A DNA stretch of 64,000 nucleotides from a virus. The translations under genes were made by a program, and so were the position numbers. Location: positions 32,001-96,000 of IMG/VR virus record IMGVR_UViG_3300031841_005609, one strand, 5' to 3'. This document shows positions 1 to 64,000 of this stretch, piece after piece (the stretch's first letter is position 1; every line of letters begins with the position of its first letter). Under the pieces are notes generated by a model. That model worked only from the letters and a program-made list of their open reading frames with translations, had not been told where the DNA came from and searched no databases.

Positions 1-18
1 TCTAGAAAATACTATCAC

Positions 19-801
19 ATGATAGTAAAGGAAAGGCCTTTAAGAACTGTAGATATTCGTGTCTATATTGACTACGATAGATCCACAAGACCTCAGACCT
101 TGAAGAACCTGCAGACGACAGGTGGCAACATCGACGACAGGTTTGTCGCTGCTGCGCTTTCTCGATCCTCCTCCAGATACGAAGGTGGCGACGGCTATGT
201 CGAAGACGGAACACTTTATGTTGGACACTCAGACAACGCAATAGACTCAGACCATCGAAGAGCGCAGTTTACTTCAACTACCGACTCTGACGCCATATAT
301 CAATCTTTTATCTTCAATCCAGGCTACAATATTAGGTTTACTGGAAGAGCTTGGGGTCAGGTTTACAATCGGGATATAGGAACTTCTACCGCGTTGACGA
401 TGCAGGGCTCCAATGTATCTTTTGAGTTCTTTAAGCTCACCGCATCCTCCACCAACACTGGCGCGAACCGGCCGATGGATTACATAGGGTCGCTTATTTT
501 TGGGAATTCCGCCACAGACGGAAACGGAGCGTCTAGTGACCCGAGAACTGTAAAGGCCATCAGCGCTGACAATTTCCTTCCTATTATCGGGGTAAGAAGA
601 CTCAACAACTCCGACGAGGTAGTCACTTCTCGGACATACCTCGATACTGATATAATGAAGGTATCCTCAAGCCAAGCTGTTGCTGCAATTTTAAACATCG
701 GAAGAAGTGACAACACCAGAGTAGTTCCTGACCAGGGCTCAACAGTATTCGAATTTACCCTTGAGTATATGATTTTGGATGATGACCCCTATATTGCATA
801 A
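19..801 (+). CDS. hypothetical protein, probably virion-associated
   Basis: 260-aa ORF, S/T/G/D-rich, upstream of the structural block; no recognisable motif. Confidence 0.6.
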   Translation: MIVKERPLRTVDIRVYIDYDRSTRPQTLKNLQTTGGNIDDRFVAAALSRSSSRYEGGDGYVEDGTLYVGHSDNAIDSDHRRAQFTSTTDSDAIYQSFIFNPGYNIRFTGRAWGQVYNRDIGTSTALTMQGSNVSFEFFKLTASSTNTGANRPMDYIGSLIFGNSATDGNGASSDPRTVKAISADNFLPIIGVRRLNNSDEVVTSRTYLDTDIMKVSSSQAVAAILNIGRSDNTRVVPDQGSTVFEFTLEYMILDDDPYIA

Positions 802-846
802 AGTTACACTAATCAATATGTTATCTTATAGAAGATTGAACGAGAG

Positions 847-853
847 ATAATTA
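847..853 (+). promoter_or_regulatory. putative late promoter core ATANTTA (ATAATTA)
   Basis: Recurrent motif before structural genes; here 6 nt before ATG 860 with no SD. Confidence 0.5.
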
Positions 854-859
854 AAGAAC

Positions 860-1894
860 ATGGCAGGAATACTAGACAGCAAAGAAAGAGTTATAGACTT
901 CATCATCACTCCGAACGGAAGGTCTCAAATATCTTCTGGTCGGCTTAAGATCGAGTTTGCATCTCTTTCAGACACCCAAACTTTTTATAGGTCTGCGTCT
1001 CTCGATCGAGTCGCTGATGATGCTTCTGATCGAGTCTATTTTGAGACAAACTCTTCTCCTTCTGACACGATCTCACCTGAGCTCGAAGCCGGCACTTTTC
1101 TCAAAGGTTTTAGAGCAGGTGAATTTGAAGTACAGGGTCAGAAATTTGCTCTAAACTCCCTGAATGAAAACTCCGGGCAGGAGACTTCCACAATCCTGAG
1201 CGGATCTAAGATAATAGATAACTCAGTAAAACTAACTGAAAACATCATTAACAATTTCACTAGTCTAAGAATTCTAGGTACTGAAGATCTCTTTTCTGAC
1301 ACCTCTGAATTTGATATTGGATATGCTACAGGAAGTTTTGTTATCACCCAGAGAGATCTTGAGATCAATCAAGGAAAAGGCATCTATCTTAAGGACATGT
1401 CTCCTCGTGATTACAATACAGAGAGCCCAGCCAACGCTGAGCCCGACGGAGCTGTAACTCTAGAAAACTCTCCAAGTATATTCTCAGACCCTCGGTTTGA
1501 TCATCTGCCAAACTATAGATACTTACCTCCTGTAAACCTACCAGATCCAGGAAAAGACCCAGAGGTGATGGGTCTCTATCCTAGGCTTGACAACAACAAA
1601 GATCCTGGAAACTCTAATTCTATATTTCAAAACCTTGAAACAAGACAGAAAATAGAATTAGAGTTTAATGAAATATCTAGGTCTAGAAATCTAATGTGTC
1701 AAGTCTTTGAGTTCACTAAGTCTCATATGGGAGGTGTAGAAAAACTTTCTGCTGTTGACAATGGAATATACGAAGACCCCGACACCGGTGAGCTTTCTCA
1801 CATATTTTACATTGGGAAGCTCAAAAGAGATCAGAACGGTTCTGATACTTTTCTTAACATTTTTACCCTAAGGTTTTCGGGCCTTGGTGACTGA
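860..1894 (+). CDS. putative baseplate/virion protein, paralog of 11436
   Basis: N-terminus MAGILD..IDFIITPNGRSQIS..IEFASLSD..Y resembles MGFLD..IDAVLTDKGRQRLA..IQFFSLADDEVDY of the 11436 product. Confidence 0.55.
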   Translation: MAGILDSKERVIDFIITPNGRSQISSGRLKIEFASLSDTQTFYRSASLDRVADDASDRVYFETNSSPSDTISPELEAGTFLKGFRAGEFEVQGQKFALNSLNENSGQETSTILSGSKIIDNSVKLTENIINNFTSLRILGTEDLFSDTSEFDIGYATGSFVITQRDLEINQGKGIYLKDMSPRDYNTESPANAEPDGAVTLENSPSIFSDPRFDHLPNYRYLPPVNLPDPGKDPEVMGLYPRLDNNKDPGNSNSIFQNLETRQKIELEFNEISRSRNLMCQVFEFTKSHMGGVEKLSAVDNGIYEDPDTGELSHIFYIGKLKRDQNGSDTFLNIFTLRFSGLGD

Positions 1895-1904
1895 TTTGGT
1901 CTAA

Positions 1905-4715
1905 ATGGCGCAAGCAAATTTACAATATTCAATTCAAGCAGTTTTGGCCGAAGACGAAGACGGATCATTGGTTCAGCCCGATCTTTCTTTCGAAGATATT
2001 GGAATAGATAGAAACGTCTTAGGAACTGCAGGGATGCACGAAGATGAAAACGTCTGTGTAAGGTTGCGACTCGATCTGGAGGTTGACGTTGAAAAAATCG
2101 TGAGTACTCGGACTATAGGCTACCGAGTAGACTTTATTTCAAATCTTCCTGACAAGCAGGGCTCTTCTTTTTCCAATTACTTTATTGATGACTTTCATGA
2201 AAAAGTAACCATCGGAGAGAGAGACTTTGAGGCATTTCAGGAGCTAGTTCTAGAACCTAGAATAGAGATCATAACTGCACTAGATGACATTGGAGATCCC
2301 TCAGACAGTAACAACGGAATAGTAGATGATTCTGAGCTTAACGCTTTTTATGAAAATAATATGTTGTTAAACACAAGAGATTTGATATCTTCTCAGATAC
2401 AGTCGAGCTTAAACGTAGGTGTTGCTCCTACTTCCATGGACAAAATCTTTGCAGATCTAAGGCCTACCTACAGAATTCAAAAGAACGACAAATCAGGGAC
2501 TAACAGTTCGAACAGTCCAAAAATGCATACTGACGGAGCGATCAATAATCCGATCACTTTATCTGAGATTAGAGCTACTGAACCTGTTCCTGAGAGTGTA
2601 CAGGTTTTTAATTCTCAAGCAGCAGCATCGATATACGCTGCTGAGACTCAAAAGAGAAAGCAAGTAAGCTTAGGAAGAGTTGTCAAGTATACTAGTTCCA
2701 ATTTTACTTCTTCTAGATTTTTTGATATTGGGTTAGAAAACATTTCTTTCATGTCGAACTTCACTGTCAATATATTTCCAATCATAGATATCGAAACTGA
2801 AAGCGGTTCTCCTCCCGCGGCTGCGCCCTATACAATTTCAGCTAACATATCTGATGATGCTGTCAGTGAAATATTCAATTTTGATGGAACCAAGTCTCAG
2901 ATAAAAGTGACTAGAAATACTCCCGGAAAAGTATCTGTCGAGATCACAAGGTCTGATCATTTTTCTGGTTATTTTTCTGTTTCTCTGGAATCTACAAACC
3001 CCTATACTGGCATAACGGTTGATGATGAAAAGGAGGTCGCCTTTGCCATAGGAGAGTATTCAAAGGTTGTAGATTTTGAAAATGTTTTGAATATTGATCC
3101 TTTTTTTACGACAATATCTCTCCTTCCGAAGAAAATGCCCGACGGACCTTACGTAGACGGTCCTCCTTCCGTCACTATACCAGGCCTTCCGGTAAATCGT
3201 CAACAAGGCTTTAACAAGTCCGGGATCGTTGAGAATGTCAAGATAGGAACTTCAAACACGCCGTCCGGAATCAATGTAGAGCTTTTTGACCTACCCACTA
3301 ACTGCTCCGGAGTTCGAATTTACAGATCTCTTTCTACGCTTTTAAATGAAAGAGATCTTGTCTTCGAAGGGTCTATCGATCGAGAATTTTCACTGATAGA
3401 TGAGAATGTCAGTGAAGGAAGAACTTATGTCTATCAAGCTGAATTAATTCTTAGAACTCCTACAGTTGATCTTGGTTCTTCTATTGATTACAGATGGGGC
3501 ACTCCTTCGAACGAAGTCCTCCAGGAGTCTGCTAAATCTAGAATAGTTTATTATCACAAAGCAGAAAACGAGTCGATAATAACGAGGAAGTACCCACGAA
3601 GCGCGCAGTTCTCTGTAGAAATGTCAAATCCTGACCTAAATAGTGTGTCTAACAGGGTGGAAATTTTAGTCCAAGTCAAAGAAGACGAAAGTGCTTTTAG
3701 TAACAAGGCAGTTCAGGCCTTGGCAGCAGGATATCAGAAAATAAGAGATTTGACAAACGATCCTGTTTTTAGTCAAAGCAATCTGCACAGTCAGCCTGTT
3801 CCTTTTGTTAAAGTTACACGACTCGATCTGAACAAAGGCGGAGAGCCGATAGTCATAGGCTATGGAATGTTTGCAGAGAAGTCTAGAATAATTGACAATT
3901 CTGTGTCTTCTATAAAGGAGAAAACGCGTCTAAGGTATTTTGCAGAGCTCTCCCTGGTTTCACTTGGTTCTCTTAGAGATGCTGCCCTAGAACTAAATTC
4001 TATTAACTCTCCAGGAGACAGAAAAATATCCATAAAACAAAAGAAATATGACGTATTTAGTCCTGACGGTACCATCGAGACAGTAGCATTTAACAGAACA
4101 GAAAACAATCTCATAGACCTGATCAACAGGAACATGACAGGAAATGAGACTAACACTAATTTAAATTATGCCCCGCCAGCGCCTGTAAATGCAGGCTCTG
4201 GGAATGCTTTTTTCTCCCCGCGTTTTTCTGCCAAGCTAAAATATATTTCGAAAAAATGGGGAGCAGACATTCAAGTAGACATAACAGGCCCAAAGTCAGT
4301 TTCTGAGTTCATGCTTTACAGGAAATCATCATCAGGTAGAAAAGTTCTAATAGCTGTCCAAAAGGTTTCGAAAAATTCCGGAAAATACGTAATCAAGGAT
4401 GAGTTTTTAAAGCTTTTTATAAATCAAAAACCGTCTCAATATTTCCTAGATGTTGTCTTGCTCGACGGAACGCTTCTTAAAAATGTTGCAGCTACTCCGT
4501 CAGAATACGTCAGAAAAAAAGGAAGTAAGAAGATTTCAAGGAAAAGAACAAAGATAAGAATACTATCGTCGGGTAAGAACACCACAGCCAAAATAAGAAA
4601 AATAAAAAAGAAAGTCAAGAGCGTCAAGAAGGGCGTCCCTATAGGAAAACCTAGGAAGAAAATAAGCAAGAACAAATCAAGCTTCCGTAAAATTAGAAAA
4701 GTTATATTGAGGTAA
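1905..4715 (+). CDS. large virion protein with Fn3/Ig-like repeats and a Lys/Arg-rich C-terminal tail
   Basis: Fn3-like segment (GVRIYRS...LIDENVSEGRTYVYQAE); last ~65 aa highly basic. Confidence 0.55.
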   Translation: MAQANLQYSIQAVLAEDEDGSLVQPDLSFEDIGIDRNVLGTAGMHEDENVCVRLRLDLEVDVEKIVSTRTIGYRVDFISNLPDKQGSSFSNYFIDDFHEKVTIGERDFEAFQELVLEPRIEIITALDDIGDPSDSNNGIVDDSELNAFYENNMLLNTRDLISSQIQSSLNVGVAPTSMDKIFADLRPTYRIQKNDKSGTNSSNSPKMHTDGAINNPITLSEIRATEPVPESVQVFNSQAAASIYAAETQKRKQVSLGRVVKYTSSNFTSSRFFDIGLENISFMSNFTVNIFPIIDIETESGSPPAAAPYTISANISDDAVSEIFNFDGTKSQIKVTRNTPGKVSVEITRSDHFSGYFSVSLESTNPYTGITVDDEKEVAFAIGEYSKVVDFENVLNIDPFFTTISLLPKKMPDGPYVDGPPSVTIPGLPVNRQQGFNKSGIVENVKIGTSNTPSGINVELFDLPTNCSGVRIYRSLSTLLNERDLVFEGSIDREFSLIDENVSEGRTYVYQAELILRTPTVDLGSSIDYRWGTPSNEVLQESAKSRIVYYHKAENESIITRKYPRSAQFSVEMSNPDLNSVSNRVEILVQVKEDESAFSNKAVQALAAGYQKIRDLTNDPVFSQSNLHSQPVPFVKVTRLDLNKGGEPIVIGYGMFAEKSRIIDNSVSSIKEKTRLRYFAELSLVSLGSLRDAALELNSINSPGDRKISIKQKKYDVFSPDGTIETVAFNRTENNLIDLINRNMTGNETNTNLNYAPPAPVNAGSGNAFFSPRFSAKLKYISKKWGADIQVDITGPKSVSEFMLYRKSSSGRKVLIAVQKVSKNSGKYVIKDEFLKLFINQKPSQYFLDVVLLDGTLLKNVAATPSEYVRKKGSKKISRKRTKIRILSSGKNTTAKIRKIKKKVKSVKKGVPIGKPRKKISKNKSSFRKIRKVILR

Positions 4716-4722
4716 TCAAGAC

Positions 4723-7700
4723 ATGAGCCTAAACAACAAAGATACAAAAGACACGGGCCAAAAAATACTAAGATCTACGCTTTCTCAGGTCTATAAAGCT
4801 GCACTTGACAAAAACTTCATAGTGGAGGGAAAAGCTCTTGATGACACAGATATAGAAGAGCCAAGCATTATCATAAGAGATCTTTCAGACCAGGCTCAAA
4901 AAGGTTTTGATAATAACCATTTGCCGGGAGATATGGTCGATATCAGTTCAACTATTCTCGCAGGAGACAGAATTCTTTCTCATGTTTTTTCCCTAGACTT
5001 AGATTTAAACACTCTTTCTTTTCTGAGAGAGACAATGAAAAGCCTCCGAATTGAAAAAGAAATAGAGAATCAGCTTGGTCTCGAGATCCTTAGAAAGTTC
5101 TATCAGTCAGATCCTGCTTTTTTAACAGGGTTGATAGCACAATTTCAAAACAATTTTGAAGAAAACTTTTCTAAGGTAAAGTTTCTAGGCATCGAGACTT
5201 CTTTTTTCACTAGAATGAATTTATCGACAAACAAATCTTCCGTTTATTACGGCTCTAGAGTTCCTGGAACCGTAAGTTATGATTTCCTGGAGGCAGGAAT
5301 AGATGATATTCATAGATCTGTCTATTCTTCTAATTTTGGTCCATACACCTTGCTTTTTGCCTCGAATCTCAACAGTAAGGACAAATTTAATTTCAAAGAC
5401 CAATACAAAGAAGAATTACAGCACATTTTAAACGACATGTCTGGAAAAAGTCCTTCTCAAAGATTCTTTCCTGCCGGAGACTCTCCAGTCTCTTTTCCAC
5501 CGCCTCACTCTAAGTCTACTTTGACCTCGATCATGTATCAGCATCTCCACGATGCTTCTTTTTCCTTGAATCACGGCGTTTCTCCCTATTCGTGGAATAG
5601 TCTCGGTTATGAAATCCAGGAGATAAGCTCAGGAGACAGCCACAATAATCACGAAAACCTCGAGGGAGATCTTCCTCCCTTGCTTAGAGATTTAGGATAT
5701 AACAAAGACTTAGTTGAGATGAGAAACTCTTCCTACCCTAGCAGGGAAGAACTTCAAGTACTCTCCGTCGCAACCGCTACCAATCAAGAGCCTCCCAACT
5801 CAATAGAAAGCGTTTTTGAAAAAACAGGAATTGATGCCACCAAAGAAGACTTTGTGATCGATATCAACAACAACGTATCAGTTCCACATATAGGGTCAAA
5901 CAGCGGCCCAAGTCTAGACATATCATCACCGTCAGCTCCTGGTTCAAGGGTTATGGAATGGCTCAATGAAGGAGAACCCTTCGGGGGAGAGAATTCTATA
6001 GCTAGACTGGGAAGAATATCTTCGGTGATAGCTTCAGAAATTCAAATGTCTGCTGGGATAAGCTCTCTCCCAGAGCACATGTATGATCCAAAAGAAGGAA
6101 ACACAGAGCCGCTAGGGGACAAGATTTTTGGAGAGTTTAAAGAGAGAATGAATCTCTTGAACGAGGTCTCCACGAAAGCACCTGGGATCTTGTTTCCAAT
6201 TGTCCCTGAAAAGGGTCATGTTTACTTTTACGAAAGAGCTATAAGATTTAAAGATTTTCAAGGATCTCAAAACGGAAAAGATCTAACCACAGAATACATC
6301 ACGCCGTATGTCGCAGCAACAAGAAGATTCGATAGGAGTGATATCGTAAGCGATTTAGACGAAGTCGTCCAGAGTCAGGATGAACGAGCAAAAAGACTTT
6401 GGGACAACATCTCTGGACTCAATCAGTACAGTTCAAATGAAGATCTCCTGTCAGACGAACAGCTAGACCATGCAAGTTCTGCTTATCTTCATGTTTCTTC
6501 CCGAAACTCTTTGGTAGGGTCTCGATCTCCTGAGCATGTCAGCAGTATAGTTCTAGAGATTTTTCAGAGTCTTCATAGTTTTATTTACAATAGAAGGCAA
6601 CTATCTGTTGGAGAAAATTTTAAAAAGTCAAATCTTCCAAAAAGAATTCTTTCCCAGATGCATGGATTGATGCTCACGTCGAAAGGTTCCAATAACCAAC
6701 TTACGTTTTCTAATAAGAAAAAGCTGAGAAACTGTATAATAGCTGCCGTAGTAAATAGAGACATGGTTCGAGCTATGGACAACATTCCCGTAGGCATGGA
6801 GATCGACACCTACATGAACGAAGTTCTAGGAGAGTATTCAACGAAAAGGAGGATAGGCTACACTAAGGCGATGATTCGACGACACACAACGCAGATCAAT
6901 CTTCTCTCCTCTACGCCGGATGTTCATCTAGACGCGAAGATTGCAAGGTCTGACAACTTAAGATATAACGTAGCTCGATATGTAGCCTGGTCCCTAAATC
7001 AGGGAATACACACTTTTACTAATTTCCACAAGATAAACAAAGTCACGTTCGCTTATGGAGGCGATCCTGCTCTGCCACACTTACGCAGAAACCAGCCAGA
7101 GTCAGCTAAGACTTATAACAGAGTCGGAGACTTTGTCGCTTACATCGCCGGCGACATCTTGGATAACTCAACTACACTAAATGCCGAAGCCGACACATTC
7201 GCTCAAGTAGATCCGACCGCTATAACCACCAAGTACGATCTCTACGACATGATCATAAGAGCAGTTGACAGAATTGACGAATCTATCGGGCGGACAATTG
7301 ATTCGAGCAAGTCTCAAAACTTAGTCGACAGCGAAGTTTCCGAACAATCGGACCTTTTTGCACCCAACTATTTTCATTCAGATGCAGGAATAACAAGAGC
7401 TTCCGGTTTTGATAGAAGTTTACTCATAGCTCTGGTAGTAGATGCAGTCGCAGAATTGTTAGGAGCTTCATTTAAATCCAATCTCTTTGTTAAGTTTGAA
7501 AATTCTGCATGGCAGTTTCGAGGCTTTTACGATGAAGGAAATATAAACCCAAACAATGGAAAATATGCTTACGAAAAGCCTTGCGCGATAGAGATATTTC
7601 CTAAAGGTTTGGATCTACATCCCTTTAGGAATCGAAAGGCAAAGATCGGAGAAGTTCAAGATAAGATCAAGTGGCCGTATGACCCAGCAGTAGCTTCGGA

Positions 7701-9507
7701 CTATTCATGGAGATTCAGGGATGTAATGAACACTGAGAAAACATGTGCTTCCCTCGCCTCTCTCGGAATGATTCTATCACCCACATTCGTTCACAAATAC
7801 ATGAAAAACGGACGAATAGAAAAGCTTTCAGATGTCCATGACCTCTGGAAAGCTTGTGTTGTTGAAATGATGATAGAGGGCCCGCTAGAGTTCAGTAGAA
7901 CATCGCTTAAGAGTCCTACTGGTTCGGGATTTGGGTATAAGGTGTACACTAAATATAAAAAAATCTTCGGAGAATCAACTGTAGGTAGTTATAATCTTCT
8001 AGGTTCTCAAGACATAAATAACTTTTCAGCGAAAGTCATTGCGGAGCTAGCACCTTACATCAACAGTCATAAGGGAAGCCTTAAGTCTGTGACTGAATTT
8101 ATCAATCTCCACGCCTCTTATATGGATCCCTTGAGAAGCTTCGTAGAGGTTTTTAAGGATAGCAGCTCATTTTTATCTGAAAGCTATCCTGACCATCTAG
8201 CATGTTCTTATTCTTCTCCCGGACAGTTTCTAAAGAGCCTTATGAGGCTCGATAAGATGAGAACTGCAGTCTCTGCTGCACCCGACGAAGATGATAACTT
8301 CTTTTTTAGAGAAAGAATCGATCCTAAAATGTGGATGTTAGTTGAAAAATTTATAGACTATGCTGAGGAGAACATTCCGGAATTCGATCAGAAAAAAATA
8401 GTTTTTTACGGAACAACTCCTGGATCTTTTTACGAAGCTTTATCAAACTTTACTGACGAATCTCCGGAGTTCGGAAACTGGCCTGCTGAGTCTAATTACG
8501 TTCCAATAAAGACAATCTTTAACGTTAAGAAAACAAACCCGCTTGACGAGAACATTGATTTTTCGAACCCAGAAGAAGACATACCAGATGTTGATTTGAA
8601 TATAATACTAGATGAAACAGCTGTCTTGAGCAGCGTCAGTGCAGATTCATCCTGGGAAGAGATAGCCAATTCTGTTATATTCATATCTCCGACGCAGGCC
8701 TTGTCTTACGACAAGATACCTAGCGTGAAAAAAAATTCTCCTAGTTCCATTTTGTCTCACTTTAGAGAAACAATAGGCTTTTCAGTCAACAGTATTCTAG
8801 AAAGTCAAAACATCTCAGATGACGAAGAAGAAAAGTTGAAGCAAATGGCAAGAAGAAAACTAGGAGACTTTTGTTATAAATTTTTAATAAATTCCATTTA
8901 TTCTCTAGAGCTCAGAGACGAAAAAATAATCAGAGAAAACGTCAAGGGCTTAATAAAGAATCCCTCTGTTGGGGGTGAAGATTTTGTCGCAAAGTTTAGA
9001 AATTCTCTTAGCTCGATAGATGTCGATCTCAAAGATATTTTTGAAAAACTTACTTCTAGTAAAGCTAAACATATTACAGAGCCCAAAGGGTTTGATGGAA
9101 ACAGTATAACTCAGTCCAGCGGACTCAGAAGAGCTAGAATGCCCATGGGAACCGAACTAAAGAGAAGTCTCAAACCTTCAGCCAAGATCTCTGCTAACGG
9201 AACTCCTTATATAGCTCCCCCAGATCTCAATGATCAAGAAATCTACGTAGGAGACATTCTTTTCTCTTCTTTGTTCATGTATGATCACAGGCTTTTGTTT
9301 GGAACTCCTTTGTTTGAAGATATCGTAAGCGTTGAATTTGACAATGAGAACACAAAATGCATTCCGAGGTTCGACGGAAGATATCTAGCTAATCCTGATA
9401 ACGGAACTCCTCACCCTGGGCTTGAAGACTTGGCAAATTCTCGAACAGTTAAGGTAATACGACCCGAGGTCTTCATCTCTCTTCAATCACTCTCGTCAGT
9501 TATTTAA
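4723..9507 (+). CDS. large hypothetical protein (1594 aa), probably virion/baseplate
   Basis: Long uninterrupted ORF within the structural block; no motif recognised. Confidence 0.6.
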   Translation: MSLNNKDTKDTGQKILRSTLSQVYKAALDKNFIVEGKALDDTDIEEPSIIIRDLSDQAQKGFDNNHLPGDMVDISSTILAGDRILSHVFSLDLDLNTLSFLRETMKSLRIEKEIENQLGLEILRKFYQSDPAFLTGLIAQFQNNFEENFSKVKFLGIETSFFTRMNLSTNKSSVYYGSRVPGTVSYDFLEAGIDDIHRSVYSSNFGPYTLLFASNLNSKDKFNFKDQYKEELQHILNDMSGKSPSQRFFPAGDSPVSFPPPHSKSTLTSIMYQHLHDASFSLNHGVSPYSWNSLGYEIQEISSGDSHNNHENLEGDLPPLLRDLGYNKDLVEMRNSSYPSREELQVLSVATATNQEPPNSIESVFEKTGIDATKEDFVIDINNNVSVPHIGSNSGPSLDISSPSAPGSRVMEWLNEGEPFGGENSIARLGRISSVIASEIQMSAGISSLPEHMYDPKEGNTEPLGDKIFGEFKERMNLLNEVSTKAPGILFPIVPEKGHVYFYERAIRFKDFQGSQNGKDLTTEYITPYVAATRRFDRSDIVSDLDEVVQSQDERAKRLWDNISGLNQYSSNEDLLSDEQLDHASSAYLHVSSRNSLVGSRSPEHVSSIVLEIFQSLHSFIYNRRQLSVGENFKKSNLPKRILSQMHGLMLTSKGSNNQLTFSNKKKLRNCIIAAVVNRDMVRAMDNIPVGMEIDTYMNEVLGEYSTKRRIGYTKAMIRRHTTQINLLSSTPDVHLDAKIARSDNLRYNVARYVAWSLNQGIHTFTNFHKINKVTFAYGGDPALPHLRRNQPESAKTYNRVGDFVAYIAGDILDNSTTLNAEADTFAQVDPTAITTKYDLYDMIIRAVDRIDESIGRTIDSSKSQNLVDSEVSEQSDLFAPNYFHSDAGITRASGFDRSLLIALVVDAVAELLGASFKSNLFVKFENSAWQFRGFYDEGNINPNNGKYAYEKPCAIEIFPKGLDLHPFRNRKAKIGEVQDKIKWPYDPAVASDYSWRFRDVMNTEKTCASLASLGMILSPTFVHKYMKNGRIEKLSDVHDLWKACVVEMMIEGPLEFSRTSLKSPTGSGFGYKVYTKYKKIFGESTVGSYNLLGSQDINNFSAKVIAELAPYINSHKGSLKSVTEFINLHASYMDPLRSFVEVFKDSSSFLSESYPDHLACSYSSPGQFLKSLMRLDKMRTAVSAAPDEDDNFFFRERIDPKMWMLVEKFIDYAEENIPEFDQKKIVFYGTTPGSFYEALSNFTDESPEFGNWPAESNYVPIKTIFNVKKTNPLDENIDFSNPEEDIPDVDLNIILDETAVLSSVSADSSWEEIANSVIFISPTQALSYDKIPSVKKNSPSSILSHFRETIGFSVNSILESQNISDDEEEKLKQMARRKLGDFCYKFLINSIYSLELRDEKIIRENVKGLIKNPSVGGEDFVAKFRNSLSSIDVDLKDIFEKLTSSKAKHITEPKGFDGNSITQSSGLRRARMPMGTELKRSLKPSAKISANGTPYIAPPDLNDQEIYVGDILFSSLFMYDHRLLFGTPLFEDIVSVEFDNENTKCIPRFDGRYLANPDNGTPHPGLEDLANSRTVKVIRPEVFISLQSLSSVI

Positions 9508-9526
9508 TCAAACACAGGTATTTTTT

Positions 9527-11353
9527 ATGTCAGTAAAGAAAAATCCGAGGCCCTTCGTCATATATGATCTACCTAGACCTTCACCTGCAATCCTAGAACC
9601 TGTATATAGTTTTTTCACACCGGATGAAAGAGTAGAAGTAGAAGGAAATCAATTTCAAGGATTTGCTGGAGAAGCACAAGGTGAAGTTTATGTAAAGCCC
9701 AACGGCGAAATTATAAAAGAAGACAACACCAGAGATCGAACTCCTCGATTCATTAAGATACATCTCGAAGAGCCGAATTTTTCTGGAATAGGTTCTCTCT
9801 CCATTCCGGGACAGATCGCAAACTTAGAACCTTCAGACTTAAACTTTCCGGAGCTTTCAAATTCACCCTATGATATATCTCTTGTATTTAACGACTCTAC
9901 TAGTTACAAGAGAGTTAAGAATAAGCTTTCTACAGTCATGAGACTAAAAGGCTTTTCAGAGGGAGCCGAGAGCGAAGAATCTGTAGAAAGTTTCTTTAGT
10001 ACGTTTTCTGAATTGCCTTCAAATCTAAAGAGCAAGATAAAAGACAACATAGACTATGACCTAGCTGCAGGCGTATCAGTAAACTCACTGACCTATGACG
10101 ATGCCACGGAATTCTATAGAAATGTCCAGTCAGCTCTCTATAGAGGTAAAGTTGACATTAGATATATGCATCAAATGATAGGCTACGATCATCAGTCAAG
10201 CACTTTAAGGAACTCTGTTTATCAGGGGTGGATTGATGACTTTGACCCTTTTCCAGTCCCAAAGATCGATAGCCCTCTCTTAAGAGATGTCACCTTAGTA
10301 CCGGCAGGAGTTCCATCTCAAGAAGATTCAGTAAAGACAGACTATGATCTTTCTTTTGTCGGGTACATCATAGAGAGATATTCGGGATCATCAACTATTC
10401 TTGACAATGAGCCCGATGCAATTTATAAAATAGACACACCGTCTGCCGGAGTATTCATAGATACAGAAGTCTTATACGGTATACCTTACACATACACCCT
10501 AAGATACATTTTCAAGATCAGCTATGGAATACCTGACCAATTTTTGCCTGACAAGTCTACTAGGTATACTAATTTCTTAACAAGCGAATTAAGCGACCCT
10601 GCTTCGACAAGCATTATCGACAGAGAACCGCCAGATGAACCTGAAGCTGTCTTTTATAGATTTAATTTTATGAATAAAAAAGGTCTCTTCATAACCTGGC
10701 AATTGCCGACAACACCGCAAAGAGACGTTAAATATTTTCAAATCTTTCGAAGATCCAGCATGGATGAACCTTTTACATGTATCGGCGAGATAGATTTTGA
10801 TAACTCTTTCGTAAAGACTGCTCGAACAGAAAAAGTTAGAGAGGACAGAGTTATAAAGAAAAAAGGCTCGTTTTCTTTTTTTGAAGACCCGGACTTTAAG
10901 AATGACAGTTCTTTTATATACGCAGTCGCTGCAGTAGATGCTCATGGTTTTACGTCAGGTTATAGCGCACAAACTCGAGTTTCTTTTATAAAGCATTCAA
11001 ATTCTTTGTCTTTGACTCCCATTTCCATAGGCGGAGCTCCAAAGCAGTATCCTAATTTTTACATGGATCCGGATGAAGATCCGAACACTTTTGTCAACAC
11101 AATAACCCAGGATACCATAAAAACTAGCGGATTTAAAAAACTTACTATTTATTTCGATCCAGATGCACGATACATAAAGCAATCTGAGATTGAGGGAGTC
11201 AAGCACGTTTTTCCTTGTGAGAACGGAGGTTCTAACTTTTCTCCTAACTCTCCCGAAGGTGTCTTCAAAATGACTTTTCTAGATATAGATAGACAGAAGT
11301 CAAAAACTTTGGAGCTAGGAATCACAGAGGCACCAGAGGAAATCTTTAGTTAG
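9527..11353 (+). CDS. fibronectin type III-like domain virion protein
   Basis: Fn3 patterns GYIIERY..FIDTEVLYGIPYTYTLR and ITWQLP..KYFQIFRR..FEDPDF..YAVAAVDAHG. Confidence 0.6.
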   Translation: MSVKKNPRPFVIYDLPRPSPAILEPVYSFFTPDERVEVEGNQFQGFAGEAQGEVYVKPNGEIIKEDNTRDRTPRFIKIHLEEPNFSGIGSLSIPGQIANLEPSDLNFPELSNSPYDISLVFNDSTSYKRVKNKLSTVMRLKGFSEGAESEESVESFFSTFSELPSNLKSKIKDNIDYDLAAGVSVNSLTYDDATEFYRNVQSALYRGKVDIRYMHQMIGYDHQSSTLRNSVYQGWIDDFDPFPVPKIDSPLLRDVTLVPAGVPSQEDSVKTDYDLSFVGYIIERYSGSSTILDNEPDAIYKIDTPSAGVFIDTEVLYGIPYTYTLRYIFKISYGIPDQFLPDKSTRYTNFLTSELSDPASTSIIDREPPDEPEAVFYRFNFMNKKGLFITWQLPTTPQRDVKYFQIFRRSSMDEPFTCIGEIDFDNSFVKTARTEKVREDRVIKKKGSFSFFEDPDFKNDSSFIYAVAAVDAHGFTSGYSAQTRVSFIKHSNSLSLTPISIGGAPKQYPNFYMDPDEDPNTFVNTITQDTIKTSGFKKLTIYFDPDARYIKQSEIEGVKHVFPCENGGSNFSPNSPEGVFKMTFLDIDRQKSKTLELGITEAPEEIFS

Positions 11354-11379
11354 TAGTTTACCGATACTAGAGAAGCAAT

Positions 11380-11422
11380 ATATTTATCAGAGAGATTCGT
11401 TTTGAAAAACAGTTTTCAAAAA
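11380..11422 (+). promoter_or_regulatory. putative late promoter (ATATTTA) with a 5' leader hairpin
   Basis: ATATTTA at 11380; inverted repeat TTTTGAAAA/TTTTCAAAA at ~11400-11421; SD AGGAG at 11425. Confidence 0.5.
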
Positions 11423-11435
11423 TCAGGAGACATCA

Positions 11436-12137
11436 ATGGGATTTTTAGATCATTCCACTAACAACATTATAATAGACGCAGTTTTAACAGATAAGGGCAG
11501 ACAGCGTCTTGCTGAAAATAACGGACAATTTAGCATTCAGTTCTTCTCTCTTGCCGATGATGAAGTTGACTACGGAATCATAAAGAAGTTTGGAAGAATA
11601 GTCGGCAAAGAAAAGATCGTAAAAAACACTCCGATCTTCGAAGCGCAGACAAAACAAAATTCAGCGCTTAAGTACAGGATGCTCACTCTTCCTGACCCTA
11701 CTATCTTTAAGATGCCTTCTATGTCTCTGGTTACTGTCAACACCTCAAACGTAGTTTCTTTTTCTGGGACAGTAGTAGGTGGAAATTTAGCGACTCAAAA
11801 CATTGTAATAAAACAGGCTATCGGGAACGAACAGGATCTTCCTCCGAATCTAAACGATTCTTCTTACACTGTCTATGTCAACGACAGGTTTGTGTCCGTT
11901 TCGGGTAACCCTCTAGGATCTCCGGATCCGATGACGAAAATAAGAGCTTATACAGTCTTCTCTGAAGACACAGGCACTGTAAGCTTTGATATAGAACCAG
12001 TACCAACAAATCAACTTACTTCTACTGTTTTTGCCACATATGGAGTTTCAGGAACAATAACAACACCGGTTTCTGTAGTAGGTGATCAAACAGGTCTTAG
12101 GCTTGATTTTAAAGTTGCAATAAGCCAAGGAAGCTGA
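11436..12137 (+). CDS. conserved virion/baseplate protein
   Basis: MGFLD..IDAVLTDKGR..FSLADDEVDY N-terminus, a pattern I recognise from uncultured jumbo myophage structural genes; good SD. Confidence 0.6.
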   Translation: MGFLDHSTNNIIIDAVLTDKGRQRLAENNGQFSIQFFSLADDEVDYGIIKKFGRIVGKEKIVKNTPIFEAQTKQNSALKYRMLTLPDPTIFKMPSMSLVTVNTSNVVSFSGTVVGGNLATQNIVIKQAIGNEQDLPPNLNDSSYTVYVNDRFVSVSGNPLGSPDPMTKIRAYTVFSEDTGTVSFDIEPVPTNQLTSTVFATYGVSGTITTPVSVVGDQTGLRLDFKVAISQGS

Positions 12138-12170
12138 TTTTTCTAAAGTCGAATTAGGAGCAAAAAAAAG

Positions 12171-13403
12171 ATGGCAATAGCAGGCGGCAGTTTTAAGAAG
12201 ATATCGCCCAACGATATTAAAACCAGACAAACAACCTTGAATCAACTGGTTGATGTAATACAAGAAGATGTCTCAGGATCCAATACTCGACGAAAATACC
12301 AAGTCTTTGTTACTGGCGGCGTCGGCCCTGGAGTGACCAGCTCTCTTTATCAGACAGTTTACGACCAGAACTTTACTCTTCAGACAGCAAACCCAATATT
12401 TGACATGACTGTGGGAATCAATGAAAACTCTTCTACAGTCACAGGAAATGCATCAGAGGATGGTTCAACGAAAAAGACTTTTCCTTCTTCTTCACTCATG
12501 ATGAGAGAAAAGATCGATATCTATCGACAGCACGCAGCATGGCTTCTTGGCAATGCAGATTCTCAGTTTAAAGCTCCGTTTGGAAATTCTGATGCTTCGA
12601 CTATAAATCACGCTCTCTTTCTCGACATAAAAAGGCTTTTCTCTAGAGATGGATTGAAGCAAAACACGTTTGCAGCAAAAATGTATAGATCTGCGTCACT
12701 GGTTCTTTCGGGAGGCATGCCTCCTAACCTATGGACCACTTCTGAGCTAGGATCTACGATCTTTACAGATAATCCTGCCGTTACAACAGACTACCAAGGT
12801 TCGAAAGTAGGAGACATCAAGAATTCAGCAAATGCTAGTGAAGAAGCAGTTGGATTGATCTTCTACGACAAGGGTGCGGTTGTCCTAGACATGGACAAGG
12901 TTTTCTCAGGATCTCAAAGAATGTCCGGCACTATGAAGGCCATGTCAAACGTATCATCTGTGAACGGAGACACAGTCTCTGCTGGATATACCATCCTAGG
13001 AGCTAAAGGCACTGCATCTCCTGCTGCGAAATTTATACCTGACTTTTTGGTTTCTGGATCCGTCGATCAGATAATTGATCACATTGCTTCTACCCGATTC
13101 TCTTCGGGAAGTTTGACTTCCATGACATTCCAAAACAAAACTAGTATTAACTCAACATTGATCTTCTGTAGAGCAACAGCCGACGAGTTTAACTACTCTT
13201 CGAACCCCACATTTACAGACGAGAACGGAAACATCGTCGTAATAGACGAGGCTCAAAATGAAATTCAGAGATCCTTTACTTTTCCAACAACTGTAGGTCT
13301 TCACGATCAGTTTGGCGACACCCTCGCAGTTGCAAAATTCTCTAGACCAATAGAGAAGAATGACGAAAAAGACATAACTTTTAGAATTAGACTTGACTTC
13401 TAG
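12171..13403 (+). CDS. virion protein with a tail-collar/fibre-attachment-like C-terminal domain
   Basis: C-terminus EFNYSSNPTF..TTVGLHD..LAVAKFSRPIEK..RLDF, shared with 13457; SD AGGAG. Confidence 0.55.
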   Translation: MAIAGGSFKKISPNDIKTRQTTLNQLVDVIQEDVSGSNTRRKYQVFVTGGVGPGVTSSLYQTVYDQNFTLQTANPIFDMTVGINENSSTVTGNASEDGSTKKTFPSSSLMMREKIDIYRQHAAWLLGNADSQFKAPFGNSDASTINHALFLDIKRLFSRDGLKQNTFAAKMYRSASLVLSGGMPPNLWTTSELGSTIFTDNPAVTTDYQGSKVGDIKNSANASEEAVGLIFYDKGAVVLDMDKVFSGSQRMSGTMKAMSNVSSVNGDTVSAGYTILGAKGTASPAAKFIPDFLVSGSVDQIIDHIASTRFSSGSLTSMTFQNKTSINSTLIFCRATADEFNYSSNPTFTDENGNIVVIDEAQNEIQRSFTFPTTVGLHDQFGDTLAVAKFSRPIEKNDEKDITFRIRLDF

Positions 13404-13456
13404 AAGTTTAACAAGAGACCTCTTCTCTATGCGAATCGCTTCTAGGAAAAAAGGCT

Positions 13457-15955
13457 ATGTCGATCATAAAATTTTCACGTGACAACTTCGAAAATTATGA
13501 ACTAGTCGCTCGACCTGAAAAAGTATTTAGATCATCTTCTGACGGAGGCCTAGAAGGAGATATTCTTCTCATGAAGGATGCTTCTCCGAGCCTGAAAGAT
13601 ATTTCTAGAAAAGAAGTCGTAACAAGCTCCATAAAAAAGGGGAAGACCTGGAAAGGTCTAAATCAGTATGATGATTCTGTCTCCGATAGTTTCGTAGACC
13701 TTTTTTCTGCAGGAGGTCCTGCATCAGAAGAAGCCCTTAGACTTGTAAATCAGACAAAAACAGGTCTCAGATACAGAAAGCGTCAGGAGATTTTCAGGAC
13801 TATTCCAGGGACTCAGTTTAACAAAACTTATCTTAAGAAAAGAGTTGTCAAGAATAACTTAATGCCTTACTATAGAGCGTTCTACGAATCTATGGAGTGG
13901 GCTTATACAAACTATCATTGCTTAAACTTTTTTGAAAACACTAACGTTCCTTCTGAGTCTGCTTTGATCTATCCTGCTTTGACAGAATCGTCAGGAGAAA
14001 GTTCATACGCTCCTTCCTCCAGTTTTACGATAGAGTTTTACGTAAAACCGAGAGAAAACAGTGATGCTATAAGGGCAGGCTCAGAAGTTTCTCCTGGAAC
14101 GATACTTCACATGTCATCTTGCTATGCGGTCAGTCTTGTTACAGGTTCTTCTACTGGTCCGGACGGAAAGCCTGATGGGTATAGAGTATTACTTCAACTA
14201 AGTGAAAGCGCGGACATAAACCCATCTAATTGCATAGTCTCAAGTAATCAAGTGTCTGCGGGGAACACGAGCTGTGACAAGAGCTTCATATTCGCCTCAT
14301 CAGACAACTCTCTTTCTAGAGATGTTTGGAGTCATGTTGCAATAAGGTGGCCCGGGTCGTCTAACAACATGGGATCGGGTTCTTTTGTAATTAACGGAAA
14401 GAAAGATTCTGATTTTGTAATAACATCTTCTATTGTCATGCAGACAACCACATCTATTGGCTCTAACCTAGGTAATCCTGATGCTGTTTTTATCGGAAAC
14501 TATTTTAGCGGAGAAAATTCAGGAAACTCTACAATCGCTAGGTTCTTTAACAATACTGCAGGAAGAGACGAAGGTGTTTCTCCGATCCTCAGTGGAGCAC
14601 TAGGCGATATCGCAGATCCCGTTGGTTTCAAGTTCACTTCTCCTCTAAGGGCTGAGCTTCACGAAATAAAGATATTTGATAAATTTAGAAGCTTGCCCAA
14701 TATCAACAAAGATATGAAAACCGGCGTGAGCAAGATCGGATCAAGTCTTAAGTTTTATGTACCACCTTTCTTTATAAAGGAATCTAGAAGGAGAAACATT
14801 CTTCAGACTCCGTTTTTCACAGAGGTCGGTAAGACTGATGATCCTTTTAACATTCCTCTTTCTTTTGGACTTGGGTCTTTAGACATAAACGTCGAAAATT
14901 TCGTGAGAGAGATGGTTAAAAAAGAGTACCCAAGGCTCTGGAATTTAACAGCATCTGCTGACAACTCAGTAGCTTACGAAGAGGGGAAGACTTCAAACGA
15001 TGTAATCTATGGTCGACAGGGTTCTGCTAGAAAAAGGTTGAGAACAGTAATGCCCTGTGATAACGGAATGTTCTATCCTGACTTTTCTTTTTTAAAGACT
15101 GGATCGAACAGCTCGAGCAAGTTCACAGACAGCTATGGTTCTACTAGACTTGACCTAATAAGTCTGGAATCTATGGTGACTCCTAGCACTCTGTTAAAGG
15201 ATCTTGCCATCTTGGACGACTCTATATCTAGGACTCCCGGAGGAGATGGTTCTTTAGTGGGGGGACCTGCCTGGGGACAGATATCTGACGAAGGTTCCTC
15301 TCCTTTCGGCCCGAAATACTTTTTAAATGATCTTGTCGGAGCAAACCCACAGGACCCATCACTAGCCCCGGGAGCAATTCTTTCAGTCCTGCAAAGAACT
15401 GGAGACCCAAGCTCGAGTGAAGTTGTGATGTTTGATATATCCAATATGTTTTACGGAGATTCGATCACACCAGGCTCTCTTTTGATAGAAGATTTAGCAC
15501 CAACGGGATCTGAGGGAAGCTTTACTTTAAAGGTAAGAGATAACTCATATGGTAATCTATACAGGGCTGATGTGAAGAATCCCGAGAAGGCAGCAAGGTG
15601 GGCGTCTGTCGGTAACGTTTTTTACGAAGAAGGAATCGTGCTAATCAAGTCTCCTCATCTAGCTTTTTTCGGAAAAGAAGACTTTAGAATAACTTTCAAG
15701 GGAGAGAAAACTGTTTACGTTCTCGAGATAATTGTACCAGTCGAAGCTTCAAAGCATAATTCCTCATCAAACCCCACATACAAAGATCTGTCTCCCACAG
15801 ACTATTCTAACGAGACCTCCAGAAAATTTACGTACATATCGTCTATTAACTTACATGATGACAATCTTAATGTTATAGGGAAAGCAAATTTAAGTCAGCC
15901 TTTCTTGAAAAGAAACGAAGACAAAGTCGTCATAAAGTTAAGGATGGATTTTTGA
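13457..15955 (+). CDS. virion protein with a LamG/concanavalin A-like domain and the same C-terminal domain as 12171
   Basis: FTIEFYVKP, WSHVAIRW and LHEIKIFD motifs; C-terminus SSNPTY..INLHD..IGKANLSQP..RMDF. Confidence 0.6.
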   Translation: MSIIKFSRDNFENYELVARPEKVFRSSSDGGLEGDILLMKDASPSLKDISRKEVVTSSIKKGKTWKGLNQYDDSVSDSFVDLFSAGGPASEEALRLVNQTKTGLRYRKRQEIFRTIPGTQFNKTYLKKRVVKNNLMPYYRAFYESMEWAYTNYHCLNFFENTNVPSESALIYPALTESSGESSYAPSSSFTIEFYVKPRENSDAIRAGSEVSPGTILHMSSCYAVSLVTGSSTGPDGKPDGYRVLLQLSESADINPSNCIVSSNQVSAGNTSCDKSFIFASSDNSLSRDVWSHVAIRWPGSSNNMGSGSFVINGKKDSDFVITSSIVMQTTTSIGSNLGNPDAVFIGNYFSGENSGNSTIARFFNNTAGRDEGVSPILSGALGDIADPVGFKFTSPLRAELHEIKIFDKFRSLPNINKDMKTGVSKIGSSLKFYVPPFFIKESRRRNILQTPFFTEVGKTDDPFNIPLSFGLGSLDINVENFVREMVKKEYPRLWNLTASADNSVAYEEGKTSNDVIYGRQGSARKRLRTVMPCDNGMFYPDFSFLKTGSNSSSKFTDSYGSTRLDLISLESMVTPSTLLKDLAILDDSISRTPGGDGSLVGGPAWGQISDEGSSPFGPKYFLNDLVGANPQDPSLAPGAILSVLQRTGDPSSSEVVMFDISNMFYGDSITPGSLLIEDLAPTGSEGSFTLKVRDNSYGNLYRADVKNPEKAARWASVGNVFYEEGIVLIKSPHLAFFGKEDFRITFKGEKTVYVLEIIVPVEASKHNSSSNPTYKDLSPTDYSNETSRKFTYISSINLHDDNLNVIGKANLSQPFLKRNEDKVVIKLRMDF

Positions 15956-16503
15956 TAATACTTGGACTAGATATATCAACATCAGTGACAGCCTACACAG
16001 TCTTAGACTCAGAAAGACCTCCAGGGCAAAGGCTTGTCCTTTCTGAAGGAATACACCTTTCTAAAATAAAAGATTCTTACGCCAAGTCCTGCAAGGTCAG
16101 GGATGAGTTTAGAAAGCTATCTGAGAAGTGGAAAGTTGACAAGATAATCGTAGAAGAGTCTTTACAGTCTTTTAGATCTGGTCTTTCTTCTGCGAAAACC
16201 CTTTCTGCCTTGACTAGATTTAATGGAATTGTAAGTTTTTTCGCTCAAGATATCTTTGAAGCCCCGTGTGAAAGAATAAACGTAAATTCAGCTCGCTCTA
16301 GACTCGGAATTAAGATAGACCGAAAGTCTTCTGTCTCTAGTAAGGAACAGGTTAGAGACTGGGTCATGAACCACGAAGACTTTAAGAACTTTCCGTGGCC
16401 TACAAAGACTTTGAAATCGGGACCAAGAAAAGGCCTTACAATATACGATGTTTCTTGTCAAGATATTGCAGATAGTGCCGTGATGGCTCTTTGTAGCACT
16501 TAA
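15952..16503 (+). CDS. RuvC-like Holliday junction resolvase
   Basis: IILGLDISTS, IIVEE and DIADS acidic RNase H-fold motifs; TTG start overlaps the upstream stop. Confidence 0.75.
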   Translation: MIILGLDISTSVTAYTVLDSERPPGQRLVLSEGIHLSKIKDSYAKSCKVRDEFRKLSEKWKVDKIIVEESLQSFRSGLSSAKTLSALTRFNGIVSFFAQDIFEAPCERINVNSARSRLGIKIDRKSSVSSKEQVRDWVMNHEDFKNFPWPTKTLKSGPRKGLTIYDVSCQDIADSAVMALCST

Positions 16504-16532
16504 TTGAACACTTCGCTCCTTAATCATATTAT
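16504..16532 (+). promoter_or_regulatory. sigma70-like promoter giving a leaderless primase mRNA
   Basis: TTGAAC (16504)-N17-TATTAT (16527); ATG 16539 lies at the expected +1. Confidence 0.55.
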
Positions 16533-16538
16533 TCATTG

Positions 16539-17477
16539 ATGATTAGGGAAAAAGCAAAAAACACTTTGGTGCGAGCTTTCGGATCCGGATTCTTATCAAG
16601 AGACGGAGTCAATTTTGCTGTCTCTTGTCCCGAGTGCGATTCCACTAGATCAAAGAAAAAGTTCTCTGTAAGGCTTGATGACTACAGATATCATTGTTGG
16701 GTCTGTGGAATCAAAGGCAAGAACGTTTGGCTTTACCTAAGAAAGAAACTCGGCTTTAGAGACATTGATGAAAGTCTGCTCAAGCCAATAAAAGATACTT
16801 CTGAAGAAGAAGTTAGCGAGTCTATCTACTTGCCTAAAGACTTTGTTCCTCTGTTTAGAAAGACTCGAGACCCTGACGTAAAAGCCGTTCTAAACTATAT
16901 CAAAAAACGCGGCTACACTTCAGCTGACATATACAGGTGGAGAATAATGACCACAACCACAGGTAGGTTTAGAAGAAGGGCAATCATTCCTTCTTTCGAC
17001 GATCAAGGTGAGGTAAACTACTATGTTGGTAGATCCATCGATGACGGAAGTTTTAAGTATCTTAACGCTAAAGTACCTAAGCGGGAAATCGTATTTAATG
17101 AAATAGATATTGACTGGTCTAAGCCAGTTGTGCTAGTAGAGGGCGTTTTTGACGCAATGAAGTGTCCGGACAACACAATACCAGTCCTGGGCTCTTCGCT
17201 GTCAGTTAAGTCTAGGCTTTTTAGAAAGCTCATGAAGCATCAGTCTGATGTAATTGTTTCTTTCGATCCGGATCTGAAGGAAAAAGCCCTTGTTTTGGCA
17301 AACAACCTGTACGAAGCCGGATGCAAAGTAAGGGTTTGCTTTGCCCCTGAGGGTCACGACTTAGGATCTCAGACTAAGTCTCAAAACAAAGCGCTCTTGA
17401 GATCATCTAAGATTTACACTCCTTATTCTAAGCTCGAGCATAGAATCAACCTAATAAGAAGCGGAACTATTATATGA
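16539..17477 (+). CDS. DNA primase (Zn finger + TOPRIM)
   Basis: CPEC...HCWVC zinc finger; VEGVFDA, FDPD and GHDLG TOPRIM motifs. Confidence 0.85.
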   Translation: MIREKAKNTLVRAFGSGFLSRDGVNFAVSCPECDSTRSKKKFSVRLDDYRYHCWVCGIKGKNVWLYLRKKLGFRDIDESLLKPIKDTSEEEVSESIYLPKDFVPLFRKTRDPDVKAVLNYIKKRGYTSADIYRWRIMTTTTGRFRRRAIIPSFDDQGEVNYYVGRSIDDGSFKYLNAKVPKREIVFNEIDIDWSKPVVLVEGVFDAMKCPDNTIPVLGSSLSVKSRLFRKLMKHQSDVIVSFDPDLKEKALVLANNLYEAGCKVRVCFAPEGHDLGSQTKSQNKALLRSSKIYTPYSKLEHRINLIRSGTII

Positions 17478-20400
17478 CTTATAAGTTTGCTCATTTTGCT
17501 GATGTTCACTGGCGAGGTTTAACTCGCCACAAAGAATACAGGCGATCTTTCGAAGACGCTTTTGACAAAATGAGAAGAGAAAATCTCGACGGAATATTCA
17601 TCGTAGGTGACATCGTCCATTCAAAAACCCAGGGAATCTCTCCTGAACTCATAGATAACCTTTGCTGGTGGTTTAATGAAATGGCCTCCATAGCTCCTGT
17701 CTACGTGACTCTAGGAAATCATGACGGCCTAATCATGAACAAGGATAGAGAAGACGCTATAAGCCCTATAGTGAGAGCCATAAACAATCCGAACATCTTT
17801 CTTTCTAAGCATTCCGAAGTGTTCTTTGTAGGTGATGATATTGCCGTAACGAACTTTAGCTGTTTCGACGAAGAGAACTGGGAAAAATTTAAGCCGAAGA
17901 GAGGTAAGATAAACATAGCTCTTTTTCACGGAGCTGTTACTGGAAGTGAAACTGATATCAACTGGGAGCTAGACGGAGAAGTTGATGAAGGTTTTTTCAA
18001 AGGTTTTGACTTTGCTTTTCTCGGAGACATCCACAAGCATCAGTACCTTGACAAAGAAAAAAGAATATCTTATTGCGGAAGTACAATTCAGCAGAATTTT
18101 GGAGAAGACCCTGGAAAGGGTTTCATGATATGGGAGATAGACTCTAAGAAAAAGTTCTCTTCTAGACATGTTGAAGTCTTGCATGACATGCCTTATGTCA
18201 CCATAGATTGGAAAGGTAATGTAGGAGACACTTTAGACGAGGCAGAAAAGCACCCAGATCGAGCCAGGTTTAGAATTAGAACCAGTGTTCCGATAAGCCA
18301 GGGAGAGATAAAACAAATCTATTCTGCTCTCAAAGAGTTCAAGTCAGCCTCTGAAATCGTAATGAAGCAAGATTTCGCGAGACCAGAATTAGTGCTTGAG
18401 GAAAACACTCTGAGGAAGAAGATGAATCTCAGAGATCCAAGCTCAGTCTCAATGATGGTGAAGGAATACTATACTAAAGCTGGACTAAGTGACAGAGTGA
18501 ACACGAAGCTGGAAGATCTAGTTCAGAGGTTCTGGAAGCATGTCTCTAAAGTAGAAGCGCCTCAAAGCGGACAGTGGTCGATAAGATCTCTAGAGTTTGA
18601 TAATCTTTTCGGATACGGAAAAGGAAACAAGATAAACTTTGATGAGATAGACGGCATTACCGGAATATTCGGGAAGAATAGGATAGGAAAGTCTTCTATA
18701 TGTGGTGCAATCATGTACACTCTGTTCAATACAACAGACAGAGGCTCTATTTCAAATCTTCATGTCATAAACTCTAGAAAAGGTCATTGTAAGTCTTCTG
18801 CTATCATCTCTAAAAGAGGAAAGTTTTATAAGATCGAGAGACAATCAATAAAGAAAGAGTCCAGGGCTGGAAAACTCTCTGTCTCAACACAGTTAAACTT
18901 GCTTGAAATAGATCAGGATGGAAACGTTATAAAAGATCTTTGTGGTGAACAAAGAAGAGAAACAGAAAAAACTCTTAAGAATCTTGTAGGTAACGCAGAA
19001 GATTTTCTTCTAACCAGCTTTGCATCTCAAGGTGCTATGAATTCTTTTCTAAGCCAAAAAGCTTCTTCTAGAAAGTCAGTTCTTAGTAATTTTTTAGATC
19101 TTGACGTGTTTGATCAGCTTAATGACGCCGCTAAAGCTGAGTCTTCTGGAATTAAGCAAATGATAAAGAATGCTCCCGATAGAGATTACGATTTGTCGAT
19201 TGTCGAGACTAAGAACAAGCTCAATGCTAAGATGGCTGAGAGAGATGGTCTTTATGAAAGCTTAGATCTTCTAAGGGGAAGGATAAGAGATCTAGATCTT
19301 AGTCTTGAAACAAGAGACGACAATAACCTGGTAACTCAACAAGACCTAGATGATCAAACAAAAAGAGTTCGATCCTTGCGAGACAGAAAAAAAGGTCTAG
19401 AAATCAAAGTAGAAAAGCTTGAAAAAGATCTCGTTGAGATATCTTCGAAGACCGACCGAATCCAGGAGATTAAGTCAACTTTTCCGATAGAAGACTTGAA
19501 GGTAACGCTCGCTGAAGAGAAAAGCCTAGACGAATCATCAGTTCAGATAAAACATAAGCTTGACAAGGAAAAGCAGACACTCAAAATAATAAACAATCAG
19601 GTTGATGTTTTAAATCAAGTTCCCTGTGAAGACAAGTTTCCTGATTGTAAGTTTATAGTTGAGGCTCACAAAGCAAAGAAGAAATTAAAGGGAAAAGAGA
19701 AGATAATAGAAAGTCTGTCAGAAGATCTAAAGGTCACGAAGGCTCAGTTAAGAAAACTTCAGGCAAAAGAGCTTGACAAAAAGCTTGACAAATACAATGA
19801 CCTTATTTCTTCTTTCGGAGAGCTTTCTCTAGAGAAGAATGATATAACATTAAGCCTTTCTTCTGCTAAGAACGATCTTGAAAAGACAAATGATTCTCTT
19901 GTCAGAGAAGTTAAGGTTCTCGACGAAATGAAAGTCAATCTTTCCACTGATGACAAAGCCGAACAGATAAGTGAAATGAGAAGCAAGCTAAGGGATCTTA
20001 AGTCAGCTCAGGTAGACATGGAAGAAAAATATTCTCGTCTTTCTGAGGATGTAGGTTTGCTTCAAGCCAGAGTTTCAAAGCTTTCTGAAGAAAAAGAAGA
20101 GTACGAAGCTCTCATAGAGAATTGGAGAGTTTACGAGCTTTTCCTTCAAGCCACTTCTAAAAATGGCCTGCCGCTAGAGATAATCAGATCTAGAATTCCT
20201 GAAATCAATCTTGAGATAGCCTCTATTCTGCAGGGAGTTACAGGGTTTACTGTTGAATTAGAATCTTTCGAAGGATCTAACGATATGGACATTTTTATTA
20301 ACTACGGAGACTCTAAGAGAATAATTGAATGTTGCAGCGGGATGGAAAAAATGATGTCCGCTCTTGCTATAAGAGTTGCACTAACGAACGTCTCAGAGCT

Positions 20401-20608
20401 TTCCAAGTCAAACATATTCATGATAGATGAGGGTTTTGGGGCTCTGGATTCTGGCAATGTAGAAGCATGCAGCAGATTTCTTGAGTCTCTAAAGAAGTGG
20501 TTCAGAACTATTATGATAATCTCTCACGTTGATGCCGTTAAAGACGCGGTCGACAACGTCTTGGAAATAGGTAAGGACGGAAAAGATGCGTTTATCAGAC
20601 AGGAATGA
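17474..20608 (+). CDS. fused SbcD/Mre11 nuclease-SbcC/Rad50 ATPase (T4 gp47+gp46-like)
   Basis: Phosphoesterase motifs ADVH, GD, GNHD, GDIH; Walker A GKNRIGKS; coiled coil with central CEDKFPDC; CSGME signature; IDEGFGALD; ISH. Confidence 0.9.
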   Translation: MTYKFAHFADVHWRGLTRHKEYRRSFEDAFDKMRRENLDGIFIVGDIVHSKTQGISPELIDNLCWWFNEMASIAPVYVTLGNHDGLIMNKDREDAISPIVRAINNPNIFLSKHSEVFFVGDDIAVTNFSCFDEENWEKFKPKRGKINIALFHGAVTGSETDINWELDGEVDEGFFKGFDFAFLGDIHKHQYLDKEKRISYCGSTIQQNFGEDPGKGFMIWEIDSKKKFSSRHVEVLHDMPYVTIDWKGNVGDTLDEAEKHPDRARFRIRTSVPISQGEIKQIYSALKEFKSASEIVMKQDFARPELVLEENTLRKKMNLRDPSSVSMMVKEYYTKAGLSDRVNTKLEDLVQRFWKHVSKVEAPQSGQWSIRSLEFDNLFGYGKGNKINFDEIDGITGIFGKNRIGKSSICGAIMYTLFNTTDRGSISNLHVINSRKGHCKSSAIISKRGKFYKIERQSIKKESRAGKLSVSTQLNLLEIDQDGNVIKDLCGEQRRETEKTLKNLVGNAEDFLLTSFASQGAMNSFLSQKASSRKSVLSNFLDLDVFDQLNDAAKAESSGIKQMIKNAPDRDYDLSIVETKNKLNAKMAERDGLYESLDLLRGRIRDLDLSLETRDDNNLVTQQDLDDQTKRVRSLRDRKKGLEIKVEKLEKDLVEISSKTDRIQEIKSTFPIEDLKVTLAEEKSLDESSVQIKHKLDKEKQTLKIINNQVDVLNQVPCEDKFPDCKFIVEAHKAKKKLKGKEKIIESLSEDLKVTKAQLRKLQAKELDKKLDKYNDLISSFGELSLEKNDITLSLSSAKNDLEKTNDSLVREVKVLDEMKVNLSTDDKAEQISEMRSKLRDLKSAQVDMEEKYSRLSEDVGLLQARVSKLSEEKEEYEALIENWRVYELFLQATSKNGLPLEIIRSRIPEINLEIASILQGVTGFTVELESFEGSNDMDIFINYGDSKRIIECCSGMEKMMSALAIRVALTNVSELSKSNIFMIDEGFGALDSGNVEACSRFLESLKKWFRTIMIISHVDAVKDAVDNVLEIGKDGKDAFIRQE

Positions 20609-20837
20609 AGTATATTTTATCGAAGATGGAGACAGGGTGCATTCATTCTGCCCTGTTTGTGGTTTTCTGGCTAGAGATTCCGAAGACTTGGATATCATAC
20701 AAAAAGAAAAAGCCTGTAGAGAATGTACTGGTAATTTCAAATACTTAGATCTAGAGTCCTGGGAAAGAGGAGATCGACCTACAAGAGAAGAAGCTAGGTC
20801 TAAAATACATTTTCATAGTGGAGAAAGTACAAAATGA
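20586..20837 (+). CDS. small Zn-finger protein
   Basis: CPVC...CREC; overlaps both neighbours. Confidence 0.6.
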   Translation: MRLSDRNEVYFIEDGDRVHSFCPVCGFLARDSEDLDIIQKEKACRECTGNFKYLDLESWERGDRPTREEARSKIHFHSGESTK

Positions 20838-21199
20838 ATAAACTAGAATTAGTTGCAAGACTTGTTGATAACACATACAACCCAGTGTCAAAGTCGGGTA
20901 CGTATTCAATTAAGACTTCCATGCAGGGAAGCAGGCTTGTTGTAAAGTTTAGCACGATAGTTAACTTTGCTTCTGAGGCATCTTTAAGACCTCAAGTTCA
21001 ATCATCAAAAGAACACGCCGTTCAGCTTATAAAAGACTTTATTGCAAACCTTAAGAAAAACTACAAGGCAGAGACAGGAGAAGCTCTAAAGGTTGAAGAT
21101 GAAGGCGGAGATGACAACATAGAGATGATTCAAGCAACTTCAAATTCACTCAGAAAAATAGCTTATTACAGATATAATCAGACTTTAGAGATATCTTAA
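20834..21199 (+). CDS. hypothetical protein
   Basis: 121-aa ORF, ATGA-coupled, GGAG SD. Confidence 0.65.
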   Translation: MNKLELVARLVDNTYNPVSKSGTYSIKTSMQGSRLVVKFSTIVNFASEASLRPQVQSSKEHAVQLIKDFIANLKKNYKAETGEALKVEDEGGDDNIEMIQATSNSLRKIAYYRYNQTLEIS

Positions 21200-21205
21200 C
21201 AGACT

Positions 21206-22771
21206 ATGAACAAAAATCTTCAGGTCAAAGAGATAATAAAATGCGGAAAAGATCCGTCTTACTTTCTCAAAAAGTACATAAAGATTCAGCACCCTACTAA
21301 AGGTCTGGTCAACTTTGACACTTATGACTTTCAAGACGAGTGCCTGAAAGATTTCGTAGATCATAGATTCAATATCATCTTGAAGTCCAGGCAGCTAGGT
21401 ATATCTACTTTGTCTGCTGCTTACGCCGTCTGGTTAGCTTATTTCTATAGAGACAAAAACATACTGATCATCGCAACCAAGCTTGCAGTTGCCCAGAACT
21501 TTATCAAAAAAGTAAAAACAGCCCTTAGAGGTCTTCCCGGGTGGATGAACCTCACTGAAGTAGTAGGATCCAACAAGCAGGGCGTAGAGTTTAGTAACGG
21601 TTCTCAAATCAAAGCAGTACCCACTTCAGATGATGCAGGTCGCTCTGAAGCTTTGAGCCTCTTGATAATTGACGAAGCTGCGTTCATTAGAAACTTTGAT
21701 GAACTCTGGATGGGTTTGTATTCTACTCTATCCACAGGCGGTAGATCAATAATTCTTTCCACGCCGAATGGAGTCGGAGACAAGTACCATGAACTCTGCA
21801 CAGACGCTCAGGCAGGAGAGAACGAGTTCAATCTAATCAAGCTTATGTGGGATGTCCACCCAGACAGAGACGAAGAGTGGTTCGCCACTGAGACTCGAAA
21901 CATGAGCAAGAAGCAAATAGCACAAGAGCTTATGTGTGACTTTGCAGCTTCAGGAGATACGTTTTTAAACGCTCCTGACCTTGAAACTCTGGCTCTTAGG
22001 GTAAAGACCCCTATTGAGAGATGGGGCCCTGATATGAATGTCTGGGTCTGGAAGTATTCTCTTACTGAGCACAAATATGTAGTCAGCGCCGATGTGTCAA
22101 GAGGTGACGCCGCCGACTATTCTACTTTTCACGTTTTAGATGTCAATTCAGGTGAGCAGGTAGCTGAATATAAGGGAAAGATTCCGCCTGACCAGTTTGC
22201 TGTTTTGCTAGCAGAGGCCGGAAAGAGGTATAATAATGCCTTAGTTTGTCCAGAAAACAACACGTATGGCTATGCAGTCATAATGAAGCTTGTCGAACTA
22301 GGGTACACAAACCTGTATTACAAGAACGAAAAGGACAAACTTAGTGCCCTCTACACAGGAAACAACCAGATATCTAAGATAGGCTTCTCCACAAACGCCC
22401 AATCGAGAGGACAGATACTTACTAAACTAGAAGAGGTGCTAAGAAACAACTCAGTAGCTTTTTATTCTTCTCGTCTCGTTGACGAATTGAAGACTTTTGT
22501 CTGGAAGGGACAGAAAGCGCAGGCTCAAAAAGGCAAAAATGACGATCTTGTCATGGCAGCTGCAATTGGAACGTGGCTTTTCGATTCAGATCCCAAGGTA
22601 AATTCTCAAACAACGGATCTTAACAAGGCTATGCTTGATGGCTTTGCTGTCAACAGAAGAGAGTACGGTCAAAAGAAAAGTCCGTGGAGCCGATTCGGGT
22701 GGAACAATCCGAATCGAACGTATCCTTCGAAGTCCGGACCTCACGGCGATGATTTTGACTGGATTTTATAG
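21206..22771 (+). CDS. terL: terminase large subunit (T4 gp17-like)
   Basis: KSRQLGIST Walker A, LLIIDEAAF Walker B, STPNG; nuclease motifs SADVSRG and DDLVMA. Confidence 0.95.
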   Translation: MNKNLQVKEIIKCGKDPSYFLKKYIKIQHPTKGLVNFDTYDFQDECLKDFVDHRFNIILKSRQLGISTLSAAYAVWLAYFYRDKNILIIATKLAVAQNFIKKVKTALRGLPGWMNLTEVVGSNKQGVEFSNGSQIKAVPTSDDAGRSEALSLLIIDEAAFIRNFDELWMGLYSTLSTGGRSIILSTPNGVGDKYHELCTDAQAGENEFNLIKLMWDVHPDRDEEWFATETRNMSKKQIAQELMCDFAASGDTFLNAPDLETLALRVKTPIERWGPDMNVWVWKYSLTEHKYVVSADVSRGDAADYSTFHVLDVNSGEQVAEYKGKIPPDQFAVLLAEAGKRYNNALVCPENNTYGYAVIMKLVELGYTNLYYKNEKDKLSALYTGNNQISKIGFSTNAQSRGQILTKLEEVLRNNSVAFYSSRLVDELKTFVWKGQKAQAQKGKNDDLVMAAAIGTWLFDSDPKVNSQTTDLNKAMLDGFAVNRREYGQKKSPWSRFGWNNPNRTYPSKSGPHGDDFDWIL

Positions 22772-22797
22772 TTTAGGTTTGAATCCTTCTGAATACA

Positions 22798-22804
22798 ATA
22801 ATTA
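22798..22804 (+). promoter_or_regulatory. putative late promoter core (ATAATTA)
   Basis: Recurrent motif upstream of portal; SD AGGAG follows. Confidence 0.5.
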
Positions 22805-22826
22805 TGAAGTGCAATAGGAGTGTTTC

Positions 22827-24755
22827 ATGTCTGAGCAGGCAAGTTTATTTACTAGACTAACAAAACTTTTTAGATCAGGCCCCGTTGTAAAAAGAAGAGT
22901 TAGAAACGTTAAGACAGCTGGAGCTTCTACAGCCCTAGAGGTTTTTAAAAGAGCACACAGCGATGTATACAATAGCACGCTAAGTGCTTACGGAGCTTTC
23001 GATAGAATGGCTCGCTATAGCGACTTCAGTGAAATGGAGTCAACTCCAGAAATAGCATCTGCTCTTGACATCTACGCAGAAGAGACCGTTTCTTCCGACG
23101 AAAAAGGACAAGTCCTACACATCTATTCAGAGAACAGAAAGGTTCAAGAAATCCTGGAGAACCTTTTTCACGACGTCCTTAACGTAGAATTCAATTTAGT
23201 AATGTGGGTAAGAAATCTTTGTAAGTACGGAGACTTTTTTCTTTTTAACGACATACATCCTGATTATGGTGTGATCAATGCTTACCCAATATCGATAAGC
23301 GAAATGGAAAGAGAAGAGGGGTTCGACACGAAAGATCCCTCTGCAGTTCGATTCCGATGGGTGACTCAAGGAAATCAAGTTTTAGAAAACTGGCAAGTAT
23401 CACACTTCAGGCTCTTGGGCAACGACGCTTTTCTTCCCTATGGATCCTCCGTGTTAGAGGCCGCCAGAAGAATTTGGAGACAGTTAATCCTCATTGAAGA
23501 TGCCATGCTCGTTTACAGAGTAATTAGAGCTCCGGAAAGAAGAGTATTTTATTTAGATGTAGGTAATGTACCGCCAGAAGATGTTTCGAACTATATCGAA
23601 CAGGCTCAAACAAGCTTAAAAAGAAACCAAGTCGTAGACAAGTCTAACGGACAGGTCGACATAAGATACAACCCGCTTTCTGTAGATGAAGATTACTTCT
23701 TGCCCGTTAGAGGTGGTGAAAGCGGAACGAGAATTGATACTCTTGCTGGCGGCCAAAATACAGCTGCCATAGAAGATGTCGAATACATACAGAAGAAGCT
23801 GTTTGCAGCTCTCAAAATACCCAAAGCTTATCTGGGATATGACGAGGAAGTCGGAGCCAAGGCTACGCTTGCCCAAGAAGATATAAGGTTTAGCAGGTCA
23901 ATCCAGCGGATTCAAAAGACAATATTGTCTGAGCTTAACAAGCTCGCGATGATTCACCTCTATTGTCATGGTTACGAAGGAGAAGATCTCGTTGAGTTTG
24001 ATCTAAGGCTGTCTAATCCCTCATCGATCGCCCAACAACAAAAGCTCGAGCTTATAAGATCTAGATTTGAGATAGCAGGTTCAGCACCTGAAGGATCTGT
24101 CGACAGGTCCTGGATTCAAAAAAATGTTTTAGGTCTTACTGACGAAGAGATAGAAAAAATTCACGAAGGACGTCTCGAAGACAAGCTTAGAGATCTCGAG
24201 GTCGAAGCAGTTCAAGCACCTGAAGCTGAAGGCGCTCCCGCCGGCGAAGCTGGTGATGAAGGCGGAGAAGAACCCGCCGAAGACGAAGGAGAAGATCTCT
24301 TCGCCGGCGATAGAAAAGATGATGAACTTTTGACCGCTTTGCCCGCAAGAAAAGACAAAAAAGAAGAGTCTGAAGATGATGATCACCCTGTCCTTTCTAT
24401 ACAGGATCTAGATGCTCCTGTTAAAGCAGACAGACAGATTCGAAATGCCTTTGGCCAGAAGATAAAAAAGTCTAGAAAGGTAACAGCTGGACCTGGGTCT
24501 ACTCACATGCCGGATTTTGTTAAAATGACTTCAACTGGAAAAGCAGGCAGAAAACAAGACACGATGAACAAACCTTTTGATAACGATTTTCTAAAAGATC
24601 CATTTTCAGAATCAATGTCGAGTTTTTCTCCTCCGAGGCTTACTTATGATTTAGTAAACACTCTTAACTCGATGGGAGACAAAATACAGGTTAAGAGACA
24701 AAAGCTATTGTCAGAAATTGATGAAAAACAAGGAGACCCTAATGGCGAAGCATAA
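22827..24755 (+). CDS. portal protein (T4 gp20-like) with acidic C-terminal extension
   Basis: YGSSVLEAARRIWRQLILIEDAMLVYRVIRAPERRVFYLDVGN; EDYFLPVRGG; IDTLAGG. Confidence 0.95.
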   Translation: MSEQASLFTRLTKLFRSGPVVKRRVRNVKTAGASTALEVFKRAHSDVYNSTLSAYGAFDRMARYSDFSEMESTPEIASALDIYAEETVSSDEKGQVLHIYSENRKVQEILENLFHDVLNVEFNLVMWVRNLCKYGDFFLFNDIHPDYGVINAYPISISEMEREEGFDTKDPSAVRFRWVTQGNQVLENWQVSHFRLLGNDAFLPYGSSVLEAARRIWRQLILIEDAMLVYRVIRAPERRVFYLDVGNVPPEDVSNYIEQAQTSLKRNQVVDKSNGQVDIRYNPLSVDEDYFLPVRGGESGTRIDTLAGGQNTAAIEDVEYIQKKLFAALKIPKAYLGYDEEVGAKATLAQEDIRFSRSIQRIQKTILSELNKLAMIHLYCHGYEGEDLVEFDLRLSNPSSIAQQQKLELIRSRFEIAGSAPEGSVDRSWIQKNVLGLTDEEIEKIHEGRLEDKLRDLEVEAVQAPEAEGAPAGEAGDEGGEEPAEDEGEDLFAGDRKDDELLTALPARKDKKEESEDDDHPVLSIQDLDAPVKADRQIRNAFGQKIKKSRKVTAGPGSTHMPDFVKMTSTGKAGRKQDTMNKPFDNDFLKDPFSESMSSFSPPRLTYDLVNTLNSMGDKIQVKRQKLLSEIDEKQGDPNGEA

Positions 24756-25563
24756 CAAGAAGCGCAACGTCGGTCTACTACATGAACAGCTTATTAGGCA
24801 TGCTAGTAGAATGACAGTCGAGGGCAGTGTCGAAAAAGCTCAAGATGCAGTCGACATTGTGACTAGGCATTTTAAAAGAGGATCTGAGACCCTGAGAGAA
24901 TTCAGGCTTTTTAGCTCTCTTATCCACACTAAGGTTGATTCCAAAGACCTTGCTCAAAGAATCGTTGCTGAAAGCAGAAGAGCATGCATGGATCATGACT
25001 CCGAAAAGCTCCGAAGAGAAAAATCTTTGCTCATAAAAGATATCAATCATCTTTTGAACGAGGAGAGCTTTTACGATCAAAGGATTCCGACCTATAGAAT
25101 ATTCGCAACAGTTCAGGCTCTACTCAATGAGTGGCGAGGAGCATCAAGACTCACACCTGCCGAAATTGTAAAGTATGAATCACGGTTGGTTGATCACTTG
25201 ACTCGGCAGGAAGCTGAGAATGAACTCCAGAGATCAGAAAACGCCGATCCTTTAGTACTAAACATAATGATCGAGAAGTTCAACAAGAAGTATGGAAAGA
25301 CACTCTCAGAAGATCAAAGAAAGATTCTTGAGCTCAGGCTTATGAACAAAAACGAAGAAGCTGTTGTTTTGATGGAGTCTGTCAAGAAAAAGACGCTAGC
25401 ATCAATCGATCGATTCTATGAATCTCTTGAAAACGAATATCTTGGAAAGAAAAGAGATGTTCTCGTTGAGAGAGTTACAAATTTTCAGCCAGACGAAACA
25501 GATGAATCAGTGGCAAAAGCTCTTTCTCTGGCAAATCTTTTATCAGAACTGGAGGCGGAATAA
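24742..25563 (+). CDS. conserved head-morphogenesis region protein
   Basis: KHNKKRNVGLL N-terminus, FNKKY..LSEDQ motif; start reassigned to ATG 24742 after SD AAGGAG. Confidence 0.65.
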   Translation: MAKHNKKRNVGLLHEQLIRHASRMTVEGSVEKAQDAVDIVTRHFKRGSETLREFRLFSSLIHTKVDSKDLAQRIVAESRRACMDHDSEKLRREKSLLIKDINHLLNEESFYDQRIPTYRIFATVQALLNEWRGASRLTPAEIVKYESRLVDHLTRQEAENELQRSENADPLVLNIMIEKFNKKYGKTLSEDQRKILELRLMNKNEEAVVLMESVKKKTLASIDRFYESLENEYLGKKRDVLVERVTNFQPDETDESVAKALSLANLLSELEAE

Positions 25564-26174
25564 TGGGCGACAGAAAACTACTGACAGAATGGTTGGCATT
25601 TGATTACTCTCCTGAGATGATCAAAGAGTCAAGAGAGGCCAATGGCGGGAAACTAATGATGAAAGGTATTTTGCAAAAAGCAGATACTCTTAATCAGAAC
25701 GGAAGAATCTATCCCATTGAAATACTTGACAGAGAAGTGAGAAACTACCAGAAGTTTATTAAGGAAAATCGCGCTCTTGGAGAATGTGATCATCCCGACA
25801 GCTCTGTGGTCGAACTTAAGAACGCATCACACATCGTTCGAGAAGCTTACATGAATGATGGTGTATGTTACGGAGTTGTGGAACTGCTGGATACACCAAG
25901 CGGAAAGATATTACAAAGTCTGGTAGAATCAGGCGTAACTTTGGGAATCTCATCAAGAGGCGTTGGATCAACTCGCCGTGAAGGTGATTACGATGTGGTT
26001 CAAGACGATTTTCAATTGATTTGCTGGGATTTCGTTTCAGAACCTTCTACACCAGGCGCCTTCATGATGAAAGAAGGAAAAGATTTTACGCGCGAAGATC
26101 TGAACAGACACTTTACTAAAACCGATAGAGTTGATAGGTTGGTCAACGATATCATTTCTTGGGAGAATGACTAA
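25563..26174 (+). CDS. prohead core protease (T4 gp21-like)
   Basis: NQNGRIYP, ALGECDHP, GISSRGVGS and DFVSEPS motifs. Confidence 0.92.
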   Translation: MGDRKLLTEWLAFDYSPEMIKESREANGGKLMMKGILQKADTLNQNGRIYPIEILDREVRNYQKFIKENRALGECDHPDSSVVELKNASHIVREAYMNDGVCYGVVELLDTPSGKILQSLVESGVTLGISSRGVGSTRREGDYDVVQDDFQLICWDFVSEPSTPGAFMMKEGKDFTREDLNRHFTKTDRVDRLVNDIISWEND

Positions 26175-26530
26175 TGGGACATTGGGTAGGACCAGGTATC
26201 GGAGATGTGGGATCTTATCAGGTCTCAGGAACTCCTTTTGTTTTTAATGCAACACAGAATCAGACCAAAACAGCAACTTTAGACTATGTGACGTCAGAGA
26301 TACAAGTCAATGTAGTTGGCACTGGTAACACAATATCTTTTGGAGATGCCGATACAACTACGTACACTTTACCTGCAGGTCTTTCTACCTTTCGTGTTAG
26401 GTGTAAGTCAATTCAAGTTATAGTTGCTAACACTTTGAACAACACAGTTTCTGTTTGTGCTTCTCTAACAGGCATCGAAGCAAAACACCTTGACCAGCAT
26501 GATCAGGACGATTACGGAACAGTCGCGTAA
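26174..26530 (+). CDS. small beta-rich head-region protein
   Basis: 118-aa coupled ORF, G..GSYQVSGTPF N-terminus. Confidence 0.6.
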   Translation: MGHWVGPGIGDVGSYQVSGTPFVFNATQNQTKTATLDYVTSEIQVNVVGTGNTISFGDADTTTYTLPAGLSTFRVRCKSIQVIVANTLNNTVSVCASLTGIEAKHLDQHDQDDYGTVA

Positions 26531-26539
26531 GGATAGAAA

Positions 26540-26968
26540 ATGGCTAAGTTAACCAAAACTGCACTTAAGTCTCTTGTGAAGGAATGTTTGGTCGAGATTC
26601 TCGCTGAAGGAATCGGGTCAACAGCAACTTTGCAAGAAGGTGTGAAAAAATCATCTGTAAGCGTTGAAGCAAGAAGACGAGCAGAAGAGAAAAGATTGGA
26701 ACAACATCGGAAAAAATTTGAAGTAAAAGTTGACAACACTGTCTCCGACCTAACAGATGATCCGATCATGCAGTCTATTTTTGCTGAGACAGCTAAAACC
26801 ACACTCCAAGAGCAGATGCAGCACGATTCAAGACCGGGAGCCACCACAGCTCAGCCAACCCCGGAAATGATGTCTGGCAAAGCATCAGGGATAGATCTTG
26901 GTAATATATTTGACGGAGCTTCTTCAAATTGGTCTGAGCTTGCTTTCGCAGAAAAGAAAGCTCGATAA
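26540..26968 (+). CDS. putative internal head protein
   Basis: N-terminal LKSLVKECLVEILAEG propeptide-like motif. Confidence 0.6.
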   Translation: MAKLTKTALKSLVKECLVEILAEGIGSTATLQEGVKKSSVSVEARRRAEEKRLEQHRKKFEVKVDNTVSDLTDDPIMQSIFAETAKTTLQEQMQHDSRPGATTAQPTPEMMSGKASGIDLGNIFDGASSNWSELAFAEKKAR

Positions 26969-27030
26969 CTGAGTTAACGAATACCTATAGAATAGAGAGG
27001 CATCTCTCTAAAAGTCTAGGAGAAAACAAG

Positions 27031-27318
27031 ATGGCAAAAAGAGTAAGAAAGCTCACAGCGGAATCCCTCAGAAGAATGATTCAGCAAGAAGCTCGTAAGC
27101 TTCAAAAAGAATCATCAGATCCTTTCGCTGCCGGAGTTGAGAAAATAGAAAAGGTTTCAGCAGAAGAAGTTGATGCTGATGAGATCGCTGGATCTCTTGA
27201 AAAAGATATCGATTATGTCAAGGCTCTTAAGATTCATGAGAAAAGATTGACCGATAAGCTTAAGAAGATTCAAGAAGCTAAAAACCTTCTTTCAAAAAGA
27301 ATTTCTAAAAACATATAA
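27031..27318 (+). CDS. putative internal head/prohead core protein
   Basis: LRRMIQQEARKLQKES N-terminus; SD AGGAG; preceded by ATACCTA (26981) and hairpin TAGAGAG/CTCTCTA. Confidence 0.6.
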   Translation: MAKRVRKLTAESLRRMIQQEARKLQKESSDPFAAGVEKIEKVSAEEVDADEIAGSLEKDIDYVKALKIHEKRLTDKLKKIQEAKNLLSKRISKNI

Positions 27319-27334
27319 GTTCGAGGAGTAGAAA

Positions 27335-27808
27335 ATGCCAACACACAAGCAAGGAACAGTAAGCCCACCGATAACTGAAAGAGGTTTGGGAAAAGCCGGC
27401 TCAAACGATCACTCTGCGATGTTCGGCACTAGTCCAATTCACTCCGGTGAAATGACTCCTGAATCAATAGCTCAGCAATACCAGCAAGAGATTCTGGACG
27501 GCACAATTAATGACGGCGGTCACACTTTCGGAACCTATGATCCAAATTATCCAGATGCTCCTAACATGGATGATGTTGAGACAGGCGGAGGAGGTCTTCC
27601 GGCCAGCCCATACGTTCCAAACCCTGTGTCCCCCGGGGAGGGATCTGTCGATCCTTCTGATCAAGCTGAGGCTCCTGACGGTTTCGGTGAAACTCCAAGC
27701 GCCACACCCTTCGTAGGTGTAGGATCTCAGCTCTCACCAAAAGCATCTTCAGAGGCTATTGCAAGACAGACTCTTGGAGACTACGGCTTAGGCAAGAGCT
27801 CCAACTAA
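27335..27808 (+). CDS. Pro/Gly/Ser-rich head-region protein, paralog A
   Basis: SD GAGGAG; aligns by eye with the 27820 product (MPT start, SPxH, APxx, PFxGxGS, GKSS end). Confidence 0.65.
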   Translation: MPTHKQGTVSPPITERGLGKAGSNDHSAMFGTSPIHSGEMTPESIAQQYQQEILDGTINDGGHTFGTYDPNYPDAPNMDDVETGGGGLPASPYVPNPVSPGEGSVDPSDQAEAPDGFGETPSATPFVGVGSQLSPKASSEAIARQTLGDYGLGKSSN

Positions 27809-27819
27809 AAGAGAGATAA

Positions 27820-28323
27820 ATGCCCACAGGAAACCAAAACGTTCTTGAGAATGAATTTCCAAACTACGGAAAGACTGGCATTCATTCGAGATCAAATCAA
27901 GAACGTTTGGCTTCTGCTTTCCCCGACAGCCCTGTACACGACCCGTCTGTTACTTCTTCAACCATAAGAGAATACTACTTTTATGAAGTTCTCTCCGGAG
28001 AATACGATCCTGACTCTGGTTTTACTCAAAGCAATTACGACTACTCAGAGGCTCCCGAAATTCCTAATACAACGGCTCCTGATGGCGAATCATCTCCCGG
28101 AAATCCAGGGTCTACAATAGTCTCCTCCGGAAAAGGTCCGAATGTAGCTACTCTCAATAGAAACAATTTACAAACCAATACCTCTCCGATGGTTGAGATA
28201 GAAAACGCTTCTGAGCCTCCCTTTTCAGGTCTTGGTTCTGGAGAAGATCCGAGCGAAACATCTTCTAGAATATCTTCACAAAATTTTGTCACGGGCTTAC
28301 CGATGGGCAAATCATCTGAGTAG
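27820..28323 (+). CDS. Pro/Gly/Ser-rich head-region protein, paralog B
   Basis: Shares motifs with the 27335 product. Confidence 0.65.
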   Translation: MPTGNQNVLENEFPNYGKTGIHSRSNQERLASAFPDSPVHDPSVTSSTIREYYFYEVLSGEYDPDSGFTQSNYDYSEAPEIPNTTAPDGESSPGNPGSTIVSSGKGPNVATLNRNNLQTNTSPMVEIENASEPPFSGLGSGEDPSETSSRISSQNFVTGLPMGKSSE

Positions 28324-28326
28324 CCC

Positions 28327-28914
28327 ATGCCTTCTACGAAAATACCAAAGTCAGTAGGTGAACCTTCTATATCACGGCATGATTCAAGATCAGATCTAGG
28401 GTATGGTAGAATATCAAATAAATTTCACAAGCCCAGAAAAGAGTCTGGAACATTTCCTTACCTAGTAGACCAATACTCAGAAATAGACTGGGAAGACGAA
28501 GAAACTCACGCCGCTATTGAAAAAAAGATTCAGAAGCATCAAAGGTCAGATCCTTTCATGAAGAAGTCAACAAGTCCTTTTTACTTTGCTGCTGGAAATA
28601 CTAAACTTTCTGATTGTTTCCAAAGAACAGAAGAAGTCTTGGAAGAAATTCACTCTCTTGGAGATTCAATGTCCCCGATTCCTCATTTGACAAAAAAGAG
28701 AAGAGAGATGTCAGGTGGCTCCAGTGTCCATTCAGGCGGAATTAGCAGCTCAAGCGCCAAAAGAACCGGTTCTGAAAAGGGATATGCGTCAGCTCCTCCT
28801 GATATAAAATATGACAAAAATGACAACGATCATAACGAAGTAATATTTAATCTAGAAGACCTCGTCAAAAAATTGCAATTAAAGACTGGGAATTTTAGGT
28901 ACCGAAAAACATAG
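28327..28914 (+). CDS. hypothetical head-region protein
   Basis: 195-aa ORF in the head operon. Confidence 0.6.
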   Translation: MPSTKIPKSVGEPSISRHDSRSDLGYGRISNKFHKPRKESGTFPYLVDQYSEIDWEDEETHAAIEKKIQKHQRSDPFMKKSTSPFYFAAGNTKLSDCFQRTEEVLEEIHSLGDSMSPIPHLTKKRREMSGGSSVHSGGISSSSAKRTGSEKGYASAPPDIKYDKNDNDHNEVIFNLEDLVKKLQLKTGNFRYRKT

Positions 28915-28917
28915 TTA
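28911..28917 (+). promoter_or_regulatory. putative late promoter core (ATAGTTA)
   Basis: Recurrent motif upstream of the scaffold gene. Confidence 0.45.
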
Positions 28918-28939
28918 ACGACAGACAAGGTGATCATAG

Positions 28940-30544
28940 ATGAGCAAAACGTTGTTTGAAGAGGCGGTCGCAGACGCCAATAAACTTAGAGAGCTAGCTG
29001 AAGAAACCGCTAAAAATAAAGTGGTCGAAGCAGTCATGCCTCAAATTAGAGACATGATAAATAAAAAGATCTTAGGTGAAGACCTCGACGTTGAGCAAGA
29101 TATCGATGATCTAGATCTTTCTCTAGAGCCTGAGCCTGAAGCAGATGCTTCTGAGCCTGTAAAGGTAGGGTTAGACACTGGGGGCGAAGGATCTGCTGTT
29201 AGCATCAACGTAGATGGTGACGTTGAGATTGATCTCGAAGTAGATGCAGGTGAAAAAGAGGAAGAATTAGTTATGGATCAAGCCATGGCTGAAGCTTTGA
29301 CTCGTCTCATTAGAGGTGAGGCCTCTGAAAAGTCCGAACTGGAAGTTAAAATTGACAAACTTTCCGAAAACGTAAACAAACTTGCAAGCGTTTTAAAAAT
29401 AGTTAAAAGATCAGATTTAAATGAAAGTCAAGTTAGCAGACTTAAAATAAGCTATCTTTATTGTCTTAGAGAGGCGATAAAATTAAAATCAGGGATAATA
29501 CTTACAGAAGATACGACTCAAGAGAGGCTTGAGCGAAGACTGACAGAAACAATTAAGGAGATAAGGAACATGTCGAAGTCAAATCGTCGCAATATTTTCG
29601 ACTTCCTCTTCGAAGGTGAAGATGAGAAGAAGAAAATGGAGGAACTCGAAGAGGCCGAGCTTTCCCTTGAGCTTTCGGCCGATGAACAAGAAGAGCTCGC
29701 AGATGCAGAGGATGCAGATGCAGTTGGTGATGCCTTAGAAGATATCTTAGGGGATATTGAACTTTCTTTAGGTGGTGGCGAAGAAGAAGCTGCTGAAGAA
29801 GAAGAAGGCGAAGAAGAAGGTGAAGAAGAAGCTGAAGACGAGGAAGTCGAAGTAGCTGAAGACGAAGACCTTGAGGAAGCCGATCACATGGAAGGCGCTT
29901 ACATGGATGAGGGCGAAGACATGGATGAAGTTTACGAAATAGACGAGAACATGTTGAGAGCTGAGCTTTCTAAGATGCTCAACGAAGACGATGCAGTTGA
30001 TGCTGATCCTGCACTCGCTCACGGTGGCGAAGAAATAGGCGATGTTCTTCTTGATGTTTCCGAAGACGATTTGATTAACGCTCTTGCTGATGAGCTTGGG
30101 TCTGTTGCTGATAACGGAGCTGCAGCACCTGCAGTTGCAGAAGGTAGACAGATGAGAAAGCTTCGAAGAGCTCTTAAGGAATCTCAAAATCAGAACGCTC
30201 AGTACAAGAGAGCAGTAACAGAGCTTAAGGGGCAACTTGTTGAAATGAATCTTTTCAACGCAAAGCTTCTTTATGCCAACAAGCTGATGCAGAATAAGGA
30301 CCTTTCAATGAAGCAGCAAAAGGCTATCGTTGAGGCACTTGATAACGCACAGACACTTCGAGAGGCGAAGCTTCTTTTCAAGAGCTTGACTGAATCTCTC
30401 AACAGAAGATCTAAGAAGACTATGAACGAAGGTTCTTTGCGAACAAGCGGTTCATCTTCTAGAACTACTCGATCTTCTGCACCTAAGAACACTAACAATG
30501 CCGAAGCGGATCGATGGGCGATCCTCGCTGGCTTAGCTAAATAA
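28940..30544 (+). CDS. prohead scaffolding protein (gp22-like role)
   Basis: Immediately before the MCP; very acidic middle, coiled coil, EMNLFNAKLLYANKL motif, C-terminal DRWAILAGL. Confidence 0.8.
   Translation: MSKTLFEEAVADANKLRELAEETAKNKVVEAVMPQIRDMINKKILGEDLDVEQDIDDLDLSLEPEPEADASEPVKVGLDTGGEGSAVSINVDGDVEIDLEVDAGEKEEELVMDQAMAEALTRLIRGEASEKSELEVKIDKLSENVNKLASVLKIVKRSDLNESQVSRLKISYLYCLREAIKLKSGIILTEDTTQERLERRLTETIKEIRNMSKSNRRNIFDFLFEGEDEKKKMEELEEAELSLELSADEQEELADAEDADAVGDALEDILGDIELSLGGGEEEAAEEEEGEEEGEEEAEDEEVEVAEDEDLEEADHMEGAYMDEGEDMDEVYEIDENMLRAELSKMLNEDDAVDADPALAHGGEEIGDVLLDVSEDDLINALADELGSVADNGAAAPAVAEGRQMRKLRRALKESQNQNAQYKRAVTELKGQLVEMNLFNAKLLYANKLMQNKDLSMKQQKAIVEALDNAQTLREAKLLFKSLTESLNRRSKKTMNEGSLRTSGSSSRTTRSSAPKNTNNAEADRWAILAGLAK
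29498..29572 (+). promoter_or_regulatory. internal late-promoter motif, SD and in-frame ATG inside the scaffold gene
   Basis: ATACTTA 29498; AAGGAG 29555; ATG 29570 in frame (codon 211). Confidence 0.55.
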
Positions 30545-30553
30545 GGAGAAAAA

Positions 30554-32422
30554 ATGTCTACATTTTCACTCGAACAGCTGACAGAGGGGATCCGTCAGAG
30601 GCATCTAGGATCTCAGAACCGTGAGCTGACAGAAAAATGGGCGAGAACTGGTCTTCTCAAGGGTCTTGACGGTGTCAAGCGTGAGAACATGGCTCGCCTC
30701 ATGGAGAACCAGGCCGCCCAGGTTCTTAAGGAGCAGTCATCCCTTTCAAACGGCGGTGGTGGTCTTGCCAACAGCGGCGACATGCGTGGTTTCACGAACA
30801 TCGCATTCCCAATTGTTCGTCGCGTATTCGGTGGTTTGATCGCAAATGACCTAGTTTCAATCCAGCCAATGAGCCTTCCGTCCGGACTCTTGTTCTACTT
30901 GGATTACACACGTCCAGGTTTGACAAGCATCCACGAAGACGGAGTGCATGTAATAAGCTCAGGTTCTTCTGCTTACGGAGATCCAGTTGGAAGCTCAGTC
31001 CAGACAGGTGCCGATGGAAAAGGAGGTCTCTACGACCTTGCTGGAAGCGCCTATTCTAGAGTTCACAGTGCCCAAGACGGGATAACCATATCAAACTCAG
31101 GTTCATTCTCAGGCGCCGACGGCGCATGGAGAGATCACCCAGGCGATGATGCAGCCACTCACCATGAAAGAGTAGTTGCGGCCACCGGTTCTGACGGAAA
31201 GGCGATCCAGTTTGATCCCCAGCTTACTAGCTTGATTGAAGCAAGAACGCACGCTTTTGACATTAAGTTTATCTCTCTTGCGACGGGTTACACAAATGCA
31301 GACACATCTCTTGTCAAGGAGTGGGGATTGGACGGCGGTACTTGTGGAGCTATCGATAGTGCAATTCAGACAGGGAACAGCAAGAACGTTCGTAGATTAA
31401 ATCAGCTGGTTACCTGGGATGGAACGAATTATGAGCCTGCCCCTCTAGGTGTACCTGGAGAAACAGCGAACCTTCACTTGTTGACAGTATGTTCTTCATC
31501 AATTCGTACTGCTCCAGGTCTTGGAAACGCTGCAAACGACACGCCTCCTACGAAACTTACTTTCCCGATCAAAGATTCTCTCACATCAGGAAACGGAAGC
31601 TCAGTTGTTGTTCCTTCTTTCGAGTCGGACTTCGGATCAACTCCATCGCCGGCGATTCCAGAGATCGACATCAAGGTTGAGGCTCTTCCTGTTGTAGCTC
31701 AGTCCAGAAAGCTTCGAGCTCGATGGTCACCAGAGCTCGCTCAGGATCTCAATGCATACCACAGTCTTGATGCAGAAGTAGAGCTCACTCAAATTCTCTC
31801 AGAGCAGATCGCTCTTGAGATCGACAGAGAGGTTCTTAACGATCTTCTCACACAAGCTGGTGCAGCTAACTACTACTGGTCAAGAGCTCCTGGTCGATTC
31901 CTCAACAAGGAGACAGGTGCTGTTCAAGACTCTGGTTTCGCTTCTTTCACAGGAACAGTTCGCGAATGGTATGAGACACTTGTTGAAACCATCATTGATG
32001 TCGCTAACCAGATCCACAGAAAGACGCTTAGAGGATCTGCTAACTTCATTGTTGTTGGTCCGGATGTTGCAACAATTCTCGAAGCCTCAGTTCTCTACAA
32101 GCCATCATACAGCTTGGACGGCGACGGCCAGGTGAGCGGAATGGTTATTGGTGCAGAAAAGGTTGGTACTTTGAGCAACCGATTCACAGTCTACAAGGAC
32201 CCATACTTCCCAAGAAATAAGGTTCTCGTAGGTTACAAGGGCGGAAGCTACTTGGAGACAGGCTATGTCTATGCTCCTTATGTACCTTTGATTGTTACAC
32301 CAACAATCTTCGCTCCTGAAGATTTCACTCCTCGTAAGGGCGTTATGACTCGTTACGGCAAGAAGATGGTTCGAGCCGACTTCTACGGAACAGTTACGTG
32401 CGCTGACATGAGCGTGATCTAA
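30554..32422 (+). CDS. major capsid protein copy 1 (T4 gp23-like)
   Basis: VSIQPMSLPSGLLFYLDY, RKLRARWSPELAQDLNAYH, YAPYVPL and FTPRKGVMTRYG; SD AAGGAG. Confidence 0.95.
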   Translation: MSTFSLEQLTEGIRQRHLGSQNRELTEKWARTGLLKGLDGVKRENMARLMENQAAQVLKEQSSLSNGGGGLANSGDMRGFTNIAFPIVRRVFGGLIANDLVSIQPMSLPSGLLFYLDYTRPGLTSIHEDGVHVISSGSSAYGDPVGSSVQTGADGKGGLYDLAGSAYSRVHSAQDGITISNSGSFSGADGAWRDHPGDDAATHHERVVAATGSDGKAIQFDPQLTSLIEARTHAFDIKFISLATGYTNADTSLVKEWGLDGGTCGAIDSAIQTGNSKNVRRLNQLVTWDGTNYEPAPLGVPGETANLHLLTVCSSSIRTAPGLGNAANDTPPTKLTFPIKDSLTSGNGSSVVVPSFESDFGSTPSPAIPEIDIKVEALPVVAQSRKLRARWSPELAQDLNAYHSLDAEVELTQILSEQIALEIDREVLNDLLTQAGAANYYWSRAPGRFLNKETGAVQDSGFASFTGTVREWYETLVETIIDVANQIHRKTLRGSANFIVVGPDVATILEASVLYKPSYSLDGDGQVSGMVIGAEKVGTLSNRFTVYKDPYFPRNKVLVGYKGGSYLETGYVYAPYVPLIVTPTIFAPEDFTPRKGVMTRYGKKMVRADFYGTVTCADMSVI

Positions 32423-32442
32423 AAGAAGTACGACTTCTAACT

Positions 32443-32471
32443 AAAGGGAGGCTTTTTGCCTCCCTTTTTTT
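32443..32471 (+). terminator. intrinsic terminator after MCP1
   Basis: AAAGGGAGGC-TTTTT-GCCTCCCTTT followed by a T run. Confidence 0.85.
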
Positions 32472-32489
32472 ATTTTTGAAATCGAGTTC

Positions 32490-32496
32490 ATATTTA
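32490..32496 (+). promoter_or_regulatory. putative late promoter for MCP2 (ATATTTA)
   Basis: Motif directly after the terminator; same ATATTTATTAAC context as 35707. Confidence 0.6.
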
Positions 32497-32501
32497 TTAA
32501 C

Positions 32502-32705
32502 ATGCTAGTGAAAAGTTTCACTAGAAAGTGCTTTGCGAAATGGCTGATGAGAATCTGATGCCGCGAGCTTTTGGTGGTTTGAGCATGGTGCAAAAGCCAC
32601 AAAACAGAGGATGGATAACCCTGGAATGTCGCCCCGGCAAAAAGCCTAGTGGGGTCGGTCGATGAGTTTTGAACATCCGCTGAAACGATGATAAAGACAT
32701 TACTT
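32502..32705 (+). ncRNA. structured 5' leader / candidate cis-regulatory RNA of MCP2 (family not recognised)
   Basis: Consecutive helices at 32505-24, 32542-62, 32569-604 and 32605-13/32674-82 (enclosing 32632-54); GC-richer than other spacers. Confidence 0.5.
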
Positions 32706-32720
32706 ATTAAGGAGAAAAAA

Positions 32721-34637
32721 ATGTCAACATTTTCATTGGAGCAGCTGACGGAAGGAATCCGAAGCCGACACCTCGGGTCACAAAACCGACAGCTTGTTGA
32801 AAAGTGGGCGAGAACTGGTCTTCTCAAGGGTCTTGACGGTGTCAAGCGTGAGAACATGGCTCGTCTTATGGAGAATCAGGCGTCACAGGTTCTTAAGGAA
32901 CAATCAAGCCTTTCAAACGGCGGTGGTGGTCTTGCCAACAGCGGCGACATGCGTGGTTTCACAAACATCGCATTCCCGATCGTAAGAAGAGTTTTCGGCG
33001 GCCTTATTGCTAACGATCTCGTAAGCATTCAGCCCATGAGCCTTCCTTCAGGTCTCTTGTTCTACTTGGATTACACAAGAGGAACCGAAGTTGGATCTTC
33101 TGACAACCCAGTATATAGCAGTGGCGACTCAGTATACAACAGCCCAGTTGGCAAAGGCGTTCAGAGTGGATCTCTCGCAGTTGGTGGACAGTATGACTTG
33201 GCTGGAAGTGGTTACACCAGAGTTCATGAAACAAACGAAGACGTCGACTTAGGCACCGATGGTCTTGCTGCTCTTTCAAGAATTTTTACCATGGACGCAA
33301 ACGGTGATGCTACAGTAGCAACTGCTGCTCAGCTGGATCCAGTCGCGACCACAGGTCGTGCGGGTAAGCTTCTTCAGTTTGATCCACAGATCATAAAGCA
33401 GCTTGACGAAGGAACTGCTGAATATCACTTCATGCTTATTCCTCTGACCACTGACTGCTTCGGCTCAAACTTTGACACGACTCTTGTGAAGGAAGTTGGA
33501 CTAGTTGTTCACACCGCCCTGCCGTCAGATGTTCTTCTCAACGTAGACAGCTCTGTACAAAGCGGTTCAACTAGAAACGTTAGACGTTTGAATCAGCTTG
33601 TTACAGTTACTGGTGGAACTGACGCCGCCGCACTTACTACTGATAACATCGAGGCTCTGACTTCTACCCCGCTTGCTCAAGTTGGCGACACCGGTGCATG
33701 TTTGCTCATGGTTGTTCGACACAAGCCAGGTTCAACGTTCGCTGCTAGCGATCTTAACGATGGCGATCACATCGGAATCACCTATCCTGTTGCAGACAAG
33801 TTAGAGTCAGGAAGCGGCAGCTCAGTTGTTGTTCCTTCTTTCGAGTCTAACTTCGGAGCAACTCCATCACCTGAGATCCCAGAGATCGACATTAAGGTTG
33901 AGGCTTTGCCAGTTGTAGCTCAGTCACGTAAGTTGCGAGCACGTTGGTCACCAGAGCTTGCTCAGGATCTTAATGCATACCACAGCCTTGACGCTGAGGT
34001 TGAGTTGACACAGATCCTTTCAGAGCAGATCGCTCTTGAGATCGATAGAGAAGTTCTTAACGACCTTCTTACCCAGGCGGGAGCTGCTAACTACTACTGG
34101 TCACGTGCACCAGGTCGTTTCTTGAACAAGGAGACAGGTTCAGTTTCAAGCATCGGTACTTTCACCGGTACGGTTCGTGAGTGGTATGAGACTCTCGTAG
34201 AGACGATTATCGACGTTGCAAACCAGATCCACAGAAAGACACTGCGTGGTTCCGCAAACTTCATCGTTGTTGGACCAGACGTTGCTACTATCCTTGAAGC
34301 AAGCGTTCTCTACAAGCCATCATACAGCCTCGACGGTGACGGACAGGTTAGTGGTATGGTGATCGGAGCTGAGAAGGTTGGTACCCTTTCAAATCGTTTC
34401 ACGGTTTACAAGGATCCTTACTTCCCACGCAACAAGGTTCTTGTTGGATACAAGGGCGGAAGCTACCTTGAGACTGGTTACGTATACGCTCCATACGTAC
34501 CTCTCATCGTTACTCCAACGATCTTCGCACCTGAGGACTTCACCCCACGTAAGGGTGTCATGACTCGCTACGGTAAGAAGATGGTTCGAAGTGACTTCTA
34601 CGGTACCGTTACATGCGCCGACATGAGCGTGATCTAA
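32721..34637 (+). CDS. major capsid protein copy 2 (T4 gp23-like)
   Basis: Same motifs as copy 1 with a different central domain; start 32721 after SD AAGGAG matches the copy 1 N-terminus (in-frame ATG also at 32688). Confidence 0.95.
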   Translation: MSTFSLEQLTEGIRSRHLGSQNRQLVEKWARTGLLKGLDGVKRENMARLMENQASQVLKEQSSLSNGGGGLANSGDMRGFTNIAFPIVRRVFGGLIANDLVSIQPMSLPSGLLFYLDYTRGTEVGSSDNPVYSSGDSVYNSPVGKGVQSGSLAVGGQYDLAGSGYTRVHETNEDVDLGTDGLAALSRIFTMDANGDATVATAAQLDPVATTGRAGKLLQFDPQIIKQLDEGTAEYHFMLIPLTTDCFGSNFDTTLVKEVGLVVHTALPSDVLLNVDSSVQSGSTRNVRRLNQLVTVTGGTDAAALTTDNIEALTSTPLAQVGDTGACLLMVVRHKPGSTFAASDLNDGDHIGITYPVADKLESGSGSSVVVPSFESNFGATPSPEIPEIDIKVEALPVVAQSRKLRARWSPELAQDLNAYHSLDAEVELTQILSEQIALEIDREVLNDLLTQAGAANYYWSRAPGRFLNKETGSVSSIGTFTGTVREWYETLVETIIDVANQIHRKTLRGSANFIVVGPDVATILEASVLYKPSYSLDGDGQVSGMVIGAEKVGTLSNRFTVYKDPYFPRNKVLVGYKGGSYLETGYVYAPYVPLIVTPTIFAPEDFTPRKGVMTRYGKKMVRSDFYGTVTCADMSVI

Positions 34638-34662
34638 TAAAAATTTAGATCAAAATGTATCT

Positions 34663-34696
34663 GGGGCGTCCTGAAAAGGACGCCCCTTTTTTTTTT
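34663..34696 (+). terminator. intrinsic terminator after MCP2
   Basis: GGGGCGTCCT-GAAA-AGGACGCCCC plus T10. Confidence 0.9.
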
Positions 34697-34719
34697 GAAG
34701 CGACCTTGAAATTCTTTAG

Positions 34720-34726
34720 ATACTTA
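34720..34726 (+). promoter_or_regulatory. putative late promoter core (ATACTTA)
   Basis: 8 nt before ATG 34735, no SD. Confidence 0.5.
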
Positions 34727-34734
34727 AAAGAGTT

Positions 34735-35283
34735 ATGTCTAAAAAGTCAAAAAAATCAAGCAGTCTAGAAAGTCTTCGAAAACTTGTTGATAATCTAACT
34801 GATAGAGACGTTCAGATCAAAAGAGACTTTCGACTTTTCGAGTCGTTTCTTGAGAACTTCCCCATCCCAGTCACCATGTGGTCTGCAAACTTAGACGGAC
34901 TAGTCTTGAACAAAAAAGACAGAGGTTTCTTTTGCAAGACGGGAGACAAGATTGAAGATCTGTTTTCTTGTGAGTCTCTTGCAGACACTGTTTTCAAAAA
35001 ACACAAGGAAGCTCTTTCCGGAGAGCCTAACAGCACTTTGATTCAAAAGATGGAAAAAACTTTCTATGTAACAGTTGCTCCTCGACATGATAACGATAAC
35101 ATTGTCATAGGAGTTTCTGGAATTGCGTGGGATGTATCTTCTAACAGTTTCATATTAGATACATTGATCGACATTAAAAATGTCACAGAGACGAAATCTG
35201 GGACTTTTGAAGAGATTAATGAAAAAGCTTCTAAAGCTATTGAAAAGAGTAGACTTTTTCTTCTAGCAAAGGAGGGCAAGTAA
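34735..35283 (+). CDS. stand-alone PAS-domain protein
   Basis: FESFLENFPIPV..W..NLDG..; ALSGE..; FYVTVAPRHDNDNIVIGVSGIAWDVS fits a PAS/PAC pattern. Confidence 0.75.
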   Translation: MSKKSKKSSSLESLRKLVDNLTDRDVQIKRDFRLFESFLENFPIPVTMWSANLDGLVLNKKDRGFFCKTGDKIEDLFSCESLADTVFKKHKEALSGEPNSTLIQKMEKTFYVTVAPRHDNDNIVIGVSGIAWDVSSNSFILDTLIDIKNVTETKSGTFEEINEKASKAIEKSRLFLLAKEGK

Positions 35284-35284
35284 G

Positions 35285-35617
35285 ATGTCATCTGATTCAA
35301 ACCAAAATGGATGGAATGAATATTCTAGACTGGTTTTAAAAGAACTTGAAAATCTTGCAGACAACATTGACGGTCTCAAGGAAGAGCTTCAAGAAGTCAA
35401 GCAAGAAATTGCCAAGATGCAAGTTCGAGAAGACAAGGTAGATGAGCTTAAGACCTGGAAAGAGAAAGTAGACGAAGTAGTTTCTCCAACCCAGCTGTCC
35501 AATCTTGTCAAAGAAGTCGAAGAGCTTAAGATGTTCAAGACCAAGGCAATCACCACATTTGCAGTCGTTCAGTTCTTGATGGCTCTTTGGGCTTGGTCTC
35601 AAAAATTTATGCAATAA
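35285..35617 (+). CDS. coiled-coil protein with a C-terminal TM helix (holin-like architecture)
   Basis: Heptad region followed by AITTFAVVQFLMALWAW; SD AAGGAGG. Confidence 0.55.
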   Translation: MSSDSNQNGWNEYSRLVLKELENLADNIDGLKEELQEVKQEIAKMQVREDKVDELKTWKEKVDEVVSPTQLSNLVKEVEELKMFKTKAITTFAVVQFLMALWAWSQKFMQ

Positions 35618-35706
35618 ATTTCTTAAGCATAGGTTGAACTAATCAGCCCAGCGATCATGCGAAATCTTTCAACAATTAAAGACCCAGATAATTGCAAGTC
35701 GACTCG

Positions 35707-35713
35707 ATATTTA
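35707..35713 (+). promoter_or_regulatory. putative late promoter core (ATATTTA)
   Basis: Upstream of the neck gene; GAGGTG SD follows. Confidence 0.55.
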
Positions 35714-35732
35714 TTAACAGTGAGGTGTGTAA

Positions 35733-36902
35733 ATGTCTAGATTTGTCGACATATTGAATCCAACTCCTTTTGGATTTTTTGACTCTGAGATTGCTTTTCA
35801 AAACGAAGCCGATTCTGTCGTCACTTTCATAAAGAGAAAGCTTGGTGATGATATCCTTAGTGTTGAACTAACCAAGCGACAGATCTGGGCCTGCCTTGAA
35901 GAATCCGCTTTGGAATACAGCTCGATCATAAATCAGTATCAGGCAAAGTCTCAGCTTGCGAATCTTCTAGGGGGACCAACAGGTTCACTGGATGGTGTAG
36001 AGCAAAAGTTTCCAAGAGAAAATCTAGAGTTTATGCTTCGAAGAGCTGAACCCTATTCTATGGAAGCGGGTCTCGGCGGTGTTTATAACATGCTTTCCGG
36101 ATCTATTGCTCTCGAAAAAGGAAAGCAGGACTACGATCTGTATTCAGATCTCAAAGGAGCCGATGGCAACGCTCTATTCGATAATGCTGCTAACAATCCG
36201 AAAACTAAGATGAAAGTGATGGAAGTTTTTCACTTCAGCCCACAGGCTGCATATCGATTTTTCGATACAACTTCTGCTATCAACTATCTTAACAACGAAT
36301 TTAGCTTTGAGTCATTTACACCAGAGACAGTCTTTTATGTGCTACCAGTTTTTGAGGATGTTCTCCGAGGCGGAATGCTTGATATGTCCTCGAGAGTTAG
36401 AAGAAGTAACTTTTCATATAAAATAACTGGAACAAAGATAAGAATCTTTCCGATTCCCACGAGTACAAACCCACAGAATCTTTTTATAAGAGTTCACTTT
36501 TCGCCTGATCCACTTAAGCCGGCTTTTAAAGATGCCTCTATTGAGGGCATTAGCAATCTTTCCAACATTCCGTATGGAAGACTTGAATATTCTAGAATTA
36601 ATTCTATTGGAAGGCAATGGATCAGACAGTATGCCCTTGCTCTTTCTCGAGAGTTACTAGGGTTGGTTAGATCTAAATTTTCAACAGTACCTATTCCTGG
36701 TTCTGATCTTCAGTTGAACGGAACAGAGTTAATATCCCAGGGAAGAGAGGACAAAGAAAACTTAAAGACAAAACTAGGAGAAATGCTAGACGAGCTAACA
36801 TATGACAAGATGCTTGAGTCAGAAGCGGCAGCTAGCGAAAATCTTACCAGAATTCTTAAAGCTATTCCGATGCCAAACGGAAAAGCAATTTCAATGGGTT
36901 AA
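35733..36902 (+). CDS. neck/head-tail adaptor protein (gp13-like)
   Basis: RKLG..LSVELT..QI..CLEE N-terminus; WIRQYALALSRELLGLVRSKF..PG..LNG. Confidence 0.8.
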   Translation: MSRFVDILNPTPFGFFDSEIAFQNEADSVVTFIKRKLGDDILSVELTKRQIWACLEESALEYSSIINQYQAKSQLANLLGGPTGSLDGVEQKFPRENLEFMLRRAEPYSMEAGLGGVYNMLSGSIALEKGKQDYDLYSDLKGADGNALFDNAANNPKTKMKVMEVFHFSPQAAYRFFDTTSAINYLNNEFSFESFTPETVFYVLPVFEDVLRGGMLDMSSRVRRSNFSYKITGTKIRIFPIPTSTNPQNLFIRVHFSPDPLKPAFKDASIEGISNLSNIPYGRLEYSRINSIGRQWIRQYALALSRELLGLVRSKFSTVPIPGSDLQLNGTELISQGREDKENLKTKLGEMLDELTYDKMLESEAAASENLTRILKAIPMPNGKAISMG

Positions 36903-36908
36903 CAATAG

Positions 36909-37577
36909 ATGGCTAGACTTTTTATAACCCCACGAGAAATAGATCTGATATCAGACTTGACCAAAGAGGTCATCAAAGATGTCGCTGGTCAAAAAGTCTA
37001 TTACTACAGGGTTAGAGAAGACTTAAGCAACGTTCATGACGTGTACGAAGAGTCACCTGACAAAGTTTTTGACCCTCCTATCGAAGTTGAAGCAAGAGTT
37101 GAATATCTACCAGAAGAAATAAGAACGAATCGTTTTGGCGGAGAAGAGTTTTACTCTATTAACGTTTTCTTTCATGAACGAGATCTCCTAGACAGAGATA
37201 TTGATGTTCGAACCGGTGATTACTTTAGCTACGGAGACACTTTTTTCGAAATAACCAGTGCTATCGTTGAGTCAAACGTTTACGGACAGATTGAGCATGC
37301 TATTGGAGTTAAAGTAACCGGAAAGCAGGCGAGAATCGGACAAATAGATAAGACTCCTAACGGACCTACTAGCGAGCAATACACCGATGAGGATGCTGTT
37401 CAAGAGACTTTCGTTCAACAGAGAGGCTTCGAGGAGAACAGGCTTGGGCCCACCGAAGACAAGAGACAACTTCAGGAAGACGGAAAGCTTGACAAGCCTT
37501 TGACGGGACCTCAAGAAGTTTCACCTCGAGCAGACAAAGAAGATGAAGTGAAGTCTTCTTTTTATGATGAGATTTAA
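36909..37577 (+). CDS. neck/head-closure protein (gp14-like)
   Basis: Position; GQKVYYY..DVYEES..FDPP; GDYFSYGDTFFEI. Confidence 0.65.
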   Translation: MARLFITPREIDLISDLTKEVIKDVAGQKVYYYRVREDLSNVHDVYEESPDKVFDPPIEVEARVEYLPEEIRTNRFGGEEFYSINVFFHERDLLDRDIDVRTGDYFSYGDTFFEITSAIVESNVYGQIEHAIGVKVTGKQARIGQIDKTPNGPTSEQYTDEDAVQETFVQQRGFEENRLGPTEDKRQLQEDGKLDKPLTGPQEVSPRADKEDEVKSSFYDEI

Positions 37578-37579
37578 AA

Positions 37580-38866
37580 ATGTCGACTCGATACTATAAA
37601 AACAAAAACGATGGGACTTCAAGATCTGCTGGATACGAAGGTTCGAACATACCTGACGACTTTAATGTTCCTTCGTGTACTATAGAGGATGTTGACAGAG
37701 CTCTTTTCGATCTCTTTGACAAGCAGCTTCCGTTTACATACAAGCATAAAGAAGGTACTAAAAGAGCTCCGGTTATATTCGCATCAGGCGAAAGATTTGC
37801 CGTCCTTAGGAGAAAAGAACCCTTAAGGGACAAGTCAGGGGCTCTTGTTCTTCCGCTTGTCTCTATAATGAGAACAGGAATATCTCAGGTTCCTACGATG
37901 GGAGCTGGAACATCTCAGAATACTCCTCACGTCGTGAAGAGAAAGCTTTCAAAAGATGACCCTGAGTATCAAAGGCTTCTAAACAAAAGGGGACTAAGAA
38001 ACTCCGACGACCTTCCGTCTAAGAATTCTCTTGCTGATCCTGAGAATCCCGTAAAAGAAAAGGCTGCTCCTGGAAAGAACGCTTCCAGAAGAGACATACC
38101 TTCTAGGAGAGACACGAACGATATCGGAAATCCTCTAGGTCAGAACATCTATGAGATCATTGAGATACCGCCGCCGAAATATTTTACTGCATCTTACGAG
38201 ATAACACTCTGGTCACAGTACACTCTTCAGATGAACGATATGATAACGGCTCTCATGTCCCTATATCAGTCGTATTCTCAGAGAACCTTTCAGCTTGAGA
38301 CAGACAAGGGATACTGGTTTGTAGGCTACGCCGGAGAGGACCTCAATCCTGGTAACAACTTTGATGATTTCACAGATAGTGAAAGAATAGTCAGGTACAC
38401 ATTTACTATGACAGTCCCGGGCTATCTTGTCAATCCCCAGTTCCCCGGAAGTCAAAACGGAGTGAGAAGATATGTTTCTGCTCCTGAGATATCTTTTGAT
38501 GCAATCCTCTCTGCTGGAGAGTTTGAACCTTTCACCCAGGAAGGACCAATTTCCGGAAATCCTTCTGATCATGTCCTTGAGGACTTGAGAACTGTTGATG
38601 AACCGCTCCCTGGCCAGCAAATAGGGTCGACAAATTTTGCAGCTTCAGATTCTCGTGGCATATTTAGAAAAAGACAAGGTTCTCAATCGGTCGATTCAGC
38701 TCTAAAGCAAACGTCGATTGGGGGCACTTTCACTGACGATAATAGGACAAAAATTATTCAATATGATAGAGATCCTTTCACCGGAAAGAAGATTAGAAAA
38801 TCTCTCCATGTCAAAAACAGAACGAATAGAATGGGAGAGACGGTTTTGAGAGAGACTCTTGATTAG
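37580..38866 (+). CDS. tail terminator/sheath stabiliser (gp15-like)
   Basis: PVIFASGERF, LPLVSIMRT, YEITLWS, RYTFTMTVPGYL; position before the sheaths. Confidence 0.65.
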   Translation: MSTRYYKNKNDGTSRSAGYEGSNIPDDFNVPSCTIEDVDRALFDLFDKQLPFTYKHKEGTKRAPVIFASGERFAVLRRKEPLRDKSGALVLPLVSIMRTGISQVPTMGAGTSQNTPHVVKRKLSKDDPEYQRLLNKRGLRNSDDLPSKNSLADPENPVKEKAAPGKNASRRDIPSRRDTNDIGNPLGQNIYEIIEIPPPKYFTASYEITLWSQYTLQMNDMITALMSLYQSYSQRTFQLETDKGYWFVGYAGEDLNPGNNFDDFTDSERIVRYTFTMTVPGYLVNPQFPGSQNGVRRYVSAPEISFDAILSAGEFEPFTQEGPISGNPSDHVLEDLRTVDEPLPGQQIGSTNFAASDSRGIFRKRQGSQSVDSALKQTSIGGTFTDDNRTKIIQYDRDPFTGKKIRKSLHVKNRTNRMGETVLRETLD

Positions 38867-38884
38867 AATTTTGAAACGAACATG

Positions 38885-38891
38885 ATAATTA
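38885..38891 (+). promoter_or_regulatory. putative late promoter core (ATAATTA)
   Basis: Upstream of sheath 1; SD AGGAG follows. Confidence 0.5.
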
Positions 38892-38921
38892 AAAGATGCA
38901 TAGAACGTTCTAGGAGATACA

Positions 38922-41900
38922 ATGGCTGAGCAAACATTTAGATCACCCGGGTTTTTTGAACAGGAAATTGACCTTTCTGCTAGGCAAATAGCTCCTGTCG
39001 GAACACCCGCTGGAGTCATAGGTACATCAGAATTTGGACCCGCATTTGTTCCAGTAACGGTAGGATCTTTCGCCGATTTTGAATCACGTTTTGGTACGCT
39101 ACACCCAGACAGATTCGGACCTTATGCCGTAAGAGAATTTTTAAAGCACAGATCAGCTTTAACCTATCTTAGAGTTTTGGGAGCTGGAGCCAATGAGACC
39201 TCCACAGACATCCAGAACACTGAGCAGTACGGTTACGTTAAAAACGCCGGCTTCCGACTTACCGGTTCTTTGATGACTGACACTGATGGCGAAGGCGCTG
39301 ATGATCTTGCATTTCAGGGCGGTGTTGCTATTATATCTGCTAAACACACGCCCGTTGCTCACGAAGCGGCCAGCTATAGCTTATATACAGATAATGCTAG
39401 TATTAGTAACAACACTGACGCTCATCTGGTCAGAGGCGTTGTCTTCTTAACAACTGGTTCTAAGCTCCAGATTCTTGATCACGATCAAAACTGGTCAATC
39501 GTAAATTCAAGAGCCGCCGGCGCTGAGGTCGGTGCCATTGGTGGTCTTTCAGATCAGAAATATTTTAAGCTTGCGATCAGCTCTTCTGCTGGAGCTTCTT
39601 TTTCAAATGATGAAGGAGTCCCGGGAATTAGAATTCTTACCGCATCCCTTGATCCGAACGACGGACAGTACATCGGCAAAGTTCTAAACACAAATCCACA
39701 GAATTTTCAGAAGGAGCAACACCTTCTCTACTTAGACTATGCAGTTGAGCACGAACTCGCTCCTGTTACTGTAACCCCAGGAACAGACACAGTTGCAGTT
39801 CTTTCTGGTACGATAAATACTTCTACTAGAAACTCACTAAGATATGACAACATTGTAGGTCGTTACGACACGAGATACACAACTCCTCGAACTACAAGCT
39901 TTATATCACAACCTTTCGGAAAGAAGGAGTTTGATCTCTTTCACTTTGAGACAATTTCTGATGGTGCTTATGCAAACGATAAATTTAAGGTCTCTATAGC
40001 TAATCTTCGGGCTTCGACGGATCCGAACGATGCTTACGGAACTTTTGAAGTCCAGGTAAGACTCTTCGATGACAAAGATACATCTACTGAGATCATCGAG
40101 AGATATCCTGAATGTAGTCTCAACCCAAGAAGCGATAGATACGTTGCTAGAGTTATTGGTGACAAAAAGGTTAGATACGATTTCGATCAGGAAGATCCTT
40201 CGGAAAGACGTCTTGTAATAACAGGAAAATATCCAAACCTTTCTTCTAGAATTAGAATCCAAATGAACGCTGGGATAGAAGCCGGCGAAGTTCCTGCAAC
40301 TGCGCTTCCTTTTGGTTTTAGAGGAATACCGGTTCTAAAGACCAACAATTCTTTGACTGATGGTCTTACTGGACTCACCGACTCTGAGTCAAGAGCTTTG
40401 GGGGAAACAGTCCCAGACAATAGAAAGACACACAGGCTTAATTCTAACACTGATGCTGTTGCGCTAACAAGAGCAATAGTTCCTCCGATGCCGTATAGAT
40501 TTAAGGTAACTAGAGGGGAAGCATCTTCTGATTCTACACCTGGTTTCGTTGGAACTCCTGGAACAAACGAAAGAGTTGACGGAAGATATTATTGGGGTGT
40601 TAATTCATTAAGAATTCCAACTGCAGGATCTACTACAAATCCTGTCCTCAATTCAAACGCAGGAAACACGGTTAATCCTCTCGTTAGGGCTTATACCAAG
40701 TTCCAAGGAATTGAGAAGCTGGATGCACTTGTTTCTGGTTCTGCTGCTGATGAATTTAACTCAAACAAGTTCACGCTTGCAAGAGTTGCCTTCTCAAACA
40801 AAACGGCAAACAACTCTCTATATGATGTTTTCTCAGCCTTTACTGGATCAGCTCCGGAGCACATGCTTGAAGCTGCTTACATCAGAGACGGACAGCCGGA
40901 TAGAAACACGTATGTTGTGGATGATAGAGTCGCCGCAGGAAATAGATTTACTCTCGCTTCTTTGATTCACACTAGCTCGGTTCTCTTTAACAGATTCACC
41001 TCTTACGCTAAGTTTACCAACGTGTTCCACGGCGGATTCGACGGGCTTAATATCCTAGACAGAGATCTCTCGCTATTCAGGGATAAGGCGTTCTCAGTAG
41101 ACGCCGGAGGTAAATCAGTTGAAACAGGAATGAATATCGGTCTCGCTGATGTTGATTCAAAGAACCAGGGTGGTTCCGGAAGAAGAAGCAACAGTAACGC
41201 ATCTATGAGAAGAGCTGTTGATATCATGACTGATCCGATGTCTTCGAACATCAACATCCTTGCAATACCGGGCGTAAGAGAAACATTCGTATCGGATCAC
41301 GCCCTTGAGAAGACCAGAGATTATTCGAAGGCTATGTACTTGCTAGATACTCTAAAGTACGATGAAAACGGAAATAGACTTTACGACGACAGCAAGGCTC
41401 GAGTGGATGTGAGAGAAACATCAGAGCAGTTCGAGAGCAGAGCTATCGACAACAACTACGCAGCTACATACTTCCCAGATGTTTTTATACAGGATCCTAT
41501 TAACAACAGAAATGTTAAGGTTCCTGCTTCGGTAGCGGCTTTGGGAACGTTGGCTTTCAACGACAGAGTTTCTTTCCCTTGGTTCGCACCTGCTGGTTTT
41601 AATCGAGGTGGAATGGACTTCGTTGTAAATGTCGAAAACAGACTCACTTCTGGAGACAGAGACACACTGTATGATGCAAGAATGAATCCTATAGCTGTTT
41701 TCCCGAACACTGGTTTCGTTATCTTCGGGCAGAAAACTCTGCAGTTTACAAAGTCTGCTCTCGACAGAGTCAACGTTAGACGCCTGATGCTAGAGATTAA
41801 ACGACAGGTTACTGGAGTGGCTGAAAGATTCTTGTTCGAGCCGAACAACGCTACGACTCGATCTAGGTTCGTAAGCCAGATAACTCCACTTCTTGGACTC

Positions 41901-42077
41901 ATCCAGTTGCAGGCAGGTATAGAGCAATTTAAGGTTATCTGTGATGCTTCCAATAACACCTCTGAAGAGGTCGAGCAAAACAGAATGAATGGACGAATCG
42001 TTGTTGTACCTACTAGAGCGGTTGAATTTATCTCAATCGACTTTATCATAACAAATAGCGGCGTGTCCTTTGAGTAA
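38922..42077 (+). CDS. tail sheath protein 1 (gp18-like)
   Basis: SPGFFEQEIDLS, PWFAPAGFNRG, GQKTLQ..SALDRVNVRRL, FEPN, PTRAVEFISIDF. Confidence 0.93.
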   Translation: MAEQTFRSPGFFEQEIDLSARQIAPVGTPAGVIGTSEFGPAFVPVTVGSFADFESRFGTLHPDRFGPYAVREFLKHRSALTYLRVLGAGANETSTDIQNTEQYGYVKNAGFRLTGSLMTDTDGEGADDLAFQGGVAIISAKHTPVAHEAASYSLYTDNASISNNTDAHLVRGVVFLTTGSKLQILDHDQNWSIVNSRAAGAEVGAIGGLSDQKYFKLAISSSAGASFSNDEGVPGIRILTASLDPNDGQYIGKVLNTNPQNFQKEQHLLYLDYAVEHELAPVTVTPGTDTVAVLSGTINTSTRNSLRYDNIVGRYDTRYTTPRTTSFISQPFGKKEFDLFHFETISDGAYANDKFKVSIANLRASTDPNDAYGTFEVQVRLFDDKDTSTEIIERYPECSLNPRSDRYVARVIGDKKVRYDFDQEDPSERRLVITGKYPNLSSRIRIQMNAGIEAGEVPATALPFGFRGIPVLKTNNSLTDGLTGLTDSESRALGETVPDNRKTHRLNSNTDAVALTRAIVPPMPYRFKVTRGEASSDSTPGFVGTPGTNERVDGRYYWGVNSLRIPTAGSTTNPVLNSNAGNTVNPLVRAYTKFQGIEKLDALVSGSAADEFNSNKFTLARVAFSNKTANNSLYDVFSAFTGSAPEHMLEAAYIRDGQPDRNTYVVDDRVAAGNRFTLASLIHTSSVLFNRFTSYAKFTNVFHGGFDGLNILDRDLSLFRDKAFSVDAGGKSVETGMNIGLADVDSKNQGGSGRRSNSNASMRRAVDIMTDPMSSNINILAIPGVRETFVSDHALEKTRDYSKAMYLLDTLKYDENGNRLYDDSKARVDVRETSEQFESRAIDNNYAATYFPDVFIQDPINNRNVKVPASVAALGTLAFNDRVSFPWFAPAGFNRGGMDFVVNVENRLTSGDRDTLYDARMNPIAVFPNTGFVIFGQKTLQFTKSALDRVNVRRLMLEIKRQVTGVAERFLFEPNNATTRSRFVSQITPLLGLIQLQAGIEQFKVICDASNNTSEEVEQNRMNGRIVVVPTRAVEFISIDFIITNSGVSFE

Positions 42078-42118
42078 AGAATAAGTAAGAATATGCAGCA
42101 ATTTCAGGAGAAAGCTCA

Positions 42119-45100
42119 ATGGCAGAGTTAACATTTAAGAGCCCGGGCGTAAGCACCAGAGAAATAGATCTCAGCGGTCCAACAGCGATCCAACCTACAG
42201 GAGTTCCTGCAGGAGTTATCGGAACCGCCGTTAGAGGACCTGCTTTCGTTCCAGTTACTGTGGCAACCTTTCAGGACTTCGTTGCCAAGTTCGGAAACAC
42301 AGACGGAGAGAAATTTGGACCTCTAGCCATGAACGAATGGTTGCGAAGTGCAAACGCCGGAACATACGTTAGAATCCTAGGTATCGGTGATGGTAAGAAG
42401 AGAACTTCTGCAGGCGCCAATGCAGGTAAGGTTACCAACGCAGGGTTCGTCGTCGGCGGACAAACCGTCCAAGGCAACGGGTTTATGGGGAACAATCCAT
42501 ACTCTGATCACGCAACGTCTGATAAAGCTGGTCCCTTAGGAAGAACTTACTTCTTAGGAGCATTTCACTCTGCTTCAGCCGGAAGCTCTTTTCTCTCAGA
42601 AGCAGGTCTTCAAGGCGGCACAAGAGGCACCCCGGCATCTGCTACCTTTGCTGCTCTCGGCGGCGGAGCCGATCGAATTAAGATAATCTGGAGAGATCCT
42701 AATACAAAGGCCGGAAACGGAAAGCGAATAGAGCTTAGGGTCAACGCCGCGGCCGCTCAAGGCGCCGGCGCATTCGCAGTCGATTTCGACAGCCCACAAG
42801 ACAAGCTTCGAATAACTGTTAGATTGAACTCCGACGAACTCGGATTTGGAACAATAGCTGAGCTCGTTGAGCTTATCAACACCGGTGACATCGCCACTCC
42901 CGGCATGACTGCTTTAACTGTAGACGATACAGAAGGCTTAAGACAGAAGATCCGAGCTGAAATCGTTGGTGATGACGGATCTGAAGTTCTTCTAGATGGA
43001 GATGATGAAATTATTACTCTCTCGGGCGGAACGGCTGGTAACTTTGCTGCTTCTCCTATAATCAGAGGCGTCTTGATGGCACCTTCTGGCGTCAACATCA
43101 CAATGAGTACTTCTACTGTTGCAGATGCTAACAATATAGTGAAATCAGACGCCAACGAGGCCGGCGGCGGACCTTTCGGAGATGTTAATGTAGGATCAGC
43201 AAAACAGGAATTTGCTCTCTTGCTTAATGGGCACAAGAAGTCAGATCTTTCTACAAACGTGATCACTGCTTCTTTTGATCCGAGCGCACCGAACTACATC
43301 ACTAAGGTCATCAATACTGATCCTACCAAGATAGAAGAGCAGGGAATATACCTTCACTCTGCTTACGACATCTATCAAACTCAGGCTATAATCACAGGAT
43401 CAGGTGTGACAGGCCACCTTGACACCGACAAGATTCGATACGAATCTGCGTTCTTGCTGTCGGGATCTGGGGGAAGAGACTCGGGTACAGCAGCTACGTC
43501 TACTTCGATCGGCGTGCCAAACTTTGAAAACTTTCAAGATAGATTTACAACTGCTTTCTCTCCTTTTGTCATGTCACAGAAGTTCGGCGGAAAGAATGAA
43601 AATCTCTTTAGAATCCACGCGTTAGATGACGGAAGAGCTGGGTCTGATGCATTCAAGATTACGATTGATGGAATACAGGCATCAACAAACGAAAATGATC
43701 CATACGGTAAGTTTAACCTACAGGTTCGCTTCTTATCAGACTCTGATGCTGAGCCTGTCGTTCTAGAGTCGTTCCGAGGCCTGGATCTTAATCCTTCAAG
43801 TGAGAACTTCATTGGAAGAAGAATCGGTGATCGACATACATTCTACGATTTCGATAAATCGGCAGGAGCTCAAAAGATTGTTGTTGACGGAACTTATCCA
43901 AACGTTTCAAACTACATTAGAGTAGAACTTGATCCTTCGGTGAGCGATGGAACAGCTAACAAGGAATCAGTCCCTGTCGGTTTCCGAGGCTTACATCACC
44001 TTGTGACTTCTGGATCAACGATATCTGTCGGAGACGCAAATACAGCTACGGGCGGTCTTGCAATCTTGACGGGATCTCACATCAATGCCAAGGCTGCTGG
44101 TTTCCAGCTATATAATTCTCCGAATTCACCAGCGCTTCAGAAAATAAATCAACCACCTGTCCCGATGCGTGAATCTGTTGCTGTAGGCGTCTCACCAAAG
44201 AAGACCGTTAATGCCAAGCTCACGTGGGGTGTTCAGTTCGAAAAGAAAGATTCGATCACAGAACCCAACAGAAGCCAGGTGCTGAATGATTCAATTAGAA
44301 GTTTTACCAAGTATTTCCCGTCTTTCCACACTGTTGATCAAAACGCGATCGTAGGAGACAATGAGGGAACACCTGATGTTGCTGGTTGCGTTCTTGACGC
44401 AGACAGATATAACAACAATGCCTTCAGTCTTGAGAAGATTCAAATCGTCACGACTGCTGCTGATAAGCCTGATGCACAACAATGGGCTGCAGCCCTCTAT
44501 AGAAGAAACGGACAGGCTTCGGATTCAATTCTTGATGTCGATGGTGTTTCTACCACAGACACCAGGCTCATAAATCCTGCAGTTGACTTTAAGGTTCTTT
44601 CCGCTCGAAAGTTCCTCAAGTTTACCTTCCCACTCCAGGGTGGATTCGATGGTGTAAACATTTTCGACAAGGATAAGTCAAAGTTCACTGACGCAGCTCT
44701 CAGAAGAGAGATGGACGATTCTTCAAACCAGGGCGGAAAAGAAGGACCAACTGTTGGAGCTTACAGAAAAGCGATATCAGTCATGGAAGAAAAGACTGAT
44801 GTCGACATCCAGCTTCTTGCAATTCCAGGCGTTAGACACGAATCAGTCACAGACTTTGCAATAGACTCTGTTGAAAGAAGATTTGATGCACTTTACATTA
44901 TGGATCTTGAGGAACGAGACACACTCAATAATCCGATCACAGGATCAGGTTCCGTAATTAACGTGAAGAATACTGTTGATAGACAAGCTGCGAGAAACAT
45001 GGATTCTTCTTTCGCTGCAACTTACTTCCCGGATGTTGTTATAACTGATCCTGCAACGCAGACAAACGTACAATGTCCGCCTTCTGTTGCGGTTCTTGGT

Positions 45101-45637
45101 GCTTTTGCTTTCAACGATTCAGTGGCACATCCTTGGTTCGCTCCGGCTGGTTTCAACCGCGGTGCTCTTTCAACGACAATAGAGTCGCAGGTTAAGCTTA
45201 ATAGAGACAATCTTGATGATCTCTACGAAGTAGATATCAATCCGATCACCGCATTCCCATCAACACCGGGAGTTATCGTTTTCGGACAGAAGACCCTGTT
45301 AGCTGCACAAAGTGCTCTTGACAGAGTCAACGTAAGAAGACTGCTGATTGACGTTAGAAGAAAAGTTAAGAACGTCGCCAACTCACTTCTCTTCGAACCA
45401 AACAGAGAAGATACATTGGCCAAGTTCAGCAACGCTGTTACACCAATTCTTTCGAGAATCCAGCAACAGCAAGGTCTTGATAGATTTAGAGTTCAGATAG
45501 ACACCACAACAACTACGCAGGCTGACGTTGAGAACAACACGATAAGAGGAAAGATCTTCTTACAGCCTACGAGATCTGTTGAGTTCATCTCACTCGATTT
45601 CGTTGTTACCAACGCTGGACAATTTGAACAGGCTTAA
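42119..45637 (+). CDS. tail sheath protein 2 (gp18-like)
   Basis: SPGVSTREIDLS, PWFAPAGFNRG, GQKTL..SALDRVNVRRL, PTRSVEFISLDF. Confidence 0.93.
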   Translation: MAELTFKSPGVSTREIDLSGPTAIQPTGVPAGVIGTAVRGPAFVPVTVATFQDFVAKFGNTDGEKFGPLAMNEWLRSANAGTYVRILGIGDGKKRTSAGANAGKVTNAGFVVGGQTVQGNGFMGNNPYSDHATSDKAGPLGRTYFLGAFHSASAGSSFLSEAGLQGGTRGTPASATFAALGGGADRIKIIWRDPNTKAGNGKRIELRVNAAAAQGAGAFAVDFDSPQDKLRITVRLNSDELGFGTIAELVELINTGDIATPGMTALTVDDTEGLRQKIRAEIVGDDGSEVLLDGDDEIITLSGGTAGNFAASPIIRGVLMAPSGVNITMSTSTVADANNIVKSDANEAGGGPFGDVNVGSAKQEFALLLNGHKKSDLSTNVITASFDPSAPNYITKVINTDPTKIEEQGIYLHSAYDIYQTQAIITGSGVTGHLDTDKIRYESAFLLSGSGGRDSGTAATSTSIGVPNFENFQDRFTTAFSPFVMSQKFGGKNENLFRIHALDDGRAGSDAFKITIDGIQASTNENDPYGKFNLQVRFLSDSDAEPVVLESFRGLDLNPSSENFIGRRIGDRHTFYDFDKSAGAQKIVVDGTYPNVSNYIRVELDPSVSDGTANKESVPVGFRGLHHLVTSGSTISVGDANTATGGLAILTGSHINAKAAGFQLYNSPNSPALQKINQPPVPMRESVAVGVSPKKTVNAKLTWGVQFEKKDSITEPNRSQVLNDSIRSFTKYFPSFHTVDQNAIVGDNEGTPDVAGCVLDADRYNNNAFSLEKIQIVTTAADKPDAQQWAAALYRRNGQASDSILDVDGVSTTDTRLINPAVDFKVLSARKFLKFTFPLQGGFDGVNIFDKDKSKFTDAALRREMDDSSNQGGKEGPTVGAYRKAISVMEEKTDVDIQLLAIPGVRHESVTDFAIDSVERRFDALYIMDLEERDTLNNPITGSGSVINVKNTVDRQAARNMDSSFAATYFPDVVITDPATQTNVQCPPSVAVLGAFAFNDSVAHPWFAPAGFNRGALSTTIESQVKLNRDNLDDLYEVDINPITAFPSTPGVIVFGQKTLLAAQSALDRVNVRRLLIDVRRKVKNVANSLLFEPNREDTLAKFSNAVTPILSRIQQQQGLDRFRVQIDTTTTTQADVENNTIRGKIFLQPTRSVEFISLDFVVTNAGQFEQA

Positions 45638-45651
45638 AACTAAGCTATAGA

Positions 45652-45658
45652 ATATTTA
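45652..45658 (+). promoter_or_regulatory. putative late promoter core (ATATTTA)
   Basis: Upstream of the tube gene; SD AAGGAG follows. Confidence 0.55.
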
Positions 45659-45689
45659 ATTAAGAAATCGCTCTCAAGGAGACAATAAA

Positions 45690-46178
45690 ATGGCAGAGAC
45701 ACTATCAGTTACCGACATGCTCCCAAATAAGTTCGAGCCCAAGCGAAAGTTCAGATGGGTTTTCGCTATAGAGGGAATCGACTCATTTTTGATGAAAACG
45801 GCAGCACGACCTTCAATCACAACAGAAGAGGTCGAGGTACCTTTTATTAACCACACCCGATACGTTGCAGGAAAGACAAAGTTTGAAGCGTTGTCAGTAA
45901 CTCTGCACGACCCAATCGCTCCATCAGGCGCACAGCAGGTTATGGAATGGGTAAGAACTCACTTCGAATCTGTGTCAGGTCGTGGCGGATATGCAGATTT
46001 CTACAAGAGAGATTGCCAGCTTAAGCTTCTCGATCCTGTTGGAACTGTTGTTGAGCTTTGGGACATCAAAGGCGCTTTCTTGACCGCTGCATCTTTCGGG
46101 GATCTTGACTACGGTGCTTCGGATCCAACCGAAATCTCTTTGACTATCCGATTCGATAACTGCGTACTTCAGTACTAA
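45690..46178 (+). CDS. tail tube protein (gp19-like)
   Basis: FEPKRKFRW, YVAGK, QQVMEW, YKRD..LLDPVG..VE.W..GAF..FGDLDY. Confidence 0.9.
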   Translation: MAETLSVTDMLPNKFEPKRKFRWVFAIEGIDSFLMKTAARPSITTEEVEVPFINHTRYVAGKTKFEALSVTLHDPIAPSGAQQVMEWVRTHFESVSGRGGYADFYKRDCQLKLLDPVGTVVELWDIKGAFLTAASFGDLDYGASDPTEISLTIRFDNCVLQY

Positions 46179-46187
46179 TTTCCTCCA

Positions 46188-46220
46188 AGCCCGGCTCTGC
46201 CGGGCTCTTATTTTCTTCTT
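46188..46220 (+). terminator. intrinsic terminator after the tube gene
   Basis: AGCCCGGC-TCT-GCCGGGCT followed by a T-rich tract. Confidence 0.75.
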
Positions 46221-46427
46221 AGCTTCTAGTTTTGTCTCTAGAGCTGTTTTTTAGAAGTCTATGTAAGAAAACCTTTCTTTTCTAGAAAATCACACCAGAG
46301 CTGAACCTTTAGCCCTCAGCTGTAAGAAAGTATCAACTCGTAATATTTTATATTCGATGATCAAATTTCATTTACAACAAAAATATCGATACTAAACTTA
46401 GTAATATAAAAATCGCGAGGTAAAAAC

Positions 46428-47285
46428 GTGTCAAACGAACAACGTCAAAACAATGAAGTCTTTAGCGCTGCTCAAGCTAGTCAAACAGGCTTCAGAACAT
46501 CTAACGTCATGAAAGACGACTTCGGCTACGAAGTTCCAACCGAAGCAGTTCCGCTTCCTTCTGCTGGAAAGGTCTATCCTCCAGAATCAGGTTTGTACTC
46601 TCAGGAAATGATCGAGATCAAAGCAATGACAGCAAAGGAAGAAGATATTCTTACTTCTAGAGCTTTGATTAAAAAAGGTACTGTTATCACTGAGCTCATT
46701 AAGTCTTGCTTGATTGACAAGACAGTTGATGTAGACACGATGATCGCCGGCGACCGAAACGCAGTTATGACAGCTCTTAGAGTTACGGGGTACGGATCAG
46801 AGTATAATGCTCAAGTTTCTTGTCCTGAGTGTGGAGAATCTTCAAAACAAGACTTTAGCTTGACAGATCTTCCGATTAAGCGACTTAATATTTCTCCGGT
46901 TGCCGAAGGAGCAAACCTCTTCGAGTTTAAGTTGCCCCTTACTCAAAAAACAGTTCAGTTTAAGTTCCTGACCGGTAAGGACGAAACCGAAATGGCGACC
47001 ATCGCAGAGCGCCGCAAGAAGCAAGGTCAAAAAACCGACAGTTTGGTTACATCAAGACTTGTTCATTCAATCGTTTCAATTGAAGGGATAACCGATAGAA
47101 ACAAGATTGGAATGTTTATAAAGAACATGCCTGCTAGAGATTCTCTTGCTCTTCGACGTCACATCGACGACAATGAACCTGGCATTTCAATGAAGTCATG
47201 GATGGAATGCCCACACTGTGATGAACACTCGGAGGTAAATTTGCCCTTAGGGGCTTCGTTTTTTTGGCCTGACGCCGAACGATAA
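46428..47285 (+). CDS. tail/baseplate hub assembly chaperone (gp26-like, two CxxC)
   Basis: LPSAGKVY, MTAKEEDILTS, GDRNAV..LR..YG, CPEC, CPHC, FFWP; GTG start after GAGGT. Confidence 0.75.
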   Translation: MSNEQRQNNEVFSAAQASQTGFRTSNVMKDDFGYEVPTEAVPLPSAGKVYPPESGLYSQEMIEIKAMTAKEEDILTSRALIKKGTVITELIKSCLIDKTVDVDTMIAGDRNAVMTALRVTGYGSEYNAQVSCPECGESSKQDFSLTDLPIKRLNISPVAEGANLFEFKLPLTQKTVQFKFLTGKDETEMATIAERRKKQGQKTDSLVTSRLVHSIVSIEGITDRNKIGMFIKNMPARDSLALRRHIDDNEPGISMKSWMECPHCDEHSEVNLPLGASFFWPDAER

Positions 47286-47529
47286 AGAAGTTTATCTGGA
47301 GCAGATATGGGGGCTCATGTACTATATGGGCTTCACATACTCTGATGCGTACAACTTACCTGTATGGAAAAGAATCTGGTTCATCAACAGAACGGTTGAG
47401 GAATTTAAAAAGTCCTCTGAGAACGGAAGCCCACCAGCTTCTAAAGCCGCCCACCAAAACACACCTGATCAAAGAGCTTTAATGGGCTTGAGGCCCGATG
47501 CACCCGCCAGGCTGAGAAGGTTTACGTGA
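47260..47529 (+). CDS. second tail-chaperone ORF, probably reached by a +1 frameshift from 46428
   Basis: +1 frame opens after TAG 47248-50 and runs through T7 (47259-65) as FFGLTPNDKEVYLEQIWGLMYYMGFTYSDAYNLPVWKRIWF; lies just before the tape measure gene. Confidence 0.65.
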   Translation, partial: FFGLTPNDKEVYLEQIWGLMYYMGFTYSDAYNLPVWKRIWFINRTVEEFKKSSENGSPPASKAAHQNTPDQRALMGLRPDAPARLRRFT

Positions 47530-47576
47530 GACCTACTTTAAGCAGAATCTCTTCTGTAGCAAAGTGCGATACTCGC

Positions 47577-47583
47577 ATATTTA
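47577..47583 (+). promoter_or_regulatory. putative late promoter core (ATATTTA)
   Basis: Upstream of the tape measure gene. Confidence 0.55.
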
Positions 47584-47616
47584 TCACAGAACAGTCGTAA
47601 ACTTTCCGGGAAGAGC

Positions 47617-50600
47617 ATGGCAGATCTAAACGAACAATTGAGACTACAAACTGAGCTAAACAAAGTAATAGCTCAGAGACAAGCTCTCATTGACAAGCAG
47701 TCTGCATCCCTTCGACAGCAAGCTCAGATATCAAAAGAGATATGCAAAGCCCTTGAGTGCGGCAGTCTTGAAGACGGAATTAAAAAAAGCAGAGACTTTG
47801 GAAGCTCTCTTGATCAAGCTGCAGAAAAAGCCGAAAAAGCCTCCCAGAAGAACCAGGGTTTCGCGGATTCTATAAAGCAATCTGGTGAGAACGCCAAAGG
47901 TGCTACGAGTCGGTTTAAAAGACTTTTCAAAGCCATTTCCAACAATGCAGTCAAGATAGGTTTTACTCTTGGGCTCATGAAGGGCTTCGGAAATGCGTTT
48001 AAGTCCATTACCAACCTTGGAAAAGGTTTGGTTCGCGGCTTCATGGCGATAACTAGAGGTGCATTCAATCTAGGCAAAGCTATCATTAAGATTCCGTTCC
48101 AGATAATGGGAAATCTTATGCAGATGGCCCAGCAAGGTGGGATATCTCCTTTCAGGCAAGCACTAGAAAAACTCAGAGGAGAAATGGGTGACCTTGCGTC
48201 TGGTCCTGCGAGAGATGTCGTCAACTCTGTTTATAACATAAGAAAGACTTTCAACGACTCTTCTCAGAGTGCAGTTGGTTTTGGAAGAATCTTTGGGTAT
48301 GGTCAGGAAGGTCTGGCCAAGGCTCTAGAGTTCTCCATGGAAGCTGCCAAGGGTATAGGCCCTGTTTTCCATACAATGACAGAGGAGTTTAAGGAGAACG
48401 CCGGCAAACTCGCGATGTTCCAGAAAGGTCTGGGTCTTACGTCTGAGCAAATGGGTGATGTTGTAGCAAGAGCAAAAGCCGCAGGAGAAGACTATAACAA
48501 AGTTTTCGCTGAGATGGAACACTACTCTCACCATCTAGGAAAAGCTTTTAACATCTCCTCAAAGGCAATCAGCCGAGACGTTGGCGAGATGAGAATGGAT
48601 ATTGAGCGATTCGGCTTTGCCAGCGTTAAGTCTCTCACAGAGACCGCTGTTCAAACCAAGCGCTTGGGCATCACGATGAAGACCCTTCAGGGCGTTATCG
48701 ATAAGTTTGACAATTTCGAAGATGCTGCTCGATCTGCTGCACGCCTAAGAAGGCAGTTCGGAATCATGATTGACGCTCGCAAGATGGTCGGCATGTCTGG
48801 TATCGAAAGACTCGAGTACATAAAGAAGCAGTTTGCTGCTTCTGGAAAAGATATCACCAAGATGGGCCGAATTGAGATGAAATACCTCAAAGAAGCCACC
48901 GGCATGGATGCAGCTCAACTTGCTGCTCTTACTGGAAAAGCGAACAAGAATAAATCTCTTAACGATGTCAAGAAAGCAGGCGCAAAAGCACAGGCGAAGG
49001 AAATAAGTCAAGCTAAGTCGATGCTCCGACTTTCAAAGGCAATCGAGAAGCAGCTGCAGTCAGGCAACACGTCCTACAGGAGTTTCTTTGGAGCATTCTT
49101 AGGAGGATTCCAGAAGGGCGTTATGAGAGCTGGTCCGTTCCGAAAGATGCTAAGAAATCTTGCCAAGTCAATCAGGGTCGTTGAAATGTCCGGACGCCGG
49201 GTAGGTAGAATGTTCGTCAGAATGTTCCCTGGGATGAAGGACATGGTCGAGGGCCTGCAAAAGCTTTTTAATCCCGGAAGATTCAGGCCTTTCATGGGAG
49301 AGATTGAGTCTCACTTTAAGACTCTGTTTACTGCTCTTAGCGCTTCTCCTACCGAAGTTTCCGCTGCAATGGAGAACTTCTTCTCCGGGATCACCGAATC
49401 TTATAAGAAATTCTTCAAGTCAGGCGGCCCCGGGGCAAAACAGTTTGCAAGCGGTTTTGATACATTCGTGACCGTCATAGGAAATGTCGGTCTTAAGCTT
49501 GTTGCAAAAACATCGGAAATTGCTGCAAACATGATCAACGCTCTTGCTGATGGCCTTCAGAAGATCAACACTTCGAAAATCATGTCGGGAGGGGAGACAG
49601 CGGCAGAGATCGCCGGCGAAGGTCTATCTAGCAGGTTCGGAGCAGGCTTTTCAAACTTGTTTACTGTTCTAAAGGACAAGCTGTTTCCTGCACTCGGAAG
49701 AATATTCTCAGAGATGATCCCGTTTGTCATGCGAGGCCTCTTTAACCTCATGGACAAAGTCAAGCAATATTTCAAAGACAACTCAAAGGAGCTAGGTAAA
49801 AAGATTGGAGAGGCTCTTAAAAGCACATTTTTTGTCTTGATAGAGCTCTTCAAAAATATGCCTTGGGAAGCTCAAGCTCTGATCATAGCTAAGATCTTCG
49901 GAGGAGCTCTTCTCGCAGCGCTCATTGCGTCACTTCCAGGATTGTTAGCCTCCGGCTTCAGTATGATCGCTCCAGCTATCGGAGCTGCCCTTACTGGCCC
50001 AATCGGTATCGGTGTAGCAATGGCACTTGCAGGTGCTGCCATGGAAACCAAGATAAAAGAGCACACCGGAAAACTGGAAAAAGAATATGGAACACAAATA
50101 GGAAGAGTCGCCGGAGGGCTTACAGCTCTCGTGGATACAGTTACTTTCGGATTGATCCCAGAATCTGCGATGACCTCAATCGGAACCTTCCTCGGTGACA
50201 GTTTGGGGTCTATAAAAAATGTCATGGACTCTCTTGGTTTGGGTGTGCTCTTCGATGGAGCCGCAGATGCCGCTAGCGGCTTTTTTAAGACTGTTGAGGG
50301 CCTAGGAGAGGTTCTAAAGGGAATTTTTACCCTCGACTTCGAAAAGGTCGTGAGCGGCTTTAAAAACATCGGCCGCGGAGTCACTCGCTACTTTATCGGC
50401 TCCATTAAGTTTGCTATCGGTAAAATACTGGCAATTCCAGGCGTACTCTGGGCTGCAGTCAAGCAGATACCAAACGTCATTTCTGCAATCCCAGATATGA
50501 TATTCGGCGTAATCAAATCAGCCGGAGCATTCATTTACGGATTCTTTGATGAGCTAGGAATATTTCCTAAGGAGACCCTCGATCAAGTCGCAGGCTTCTT

Positions 50601-51957
50601 TTCTTCTGCTTTTGACACCATATACTCAATAGTCAGCGGAGTTTTCGACGGAATAGCACTTATTTTTGAAGGTCTCATAAAAGTAGTGTCTTGGGTTGGT
50701 TCGGGAATCTGGTCGGGTCTTAGCTGGGTTTTTGAAAAGCTCTGGGGAGCAGTTAAGTGGGTTGGAGGCCTCATCGGGGACATGATAGGCGGCCTTTTTG
50801 GTTTTTTCAAGAAAATCGGAAGTGCTATATGGTCCGTCTTCGAAGCACCTATCAATTGGATATCAGAGAAAGTCAAGTACTGGCTTAACAAGCTTCCTGG
50901 CTGGGCCAAGAAAAGGCTGGGAATAGGATCAGAGCTTGAGGAAGCAGCCTCAGAGGCTGCTGAACCCGTTGCTAAAAACGCTACAAAGGCAATCAAAGAC
51001 GAGGTTCCAAACATGGTTGGAGCTTATAGCGGAGGCCTCGACCAAATGCAGTCACTGGCTTCGGGAGCAGATCTCGGGATGTCCATTGAGGTCACTCCGG
51101 AGTTCAAGGGCAACATGACAACCGACGCCAGGACTTTGATGTCTCTAGACCCGAGTGATAAGCTTGCAGTTAAGGTCGAAAAACTAGAGGACATGAAGAA
51201 GGTAGTCGATAACCTAAAAAAGCTTCAGGGGCTTCCCAAAGAGCTCGAGACAATGAAGAAGAAGTTTGACAAGATCGATCCGGACAAAATTGGGGCCTCT
51301 ATCATCAACCTCTTTGGCAAGATTGACGAGATCATGTATTACATCACGAATGAGATCACAACAAGAGGATACTCAACTGCAGGTGTAACTTTCGATACTT
51401 CGATTATCGAAACTTTTGAGGGTATAAAGAAGCTAAGAGAATCACTGGACAAGGTGCTTGGCAAGGGCACCTTAAGTCAAAAGACTATAAACCTTAGAAA
51501 AGAAAACATCTCAAACGCTATAGACGCTGTGAGCGAACTAACCTACAAGGTATCGGGAGCGACAATTTACGGGGAAATGAACCCGTTTATAGAAGCCACA
51601 ATGGCTCTTCAGGGAACTCTAGAGGGAATACACGGTGAAGGAGGTCTTCTGTCTTCTGTTCCGAAGTCTATTGCAAGGAAAGTAAAGACAGCCAAGAAAT
51701 CTATAGACGAGGTTGGGAATATGATCGCCAAGATAAATAAGAGCAAGAACCTTAAGATAGCGGTTGCACTTGGTGACAAGATGTCTCAGAACGGAAAAGT
51801 AGCGATCACGATTGACAAGACTCAAATAAACTTGAACCTCAAGGTTGATATAAATGCTAGGAAGTTCGCACAAAAGCTTATTCAGGCTGATCTTAAGCCT
51901 TCACAAAAAGGTAAGCAACGACTTGCCACGACTGACGACATCAAGGCTGCTAAGTAA
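47617..51957 (+). CDS. tail tape measure protein
   Basis: 1446 aa, helical and A/G-rich, hydrophobic segment and periodic W/F repeats; follows tube and chaperone genes. Confidence 0.88.
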   Translation: MADLNEQLRLQTELNKVIAQRQALIDKQSASLRQQAQISKEICKALECGSLEDGIKKSRDFGSSLDQAAEKAEKASQKNQGFADSIKQSGENAKGATSRFKRLFKAISNNAVKIGFTLGLMKGFGNAFKSITNLGKGLVRGFMAITRGAFNLGKAIIKIPFQIMGNLMQMAQQGGISPFRQALEKLRGEMGDLASGPARDVVNSVYNIRKTFNDSSQSAVGFGRIFGYGQEGLAKALEFSMEAAKGIGPVFHTMTEEFKENAGKLAMFQKGLGLTSEQMGDVVARAKAAGEDYNKVFAEMEHYSHHLGKAFNISSKAISRDVGEMRMDIERFGFASVKSLTETAVQTKRLGITMKTLQGVIDKFDNFEDAARSAARLRRQFGIMIDARKMVGMSGIERLEYIKKQFAASGKDITKMGRIEMKYLKEATGMDAAQLAALTGKANKNKSLNDVKKAGAKAQAKEISQAKSMLRLSKAIEKQLQSGNTSYRSFFGAFLGGFQKGVMRAGPFRKMLRNLAKSIRVVEMSGRRVGRMFVRMFPGMKDMVEGLQKLFNPGRFRPFMGEIESHFKTLFTALSASPTEVSAAMENFFSGITESYKKFFKSGGPGAKQFASGFDTFVTVIGNVGLKLVAKTSEIAANMINALADGLQKINTSKIMSGGETAAEIAGEGLSSRFGAGFSNLFTVLKDKLFPALGRIFSEMIPFVMRGLFNLMDKVKQYFKDNSKELGKKIGEALKSTFFVLIELFKNMPWEAQALIIAKIFGGALLAALIASLPGLLASGFSMIAPAIGAALTGPIGIGVAMALAGAAMETKIKEHTGKLEKEYGTQIGRVAGGLTALVDTVTFGLIPESAMTSIGTFLGDSLGSIKNVMDSLGLGVLFDGAADAASGFFKTVEGLGEVLKGIFTLDFEKVVSGFKNIGRGVTRYFIGSIKFAIGKILAIPGVLWAAVKQIPNVISAIPDMIFGVIKSAGAFIYGFFDELGIFPKETLDQVAGFFSSAFDTIYSIVSGVFDGIALIFEGLIKVVSWVGSGIWSGLSWVFEKLWGAVKWVGGLIGDMIGGLFGFFKKIGSAIWSVFEAPINWISEKVKYWLNKLPGWAKKRLGIGSELEEAASEAAEPVAKNATKAIKDEVPNMVGAYSGGLDQMQSLASGADLGMSIEVTPEFKGNMTTDARTLMSLDPSDKLAVKVEKLEDMKKVVDNLKKLQGLPKELETMKKKFDKIDPDKIGASIINLFGKIDEIMYYITNEITTRGYSTAGVTFDTSIIETFEGIKKLRESLDKVLGKGTLSQKTINLRKENISNAIDAVSELTYKVSGATIYGEMNPFIEATMALQGTLEGIHGEGGLLSSVPKSIARKVKTAKKSIDEVGNMIAKINKSKNLKIAVALGDKMSQNGKVAITIDKTQINLNLKVDINARKFAQKLIQADLKPSQKGKQRLATTDDIKAAK

Positions 51958-51978
51958 AACTAGGGACTGATACTAGAT

Positions 51979-52272
51979 ATGGAAATAAACGAAGCGATTA
52001 AAAAGTTAAGGGCTCAAAAAAACGAGGAAGGAACTCCCGGTTTCATGATATACAGGCTTCTCGAGAACGCTCATCCAGTTGTCAGAGAGGTCATAGAATA
52101 CCAGGCTGCCCAGGCTCTTCGAGCCGGCGAAACTGTAGGTGAAGCATTCAGAGAAGCTTCTGCTACAAAAGAAGGCAGAGACTTTTTAGAAAAGAAGTTT
52201 TCTGAGCTTTCATCAAAAATAAACGCAGCTACTTCTTTTGAAAATGAAGAAACTGGAGATGAAGATGACTGA
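51979..52272 (+). CDS. hypothetical protein
   Basis: 97-aa ORF between the tape measure and baseplate genes. Confidence 0.55.
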   Translation: MEINEAIKKLRAQKNEEGTPGFMIYRLLENAHPVVREVIEYQAAQALRAGETVGEAFREASATKEGRDFLEKKFSELSSKINAATSFENEETGDEDD

Positions 52273-55200
52273 GAGCAGTAAAAGAGAGACTCTAGGAAAC
52301 CTTATGAAACGTCCTGAAGAGTCTGAGTCTTCTGCTGCATCTAGAGCGTATGCTAATTCTTCTATTCCGGGAGGTCCCGATCAAGATCTTGTCGAGGAAC
52401 ATCTCGACACTCTGAGAAAATATGCTGAGTCTCAAACAGAAGGAAACACGTTTAGACCGAGCACTGCAGAGATAGTCGCACCAGACCTTTCATCAGGCGT
52501 TCTCTCACAGACAACATCAGGCTTTCTTGTCAGAGCAAGCTCAATTGATCCCGATACCAAAGCCTACTATGAGTCTTCTGATTCTGGTATTTTCGTATCA
52601 ACCGATTCATTAATAGACTTCGGTGGAAAAAAGTTCTCGAAAAATTCTCAAGCCCAATCAGGGCCCGATGTTCTCACAGGTCACGACCTTCTTATCAGCG
52701 AGGCTGAAAGCAAACACAAATCTCCTCGGCCAGGCAGCGCCTATCGAGATCTCACTCGAATCGACCCAGCGACGACTCCGAATCGTCCAATTGCAGCTGC
52801 AGTATATCAGAGCCTGATTAATCACAATGTGTATCACCCTTCTGACAGTTCTCCGTTTTTGGATTATAGACCGTCTGTCGAAGGAGAAGGAGCTTTTTCA
52901 AACGGAATATTCTCTTTTCAAAAAGAGCTAGGTGTTTTTAATAAAAATGCCGACAGAATATCAATTAAGGAATTGAGAAAAGTTGCAGGAGACCTTCTAC
53001 TCAAGGCTCAATCGATATCAGACGGAGACGCGAAAACTGTCATTGACAGTTTCGCTGATAATGGTTTTTTCGGAAGCACACTTGATAAGTTAGTTCTACT
53101 TCCTCACACAACTCAGGTAGGTTCCGGGCAAATATCTGTAGAGAAATTGCGGGCAAGAGTTAGAAAAGCCGAAGAAATGTCATCAGGATTCGACGAAGCC
53201 GGAACATATAGCGGACAGGACGATTTATTGCTTGTTCAGACATTTAAAACAGGCATGGCGGATCAAGGAAAAGATCCGTTCATTAGCTCTCTTACGAAAG
53301 CAGATTCCGCAAGCTCTTATGGTACATTAAACTCTCCCGCAGAGCCTTTCAACGGACCCTTTCCTGCTGGTATGATAATGCCCGTAGTATACTCTATAGT
53401 TGCGGTAGGTATATTCGGCTTGATGCTTCCAGGCGTCATTTCTACTTTGTCTGATGGCCACCCTGAGCATGTAAGGGATCCAGAAAGCCCCCAGACTCTA
53501 GCCCTAGGAAGAAACTACACCACCGACGCCGGCATCGGGACAAAGACTCTTGAGCTTTTTGGGTTTCCTAGAATGGAAAACACTGGATTCTTTAGCAACA
53601 TTGCTGCGGGCATGATGTCGTTTTACGGATTTCCTGATCCTATAACTCCTTTCTCTCTGTTTGGGCCTGACTTTATAGACAGTCTTGTCAATGTTCTCTT
53701 TGCTCCTGGGTACTATCTGGTTATCACGAAAGGAATTCTCAGAGATATCTCAAAGATAACTGAGGCTTTTTCCAACATCAATACGTCTTCTGGAGTTTTC
53801 GGTGCTGTGACTTCTTTTTTTGTTGCAGTAGAGTCAATATTCACTTCTTTTACGTTTAAGTTTTTCGTCACGATGGCAAAGACGGGCCAGCAAATTATGA
53901 AAGGTCTGTTGCAGCCCGGAAGAGACGGACATGGTGGTTTGGTTCCGACATACAACGATCAGAAAAATACTCGACCTGAGTCTCTCACGGGAAGAAACAG
54001 GCTTGCTTATTCTAGGATTCATACCTCTCGAGAGGATGCCGAGTCGCCATTATCCCTCAGGAAACACATGGCTGCTTGGCTTTCAAACGAAGTTCACGCA
54101 GCTCTCTCAACACAAAAGCTTCCGGCGTCTCCGGAAGGTGAAGGTGAGCCTGTCAAAGTTCTCGAGTCTCATGTTGCTGAAAAAACCCCGATCAGACTTA
54201 CTGCAAAGCAAGTTGAGTACGTAGAAGATATCATTGATGCCGAATATGTTCCGTTTTCAATACAGGACTTGAGAACGAACGAAATATTCAGCATGCCTGC
54301 TTTTATAACTAGCATATCTGATGATTTTGCAGTCCAGCATGGTACTTCTCACGGATACGGAAGAACTGATCCCGTCTATTCTTACGCAAAAACTGTGAGA
54401 AGCATAAATCTTGTTTTTGACATGATAGCAATGAACGAGAGAGATCATAACTATCTCTATATTCTTTTAAATAAACTCACTGCGATGTGCTATCCGCAGA
54501 GAGATGCTGGCCTGATAAGAGCCCAGGAGAACGGACAGTTTTTCTCTCAGCCGTTTTCACAGACTCCAACTGCTTCTCCTGTCGTTAGAATAAGACTAGG
54601 TGATCTCCTTGCTTCGAATAAGTCCGCTCGAGCAATGGAAAATATCTTCGGCGGACCCGATATTCTAGGCTTAAAAGCTGAAAAGACCGCCAACTTGAGT
54701 CAAAAGTCACAAGATCTTACTGCAAAAAGAAGAGAAAACCTCTTAAAGGTAGGAGAAGAAAAAGCAAAGCTCTATAAGCAGTTCGCTGAAGGTCAAATTG
54801 ACCCCGGGACTGAGATAGTGATCCCTGCAGGAACAACTTTAGCACTTAGGGGATCTGATAAGTTTGCCACCTTTAGAACTCTTTTACCCGCTCAGGTCAA
54901 GATCAAGGGTACTGAAGAGTTTTCTGGCTCCCCTGACAATGTCAATCTAGGACAAAAAGCTGGTGACGGAGAGGCCAAAGAAGCTCTCTATCAAATAGAG
55001 CTCCCGAAAGAAATTACCGAAAACCGAAAGCAGGCATATAATTTCGGAGGAGTCACGCTTGCTGCTCTCGTCAACAACTCAGAAGGCGGTGGATTACTAG
55101 GAGGGCTTCTAGGCAACGACTCCGGACCAACAGTCTTCATAAAGAAGTCTACAAAGATTGATATCTTTGATGAAGATGTCCTGAAATCACTCCAGCTTAA

Positions 55201-55624
55201 TGACGAAGACCGCCGACCCTTTGACGAAGTTCAGAAATTTCTTGATCCCGAGACCAATCCTGTTGTTAGATCCATAAATAACGGATCTCCGGGAAGAGGC
55301 TTAGCGGGCGTAATAACTCAGCTTTCTCTTTCTTATGAAGGCTCCATTTGGGGAACTGGAGAAGAATCCAGGCTGCAGGGTTTAAAAGCTCCCAAAAGAA
55401 TTCAAGTCACTTTAGCATTCGCTCCCATTCATGATCTTCCGTTGGGTCTTACATCAACGGGTGATCTTTTTGCACCTTCACATCCCGTCGGATCTTATTC
55501 CAGAAAGACGTTCGACGGAAAGAAAGCTGCTCATGAAAAGTACTTCAAAGAAAATATAAAAAAGGCTAATAATTTAAACGAGAAGAAACTTAAAGATCCG
55601 ACTGAGACTTCTCTTTCTTTTTAG
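52265..55624 (+). CDS. baseplate tube-junction-like protein with hydrophobic segments
   Basis: AFITSISDDF..YGRTDPVYSY..TVRSINLVF..LNKL..CYP, PVVRIRLGD and GVITQLSLSY tube-fold pattern; start 52265 after GGAG. Confidence 0.55.
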   Translation: MTESSKRETLGNLMKRPEESESSAASRAYANSSIPGGPDQDLVEEHLDTLRKYAESQTEGNTFRPSTAEIVAPDLSSGVLSQTTSGFLVRASSIDPDTKAYYESSDSGIFVSTDSLIDFGGKKFSKNSQAQSGPDVLTGHDLLISEAESKHKSPRPGSAYRDLTRIDPATTPNRPIAAAVYQSLINHNVYHPSDSSPFLDYRPSVEGEGAFSNGIFSFQKELGVFNKNADRISIKELRKVAGDLLLKAQSISDGDAKTVIDSFADNGFFGSTLDKLVLLPHTTQVGSGQISVEKLRARVRKAEEMSSGFDEAGTYSGQDDLLLVQTFKTGMADQGKDPFISSLTKADSASSYGTLNSPAEPFNGPFPAGMIMPVVYSIVAVGIFGLMLPGVISTLSDGHPEHVRDPESPQTLALGRNYTTDAGIGTKTLELFGFPRMENTGFFSNIAAGMMSFYGFPDPITPFSLFGPDFIDSLVNVLFAPGYYLVITKGILRDISKITEAFSNINTSSGVFGAVTSFFVAVESIFTSFTFKFFVTMAKTGQQIMKGLLQPGRDGHGGLVPTYNDQKNTRPESLTGRNRLAYSRIHTSREDAESPLSLRKHMAAWLSNEVHAALSTQKLPASPEGEGEPVKVLESHVAEKTPIRLTAKQVEYVEDIIDAEYVPFSIQDLRTNEIFSMPAFITSISDDFAVQHGTSHGYGRTDPVYSYAKTVRSINLVFDMIAMNERDHNYLYILLNKLTAMCYPQRDAGLIRAQENGQFFSQPFSQTPTASPVVRIRLGDLLASNKSARAMENIFGGPDILGLKAEKTANLSQKSQDLTAKRRENLLKVGEEKAKLYKQFAEGQIDPGTEIVIPAGTTLALRGSDKFATFRTLLPAQVKIKGTEEFSGSPDNVNLGQKAGDGEAKEALYQIELPKEITENRKQAYNFGGVTLAALVNNSEGGGLLGGLLGNDSGPTVFIKKSTKIDIFDEDVLKSLQLNDEDRRPFDEVQKFLDPETNPVVRSINNGSPGRGLAGVITQLSLSYEGSIWGTGEESRLQGLKAPKRIQVTLAFAPIHDLPLGLTSTGDLFAPSHPVGSYSRKTFDGKKAAHEKYFKENIKKANNLNEKKLKDPTETSLSF

Positions 55625-55639
55625 TGAGGCAAACAAGAT

Positions 55640-55930
55640 ATGGTCTCTAGATATACAAACGATGATCCCATAAGGGATGGGAAAGTAAGAAGAACAGCCA
55701 CAGCTGTCGACAGAATTAGAACTGCTGTCCGACGGGGCTCCTTTCAAACAACTGAAAGAGTACTAAAAGAGGGAGAACGTCTCGATCAAATAGCAGGCCA
55801 GCTTTACGGGGATGGATCTCTTTGGTGGGTAATAGCTGCTACTTCGAACATAGGCTGGCACCTTCAGGCACCCCCGGGAACAATTCTAAGAGTCCCCTTA
55901 AACATTTCTGATGTCCTGAGGTATGTCTAA
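55640..55930 (+). CDS. LysM-like baseplate wedge protein
   Basis: GERLDQIAGQLYGDGSLWWVIAATSNI..PGTILRVP. Confidence 0.85.
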   Translation: MVSRYTNDDPIRDGKVRRTATAVDRIRTAVRRGSFQTTERVLKEGERLDQIAGQLYGDGSLWWVIAATSNIGWHLQAPPGTILRVPLNISDVLRYV

Positions 55931-58900
55931 TGGATCCAATGTCAAAGGTTAGAAGAGCCCGACTAGATCAAGCTGTCAAAGAGTTGTTAGACTTTCAGGG
56001 CTCTAGGGGACCTATTCTTCAGGCGACAGATGGAGTTGACGTAGAGACTGCTAAGAAAAAAAGACAAAGCAATACTGCTGCAAGCAAGATAGCAAGAGAT
56101 TTCTTGAGGCAAGGAGAGATTATTGAGACCGTAGGCAGACTTGTTGAAAAGTGCGAAGAAACTTTAGGGAAAGATCTCGCTGCTTATGAAGAGCTTGGAA
56201 TAATAATCACTCCAAGCAGTGAAGATTCTAAGTCAGGAGATAGATCAGCAGCGTCAGGGTCAGGAAAACCCGGGATCAACATAATAGATTCAATGCTATG
56301 TAACAGCAATACGGATCAAGGGGTTGACAAGCCCACATCAGGAAAAGCATACACGGTTCTTAACGATCTCACTCCTACGAACACGAAGGGCTCGAAGACA
56401 GTTGATGACGGAGTTCCTGAGTTTCACATAATTCAGGTGATGAACCCAGAGCATACTCCGGCTTCTCTAAACACTGAAATATGTACCGTTGCAATGAATC
56501 AGCTTCCAACTGTCGAGCTCTCTAAGGCAGTTCCTTTTCTAAACATAGAGTTTCTTGCGAACGAGGGCGTTAAAGCGGCTGGTAAAGCAAACAAAACGAG
56601 AGGTATAACAACTAGTAGATTTCTTCTTGGAAAGAACTTAGGTGAAAAAAGTAAGTACAGAGATTTTGTTCTAGCTGAATTCTTGCCCGTTACAGACTTT
56701 GCAGAGTCTGATCCTGAAAGTGAATCTGTGATCGCCGGCATGGATCTTTTCACTTCTCCTCAAACGATGGTGCCCGTTGACGCTTTTGAAGTTGGGACTA
56801 AGTCTTATAAAGATCCCTTTAGACCTTTTATGTCCATTGATAGCTTTGTTTTGACTGCTAATTCTCCAAAGTACGGAATGGATCCCAATGCAGCAGATGT
56901 AAGTGCTACTATAGAAATAATTCTTCATGACAGAGCTAGGCTACAAGATATTCAAGAGCTCGTAACTCCTGGTGGATTCTCCGCCGGCGGAAGAATGAGG
57001 ATAACATATGGGTTTGCTCATCCTGACGGAAGCTTTGCAAGACCTTCAGACGCTCAAAAGCAAAAAGCCCTTTACGGTCAAATAATAGACGGTCTGAGAG
57101 TTTCTGAGCTTTTTAATGTTTACAGCTCAGAGTTTAATATGACAGAAGACGGAGAAGTGAAGATAACAGTCTCGGCTATGTCAAACTCTTCTGAGACAGG
57201 ATTCGCAGCTTTGAATATCACAGATGCCTGGGACGGATCAGCTACTTTTACCGAGATAGCTAGAAAGTTTAAAGAGCTCAAATATCTCATAACGGATTTG
57301 AGCGCTAGAGATAATATGAAAGAGATCGTCGTCCCCACTATTTTTGGAACCAATGGTGATATCGGGGGCTCTGCGATAGACAAAAAGACTCTAGCAACGA
57401 TCACATCATACATCAACGCTATAGTAGCAAAAACCGCAGATACAGAAGCAACCCAGACCACGGCAAAGATCAAAGAAATCTCAGATGCTCTCTTTAAAGA
57501 TACAAAAGGTGATCTTTCTATTGCAAAGGCATCCACGAACAGGGAATCTGTTCTCAAGTCTATTCTGACTTATTTAAGGTATTCCCCAGATCCTTTCGGT
57601 CGACCGATGATGAAAGGAACCCCTTCTGTCACGAACATCAAACCTACACGAGGATTCACAGACAAGCAAGTCCAGACCGGTAAAGCAAAGACCAGAAAAG
57701 AAACTCAGAAAAAGCATGTTACTTTTGGAAAGGCGTTGGCTGCTTTGATCGGAATACCTATGCAGAAGGCATATGCTGGGAAAGCTTACGAAATCCAGAT
57801 GATATTCTATGGTTTTAACGATTCAGCGGGAGGAGTTCAAGACTATAACATAGCTTCGTTTCCCATTCAATATGATGACCTTGAGAAAGTTTTGACTAGT
57901 GAGTTTAAGAAAAATACCACTCTAAGCTTGGGCCAAGTTCTCTCTCTTTTAAATTCTAACTTTCTACAAAAAGAAGATTCTCCTGCTTACGGAGTTGGAA
58001 ACATCCCCAAGAACGTAACTCAGCAACAGGCTCTGAACGAGATGTACGGTCTTAAGCCTATTTTTCCACATTCAGAATTTAGACTTCCTCAGATAGGTGT
58101 TTCCCTTAGGTCTTTTACTGGAACTGCAGATGGAAACAATCCGAACAAGACTATCATAAGGATAGAAATCTATGATGCTCGCTGTGGTGTCTTAAGTGCC
58201 TCTAGAAGACTTCTTAAGGCAGCCTCTAGAGATGGCTTTTTCTATAGTTTTTCAAGGCAAACTCAAAAACCGTCACCTGGGAAGCACAGCGCTGGAATGA
58301 ATCACGAGAAACGAATAGCTGAAGCCGAGAAGGTGATAGAACCCTATCTTGCTGACGTGTCCAAGACTGAGATCGAAAAAGCACTGAAAAAAGCCGAGCC
58401 TGGAACAACCCTTGAAGCTCTCATCAAAGCCATCGCAGAAGATGTCAAGACTGTAAAGCTCACAAAACATGGTGTGGTAAGTCTGTTAAAAGAAACTTTT
58501 CCGTCTCTTGTTTATGGCTCTGATTCAACAGGAATAATATCTGCAGACGTCTCCTCTTTTAAAGATGAAGGTGCAGTTGAGCTGGCGATCGCTAGAGAAA
58601 ACGACGCCGTAAAAAAAACCAAAGTAGCATCTTCTGAAATCGTCTCCCAGGTCTATCCTGTTGAGTGTAAATTAAATACTCTTGGTTGCCCATTTTTTAA
58701 TTTTTCCCAACAGTATTTTATTGATTTTGGAACAGGCACCTCTATCGACAACATATACGGTGTCAATACAGTTGAGCATACCCTCTCAGCAGGAGAGTTT
58801 AAAACTAGCTTAAGCCTCATGCAGGAAGACACATTTCCTGTTCTTATAACTCCGGAGTCTGGAATTGCTGATCTTCTAGTTGCTTCCCTTCTTGCTCTTC

Positions 58901-58932
58901 CCATAGAAAAAGCTCAAGACGAGAAAAAATAG
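55930..58932 (+). CDS. baseplate hub protein (gp27/gpD-like)
   Basis: Follows LysM; C-terminal LNTLGCP..YFIDFGTGTSIDNIYGVNTVEHTLSAGEFKTSL pattern. Confidence 0.6.
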   Translation: MDPMSKVRRARLDQAVKELLDFQGSRGPILQATDGVDVETAKKKRQSNTAASKIARDFLRQGEIIETVGRLVEKCEETLGKDLAAYEELGIIITPSSEDSKSGDRSAASGSGKPGINIIDSMLCNSNTDQGVDKPTSGKAYTVLNDLTPTNTKGSKTVDDGVPEFHIIQVMNPEHTPASLNTEICTVAMNQLPTVELSKAVPFLNIEFLANEGVKAAGKANKTRGITTSRFLLGKNLGEKSKYRDFVLAEFLPVTDFAESDPESESVIAGMDLFTSPQTMVPVDAFEVGTKSYKDPFRPFMSIDSFVLTANSPKYGMDPNAADVSATIEIILHDRARLQDIQELVTPGGFSAGGRMRITYGFAHPDGSFARPSDAQKQKALYGQIIDGLRVSELFNVYSSEFNMTEDGEVKITVSAMSNSSETGFAALNITDAWDGSATFTEIARKFKELKYLITDLSARDNMKEIVVPTIFGTNGDIGGSAIDKKTLATITSYINAIVAKTADTEATQTTAKIKEISDALFKDTKGDLSIAKASTNRESVLKSILTYLRYSPDPFGRPMMKGTPSVTNIKPTRGFTDKQVQTGKAKTRKETQKKHVTFGKALAALIGIPMQKAYAGKAYEIQMIFYGFNDSAGGVQDYNIASFPIQYDDLEKVLTSEFKKNTTLSLGQVLSLLNSNFLQKEDSPAYGVGNIPKNVTQQQALNEMYGLKPIFPHSEFRLPQIGVSLRSFTGTADGNNPNKTIIRIEIYDARCGVLSASRRLLKAASRDGFFYSFSRQTQKPSPGKHSAGMNHEKRIAEAEKVIEPYLADVSKTEIEKALKKAEPGTTLEALIKAIAEDVKTVKLTKHGVVSLLKETFPSLVYGSDSTGIISADVSSFKDEGAVELAIARENDAVKKTKVASSEIVSQVYPVECKLNTLGCPFFNFSQQYFIDFGTGTSIDNIYGVNTVEHTLSAGEFKTSLSLMQEDTFPVLITPESGIADLLVASLLALPIEKAQDEKK

Positions 58933-58934
58933 CT

Positions 58935-58962
58935 TTGTAAAAAACAAATATTTTTTTATACT
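58935..58962 (+). promoter_or_regulatory. sigma70-like promoter giving a leaderless mRNA
   Basis: TTGTAA-N16-TATACT; ATG 58969 at the expected +1, no SD. Confidence 0.5.
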
Positions 58963-58968
58963 CTGAGT

Positions 58969-60105
58969 ATGGATCTAATATACAGACAGTCAGATGGGTT
59001 CGAGTGCTCTCTCGGAGAGTTCGACAGTGGAGAAGAAAGAATTTATTTTTCTCTTGATGAAAGGCTAGACGACGTCAAAGACTTTCTCAGAATAGTAAAG
59101 GAGTCTGTTGATACTCTCGATTTTCCCTATCTTAAGATGCAAGAGACTTTGTCCCTAAGCGGGTCTGAGATCTTTAGAGCTTTACCAGCTCAGAAAAGAA
59201 ACGCGATGTGTGAAAGAGTATATCAGGCTCTTAAAAAGTCGCTGGCTGTCAAAGAAAATGAAGTCTATCTCTCTTCTTACATTGAGCAAAAGAACTTTCT
59301 AAGAAGCTTGAAAATGCCAGTTTTCTGCCCAGAAAAGACAAAGGTTTTGTGCAGTAAAATAGATCACGAAAACACCCGAAAAAGAGTTGCTTCCATAGAT
59401 AAGGCAGATCAAAAGACTCAGTATAGCATGTCTGGGACTGTGACAGGTCGTCTTGTTGTAACTAAAGGACCAAATATATTGACTCTTCCGTCGTCAGTCA
59501 GAGGATGCATCAAATCGATGTATTCATCTGGAAAAATTCTTCAGATCGATCTAACAGCGGCAGAACCTTTTCTCGCCCTTCTCAGGGCTGGAAAAGAGCC
59601 GCCCGAAGATATCTATTCGCATGTAGCAGATCACGTCCTAGAAGGAAAAGTCTCTAGATCTGAAGCTAAGCTAGTAACCCTTTCAGCACTGTATGGACAG
59701 TCTTCTTCTAACTTGTCTAAAAAGCTTCCTGAGTCTATAAACGCTAGAGACGTAATATCTCGAACAAAAGAATATTTTGAGTCAAAAAGATTAGCCTCAG
59801 AGTTGTCTCATGCAAACAGATCCGGAAATTTTAGAAATATACTCGGACGACCAATTTTTCTAGAAGATGCTCGAGATAGCCTTCTTATAAGCTACTATCT
59901 TCAGAGTTCCATAGCTGAATGCTCTATTCTTCTCTTTTCTGATTTTTACAAGAAGTTTAGATCAGTCATGAAACCGTACTATGTCATACACGATGCTCTT
60001 ATCTTCGATGCAGAAGAAGAGTTTAGCCGGCGCCTCCTTCAAAAAGAGTCCATAACTCTTTCTCTTGGTACATGGAAATTTAAAGCTAAAGTGTCTGAGG
60101 TCTAG
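58969..60105 (+). CDS. short family A DNA polymerase-like protein (polymerase domain only)
   Basis: TVTGRL..PN, motif A IDLTAAEP, motif B RSEAKLVTLSALYG, YLQSS, motif C IHDALIFD. Confidence 0.8.
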   Translation: MDLIYRQSDGFECSLGEFDSGEERIYFSLDERLDDVKDFLRIVKESVDTLDFPYLKMQETLSLSGSEIFRALPAQKRNAMCERVYQALKKSLAVKENEVYLSSYIEQKNFLRSLKMPVFCPEKTKVLCSKIDHENTRKRVASIDKADQKTQYSMSGTVTGRLVVTKGPNILTLPSSVRGCIKSMYSSGKILQIDLTAAEPFLALLRAGKEPPEDIYSHVADHVLEGKVSRSEAKLVTLSALYGQSSSNLSKKLPESINARDVISRTKEYFESKRLASELSHANRSGNFRNILGRPIFLEDARDSLLISYYLQSSIAECSILLFSDFYKKFRSVMKPYYVIHDALIFDAEEEFSRRLLQKESITLSLGTWKFKAKVSEV

Positions 60106-60121
60106 AATATTTAAGAAAGAT

Positions 60122-60664
60122 ATGAAAAAGCACTACGAAAAAATCATTAAAGAGTCTATTAGAAGAATTCTTCTAGAAGAAACTGAAGCTTCCCAAGAAG
60201 AAAAAGCTTCTGAGCCGAAAGAGAAAAAGTCTTCATCTTCTGCTGATATTCTAACAAAAGGAGCTTTTGGTTCTGGGGGAAGATCTAAGTCGTTCGTAGC
60301 TGGTGCTAAGGCTCGAGCAGAAAAAGATCCAAAGGGTTTGCTTAAAGATCTTGGGATAACTGGCCCTCCTGGGGGATCTTCTGATTTAGATAGAGTCCTG
60401 AGAATACTAAACGGTGCTATTCACTCAAACAGTGTGATGTCACAAGCCTACGCCGGCGCTTCTCTTGGGAAAGATGTTCCTTCCGGGGGAGATAAATCTG
60501 TAAGAGTCATAGGTGTCAACTTAGGAGAGTTAGACCGAAAAAATGGGGTAAGGTTTCTTGCTCACACTCTTAGAGCAGCCAAAAACGCCGGATTTCTCTC
60601 CCTGAGCAAATCAGTTCAGTTCGGTCAGGGTGATTCTTTTCCAATTATCATCTCTTCTGTTTGA
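60122..60664 (+). CDS. putative head-packaged protein
   Basis: Start reassigned to ATG 60122 after ATATTTA (60107); KIIKESIRRILLEE N-terminus. Confidence 0.6.
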   Translation: MKKHYEKIIKESIRRILLEETEASQEEKASEPKEKKSSSSADILTKGAFGSGGRSKSFVAGAKARAEKDPKGLLKDLGITGPPGGSSDLDRVLRILNGAIHSNSVMSQAYAGASLGKDVPSGGDKSVRVIGVNLGELDRKNGVRFLAHTLRAAKNAGFLSLSKSVQFGQGDSFPIIISSV

Positions 60665-60689
60665 ACATCTTCTATTCCTTTCTTACATT
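60661..60689 (+). promoter_or_regulatory. sigma70-like promoter
   Basis: TTGAAC-N17-TACATT. Confidence 0.5.
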
Positions 60690-60708
60690 TGTCTGGAAAG
60701 GAATAAAA

Positions 60709-61278
60709 ATGGATACAGAAAAACTTCTCTCTAATTTCGAAAAATTTGCCTCGCTTCTTAAAAAGTATTTCCCTGAAGAGGGAACAGAAAGATTTCTGGA
60801 AGACTTTGGTGTAAGATTAACTACTTGTCCTCGAGGCTTAACTTCAAAAGATGGAGGAGATCATGGCGGTCTTATATCTCACGCTTTGAGGACTGCTTTA
60901 GTGGCATCAAGTCATTCGAAGCTCGTCGAAGACTCTCTTCCTGATCATGATCTAGATAGAAAAAGCGTCGCAAGGGTATGTCTGGTTCATGAGCTAGGGA
61001 AGCTAGGAACTCAAGAAAAAGAACTGTATATAGTCCAGGAATCTCAATGGCACAAAGAGAAGCTAGGACAAAATTTTAAGTACAACGATGAGTGTCCAAA
61101 GATGACGTCATCTCACAGGACGCTGTTTCTTCTTCAGAGCTATGGAATGACCTTGACCGACGAGGAGTGGATAGCTGTTTTAACAAGTCAGGGCATGCAA
61201 TATACAGAAAACAGCTTTTACGGTAACTCACTTCCGACTGTTGCAAAAATTCTTCATTTTGCAAAGTCTATGGCCTAG
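60709..61278 (+). CDS. HD-domain-like protein with degenerate metal ligands
   Basis: GGLISH, LVHELGKLG, LTDEEWIAVLTSQG, ILHFAK; start 60709 after AAGGA. Confidence 0.65.
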   Translation: MDTEKLLSNFEKFASLLKKYFPEEGTERFLEDFGVRLTTCPRGLTSKDGGDHGGLISHALRTALVASSHSKLVEDSLPDHDLDRKSVARVCLVHELGKLGTQEKELYIVQESQWHKEKLGQNFKYNDECPKMTSSHRTLFLLQSYGMTLTDEEWIAVLTSQGMQYTENSFYGNSLPTVAKILHFAKSMA

Positions 61279-61297
61279 CTAGATAATACTTAAAGAT

Positions 61298-61555
61298 ATG
61301 GAAAAGCTTCGAGAGATAATTAGAAAAATCCTGATAGAAAACTATCTTGAAGAAAAAGAAGAGCTCTTGACTGAGCCCGATGAGGCAGAAGGAAGAGAAG
61401 AAGAAGAAGTTTCATCGGGAGGAGTTGCAGGAGTATCTGTACCTCTCGGAGCTGGACCGAATTTTCCAAACAAGACTAAGAGAAAAAAGGGCGTTAAGTC
61501 ACCTTTGGCATCTGCAATGTCTTCGTTTGGAAATGCCCGGTCATCTAAAAAATAA
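61298..61555 (+). CDS. small putative head-packaged protein
   Basis: ATACTTA at 61286; LREIIRKILIE N-terminus; EEVSSGGVAGVSVPLG. Confidence 0.6.
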   Translation: MEKLREIIRKILIENYLEEKEELLTEPDEAEGREEEEVSSGGVAGVSVPLGAGPNFPNKTKRKKGVKSPLASAMSSFGNARSSKK

Positions 61556-61561
61556 AACTAC

Positions 61562-61590
61562 TTGAACATTTCGTCGTAGGACGTTAAACT
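61562..61590 (+). promoter_or_regulatory. sigma70-like promoter for SSB
   Basis: TTGAAC-N17-TAAACT. Confidence 0.55.
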
Positions 61591-61642
61591 AGAAACACAA
61601 CTGCCAAATTGCACATTGCAAATTGAAAAACTGGAGGTAAAC

Positions 61643-62470
61643 ATGGCAATTGACCTAGATGCTATTCGTAACAAGCTAAACCAGCTTTCTGGTAACAACT
61701 CAAAAAGAAGCACAATGTGGCGTCCCCAGGAGGGCGAAGAAGTCACAGTTCGACTTCTTTCATTTCCTGATAATGATGGACAGCCCTTCCAAGAACGATG
61801 GTTCTATTATAACATCGGCAACAACCCAGGCCTTCTCGCCCCGTACCAGTTCGGAAAGAACGACCCTATTCAAGAGCTTATTACGAAGCTGCGTGATGAC
61901 GGATCTAAAGAGTCTTACGAGCTTGCAAAGAAACTGTACCCGAAAATGCGGTGTTATGCTCCTGTCATAGTCAGAGGTGAGGAAGAAAAAGGTGTTAGAA
62001 TCTGGGCATTCGGGAAAACGGTATATCAGTCTCTTCTCAACATCATGCTTGATGAGGACTATGGTGATATCACCGATCCATCTCACGGGAGAGACGTAAA
62101 GGTAATCTGCACGAAAGCTCCTGGTCGTATGTGGGCTTCCACAGAAGTCCGACCAAGAGGAAAGAGCAGCAAGCTTTCAGAGAGCTCCGCCGAGGCAAAA
62201 GACTGGATTAAGAACATTCCCAATCTTGATGAAGTGTTCACGCTGAAGACATACGAAGAGCTTGAGCAGATTGTCACCAGCTGGCTGAATGGATCAGATG
62301 AATCTGACCAAGAATCAGGCCTTGGTACTTCTAGAGGAGGATCAACTTCTTCTACTCCTTCTTCTGCTCCCACGACCTCCGACGATTTCGACGACACTCC
62401 TTCCTCTTCTACGGATACAAAAAAGTACAAAAGTCTAGATGAAGCTTTTGCTGATCTAGAAGATCTCTAA
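61643..62470 (+). CDS. single-stranded DNA-binding protein (T4 gp32-like)
   Basis: WRPQEG..VRLL, GVRIWAFGKTVY, DYGDITDP..GRD, acidic tail DEAFADLEDL; SD GGAGGT. Confidence 0.85.
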   Translation: MAIDLDAIRNKLNQLSGNNSKRSTMWRPQEGEEVTVRLLSFPDNDGQPFQERWFYYNIGNNPGLLAPYQFGKNDPIQELITKLRDDGSKESYELAKKLYPKMRCYAPVIVRGEEEKGVRIWAFGKTVYQSLLNIMLDEDYGDITDPSHGRDVKVICTKAPGRMWASTEVRPRGKSSKLSESSAEAKDWIKNIPNLDEVFTLKTYEELEQIVTSWLNGSDESDQESGLGTSRGGSTSSTPSSAPTTSDDFDDTPSSSTDTKKYKSLDEAFADLEDL

Positions 62471-62482
62471 GAAACATATTAA

Positions 62483-62510
62483 AAAGCGGCTTCGGCCGCT
62501 TTATTTTTTT
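62483..62510 (+). terminator. intrinsic terminator with a cUUCGg loop
   Basis: AAAGCGGC-TTCG-GCCGCTTT plus a T run. Confidence 0.88.
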
Positions 62511-62515
62511 ATTTG

Positions 62516-62544
62516 CTGTACACTTATAGTGTCGTGAATATGAT
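62516..62544 (+). promoter_or_regulatory. sigma70-like promoter for the recombinase
   Basis: CTGTAC-N17-TATGAT. Confidence 0.45.
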
Positions 62545-62576
62545 CTATATGCTACCTTTTTAAACTAGGATAACAA

Positions 62577-63773
62577 ATGGCTAAGAAAAATAATTTGAAG
62601 AAATCTGATAACTTTACGTCTGACCTTATTTCTTCTCTTAACAAAGAGCATGGTTCTAAGGTTGCATATAACCTAGCTTACGATGATTCACCTACTCACG
62701 TTAAGAGATGGATAAGCACTGGCTCGAGGCTTCTCGACTACATTGTTGCCAACAGAAACGAAGGTGGACTTCCTGAAGGAAGAATAGTTGAGATCTTTGG
62801 TCCTCCCTCTATTGGAAAATCTCACATAGCAATACAGATCGCCAGGTCAACCCAGACAATGGGCGGAATTGTTGTTTACATCGACACAGAAAACGCAACA
62901 TCTGTGGAAAACCTTTCTCTTTTAGGTGTAGACATCACTAAGAGGTTTGTCTATGTTGATACTCATTGTACTGAAGAAGTACTCTCTATCGCTGAGTCTA
63001 CTATCTTAAAAGCCAAGGCCATGGACAAGGATGTACCAATTACTATCATATGGGATTCTGTTGCGGCTTCTTCCCCGAAAGCTGAGCTCATAGGTGACTA
63101 TGATAAGGAGTCGATAGGTCTTCAAGCTCGAGCAATCTCAAAGGGCATGAGGAAGATAACAGGTGTTATTGCAAATCAAAACGTCCTGTTTATCTGTCTC
63201 AACCAGATCAGAACAAATGTGGGTGTGATGTACGGTGATCCAACAACTACACCTGGAGGTAAAGCAATTCCTTTTCATTCATCTGTTCGAATCAAGCTTG
63301 GCGCCGGACAGCAAATAACCAATAAAGACAAGGAAGTTGTAGGTATCAACGTAAGAGCAAAGACTATAAAGAACAAAGTGTCGCCACCTTTTAGAGAGTG
63401 TATGTTTGAAATTCACTTTGGAAAAGGAATAGTTGAGCATGAACAGATCTTCGACGTTCTTAGAAAGAACGGTCCCGAAACCACAGATGACGGAAAAGTA
63501 GTTCAGGTTGGAGGAAACGGAGCTTGGAAGACTCTTACGGTTCACGATGAAAAAACCGGGGAAGTATCAATCGAGAAAAAGTTCTACAAAAATGACTTTG
63601 GCGATATCTTAAGAGATCCTGAATACTCAGCTTTCTGTGACTTTTTACTTGAAAGAGCTATGGTTAAAATCATGAGAAACAATGATCACATGTCTATTGA
63701 TCACGAGTCTTATGAAGAAGTAAGAGCTATCGCGATGGACCTTGAGTCTGAGATTTTAGACCCGGAGGCCTGA
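62577..63773 (+). CDS. recA: RecA/UvsX recombinase
   Basis: ISTGS..LD, GGLPEGRIVEIFGPPSIGKS, YIDTE, WDSVAA, NQIR, TTPGGKA, KNKVSPPF. Confidence 0.95.
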   Translation: MAKKNNLKKSDNFTSDLISSLNKEHGSKVAYNLAYDDSPTHVKRWISTGSRLLDYIVANRNEGGLPEGRIVEIFGPPSIGKSHIAIQIARSTQTMGGIVVYIDTENATSVENLSLLGVDITKRFVYVDTHCTEEVLSIAESTILKAKAMDKDVPITIIWDSVAASSPKAELIGDYDKESIGLQARAISKGMRKITGVIANQNVLFICLNQIRTNVGVMYGDPTTTPGGKAIPFHSSVRIKLGAGQQITNKDKEVVGINVRAKTIKNKVSPPFRECMFEIHFGKGIVEHEQIFDVLRKNGPETTDDGKVVQVGGNGAWKTLTVHDEKTGEVSIEKKFYKNDFGDILRDPEYSAFCDFLLERAMVKIMRNNDHMSIDHESYEEVRAIAMDLESEILDPEA

Positions 63774-64000
63774 TGTCTTCTCGACCCATTCTCCTTGTGG
63801 ATGGATTAAATCTTTTCATGCAGCATTTCGTTGCAAACCCTACCATGAGCTCTCATGGAAATCACGTCGGCGGCGTCGTCGGTTTTATGAAAGCACTGGG
63901 TCATCTTTCCGATAGAACAGGACCGAAGAAGATCGTAGTAGTCTGGGAAGGTGGAGGTTCTTCTAGAAAAAGAGCCATCTACAAAAACTACAAATCAGGA
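63773..64000 (+). CDS. 5'-3' exonuclease (PolI N-terminal/T4 RNase H-like), truncated by the window end
   Basis: Translates as MSSRPILLVDGLNLFMQHF..G..VGGVVGF..IVVVWEGGG.SRKRAIYKNYK; TGATG-coupled to recA. Confidence 0.85.
   Translation, partial: MSSRPILLVDGLNLFMQHFVANPTMSSHGNHVGGVVGFMKALGHLSDRTGPKKIVVVWEGGGSSRKRAIYKNYKSG

Follow-up and report, generated by a model that had tools for sequence, protein, structure and literature searches.

The window, the whole 64,000-nucleotide stretch of DNA analysed here, comes from an uncultured marine T4-like giant phage and carries two gp23-family major capsid genes, MCP1 and MCP2, in tandem on the plus strand. Their products have nearly identical cores and strongly different insertion (I) domains. 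The data suggest, with a probability of roughly 0.5, that the locus is a conserved one for two major-capsid isoforms, their shell parts co-adapted and their surface cassettes exchangeable. No paper describing tandem gp23 paralogues of this kind was found in the literature.

Both ORFs are intact and both match the Pfam Gp23 profile (PF07068) at E values of about 1e-76 (MCP1, 30554-32422, 622 aa, 6.8e-76; MCP2, 32721-34637, 638 aa, 1.9e-76) and at 256-258 bits (cut-off 24.4), in agreement with the initial annotation of two tandem gp23-like genes. The MCP2 ORF as called is 32688-34637; the true start is most likely the ATG at 32721 because the MSTFSLEQ N-terminus and the AAGGAG-A-rich ribosome site match those of MCP1. 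When the PDB was searched with a profile of the MCP family, the T4 gp23 structures 5vf3, 6uzc and 8t9r were matched at about 1e-35, with MCP1 and MCP2 equally gp23-like. A gp24-type vertex protein was rejected by sequence, as the profile gives an E value of 3e-4 to gp24 (1yue) in comparison with 1e-35 to gp23. Both proteins have VLKE/QSS at residues 57-60, where alignment with gp23 puts the predicted cleavage region. The ribosome sites, GC and GC3 of the two genes are alike, and both GC and GC3 are above those of neighbouring genes.

The window also contains a T4-type head module (Terminase_6N, 21206-22771; Portal_T4, 22827-24755; Peptidase_S77, 25563-26174; and sheath, 38922-42077). Downstream of the gp21-type protease (25563-26174), with several small ORFs intervening, is an acidic scaffold-like gene of 534 aa in the gp22 position (28940-30544, plus strand). 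Its product has 38% charged residues and 20 (L/I)xE sites and is without a match in Pfam or PHROG. MCP1 starts 10 nt past the stop of this ORF, so that copy 1 does lie directly behind the scaffold gene as first described, the scaffold being assigned by position and composition only. There is no gp24 gene in the clade of this phage among the related loci surveyed.

Overall, MCP1 and MCP2 are 73% identical by BLASTP. There are 4 differences within residues 1-120 and, apart from one short loop, 4 within residues 351-622, whereas residues 121-350 (the I-domain block) are ~37-41% identical. The cores are ~98% identical as protein but ~80% identical as DNA, with a dS of ~1.0-1.4. With its linkers, the I-domain extends from 30914 to 31597 in MCP1 (type-1 allele) and from 33081 to 33818 in MCP2 (type-2 allele, clade support 0.999). 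The type-1 domain has 50-74% identity with P0003, P0004, P0005 and P0007, and the type-2 domain 47-59% with P0016 and P0069-P0072. The short loop reads AVQDSGFAS in MCP1 (31919-31945) and SVSSIGT in MCP2 (34140-34160); family-wide it varies in length and sequence and does not track I-domain type. The near-identical ends, divergent middle and single divergent loop had all been noticed at the outset, with correct coordinates for the I-domains.

The I-domain, in which the two proteins differ, is large and surface-exposed, and in T4 it sits atop the neighbouring subunit. Profile alignment places the variable block at this T4 insertion-domain position, as had been proposed: it corresponds to the gp23 I-domain plus linkers, with family position ~121-125 at gp23 ~131-135, and gp23 linker 1 is aa 132-160 (PMC9546572). 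AF2 monomer models have a pLDDT of mostly ~65-96 across residues ~170-310 of MCP1 and 84-97 across residues ~170-360 of MCP2. The cores are modelled at a pLDDT of 35-55, and against T4 gp23 the models give a single weak match (6uzc_a, Z 4.8, rmsd 4.7 over 112 aligned residues).

The tandem pair is seen in at least three phages. A contig from another metagenome, IMGVR_UViG_3300012936_000333 (G006), has a partial MCP1, a 300-nt spacer and MCP2, and is collinear with the window over 9.2 kb at 88% identity; the spacer between the two genes is 96% identical. The G006 proteins, P0004 and P0180, also occur together on a 143-kb ENA contig. P0003 and P0016 lie on one 8,633-nt contig and have cores that are 98% identical and I-domains of type 1 and type 2; from two ENA proteins we infer a third tandem pair. 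The survey of related contigs that had been recommended therefore yielded further pairs (G006 and P0003/P0016), and the same junction on an independent contig answers the concern that the pair might be an assembly artefact.

Both copies are evidently functional and the values of omega show that they are kept by purifying selection. The dN/dS comparison advised in the initial annotation gives 0.04-0.15 across the copies: against G006, omega is 0.05 for the MCP1 C-core, 0.04-0.075 for the MCP2 cores and 0.15 for the MCP2 I-domain. The shell-forming parts of the paralogues are also matched to one another. The core proteins of the window pair differ by 1.6% at a 4-fold divergence of 0.551, the minimum of the 2008 pairs in that bin (median 16.7%), where the paralogue pair is set against orthologue pairs near silent-site saturation. 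The separate L025 tandem pair differs by 0.8% at a 4-fold divergence of 0.353 (minimum of 84, median 6.3%), so that both measurable tandem pairs are at the divergence minimum. This shows that the paralogue cores have been held near-identical as protein while silent sites drift. Core protein divergence is likewise low, at 2.7%, between MCP1 and the single MCP of the relative L004, and part of the outlier effect is therefore due to a generally slow core in this subclade.

Comparison with L004 also shows which copy is the newcomer. The C-core of MCP1 has a dS of 1.3-1.4 both to MCP2 and to the single MCP of L004; that of MCP2 has a dS of 0.32 to L004, and its 3' flank and terminator are nearly identical to those of L004. 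MCP2 is, on this evidence, the ancestral resident orthologue of the close relatives' single capsid gene, and MCP1, together with a terminator and ~210 nt of new spacer, is the added copy, inserted between the scaffold gene and MCP2. Between the paralogue C-cores dS reaches 1.36 (window) and 1.53 (G006), in comparison with ~0.2 between the window and G006, showing that the pair predates the split of the two sampled phages. The duplication is not a recent one: silent sites of the cores are close to saturation, and both copies were already present when the second phage branched off.

A strong terminator-like hairpin and T run follow MCP1 (32443-32475, hairpin 32443-32467; 10-bp stem with 6 GC pairs, then TTTTATTTTT) and are identical in G006. 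The promoter-like motif ATATTTATTA is found at 32490-32499, 221 nt ahead of the MCP2 start, and is conserved in G006. In the 106-kb contig all four exact copies of ATATTTATYA are intergenic and on the coding strand, non-coding DNA making up 3.2% of the contig. The conserved MCP2 spacer and leader (32471-32720, 250 nt) is the largest non-coding stretch in the window and has 3.2% substitutions against G006, whereas the 4-fold sites of the MCP genes on either side have 16.8% (Fisher p 9e-9), although high local identity after recent recombination could mimic such constraint, and coding windows are in part 99-100% identical. No homologue of the leader was found in related loci beyond the near relative G006 (L175-L177), the last 29 nt excepted, and no Rfam match above threshold; its fold z-score is -0.88. 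The right-hand junction of the rearrangement is marked at 32633-32720 by a decayed scaffold-gene 3' end together with the ribosome site; in local alignment with the L004 scaffold-gene 3' end the remnant reaches a score of 56, which none of 500 shuffles attained (highest 50). Behind MCP2 is a second strong terminator-like hairpin and T run (34663-34696, hairpin 34663-34686; 10-bp stem with 8 GC pairs, T10), and the same sequence is found behind the single MCP of L004, making it the ancestral MCP terminator.

These features, all on the plus strand, bear out the earlier proposal that copy 2 has its own promoter motif, leader and terminator. They show that MCP2 has gained a putative promoter and a leader that appears constrained. 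The order of terminator, promoter-like motif and leader, the leader having about fivefold fewer substitutions than silent sites, supports placing MCP1 and MCP2 in separate transcription units.

The I-domains have a history of their own. The MCP1 I-domain has a dS of 1.44 against G006 and elsewhere the values are 0.19-0.26, so this domain has been replaced through recombination. I-domain dS exceeds core dS in many close family pairs, which shows that the I-domains behave as old allele lineages swapped by homologous recombination in the conserved flanks, rather than as products of divergence in place (dS 1.44 vs ~0.2). In the N-core, two tracts of MCP1 (30638-30696 and 30742-30795, plus strand; 59 and 54 nt) are DNA-identical to MCP2 (permutation p ~0.001) and represent gene-conversion footprints. 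The crossover in the collapsed variant P0181, a chimeric single gene with an MCP1 N-terminus and an MCP2 body, probably also took place here; it falls between codons 26 and 55. P0181 could itself be an assembler collapse over the 59-nt identical tract. The single-MCP relatives and P0181 suggest that the MCP2 type alone may be sufficient.

Taken together, the data are best explained by two isoforms of one shell protein. MCP1 and MCP2 would both be complete gp23-type shell proteins with a common propeptide, N-arm and P/A-domain core, and therefore the same scaffold, protease, portal and lattice should accept both. Each would have its own transcript, and the two would go into the same proheads, giving capsomers or lattices of mixed composition, or would substitute for one another according to expression. 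Particles would then vary in surface with shell mechanics unchanged, and the benefit would lie at the surface (adhesion, decoration binding or avoiding surface recognition) and not in shell geometry. Two surface types would give more, not less, exposure to a host sensor recognizing the capsid protein, and this counts against the two-isoform reading. A more specific version, a 'two-serotype' locus in which shared-core isoforms from separate transcripts form mosaic or alternating heads and recombining I-domain cassettes tune the surface, is put forward tentatively as somewhat less probable than the general reading.

The locus holds two full shell proteins that are matched in their lattice-building parts and unlike outward, the outward part travelling between phages like a cassette. 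Should both proteins be built into one head, the result would be a naturally mixed HK97 lattice, and also a possible starting point for the evolution of a vertex protein such as gp24. If the two-serotype version is true, surface diversification would take place in the main shell protein and not in decoration proteins or tail fibres. The locus points to selection on the outer face of the capsid in marine giant phages, with adhesion, decoration and recognition by hosts or grazers as candidates, and its two genes, conserved leader and natural single-gene variants offer a direct test system. Adenovirus hexon hypervariable regions and the calicivirus P domain likewise pair a shell under constraint with an exposed module that changes fast, recombines and defines surface types. 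Those viruses have other folds and one allele per genome, whereas two alleles are kept in one genome here.

Tailed-phage shells are usually described as having one major capsid protein, at times plus a strongly diverged vertex paralogue; the gp24-type vertex protein forms the pentameric vertices at ~55 copies per head. A young, independent hexamer/pentamer split like that of gp23 and gp24, in which one copy would form the hexameric lattice and the I-domain would fit the other to the eleven pentameric vertices, is weaker than the two-isoform reading and we regard it as unlikely. As in T4, the head module has tandem HK97-fold gp23-family genes directly behind its scaffold gene, both with an I-domain at the E-loop position, and both products are expected in one shell. 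T4 gp24 is a gp23 paralogue encoded beside gene 23 whose I-domain docks differently (PMC9546572), and mycobacteriophage Jabs has adjacent hexon and penton genes (MCPh and MCPp, 594 and 257 aa) whose structurally distinct HK97-fold products form one shell (10.64898/2026.07.24.740622). The absence of gp24 from the clade, and separate transcription units that permit unequal dosage, also fit such a split, and co-adapted cores are equally expected of two proteins in one shell.

T4 gp23 and gp24 are diverged over their full length, far more so than this pair, as was pointed out initially; here divergence is confined to the I-domain and one loop, the newcomer is the upstream copy and the I-domain is 230-247 aa in comparison with ~95 aa in T4. 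In contrast to the Jabs pair, the two proteins are near-equal in size with identical cores. Capsomer geometry is set by the P and A domains, and these are ~99% identical; variation in the short loop does not follow paralogue type. The two genes also share a strong ribosome site and a composition typical of high expression, and the MCP1 I-domain is swapped among close phages as a surface allele. Sinorhizobium phage PhiM9 (PMC4621102) and cyanomyoviruses (PMC2984593) have a single gp23-type gene and no gp24. The relatives of the window phage are alike in this, and hexamers and pentamers are therefore presumably both formed by the product of their one gene; in the window phage and in at least two phages close to it, a second full-length copy has been added. 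Whole heads are built with one MCP in the single-MCP phages, and chimeric P0181 suggests that an MCP2-type protein is enough.

Less probable again is a redundant intermediate in allele replacement, captured from a co-infecting relative and awaiting unequal crossing-over, in which two copies bring no benefit. The family is highly mosaic (patches of 96-99% within 60-75% identity to L004), its I-domain cassettes are mobile, a scaffold 3' remnant lies at the junction, the collapsed form P0181 is on record and the 147 distinct related loci surveyed yielded just one further tandem pair (G006 was added later), all of which would suit such an intermediate. A transient redundant copy is expected to decay or vanish, however, and this pair persists over a dS of ~0.2 with omega of 0.04-0.15 for both copies in at least three phages, has a silent divergence of ~1.4 between paralogues and retains a conserved spacer with a gained promoter-like motif.

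Finally, the contig is metagenome-assembled and the 54-59-nt identical tracts might confuse an assembler, but a chimera of two strain variants of one capsid gene set in tandem is highly improbable, since the copies are joined by a unique 298-nt spacer with terminator, promoter-like motif and scaffold remnant, the same junction was assembled at 96% identity from another metagenome, the exact MCP proteins are recorded on 5 contigs and the copies differ at ~20% of their core nucleotides and are therefore not collapsible repeats.

The parent contig of the window is 106 kb long, ~38% of a genome according to CheckV, and the phage is therefore probably a jumbo phage. There is a T4-type head module on the plus strand, with a large terminase (21206-22771), a gp20 portal (22827-24755) and a gp21-type prohead protease (25563-26174) that is followed by several small ORFs. 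The gene at the position of T4 gp22 (28940-30544) encodes an acidic protein of 534 aa that matches no family and is scaffold-like in position and composition (38% charged residues, 20 (L/I)xE sites); it is about twice the size of T4 gp22 and has a long poly-acidic centre. Next come two major capsid genes of the gp23 family, MCP1 (30554-32422, 622 aa) and MCP2 (ORF 32688-34637; 638 aa from its inferred start), both plus strand and both matching Pfam Gp23 at ~1e-76, and then plus-strand neck and tail genes including the sheath (38922-42077). The start of MCP2 is almost certainly the ATG at 32721, because the resulting N-terminus and the AAGGAG-A-rich ribosome site match those of MCP1. An antisense ORF (32441-32857) has no family match and was treated as spurious.

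The initial annotation described two tandem gp23-like genes with matching ends and a divergent middle, and BLASTP and Pfam bear this out. The proteins are 73% identical overall. They differ at four positions in residues 1-120 (N-core), and at four positions in residues 351-622 (C-core) together with one short loop (AVQDSGFAS in MCP1, SVSSIGT in MCP2), whereas residues 121-350 are only ~37-41% identical and contain several indels. In T4 the insertion domain (I-domain) protrudes from the surface and rests on a neighbouring subunit within the same capsomer. A family profile aligned with T4 gp23 places the variable block from about residue 131 to near residue 222 of gp23, so that it comprises the I-domain and its two linkers; linker 1 of T4 gp23 is aa 132-160 (PMC9546572). 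At 230-247 aa the block is more than twice the size of the T4 I-domain. AlphaFold2 models it mostly as confident compact domains (pLDDT mostly ~65-96 for MCP1 and 84-97 for MCP2), but the cores are modelled poorly (pLDDT 35-55) and for this reason Foldseek and VIA searches with the whole models returned nothing useful. A search of the ESM Atlas with the MCP2 I-domain gave unnamed clusters only (scores up to 0.91). There is no near-identical DNA match among GenBank phages, and the best protein matches (30-43% identity) are to an uncultured 484-kb phage, Flavobacterium phage immuto and Rhodothermus RM378.

Although the cores are near-identical as protein, they are 80-85% identical as DNA, and about half of the identical core codons carry a silent change. 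Nei-Gojobori dS between MCP1 and MCP2 is 1.05 in the N-core and 1.36 in the C-core. The genes are joined by a unique 298-nt spacer of which, apart from the near relative G006, only the last 29 nt have a counterpart in other related loci. A search with a 25-nt word from the spacer identified a second IMG/VR contig of 17.4 kb from another metagenome (G006, IMGVR_UViG_3300012936_000333, loci L175-L177), which aligns collinearly with 31187-40351 (88% identity) and contains part of MCP1, a spacer of 300 nt that is 96% identical, and MCP2. Both of its MCP proteins are identical to database proteins (P0004 and P0180) that are also recorded from a 143-kb ENA contig. Two further database proteins with 98% identical cores, P0003 and P0016, have MCP1-type and MCP2-type I-domains, respectively; they share a source contig of 8,633 nt, and we infer that they form a further tandem pair. 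The C-cores of the two G006 paralogues show a dS of 1.53, as in the window, so the pair predates the divergence of the two phages. The MCP pair is thus neither an artefact nor recent.

The closest single-MCP relative (L004, IMGVR_UViG_3300023180_000497) is collinear with the window to the left and right of one block, from MCP1 to the spacer, in which alone the two differ structurally. Downstream of the L004 MCP, the 3' flank with its terminator is near-identical to the flank after MCP2 and unlike that after MCP1, and the 30 nt ahead of the L004 start correspond to the end of the MCP2 leader, a conserved non-coding stretch of 250 nt (32471-32720). The last ~88 nt of this leader align significantly with the L004 scaffold gene at its 3' end (score 56, compared with at most 50 in 500 shuffles), whereas an alignment with the window's own scaffold 3' end is not significant. 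MCP2 and L004 differ by a dS of 0.32 in the C-core, whereas MCP1 differs from each of the two by 1.3-1.4. Taken together, the flank, the 30 nt before the start, the scaffold remnant and the dS values identify MCP2 as the resident gene. MCP1 was inserted downstream of the scaffold gene and upstream of MCP2, along with a terminator of its own and ~210 nt of new sequence, and one junction lies within the scaffold 3' end. A foreign origin of MCP1 was rejected on composition: both copies have a GC of 0.495 and a GC3 of ~0.45, like the L004 MCP and above neighbouring genes, and codon choice is the same. There is also a 12-nt deletion relative to L004 at the 3' end of the scaffold-like gene, adjoining the MCP1 ribosome site.

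The terminator after each copy, and the promoter motif and long leader of MCP2, were recovered as sequence features. A strong terminator-like hairpin with a T run lies downstream of each MCP. The motif ATATTTATYA (extended form CG-ATATTTATYA-(A)CAG) occurs four times in the whole 106-kb contig, each time on the coding strand and within the 3.2% that is non-coding (chance ~1e-6). The copies at 11380-11389, 35707-35716 and 47577-47586 lie 16-46 nt upstream of the starts of structural genes (11436, 35733 and 47617), and that at 32490-32499 lies 221 nt upstream of the start of MCP2 (32721). The motif is a candidate phage promoter unlike the T4 late motif; the window contains no copy of the T4 late promoter TATAAATA, and a sigma-70 scan gave hits at chance level. 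There is no ATATTTATYA directly upstream of MCP1, which is presumably read together with the scaffold gene, like the single MCP of L004.

In the 250-nt leader, 3.2% of positions are substituted between the window and G006, in comparison with 16.8% at four-fold degenerate sites of the flanking MCP genes (Fisher p = 9e-9). The leader is therefore constrained, unless it lies within a recently exchanged tract. It has no match near threshold in Rfam, its folding energy is not significant (z-score -0.88), and these two sequences show three wobble-compatible changes and no compensatory pairs. A hairpin at 32505-32524 directly follows the promoter-like motif; in G006 it has three changes in the 4-nt loop and one stem change from U-A to U-G, and these two sequences are compatible with a conserved 5' stem-loop.

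In the family as a whole, divergence is ~10 times faster in the I-domain than in the core, and in the I-domain it reaches a plateau near 62%. In many close pairs the silent divergence of the I-domain is several times that of the core, which argues for a different history rather than relaxed or positive selection only. The MCP1 I-domain is the clearest example: between the window and G006 its dS is 1.44 (dN 0.32) against a background dS of 0.2, and identity is 63-76% in surroundings of 89-100%. Type-1 I-domains are found in MCP1, P0003, P0004, P0005 and P0007, and type-2 in MCP2, P0016 and P0069-P0072 (clade support 0.999); a third type, in L004, sits on a core 97% identical to that of MCP2. 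Close variants differ in clustered patches. P0179, for example, has the MCP1 core bar one residue and an I-domain with 27 substitutions and a 10-aa insertion in two patches. The short loop (residues 456-464) is hypervariable family-wide, independently of I-domain type. The I-domain thus behaves as an old, exchangeable cassette moved by recombination. A DGR-type origin of the variability was dropped, as the changes include indels and whole-domain replacements with saturated silent sites and are not adenine-specific.

In the comparison of the window with G006, the MCP1 C-core and each of the three parts of MCP2 have a dS of 0.19-0.26. Omega is 0.05 for the MCP1 C-core, 0.04-0.075 for the MCP2 cores and 0.15 for the MCP2 I-domain, showing that both copies are maintained by selection. 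We compared core protein divergence with four-fold site divergence for all pairs among 143 distinct family MCP genes. MCP1 and MCP2 (four-fold 0.551) differ by 1.6% in core protein, the lowest of 2008 pairs in their bin (median 16.7%), with the caveat that silent sites are near saturation. The core protein divergence between MCP1 and L004 is also low (2.7%), so a slow core is general in this subclade. Gene conversion has left a signal only in the N-core, as two tracts identical at the DNA level (30638-30696, 59 nt, and 30742-30795, 54 nt; permutation p ~0.001), and it was rejected as the cause of the matched cores since it would have matched the codons as well as the proteins. On the simplest reading, two shell proteins in one genome have to fit one scaffold, one protease and one portal and, probably, one another.

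We surveyed 147 distinct related loci from IMG/VR and JGI metagenomes (in 57 of them the MCP is flanked by 2 kb or more on each side; G006 is not among the 147), and a second MCP copy was present only in L025, a different lineage with ~80% core identity. Its tandem pair (L025:5965-9870) has an 88-nt spacer, cores 99% identical with a 90-nt C-core tract identical as DNA, and I-domains 70% identical; at a four-fold divergence of 0.353, its core protein divergence of 0.8% is the lowest of 84 pairs in the bin (median 6.3%). Four relatives that are 75-93% complete (255-318 kb) have a single Gp23-family gene and no gp24, and no third, gp24-like homologue was found in the contig or in these relatives. 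The same is reported for cyanomyoviruses (PMC2984593) and for PhiM9, its pentamer being thought to be made of gp23 (PMC4621102). In the protein P0181 the N-terminal signature of MCP1 (Q15, E24, T26) precedes an I-domain and C-core of the MCP2 kind, with a crossover between codons 26 and 55, the site of the 59-nt identical tract. Either the pair has collapsed into a single gene in nature or the assembler has collapsed it; an exact-word search for the P0181 contig with MCP1 N-terminal DNA gave no match.

The data show a conserved locus with two complete, selected shell proteins, one lattice-forming core, two different old surface cassettes that recombine and, probably, two expression units. The most likely reading, to which we give a probability of about one half, is that co-adapted isoforms enter the same heads or replace each other. 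Four points favour it: relatives build complete heads from one MCP, the domains that set the geometry do not differ between the copies, sequence features of both genes point to high expression, and the variable parts resemble surface alleles in their behaviour. A young division of MCP1 and MCP2 between hexamers and pentamers, which the initial annotation had named as an alternative, is about half as likely. The duplication itself is not recent, given the dS of 1.05 and 1.36 and a pair that predates the split from G006. The known paralogue pairs, T4 gp23/gp24 and the hexon and penton of mycobacteriophage Jabs, are proteins very different from each other. That the pair is a neutral recombination intermediate is unlikely, as it persists and its leader appears constrained. 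An assembly chimera, also raised initially, is nearly excluded by cores that differ as DNA, the unique spacer and the same arrangement in another metagenome. In the literature we found no description of tandem MCPs with matched or identical cores, and several matches to 'two major capsid proteins' were false positives.

Two stretches resembling the MCP N-terminus were seen in a 318-kb relative and are possibly propeptide-like mini-genes. One (L009:12449-12691, a record shared with L099), 4.5 kb downstream of the MCP, is 32% identical to the N-terminal 80 residues; the other (G001:C1:103208-103336) is a frame of 118 aa, apart from the first, with a match to the Gp23 N-terminus and an internal TGA. 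Within the window, identity between 25859-30553 and L004:1-4668 is strongly mosaic, with patches of 96-99% (25859-26158, 26458-26607 and 29529-29678) and 56-78% in the remainder, a pattern that suggests that the head module recombines often. Finally, an ORF of 1044 aa (17474-20608) combines a calcineurin-like phosphoesterase N-terminus (Mre11-type) with SMC/Rad50-type ATPase parts and looks like a fused gp47-gp46 equivalent.

Follow-up and report, generated by a model that had tools for sequence, protein, structure and literature searches.

In bacteriophage T4 the capsid paralogues 23 and 24 each have their own late promoter, TATAAATA, and the late promoter box lies at -13 to -6. Bacterial 5'-terminal stabiliser hairpins, such as that of the ompA 5' UTR, protect mRNA from RNase E 5'-end-dependent decay; the T4 gene 32 mRNA leader is a translational operator bound by the gene's own product; and kink-turn or box C/D elements, which comprise a C-stem, a 3-nt bulge and tandem sheared G.A pairs, are bound by L7Ae-family proteins. 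Among the titles that topic searches of the literature listed, none dealt with a structured leader RNA in front of a phage capsid gene, or with tandem capsid paralogues of the kind described here. The locus that we analysed resembles the T4 gene 23/24 late units in carrying tandem Gp23-family paralogues behind a scaffold gene, a short A/T-rich box at a fixed distance before late genes, and intrinsic terminators after the capsid genes.

The window, by which we mean the whole 64,000-nt stretch of DNA analysed, covers positions 32001-96000 of an IMG/VR viral contig of 106 kb (38% complete by CheckV), on which all large genes lie on the + strand. As the nearest cultured phages are only ~38-43% identical at the amino acid level (Flavobacterium phage immuto, ~43%; Rhodothermus phage RM378, 38%), the source phage is, judged by these identities, an uncultured, distant relative of T4. 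A 583-nt "gap" in the ATG-only gene call, at 15956-16538 of the window, also looks coding on the + strand; its open frame has a non-ATG start and an N-terminal motif that appears, by eye only, like that of a RuvC-like resolvase.

Capsid gene copy 1 (30554-32422, + strand) follows the scaffold gene after a gap of 9 nt and encodes a Gp23-family protein of 622 aa (Pfam PF07068, E 6.8e-76; PHROG 138), and copy 2 (32721-34637, + strand) encodes a second Gp23-family protein of 638 aa (PF07068, E 1.8e-76). The two copies are 65-69% identical (tblastn), with near-identical ends and a divergent central domain, and are separated by a spacer of 298 nt (32423-32720) that holds a terminator, a promoter box and the inferred leader of copy 2. 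When relatives of the capsid proteins were sought in IMG/VR, in metagenome contigs and in contigs of GTDB genomes, the matches listed included none above 71% amino acid identity, and among the 160 loci fetched from the IMG/VR and metagenome matches listed (at most 71% amino acid identity) only one, L024, had tandem capsid genes, the remainder having a single capsid gene directly behind the scaffold gene. Closer capsid relatives, at 73-79% identity in a protein search, seem to occur in pairs, as judged by a shared longest contig (P0003 with P0009, P0004 with P0014 and P0005 with P0016, on contigs of 8,633, 21,867 and 214,031 nt). With these closer relatives' proteins seemingly paired and other relatives single-copy, the tandem capsid arrangement appears to mark a small clade.

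Within the spacer, a strong intrinsic terminator of copy 1 was found at 32443-32474 (+ strand), its stem (32443-32467) having 10 bp, 6 of them G-C, and a 5-nt loop, followed by a T-run; it is among the 17 perfect hairpins of at least 8 bp in the genome. The terminator scan gave a similar intrinsic terminator for copy 2 at 34663-34686 (+ strand). A putative late-type phage promoter follows the first of these at 32481-32503 (+ strand), with the core box ATATTTAT at 32490-32497. The 106-kb genome has five copies of this box, each of them + strand, between genes and ahead of a gene (11380, 32490, 35707, 47577 and 72746 in window numbering, the last being G000 104746), at 18-223 nt ahead of a start codon, and of the 23 nt around the box at 32490, 18 agree with the sequence that precedes gene 35733. 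A like strand bias was seen in relatives' capsid loci, with 67 copies on the gene strand vs 13 on the opposite strand. As the T4 late box TATAAATA is absent from the window, ATATTTAT was taken as a variant box; it resembles T4-type late promoters in that a short A/T box, here at a predicted position of about -10, precedes genes and in this genome lies solely on their coding strand, and is likely, from its distribution, to be the late-promoter box of this uncultured T4-like group. A literature search returned no paper holding ATATTTAT together with "phage" and "promoter".

Two further hairpins were seen close to copies of this box. One, at window 11400-11421, has a perfect A/T stem of 9 bp and follows the ATATTTAT box at 11380 after 12 nt; apart from H1, described below, this genome has no other hairpin close to such a promoter. 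Beyond the window, at G000 104589-104776 (L346 190-377), a 188-nt spacer with a long closing stem and a U-run lies just upstream of a ATATTTAT box; it gave no Rfam or tRNA match and had a folding z of -1.39.

When the T4 late box spacing is applied to the box at 32490, transcription should start near 32503 +/- 2, where the stretch singled out in an initial annotation of this DNA (32502-32720) begins; we infer both the promoter and the 5' end from this motif. That annotation had assigned the stretch to the leader of capsid copy 2, and the assignment was supported, as the stretch lies downstream of the terminator and promoter box and no promoter-like box was found near 32700. So placed, the stretch most probably forms a 5' UTR of exceptional length for copy 2. 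Our preferred reading, to which we give a probability of about 0.55, is that the stretch is the long 5' UTR of an independently transcribed copy 2, formed at a lineage-specific tandem junction, with a hairpin at its 5' end (H1), mildly constrained hairpins in its middle and an inherited, open ribosome-binding site.

For copy 2, 223 nt separate the end of ATATTTAT from the ATG; the other four boxes lie 48, 18, 32 and 23 nt from theirs, so the inferred 5' untranslated leader of copy 2 (32504-32720, + strand; ~218 nt between the promoter box and the SD/ATG) is exceptional in length, and the annotated claim that other late leaders here are much shorter (18-48 nt) was correct. With 4-12 times the length of the other leaders that start from this box, the leader lends some weight to a first alternative, which on balance we consider unlikely: that it is a true cis-regulatory RNA by which the amount of copy 2 is set against that of copy 1, acting either as an operator for a capsid, scaffold or other phage protein or as a small-molecule sensor. 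The GC content of 48.7% (32504-32690), above other intergenic DNA (30-37% in most intergenic regions), also speaks for this alternative. This GC content resembles that of coding DNA or structured RNA, unlike most spacers, and its likeness to coding DNA is a point in favour of a second alternative, also improbable in our estimate, in which the stretch is a functionless junction scar of ex-coding or inserted DNA with accidental hairpins, where only the promoter and the ribosome-binding site matter.

The spacer had been described as almost fully pairable, and its listed helices are all present, that of H4 with one A/G mismatch. H1 (32505-32524, + strand) is a perfect 8-bp hairpin with a 4-nt loop, in which 32505-32512 pairs with 32517-32524; it has a folding energy of -9.3 kcal/mol, begins 7 nt after the box and lies at the predicted 5' end of the transcript, ~1-3 nt from the inferred start. 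H2 (32542-32562, + strand) has a 3-bp base stem (GGC at 32542-32544 with GCC at 32560-32562), a symmetric internal loop that allows U.U, G.A, A.G and U.U oppositions and hence tandem G.A pairs, and a small hairpin. H3 (32569-32604, + strand) has a 7-bp stem (32574-32580 with 32594-32600), an inner 3-bp stem and flanking U4/A4, and is found in both the MFE and the centroid folds of the window and of its close relative L162, introduced below. The H4 domain (32605-32682, + strand), in which 32605-32613 and 32674-32682 are paired at 8 of 9 positions (mismatch A32608/G32679), encloses a hairpin at 32632-32654; it is the centroid of the local fold and is also found in the L162 MFE.

The pairability of the stretch was nevertheless no more than chance. 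The MFE of 32502-32720 was -57.5 kcal/mol vs -51.8 +/- 4.2 kcal/mol for dinucleotide shuffles (n=200), giving a z of -1.35 with 20 of the 200 shuffles equalling it, and "almost fully pairable" is therefore expected of any RNA with this composition. H2 (z -0.55), H3 (z -1.13), the H4 domain (z -1.31) and its inner hairpin (z -1.26) behaved likewise, and H1 alone (z -4.29, 0 of 200 shuffles) was the only element to stand out. The observation in the initial annotation thus stands as to the sequence facts but not as to pairability beyond chance: H1 folds better than its shuffles, and the whole stretch, H2, H3 and H4 do not (z -0.55 to -1.35). A folding energy close to that of shuffles everywhere except at H1 argues against the leader being a regulatory RNA; the overall z of -1.35 is in keeping with a functionless scar, against which stands H1, far more stable than chance. 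Hairpins showed no general enrichment behind ATATTTAT in the relatives (mean z -0.13 vs -0.31 in controls), so that a stabiliser role for H1 is only an analogy. The inverted repeat of H1 might just as well serve as an operator at the DNA level, because the change that it carries in L162 keeps 7 of the 8 symmetric positions.

Homologues of the leader were few. The called ORFs of the capsid proteins P0003, P0014 and P0018, on three further contigs, run ~60-72 nt into the same leader, giving 20-24 extra N-terminal residues translated from the leader's 3' end; a protein search with this N-terminal extension matched only P0014, P0018 and P0001. A degenerate 29-nt DNA pattern, built from the motif TSA[DE]TM...KEK in the extension, found the close relative L162 (IMGVR_UViG_3300012936_000333) in IMG/VR and gave no match in genome contigs; three further DNA patterns gave only chance matches and L162. 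A partial look-alike in L307/L310 was rejected as unrelated coding sequence. There was no match by blastn among the INPHARED phages, and the covariance models R1 and R2, run against the window and 171 loci (~1.1 Mb), recovered only the window, L162 and scaffold junctions, so that blastn and covariance models together gave no leader homologue in the ~1.1 Mb of relatives' capsid loci beyond those matches. On these searches the leader element is confined to a narrow clade. The lack of further homologues in these loci counts against a regulatory RNA, as does the independent tandem pair of L024, whose 108-nt spacer is unrelated to that of the window and has no such leader. The 3' ~72 nt, conserved in the three further contigs although the reading frame is not, counts in favour of one.

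In L162 the copy 2 protein is 96% and the copy 1 protein 87% identical to those of the window, the spacer is 95.7% and the leader 94% identical, and both the terminator with the promoter (81 nt) and the last 74 nt of the spacer are identical. The leader differences amount to 11 substitutions and two 1-nt insertions, all in 32513-32646. At H1, three of the four loop bases differ and one stem pair has changed from U-A to U-G; at H2, C32544-G32560 in the base stem has become U-A, a compensatory change; H3 has a change at the bulge at 32573 and an insertion after 32591, in the internal A-run; and the H4 domain has three changes, all at unpaired bases, with one loop change and one G-C to G-U change in its inner hairpin. 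The segment 32527-32536, for which the initial annotation had proposed alternative pairing with 32563-32568 or with 32693-32701, is invariant between the two. The conservation in a relative that a structured leader would be expected to have was thus seen in this one relative, with all of the proposed pairs kept, one change compensatory and two G-U-compatible. None of the 41 pairs drawn in the initial annotation was broken by the 13 differences (permutation P ~0.03), and when the permutation was limited to 32504-32650 zero broken pairs occurred in 1% of trials. In these permutations each change was moved to a randomly chosen base of its own kind, a procedure that is independent of the making of the model; the result comes from one relative and would be weaker if the three loop changes at H1 were one event.

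The preservation of 41 of 41 pairs with one compensatory change supports our preferred reading as well as a regulatory RNA and, with P at 0.03, weighs against a functionless scar, although the two 1-nt insertions tolerated in L162 are as a scar would allow. The leader diverges from L162 by 5.9% (13/219), where third codon positions in the adjoining capsid sequences diverge about twice as much (11.7-14.6%; 87/638) and those in the downstream genes by 33-42%, a difference that again speaks for our preferred reading and for a regulatory RNA, and against a scar. Identity between the window and L162 nevertheless varies from 55 to 100% per 100 nt, with some 100% bins inside capsid copy 2, and therefore recombination tracts could explain part of the low leader divergence; such patchiness could account for the conservation if the stretch were a scar. 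Across window 31187-40351 the comparison is strongly mosaic, third-codon divergence being 12-15% in the capsid genes and 33-42% in the downstream neck genes. The comparison as a whole suggests that the capsid module was exchanged or converted recently.

The 3' end of the leader gave an indication of where it came from. Its last 29 nt match, with 86% identity and in the same position, the scaffold-capsid junction of L001 and L082, the closest single-copy relatives (blastn E 0.003-0.014), and covariance model R2 recovered the same junctions (23.5 bits, E ~0.09). Copy 2 therefore carries a scaffold-gene tail, a scar of the scaffold gene 3' end (32692-32720, + strand) that includes the ancestral SD AAGGAG at 32709-32714, and by this homology the last ~30 nt of the leader is derived from the scaffold gene 3' end and is no dedicated RNA domain. 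The homology may extend to ~32631: of the local and semi-global alignments, the one region to give a suggestive result was 32631-32691 against L001 (semi-global z 2.2, 16 of 500 shuffles), and the extension was not confirmed by a protein profile of scaffold C-termini, which was negative, or by an nhmmer profile of 124 scaffold 3' ends, which matched in the SD region only and not significantly. The origin of 32504-~32630 was sought by tblastx and blastn in the rest of the genome and the relatives' loci, with negative results. That the 3' end is a scaffold-gene remnant, possibly extending to ~32631, favours a functionless scar, and that the most conserved part of the leader is this remnant tells against a regulatory RNA. 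Beyond copy 2 the downstream sequence hardly differs from that of L001, the closest single-copy relative, but the copy 1 terminator resembles the capsid-gene terminators of other lineages (82% over 39 nt in L090, with a weak E of ~0.02-0.05; L021 by eye only). The junction is therefore no simple in-place duplication, and the pattern hints that one capsid cassette may have been acquired by recombination.

In our preferred reading of a long 5' UTR, transcripts of the scaffold gene and copy 1 would end at the terminator at 32443-32474, and ATATTTAT at 32490 would restart transcription near 32503. The new mRNA would open with H1, whose role, as we infer it, is most likely to shield the 5' end from 5'-end-dependent decay. 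The next ~150 nt would form three modest hairpins, kept in one sequenced close relative, and the final ~30 nt, a legacy of the scaffold gene's 3' end, would bring with it an ancestral unpaired ribosome-binding site. The leader would in this way supply copy 2 with a promoter and an mRNA 5' end of its own, and with the same strong translation start as that of copy 1.

The function proposed in the initial annotation, a riboswitch-like element, a thermometer or a protein-binding operator, did not gain the support that the long leader did. Rfam 15 gave 0 matches at gathering thresholds in the whole window, where a known family had been looked for at the suggestion of that annotation. A permissive search of 32380-32780 gave terminator look-alikes as its best matches (at most 27 bits vs 50-70), with nothing above ~15 bits inside 32504-32720. 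The SD, which lies 6 nt before the ATG of copy 2 as it does for copy 1, is predicted to be unpaired with a probability of 0.73 in the window and in L162 alike, and the terminator scan found no terminator/antiterminator (attenuator) inside 32504-32720; with the SD predicted open and no internal terminator, the leader therefore has no recognisable riboswitch expression platform. The AUG is predicted to lie in a short 5-bp stem with 32697-32701, and the same stem is possible in single-copy L001. A thermometer of the ROSE or fourU type was rejected on the mostly unpaired SD (~73%). For an aptamer, the covariation amounted to one compensatory pair and two wobble changes in a single DNA homologue, L162. 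The lack of an Rfam family, the open SD without an internal terminator and the shuffle-like energy all stand against a regulatory RNA, and we see no sign of ligand, temperature or protein sensing by the leader.

The suggestion of a box C/D- or K-turn-like internal loop in H2 was also given up. The GGC/GCC register, which the compensatory change supports, yields a symmetric 4x4 loop and leaves no 3-nt bulge; pairing in the box C/D register would instead make a C-stem of G-U, U-G and A-C, none of them Watson-Crick. The motif itself (TGATGA, 3-8 nt, CTGA) has 7 chance occurrences on the + strand of the 106 kb, and the Rfam C/D models scored 13-15 bits vs gathering scores of 46-70.

A more specific form of regulation, in which the leader is a clade-specific cis-regulatory RNA setting the ratio of two capsid isoforms, for example by feedback binding of capsid or scaffold protein at H2-H4, seems to us a long shot. 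The isoforms would share core domains and differ in surface domains, and H1 together with the pair-preserving changes would be the first structural trace of such a system.

Three upstream frames can be read in the leader, from ATG 32540 to TGA 32665, from ATG 32662 to TGA 32691, and from ATG 32688, which is in frame with copy 2. The two insertions in L162 shift the 41-codon frame of ATG 32540 twice, so that it ends at 32670-32672 and the first overlap is lost; an in-frame stop is present at 32670 in the window and in L162, with the frame open in P0003 and P0014 and interrupted by an indel in P0018. From the stop at 32670, the L162 insertions and the P0018 indel, the upstream frames are therefore not conserved. 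That these frames form an overlapping relay feeding ribosomes into copy 2, or encode an N-terminally extended capsid protein, is very improbable despite both ATGA overlaps being present in the sequence and an in-frame upstream ATG in 5 of 5 known leaders, since, apart from their poor conservation, no upstream ATG has an SD where nearly every gene here has AGGAG, and the small ORFs of the spacer were called by no gene caller and are absent from the protein collection.

Copy 2 appears to have its own terminator-promoter-leader unit, and its junction retains a datable scaffold-gene scar that shows the origin of the tandem arrangement. Should the leader indeed tune copy 2, it would belong to a system in which two capsid isoforms come from genes that are each under their own control, and such separately controlled isoforms, if real, would bear on how phages vary their surface. 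The folding results carry a more general lesson, that a sequence judged "fully pairable" on inspection does not, as a rule, outdo its shuffles.

Compared with the systems set out at the start, the locus differs from the T4 gene 23/24 units in that its box is ATATTTAT, its leader is ~218 nt long, its capsid copies are 65-69% identical where T4 gp23 and gp24 are much more distant, and its tandem arrangement is limited to a small clade, most relatives being single-copy. With the T4 gene 32 operator it shares a long leader before an abundantly expressed phage gene, for which dosage control is plausible, but no pseudoknot or operator repeat was recognised here and the ribosome-binding site is open. 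Like kink-turn and box C/D elements it has UGAUGA and CUGA 4 nt apart, with potential tandem G.A pairs, but the supported register of H2 is symmetric and without the 3-nt bulge. Hairpins are not general behind ATATTTAT in the relatives and the transcription start is here a predicted one, unlike the stabilisers of the ompA type; like them, H1 is stable, lies near the predicted start, and has a conserved stem and a variable loop.
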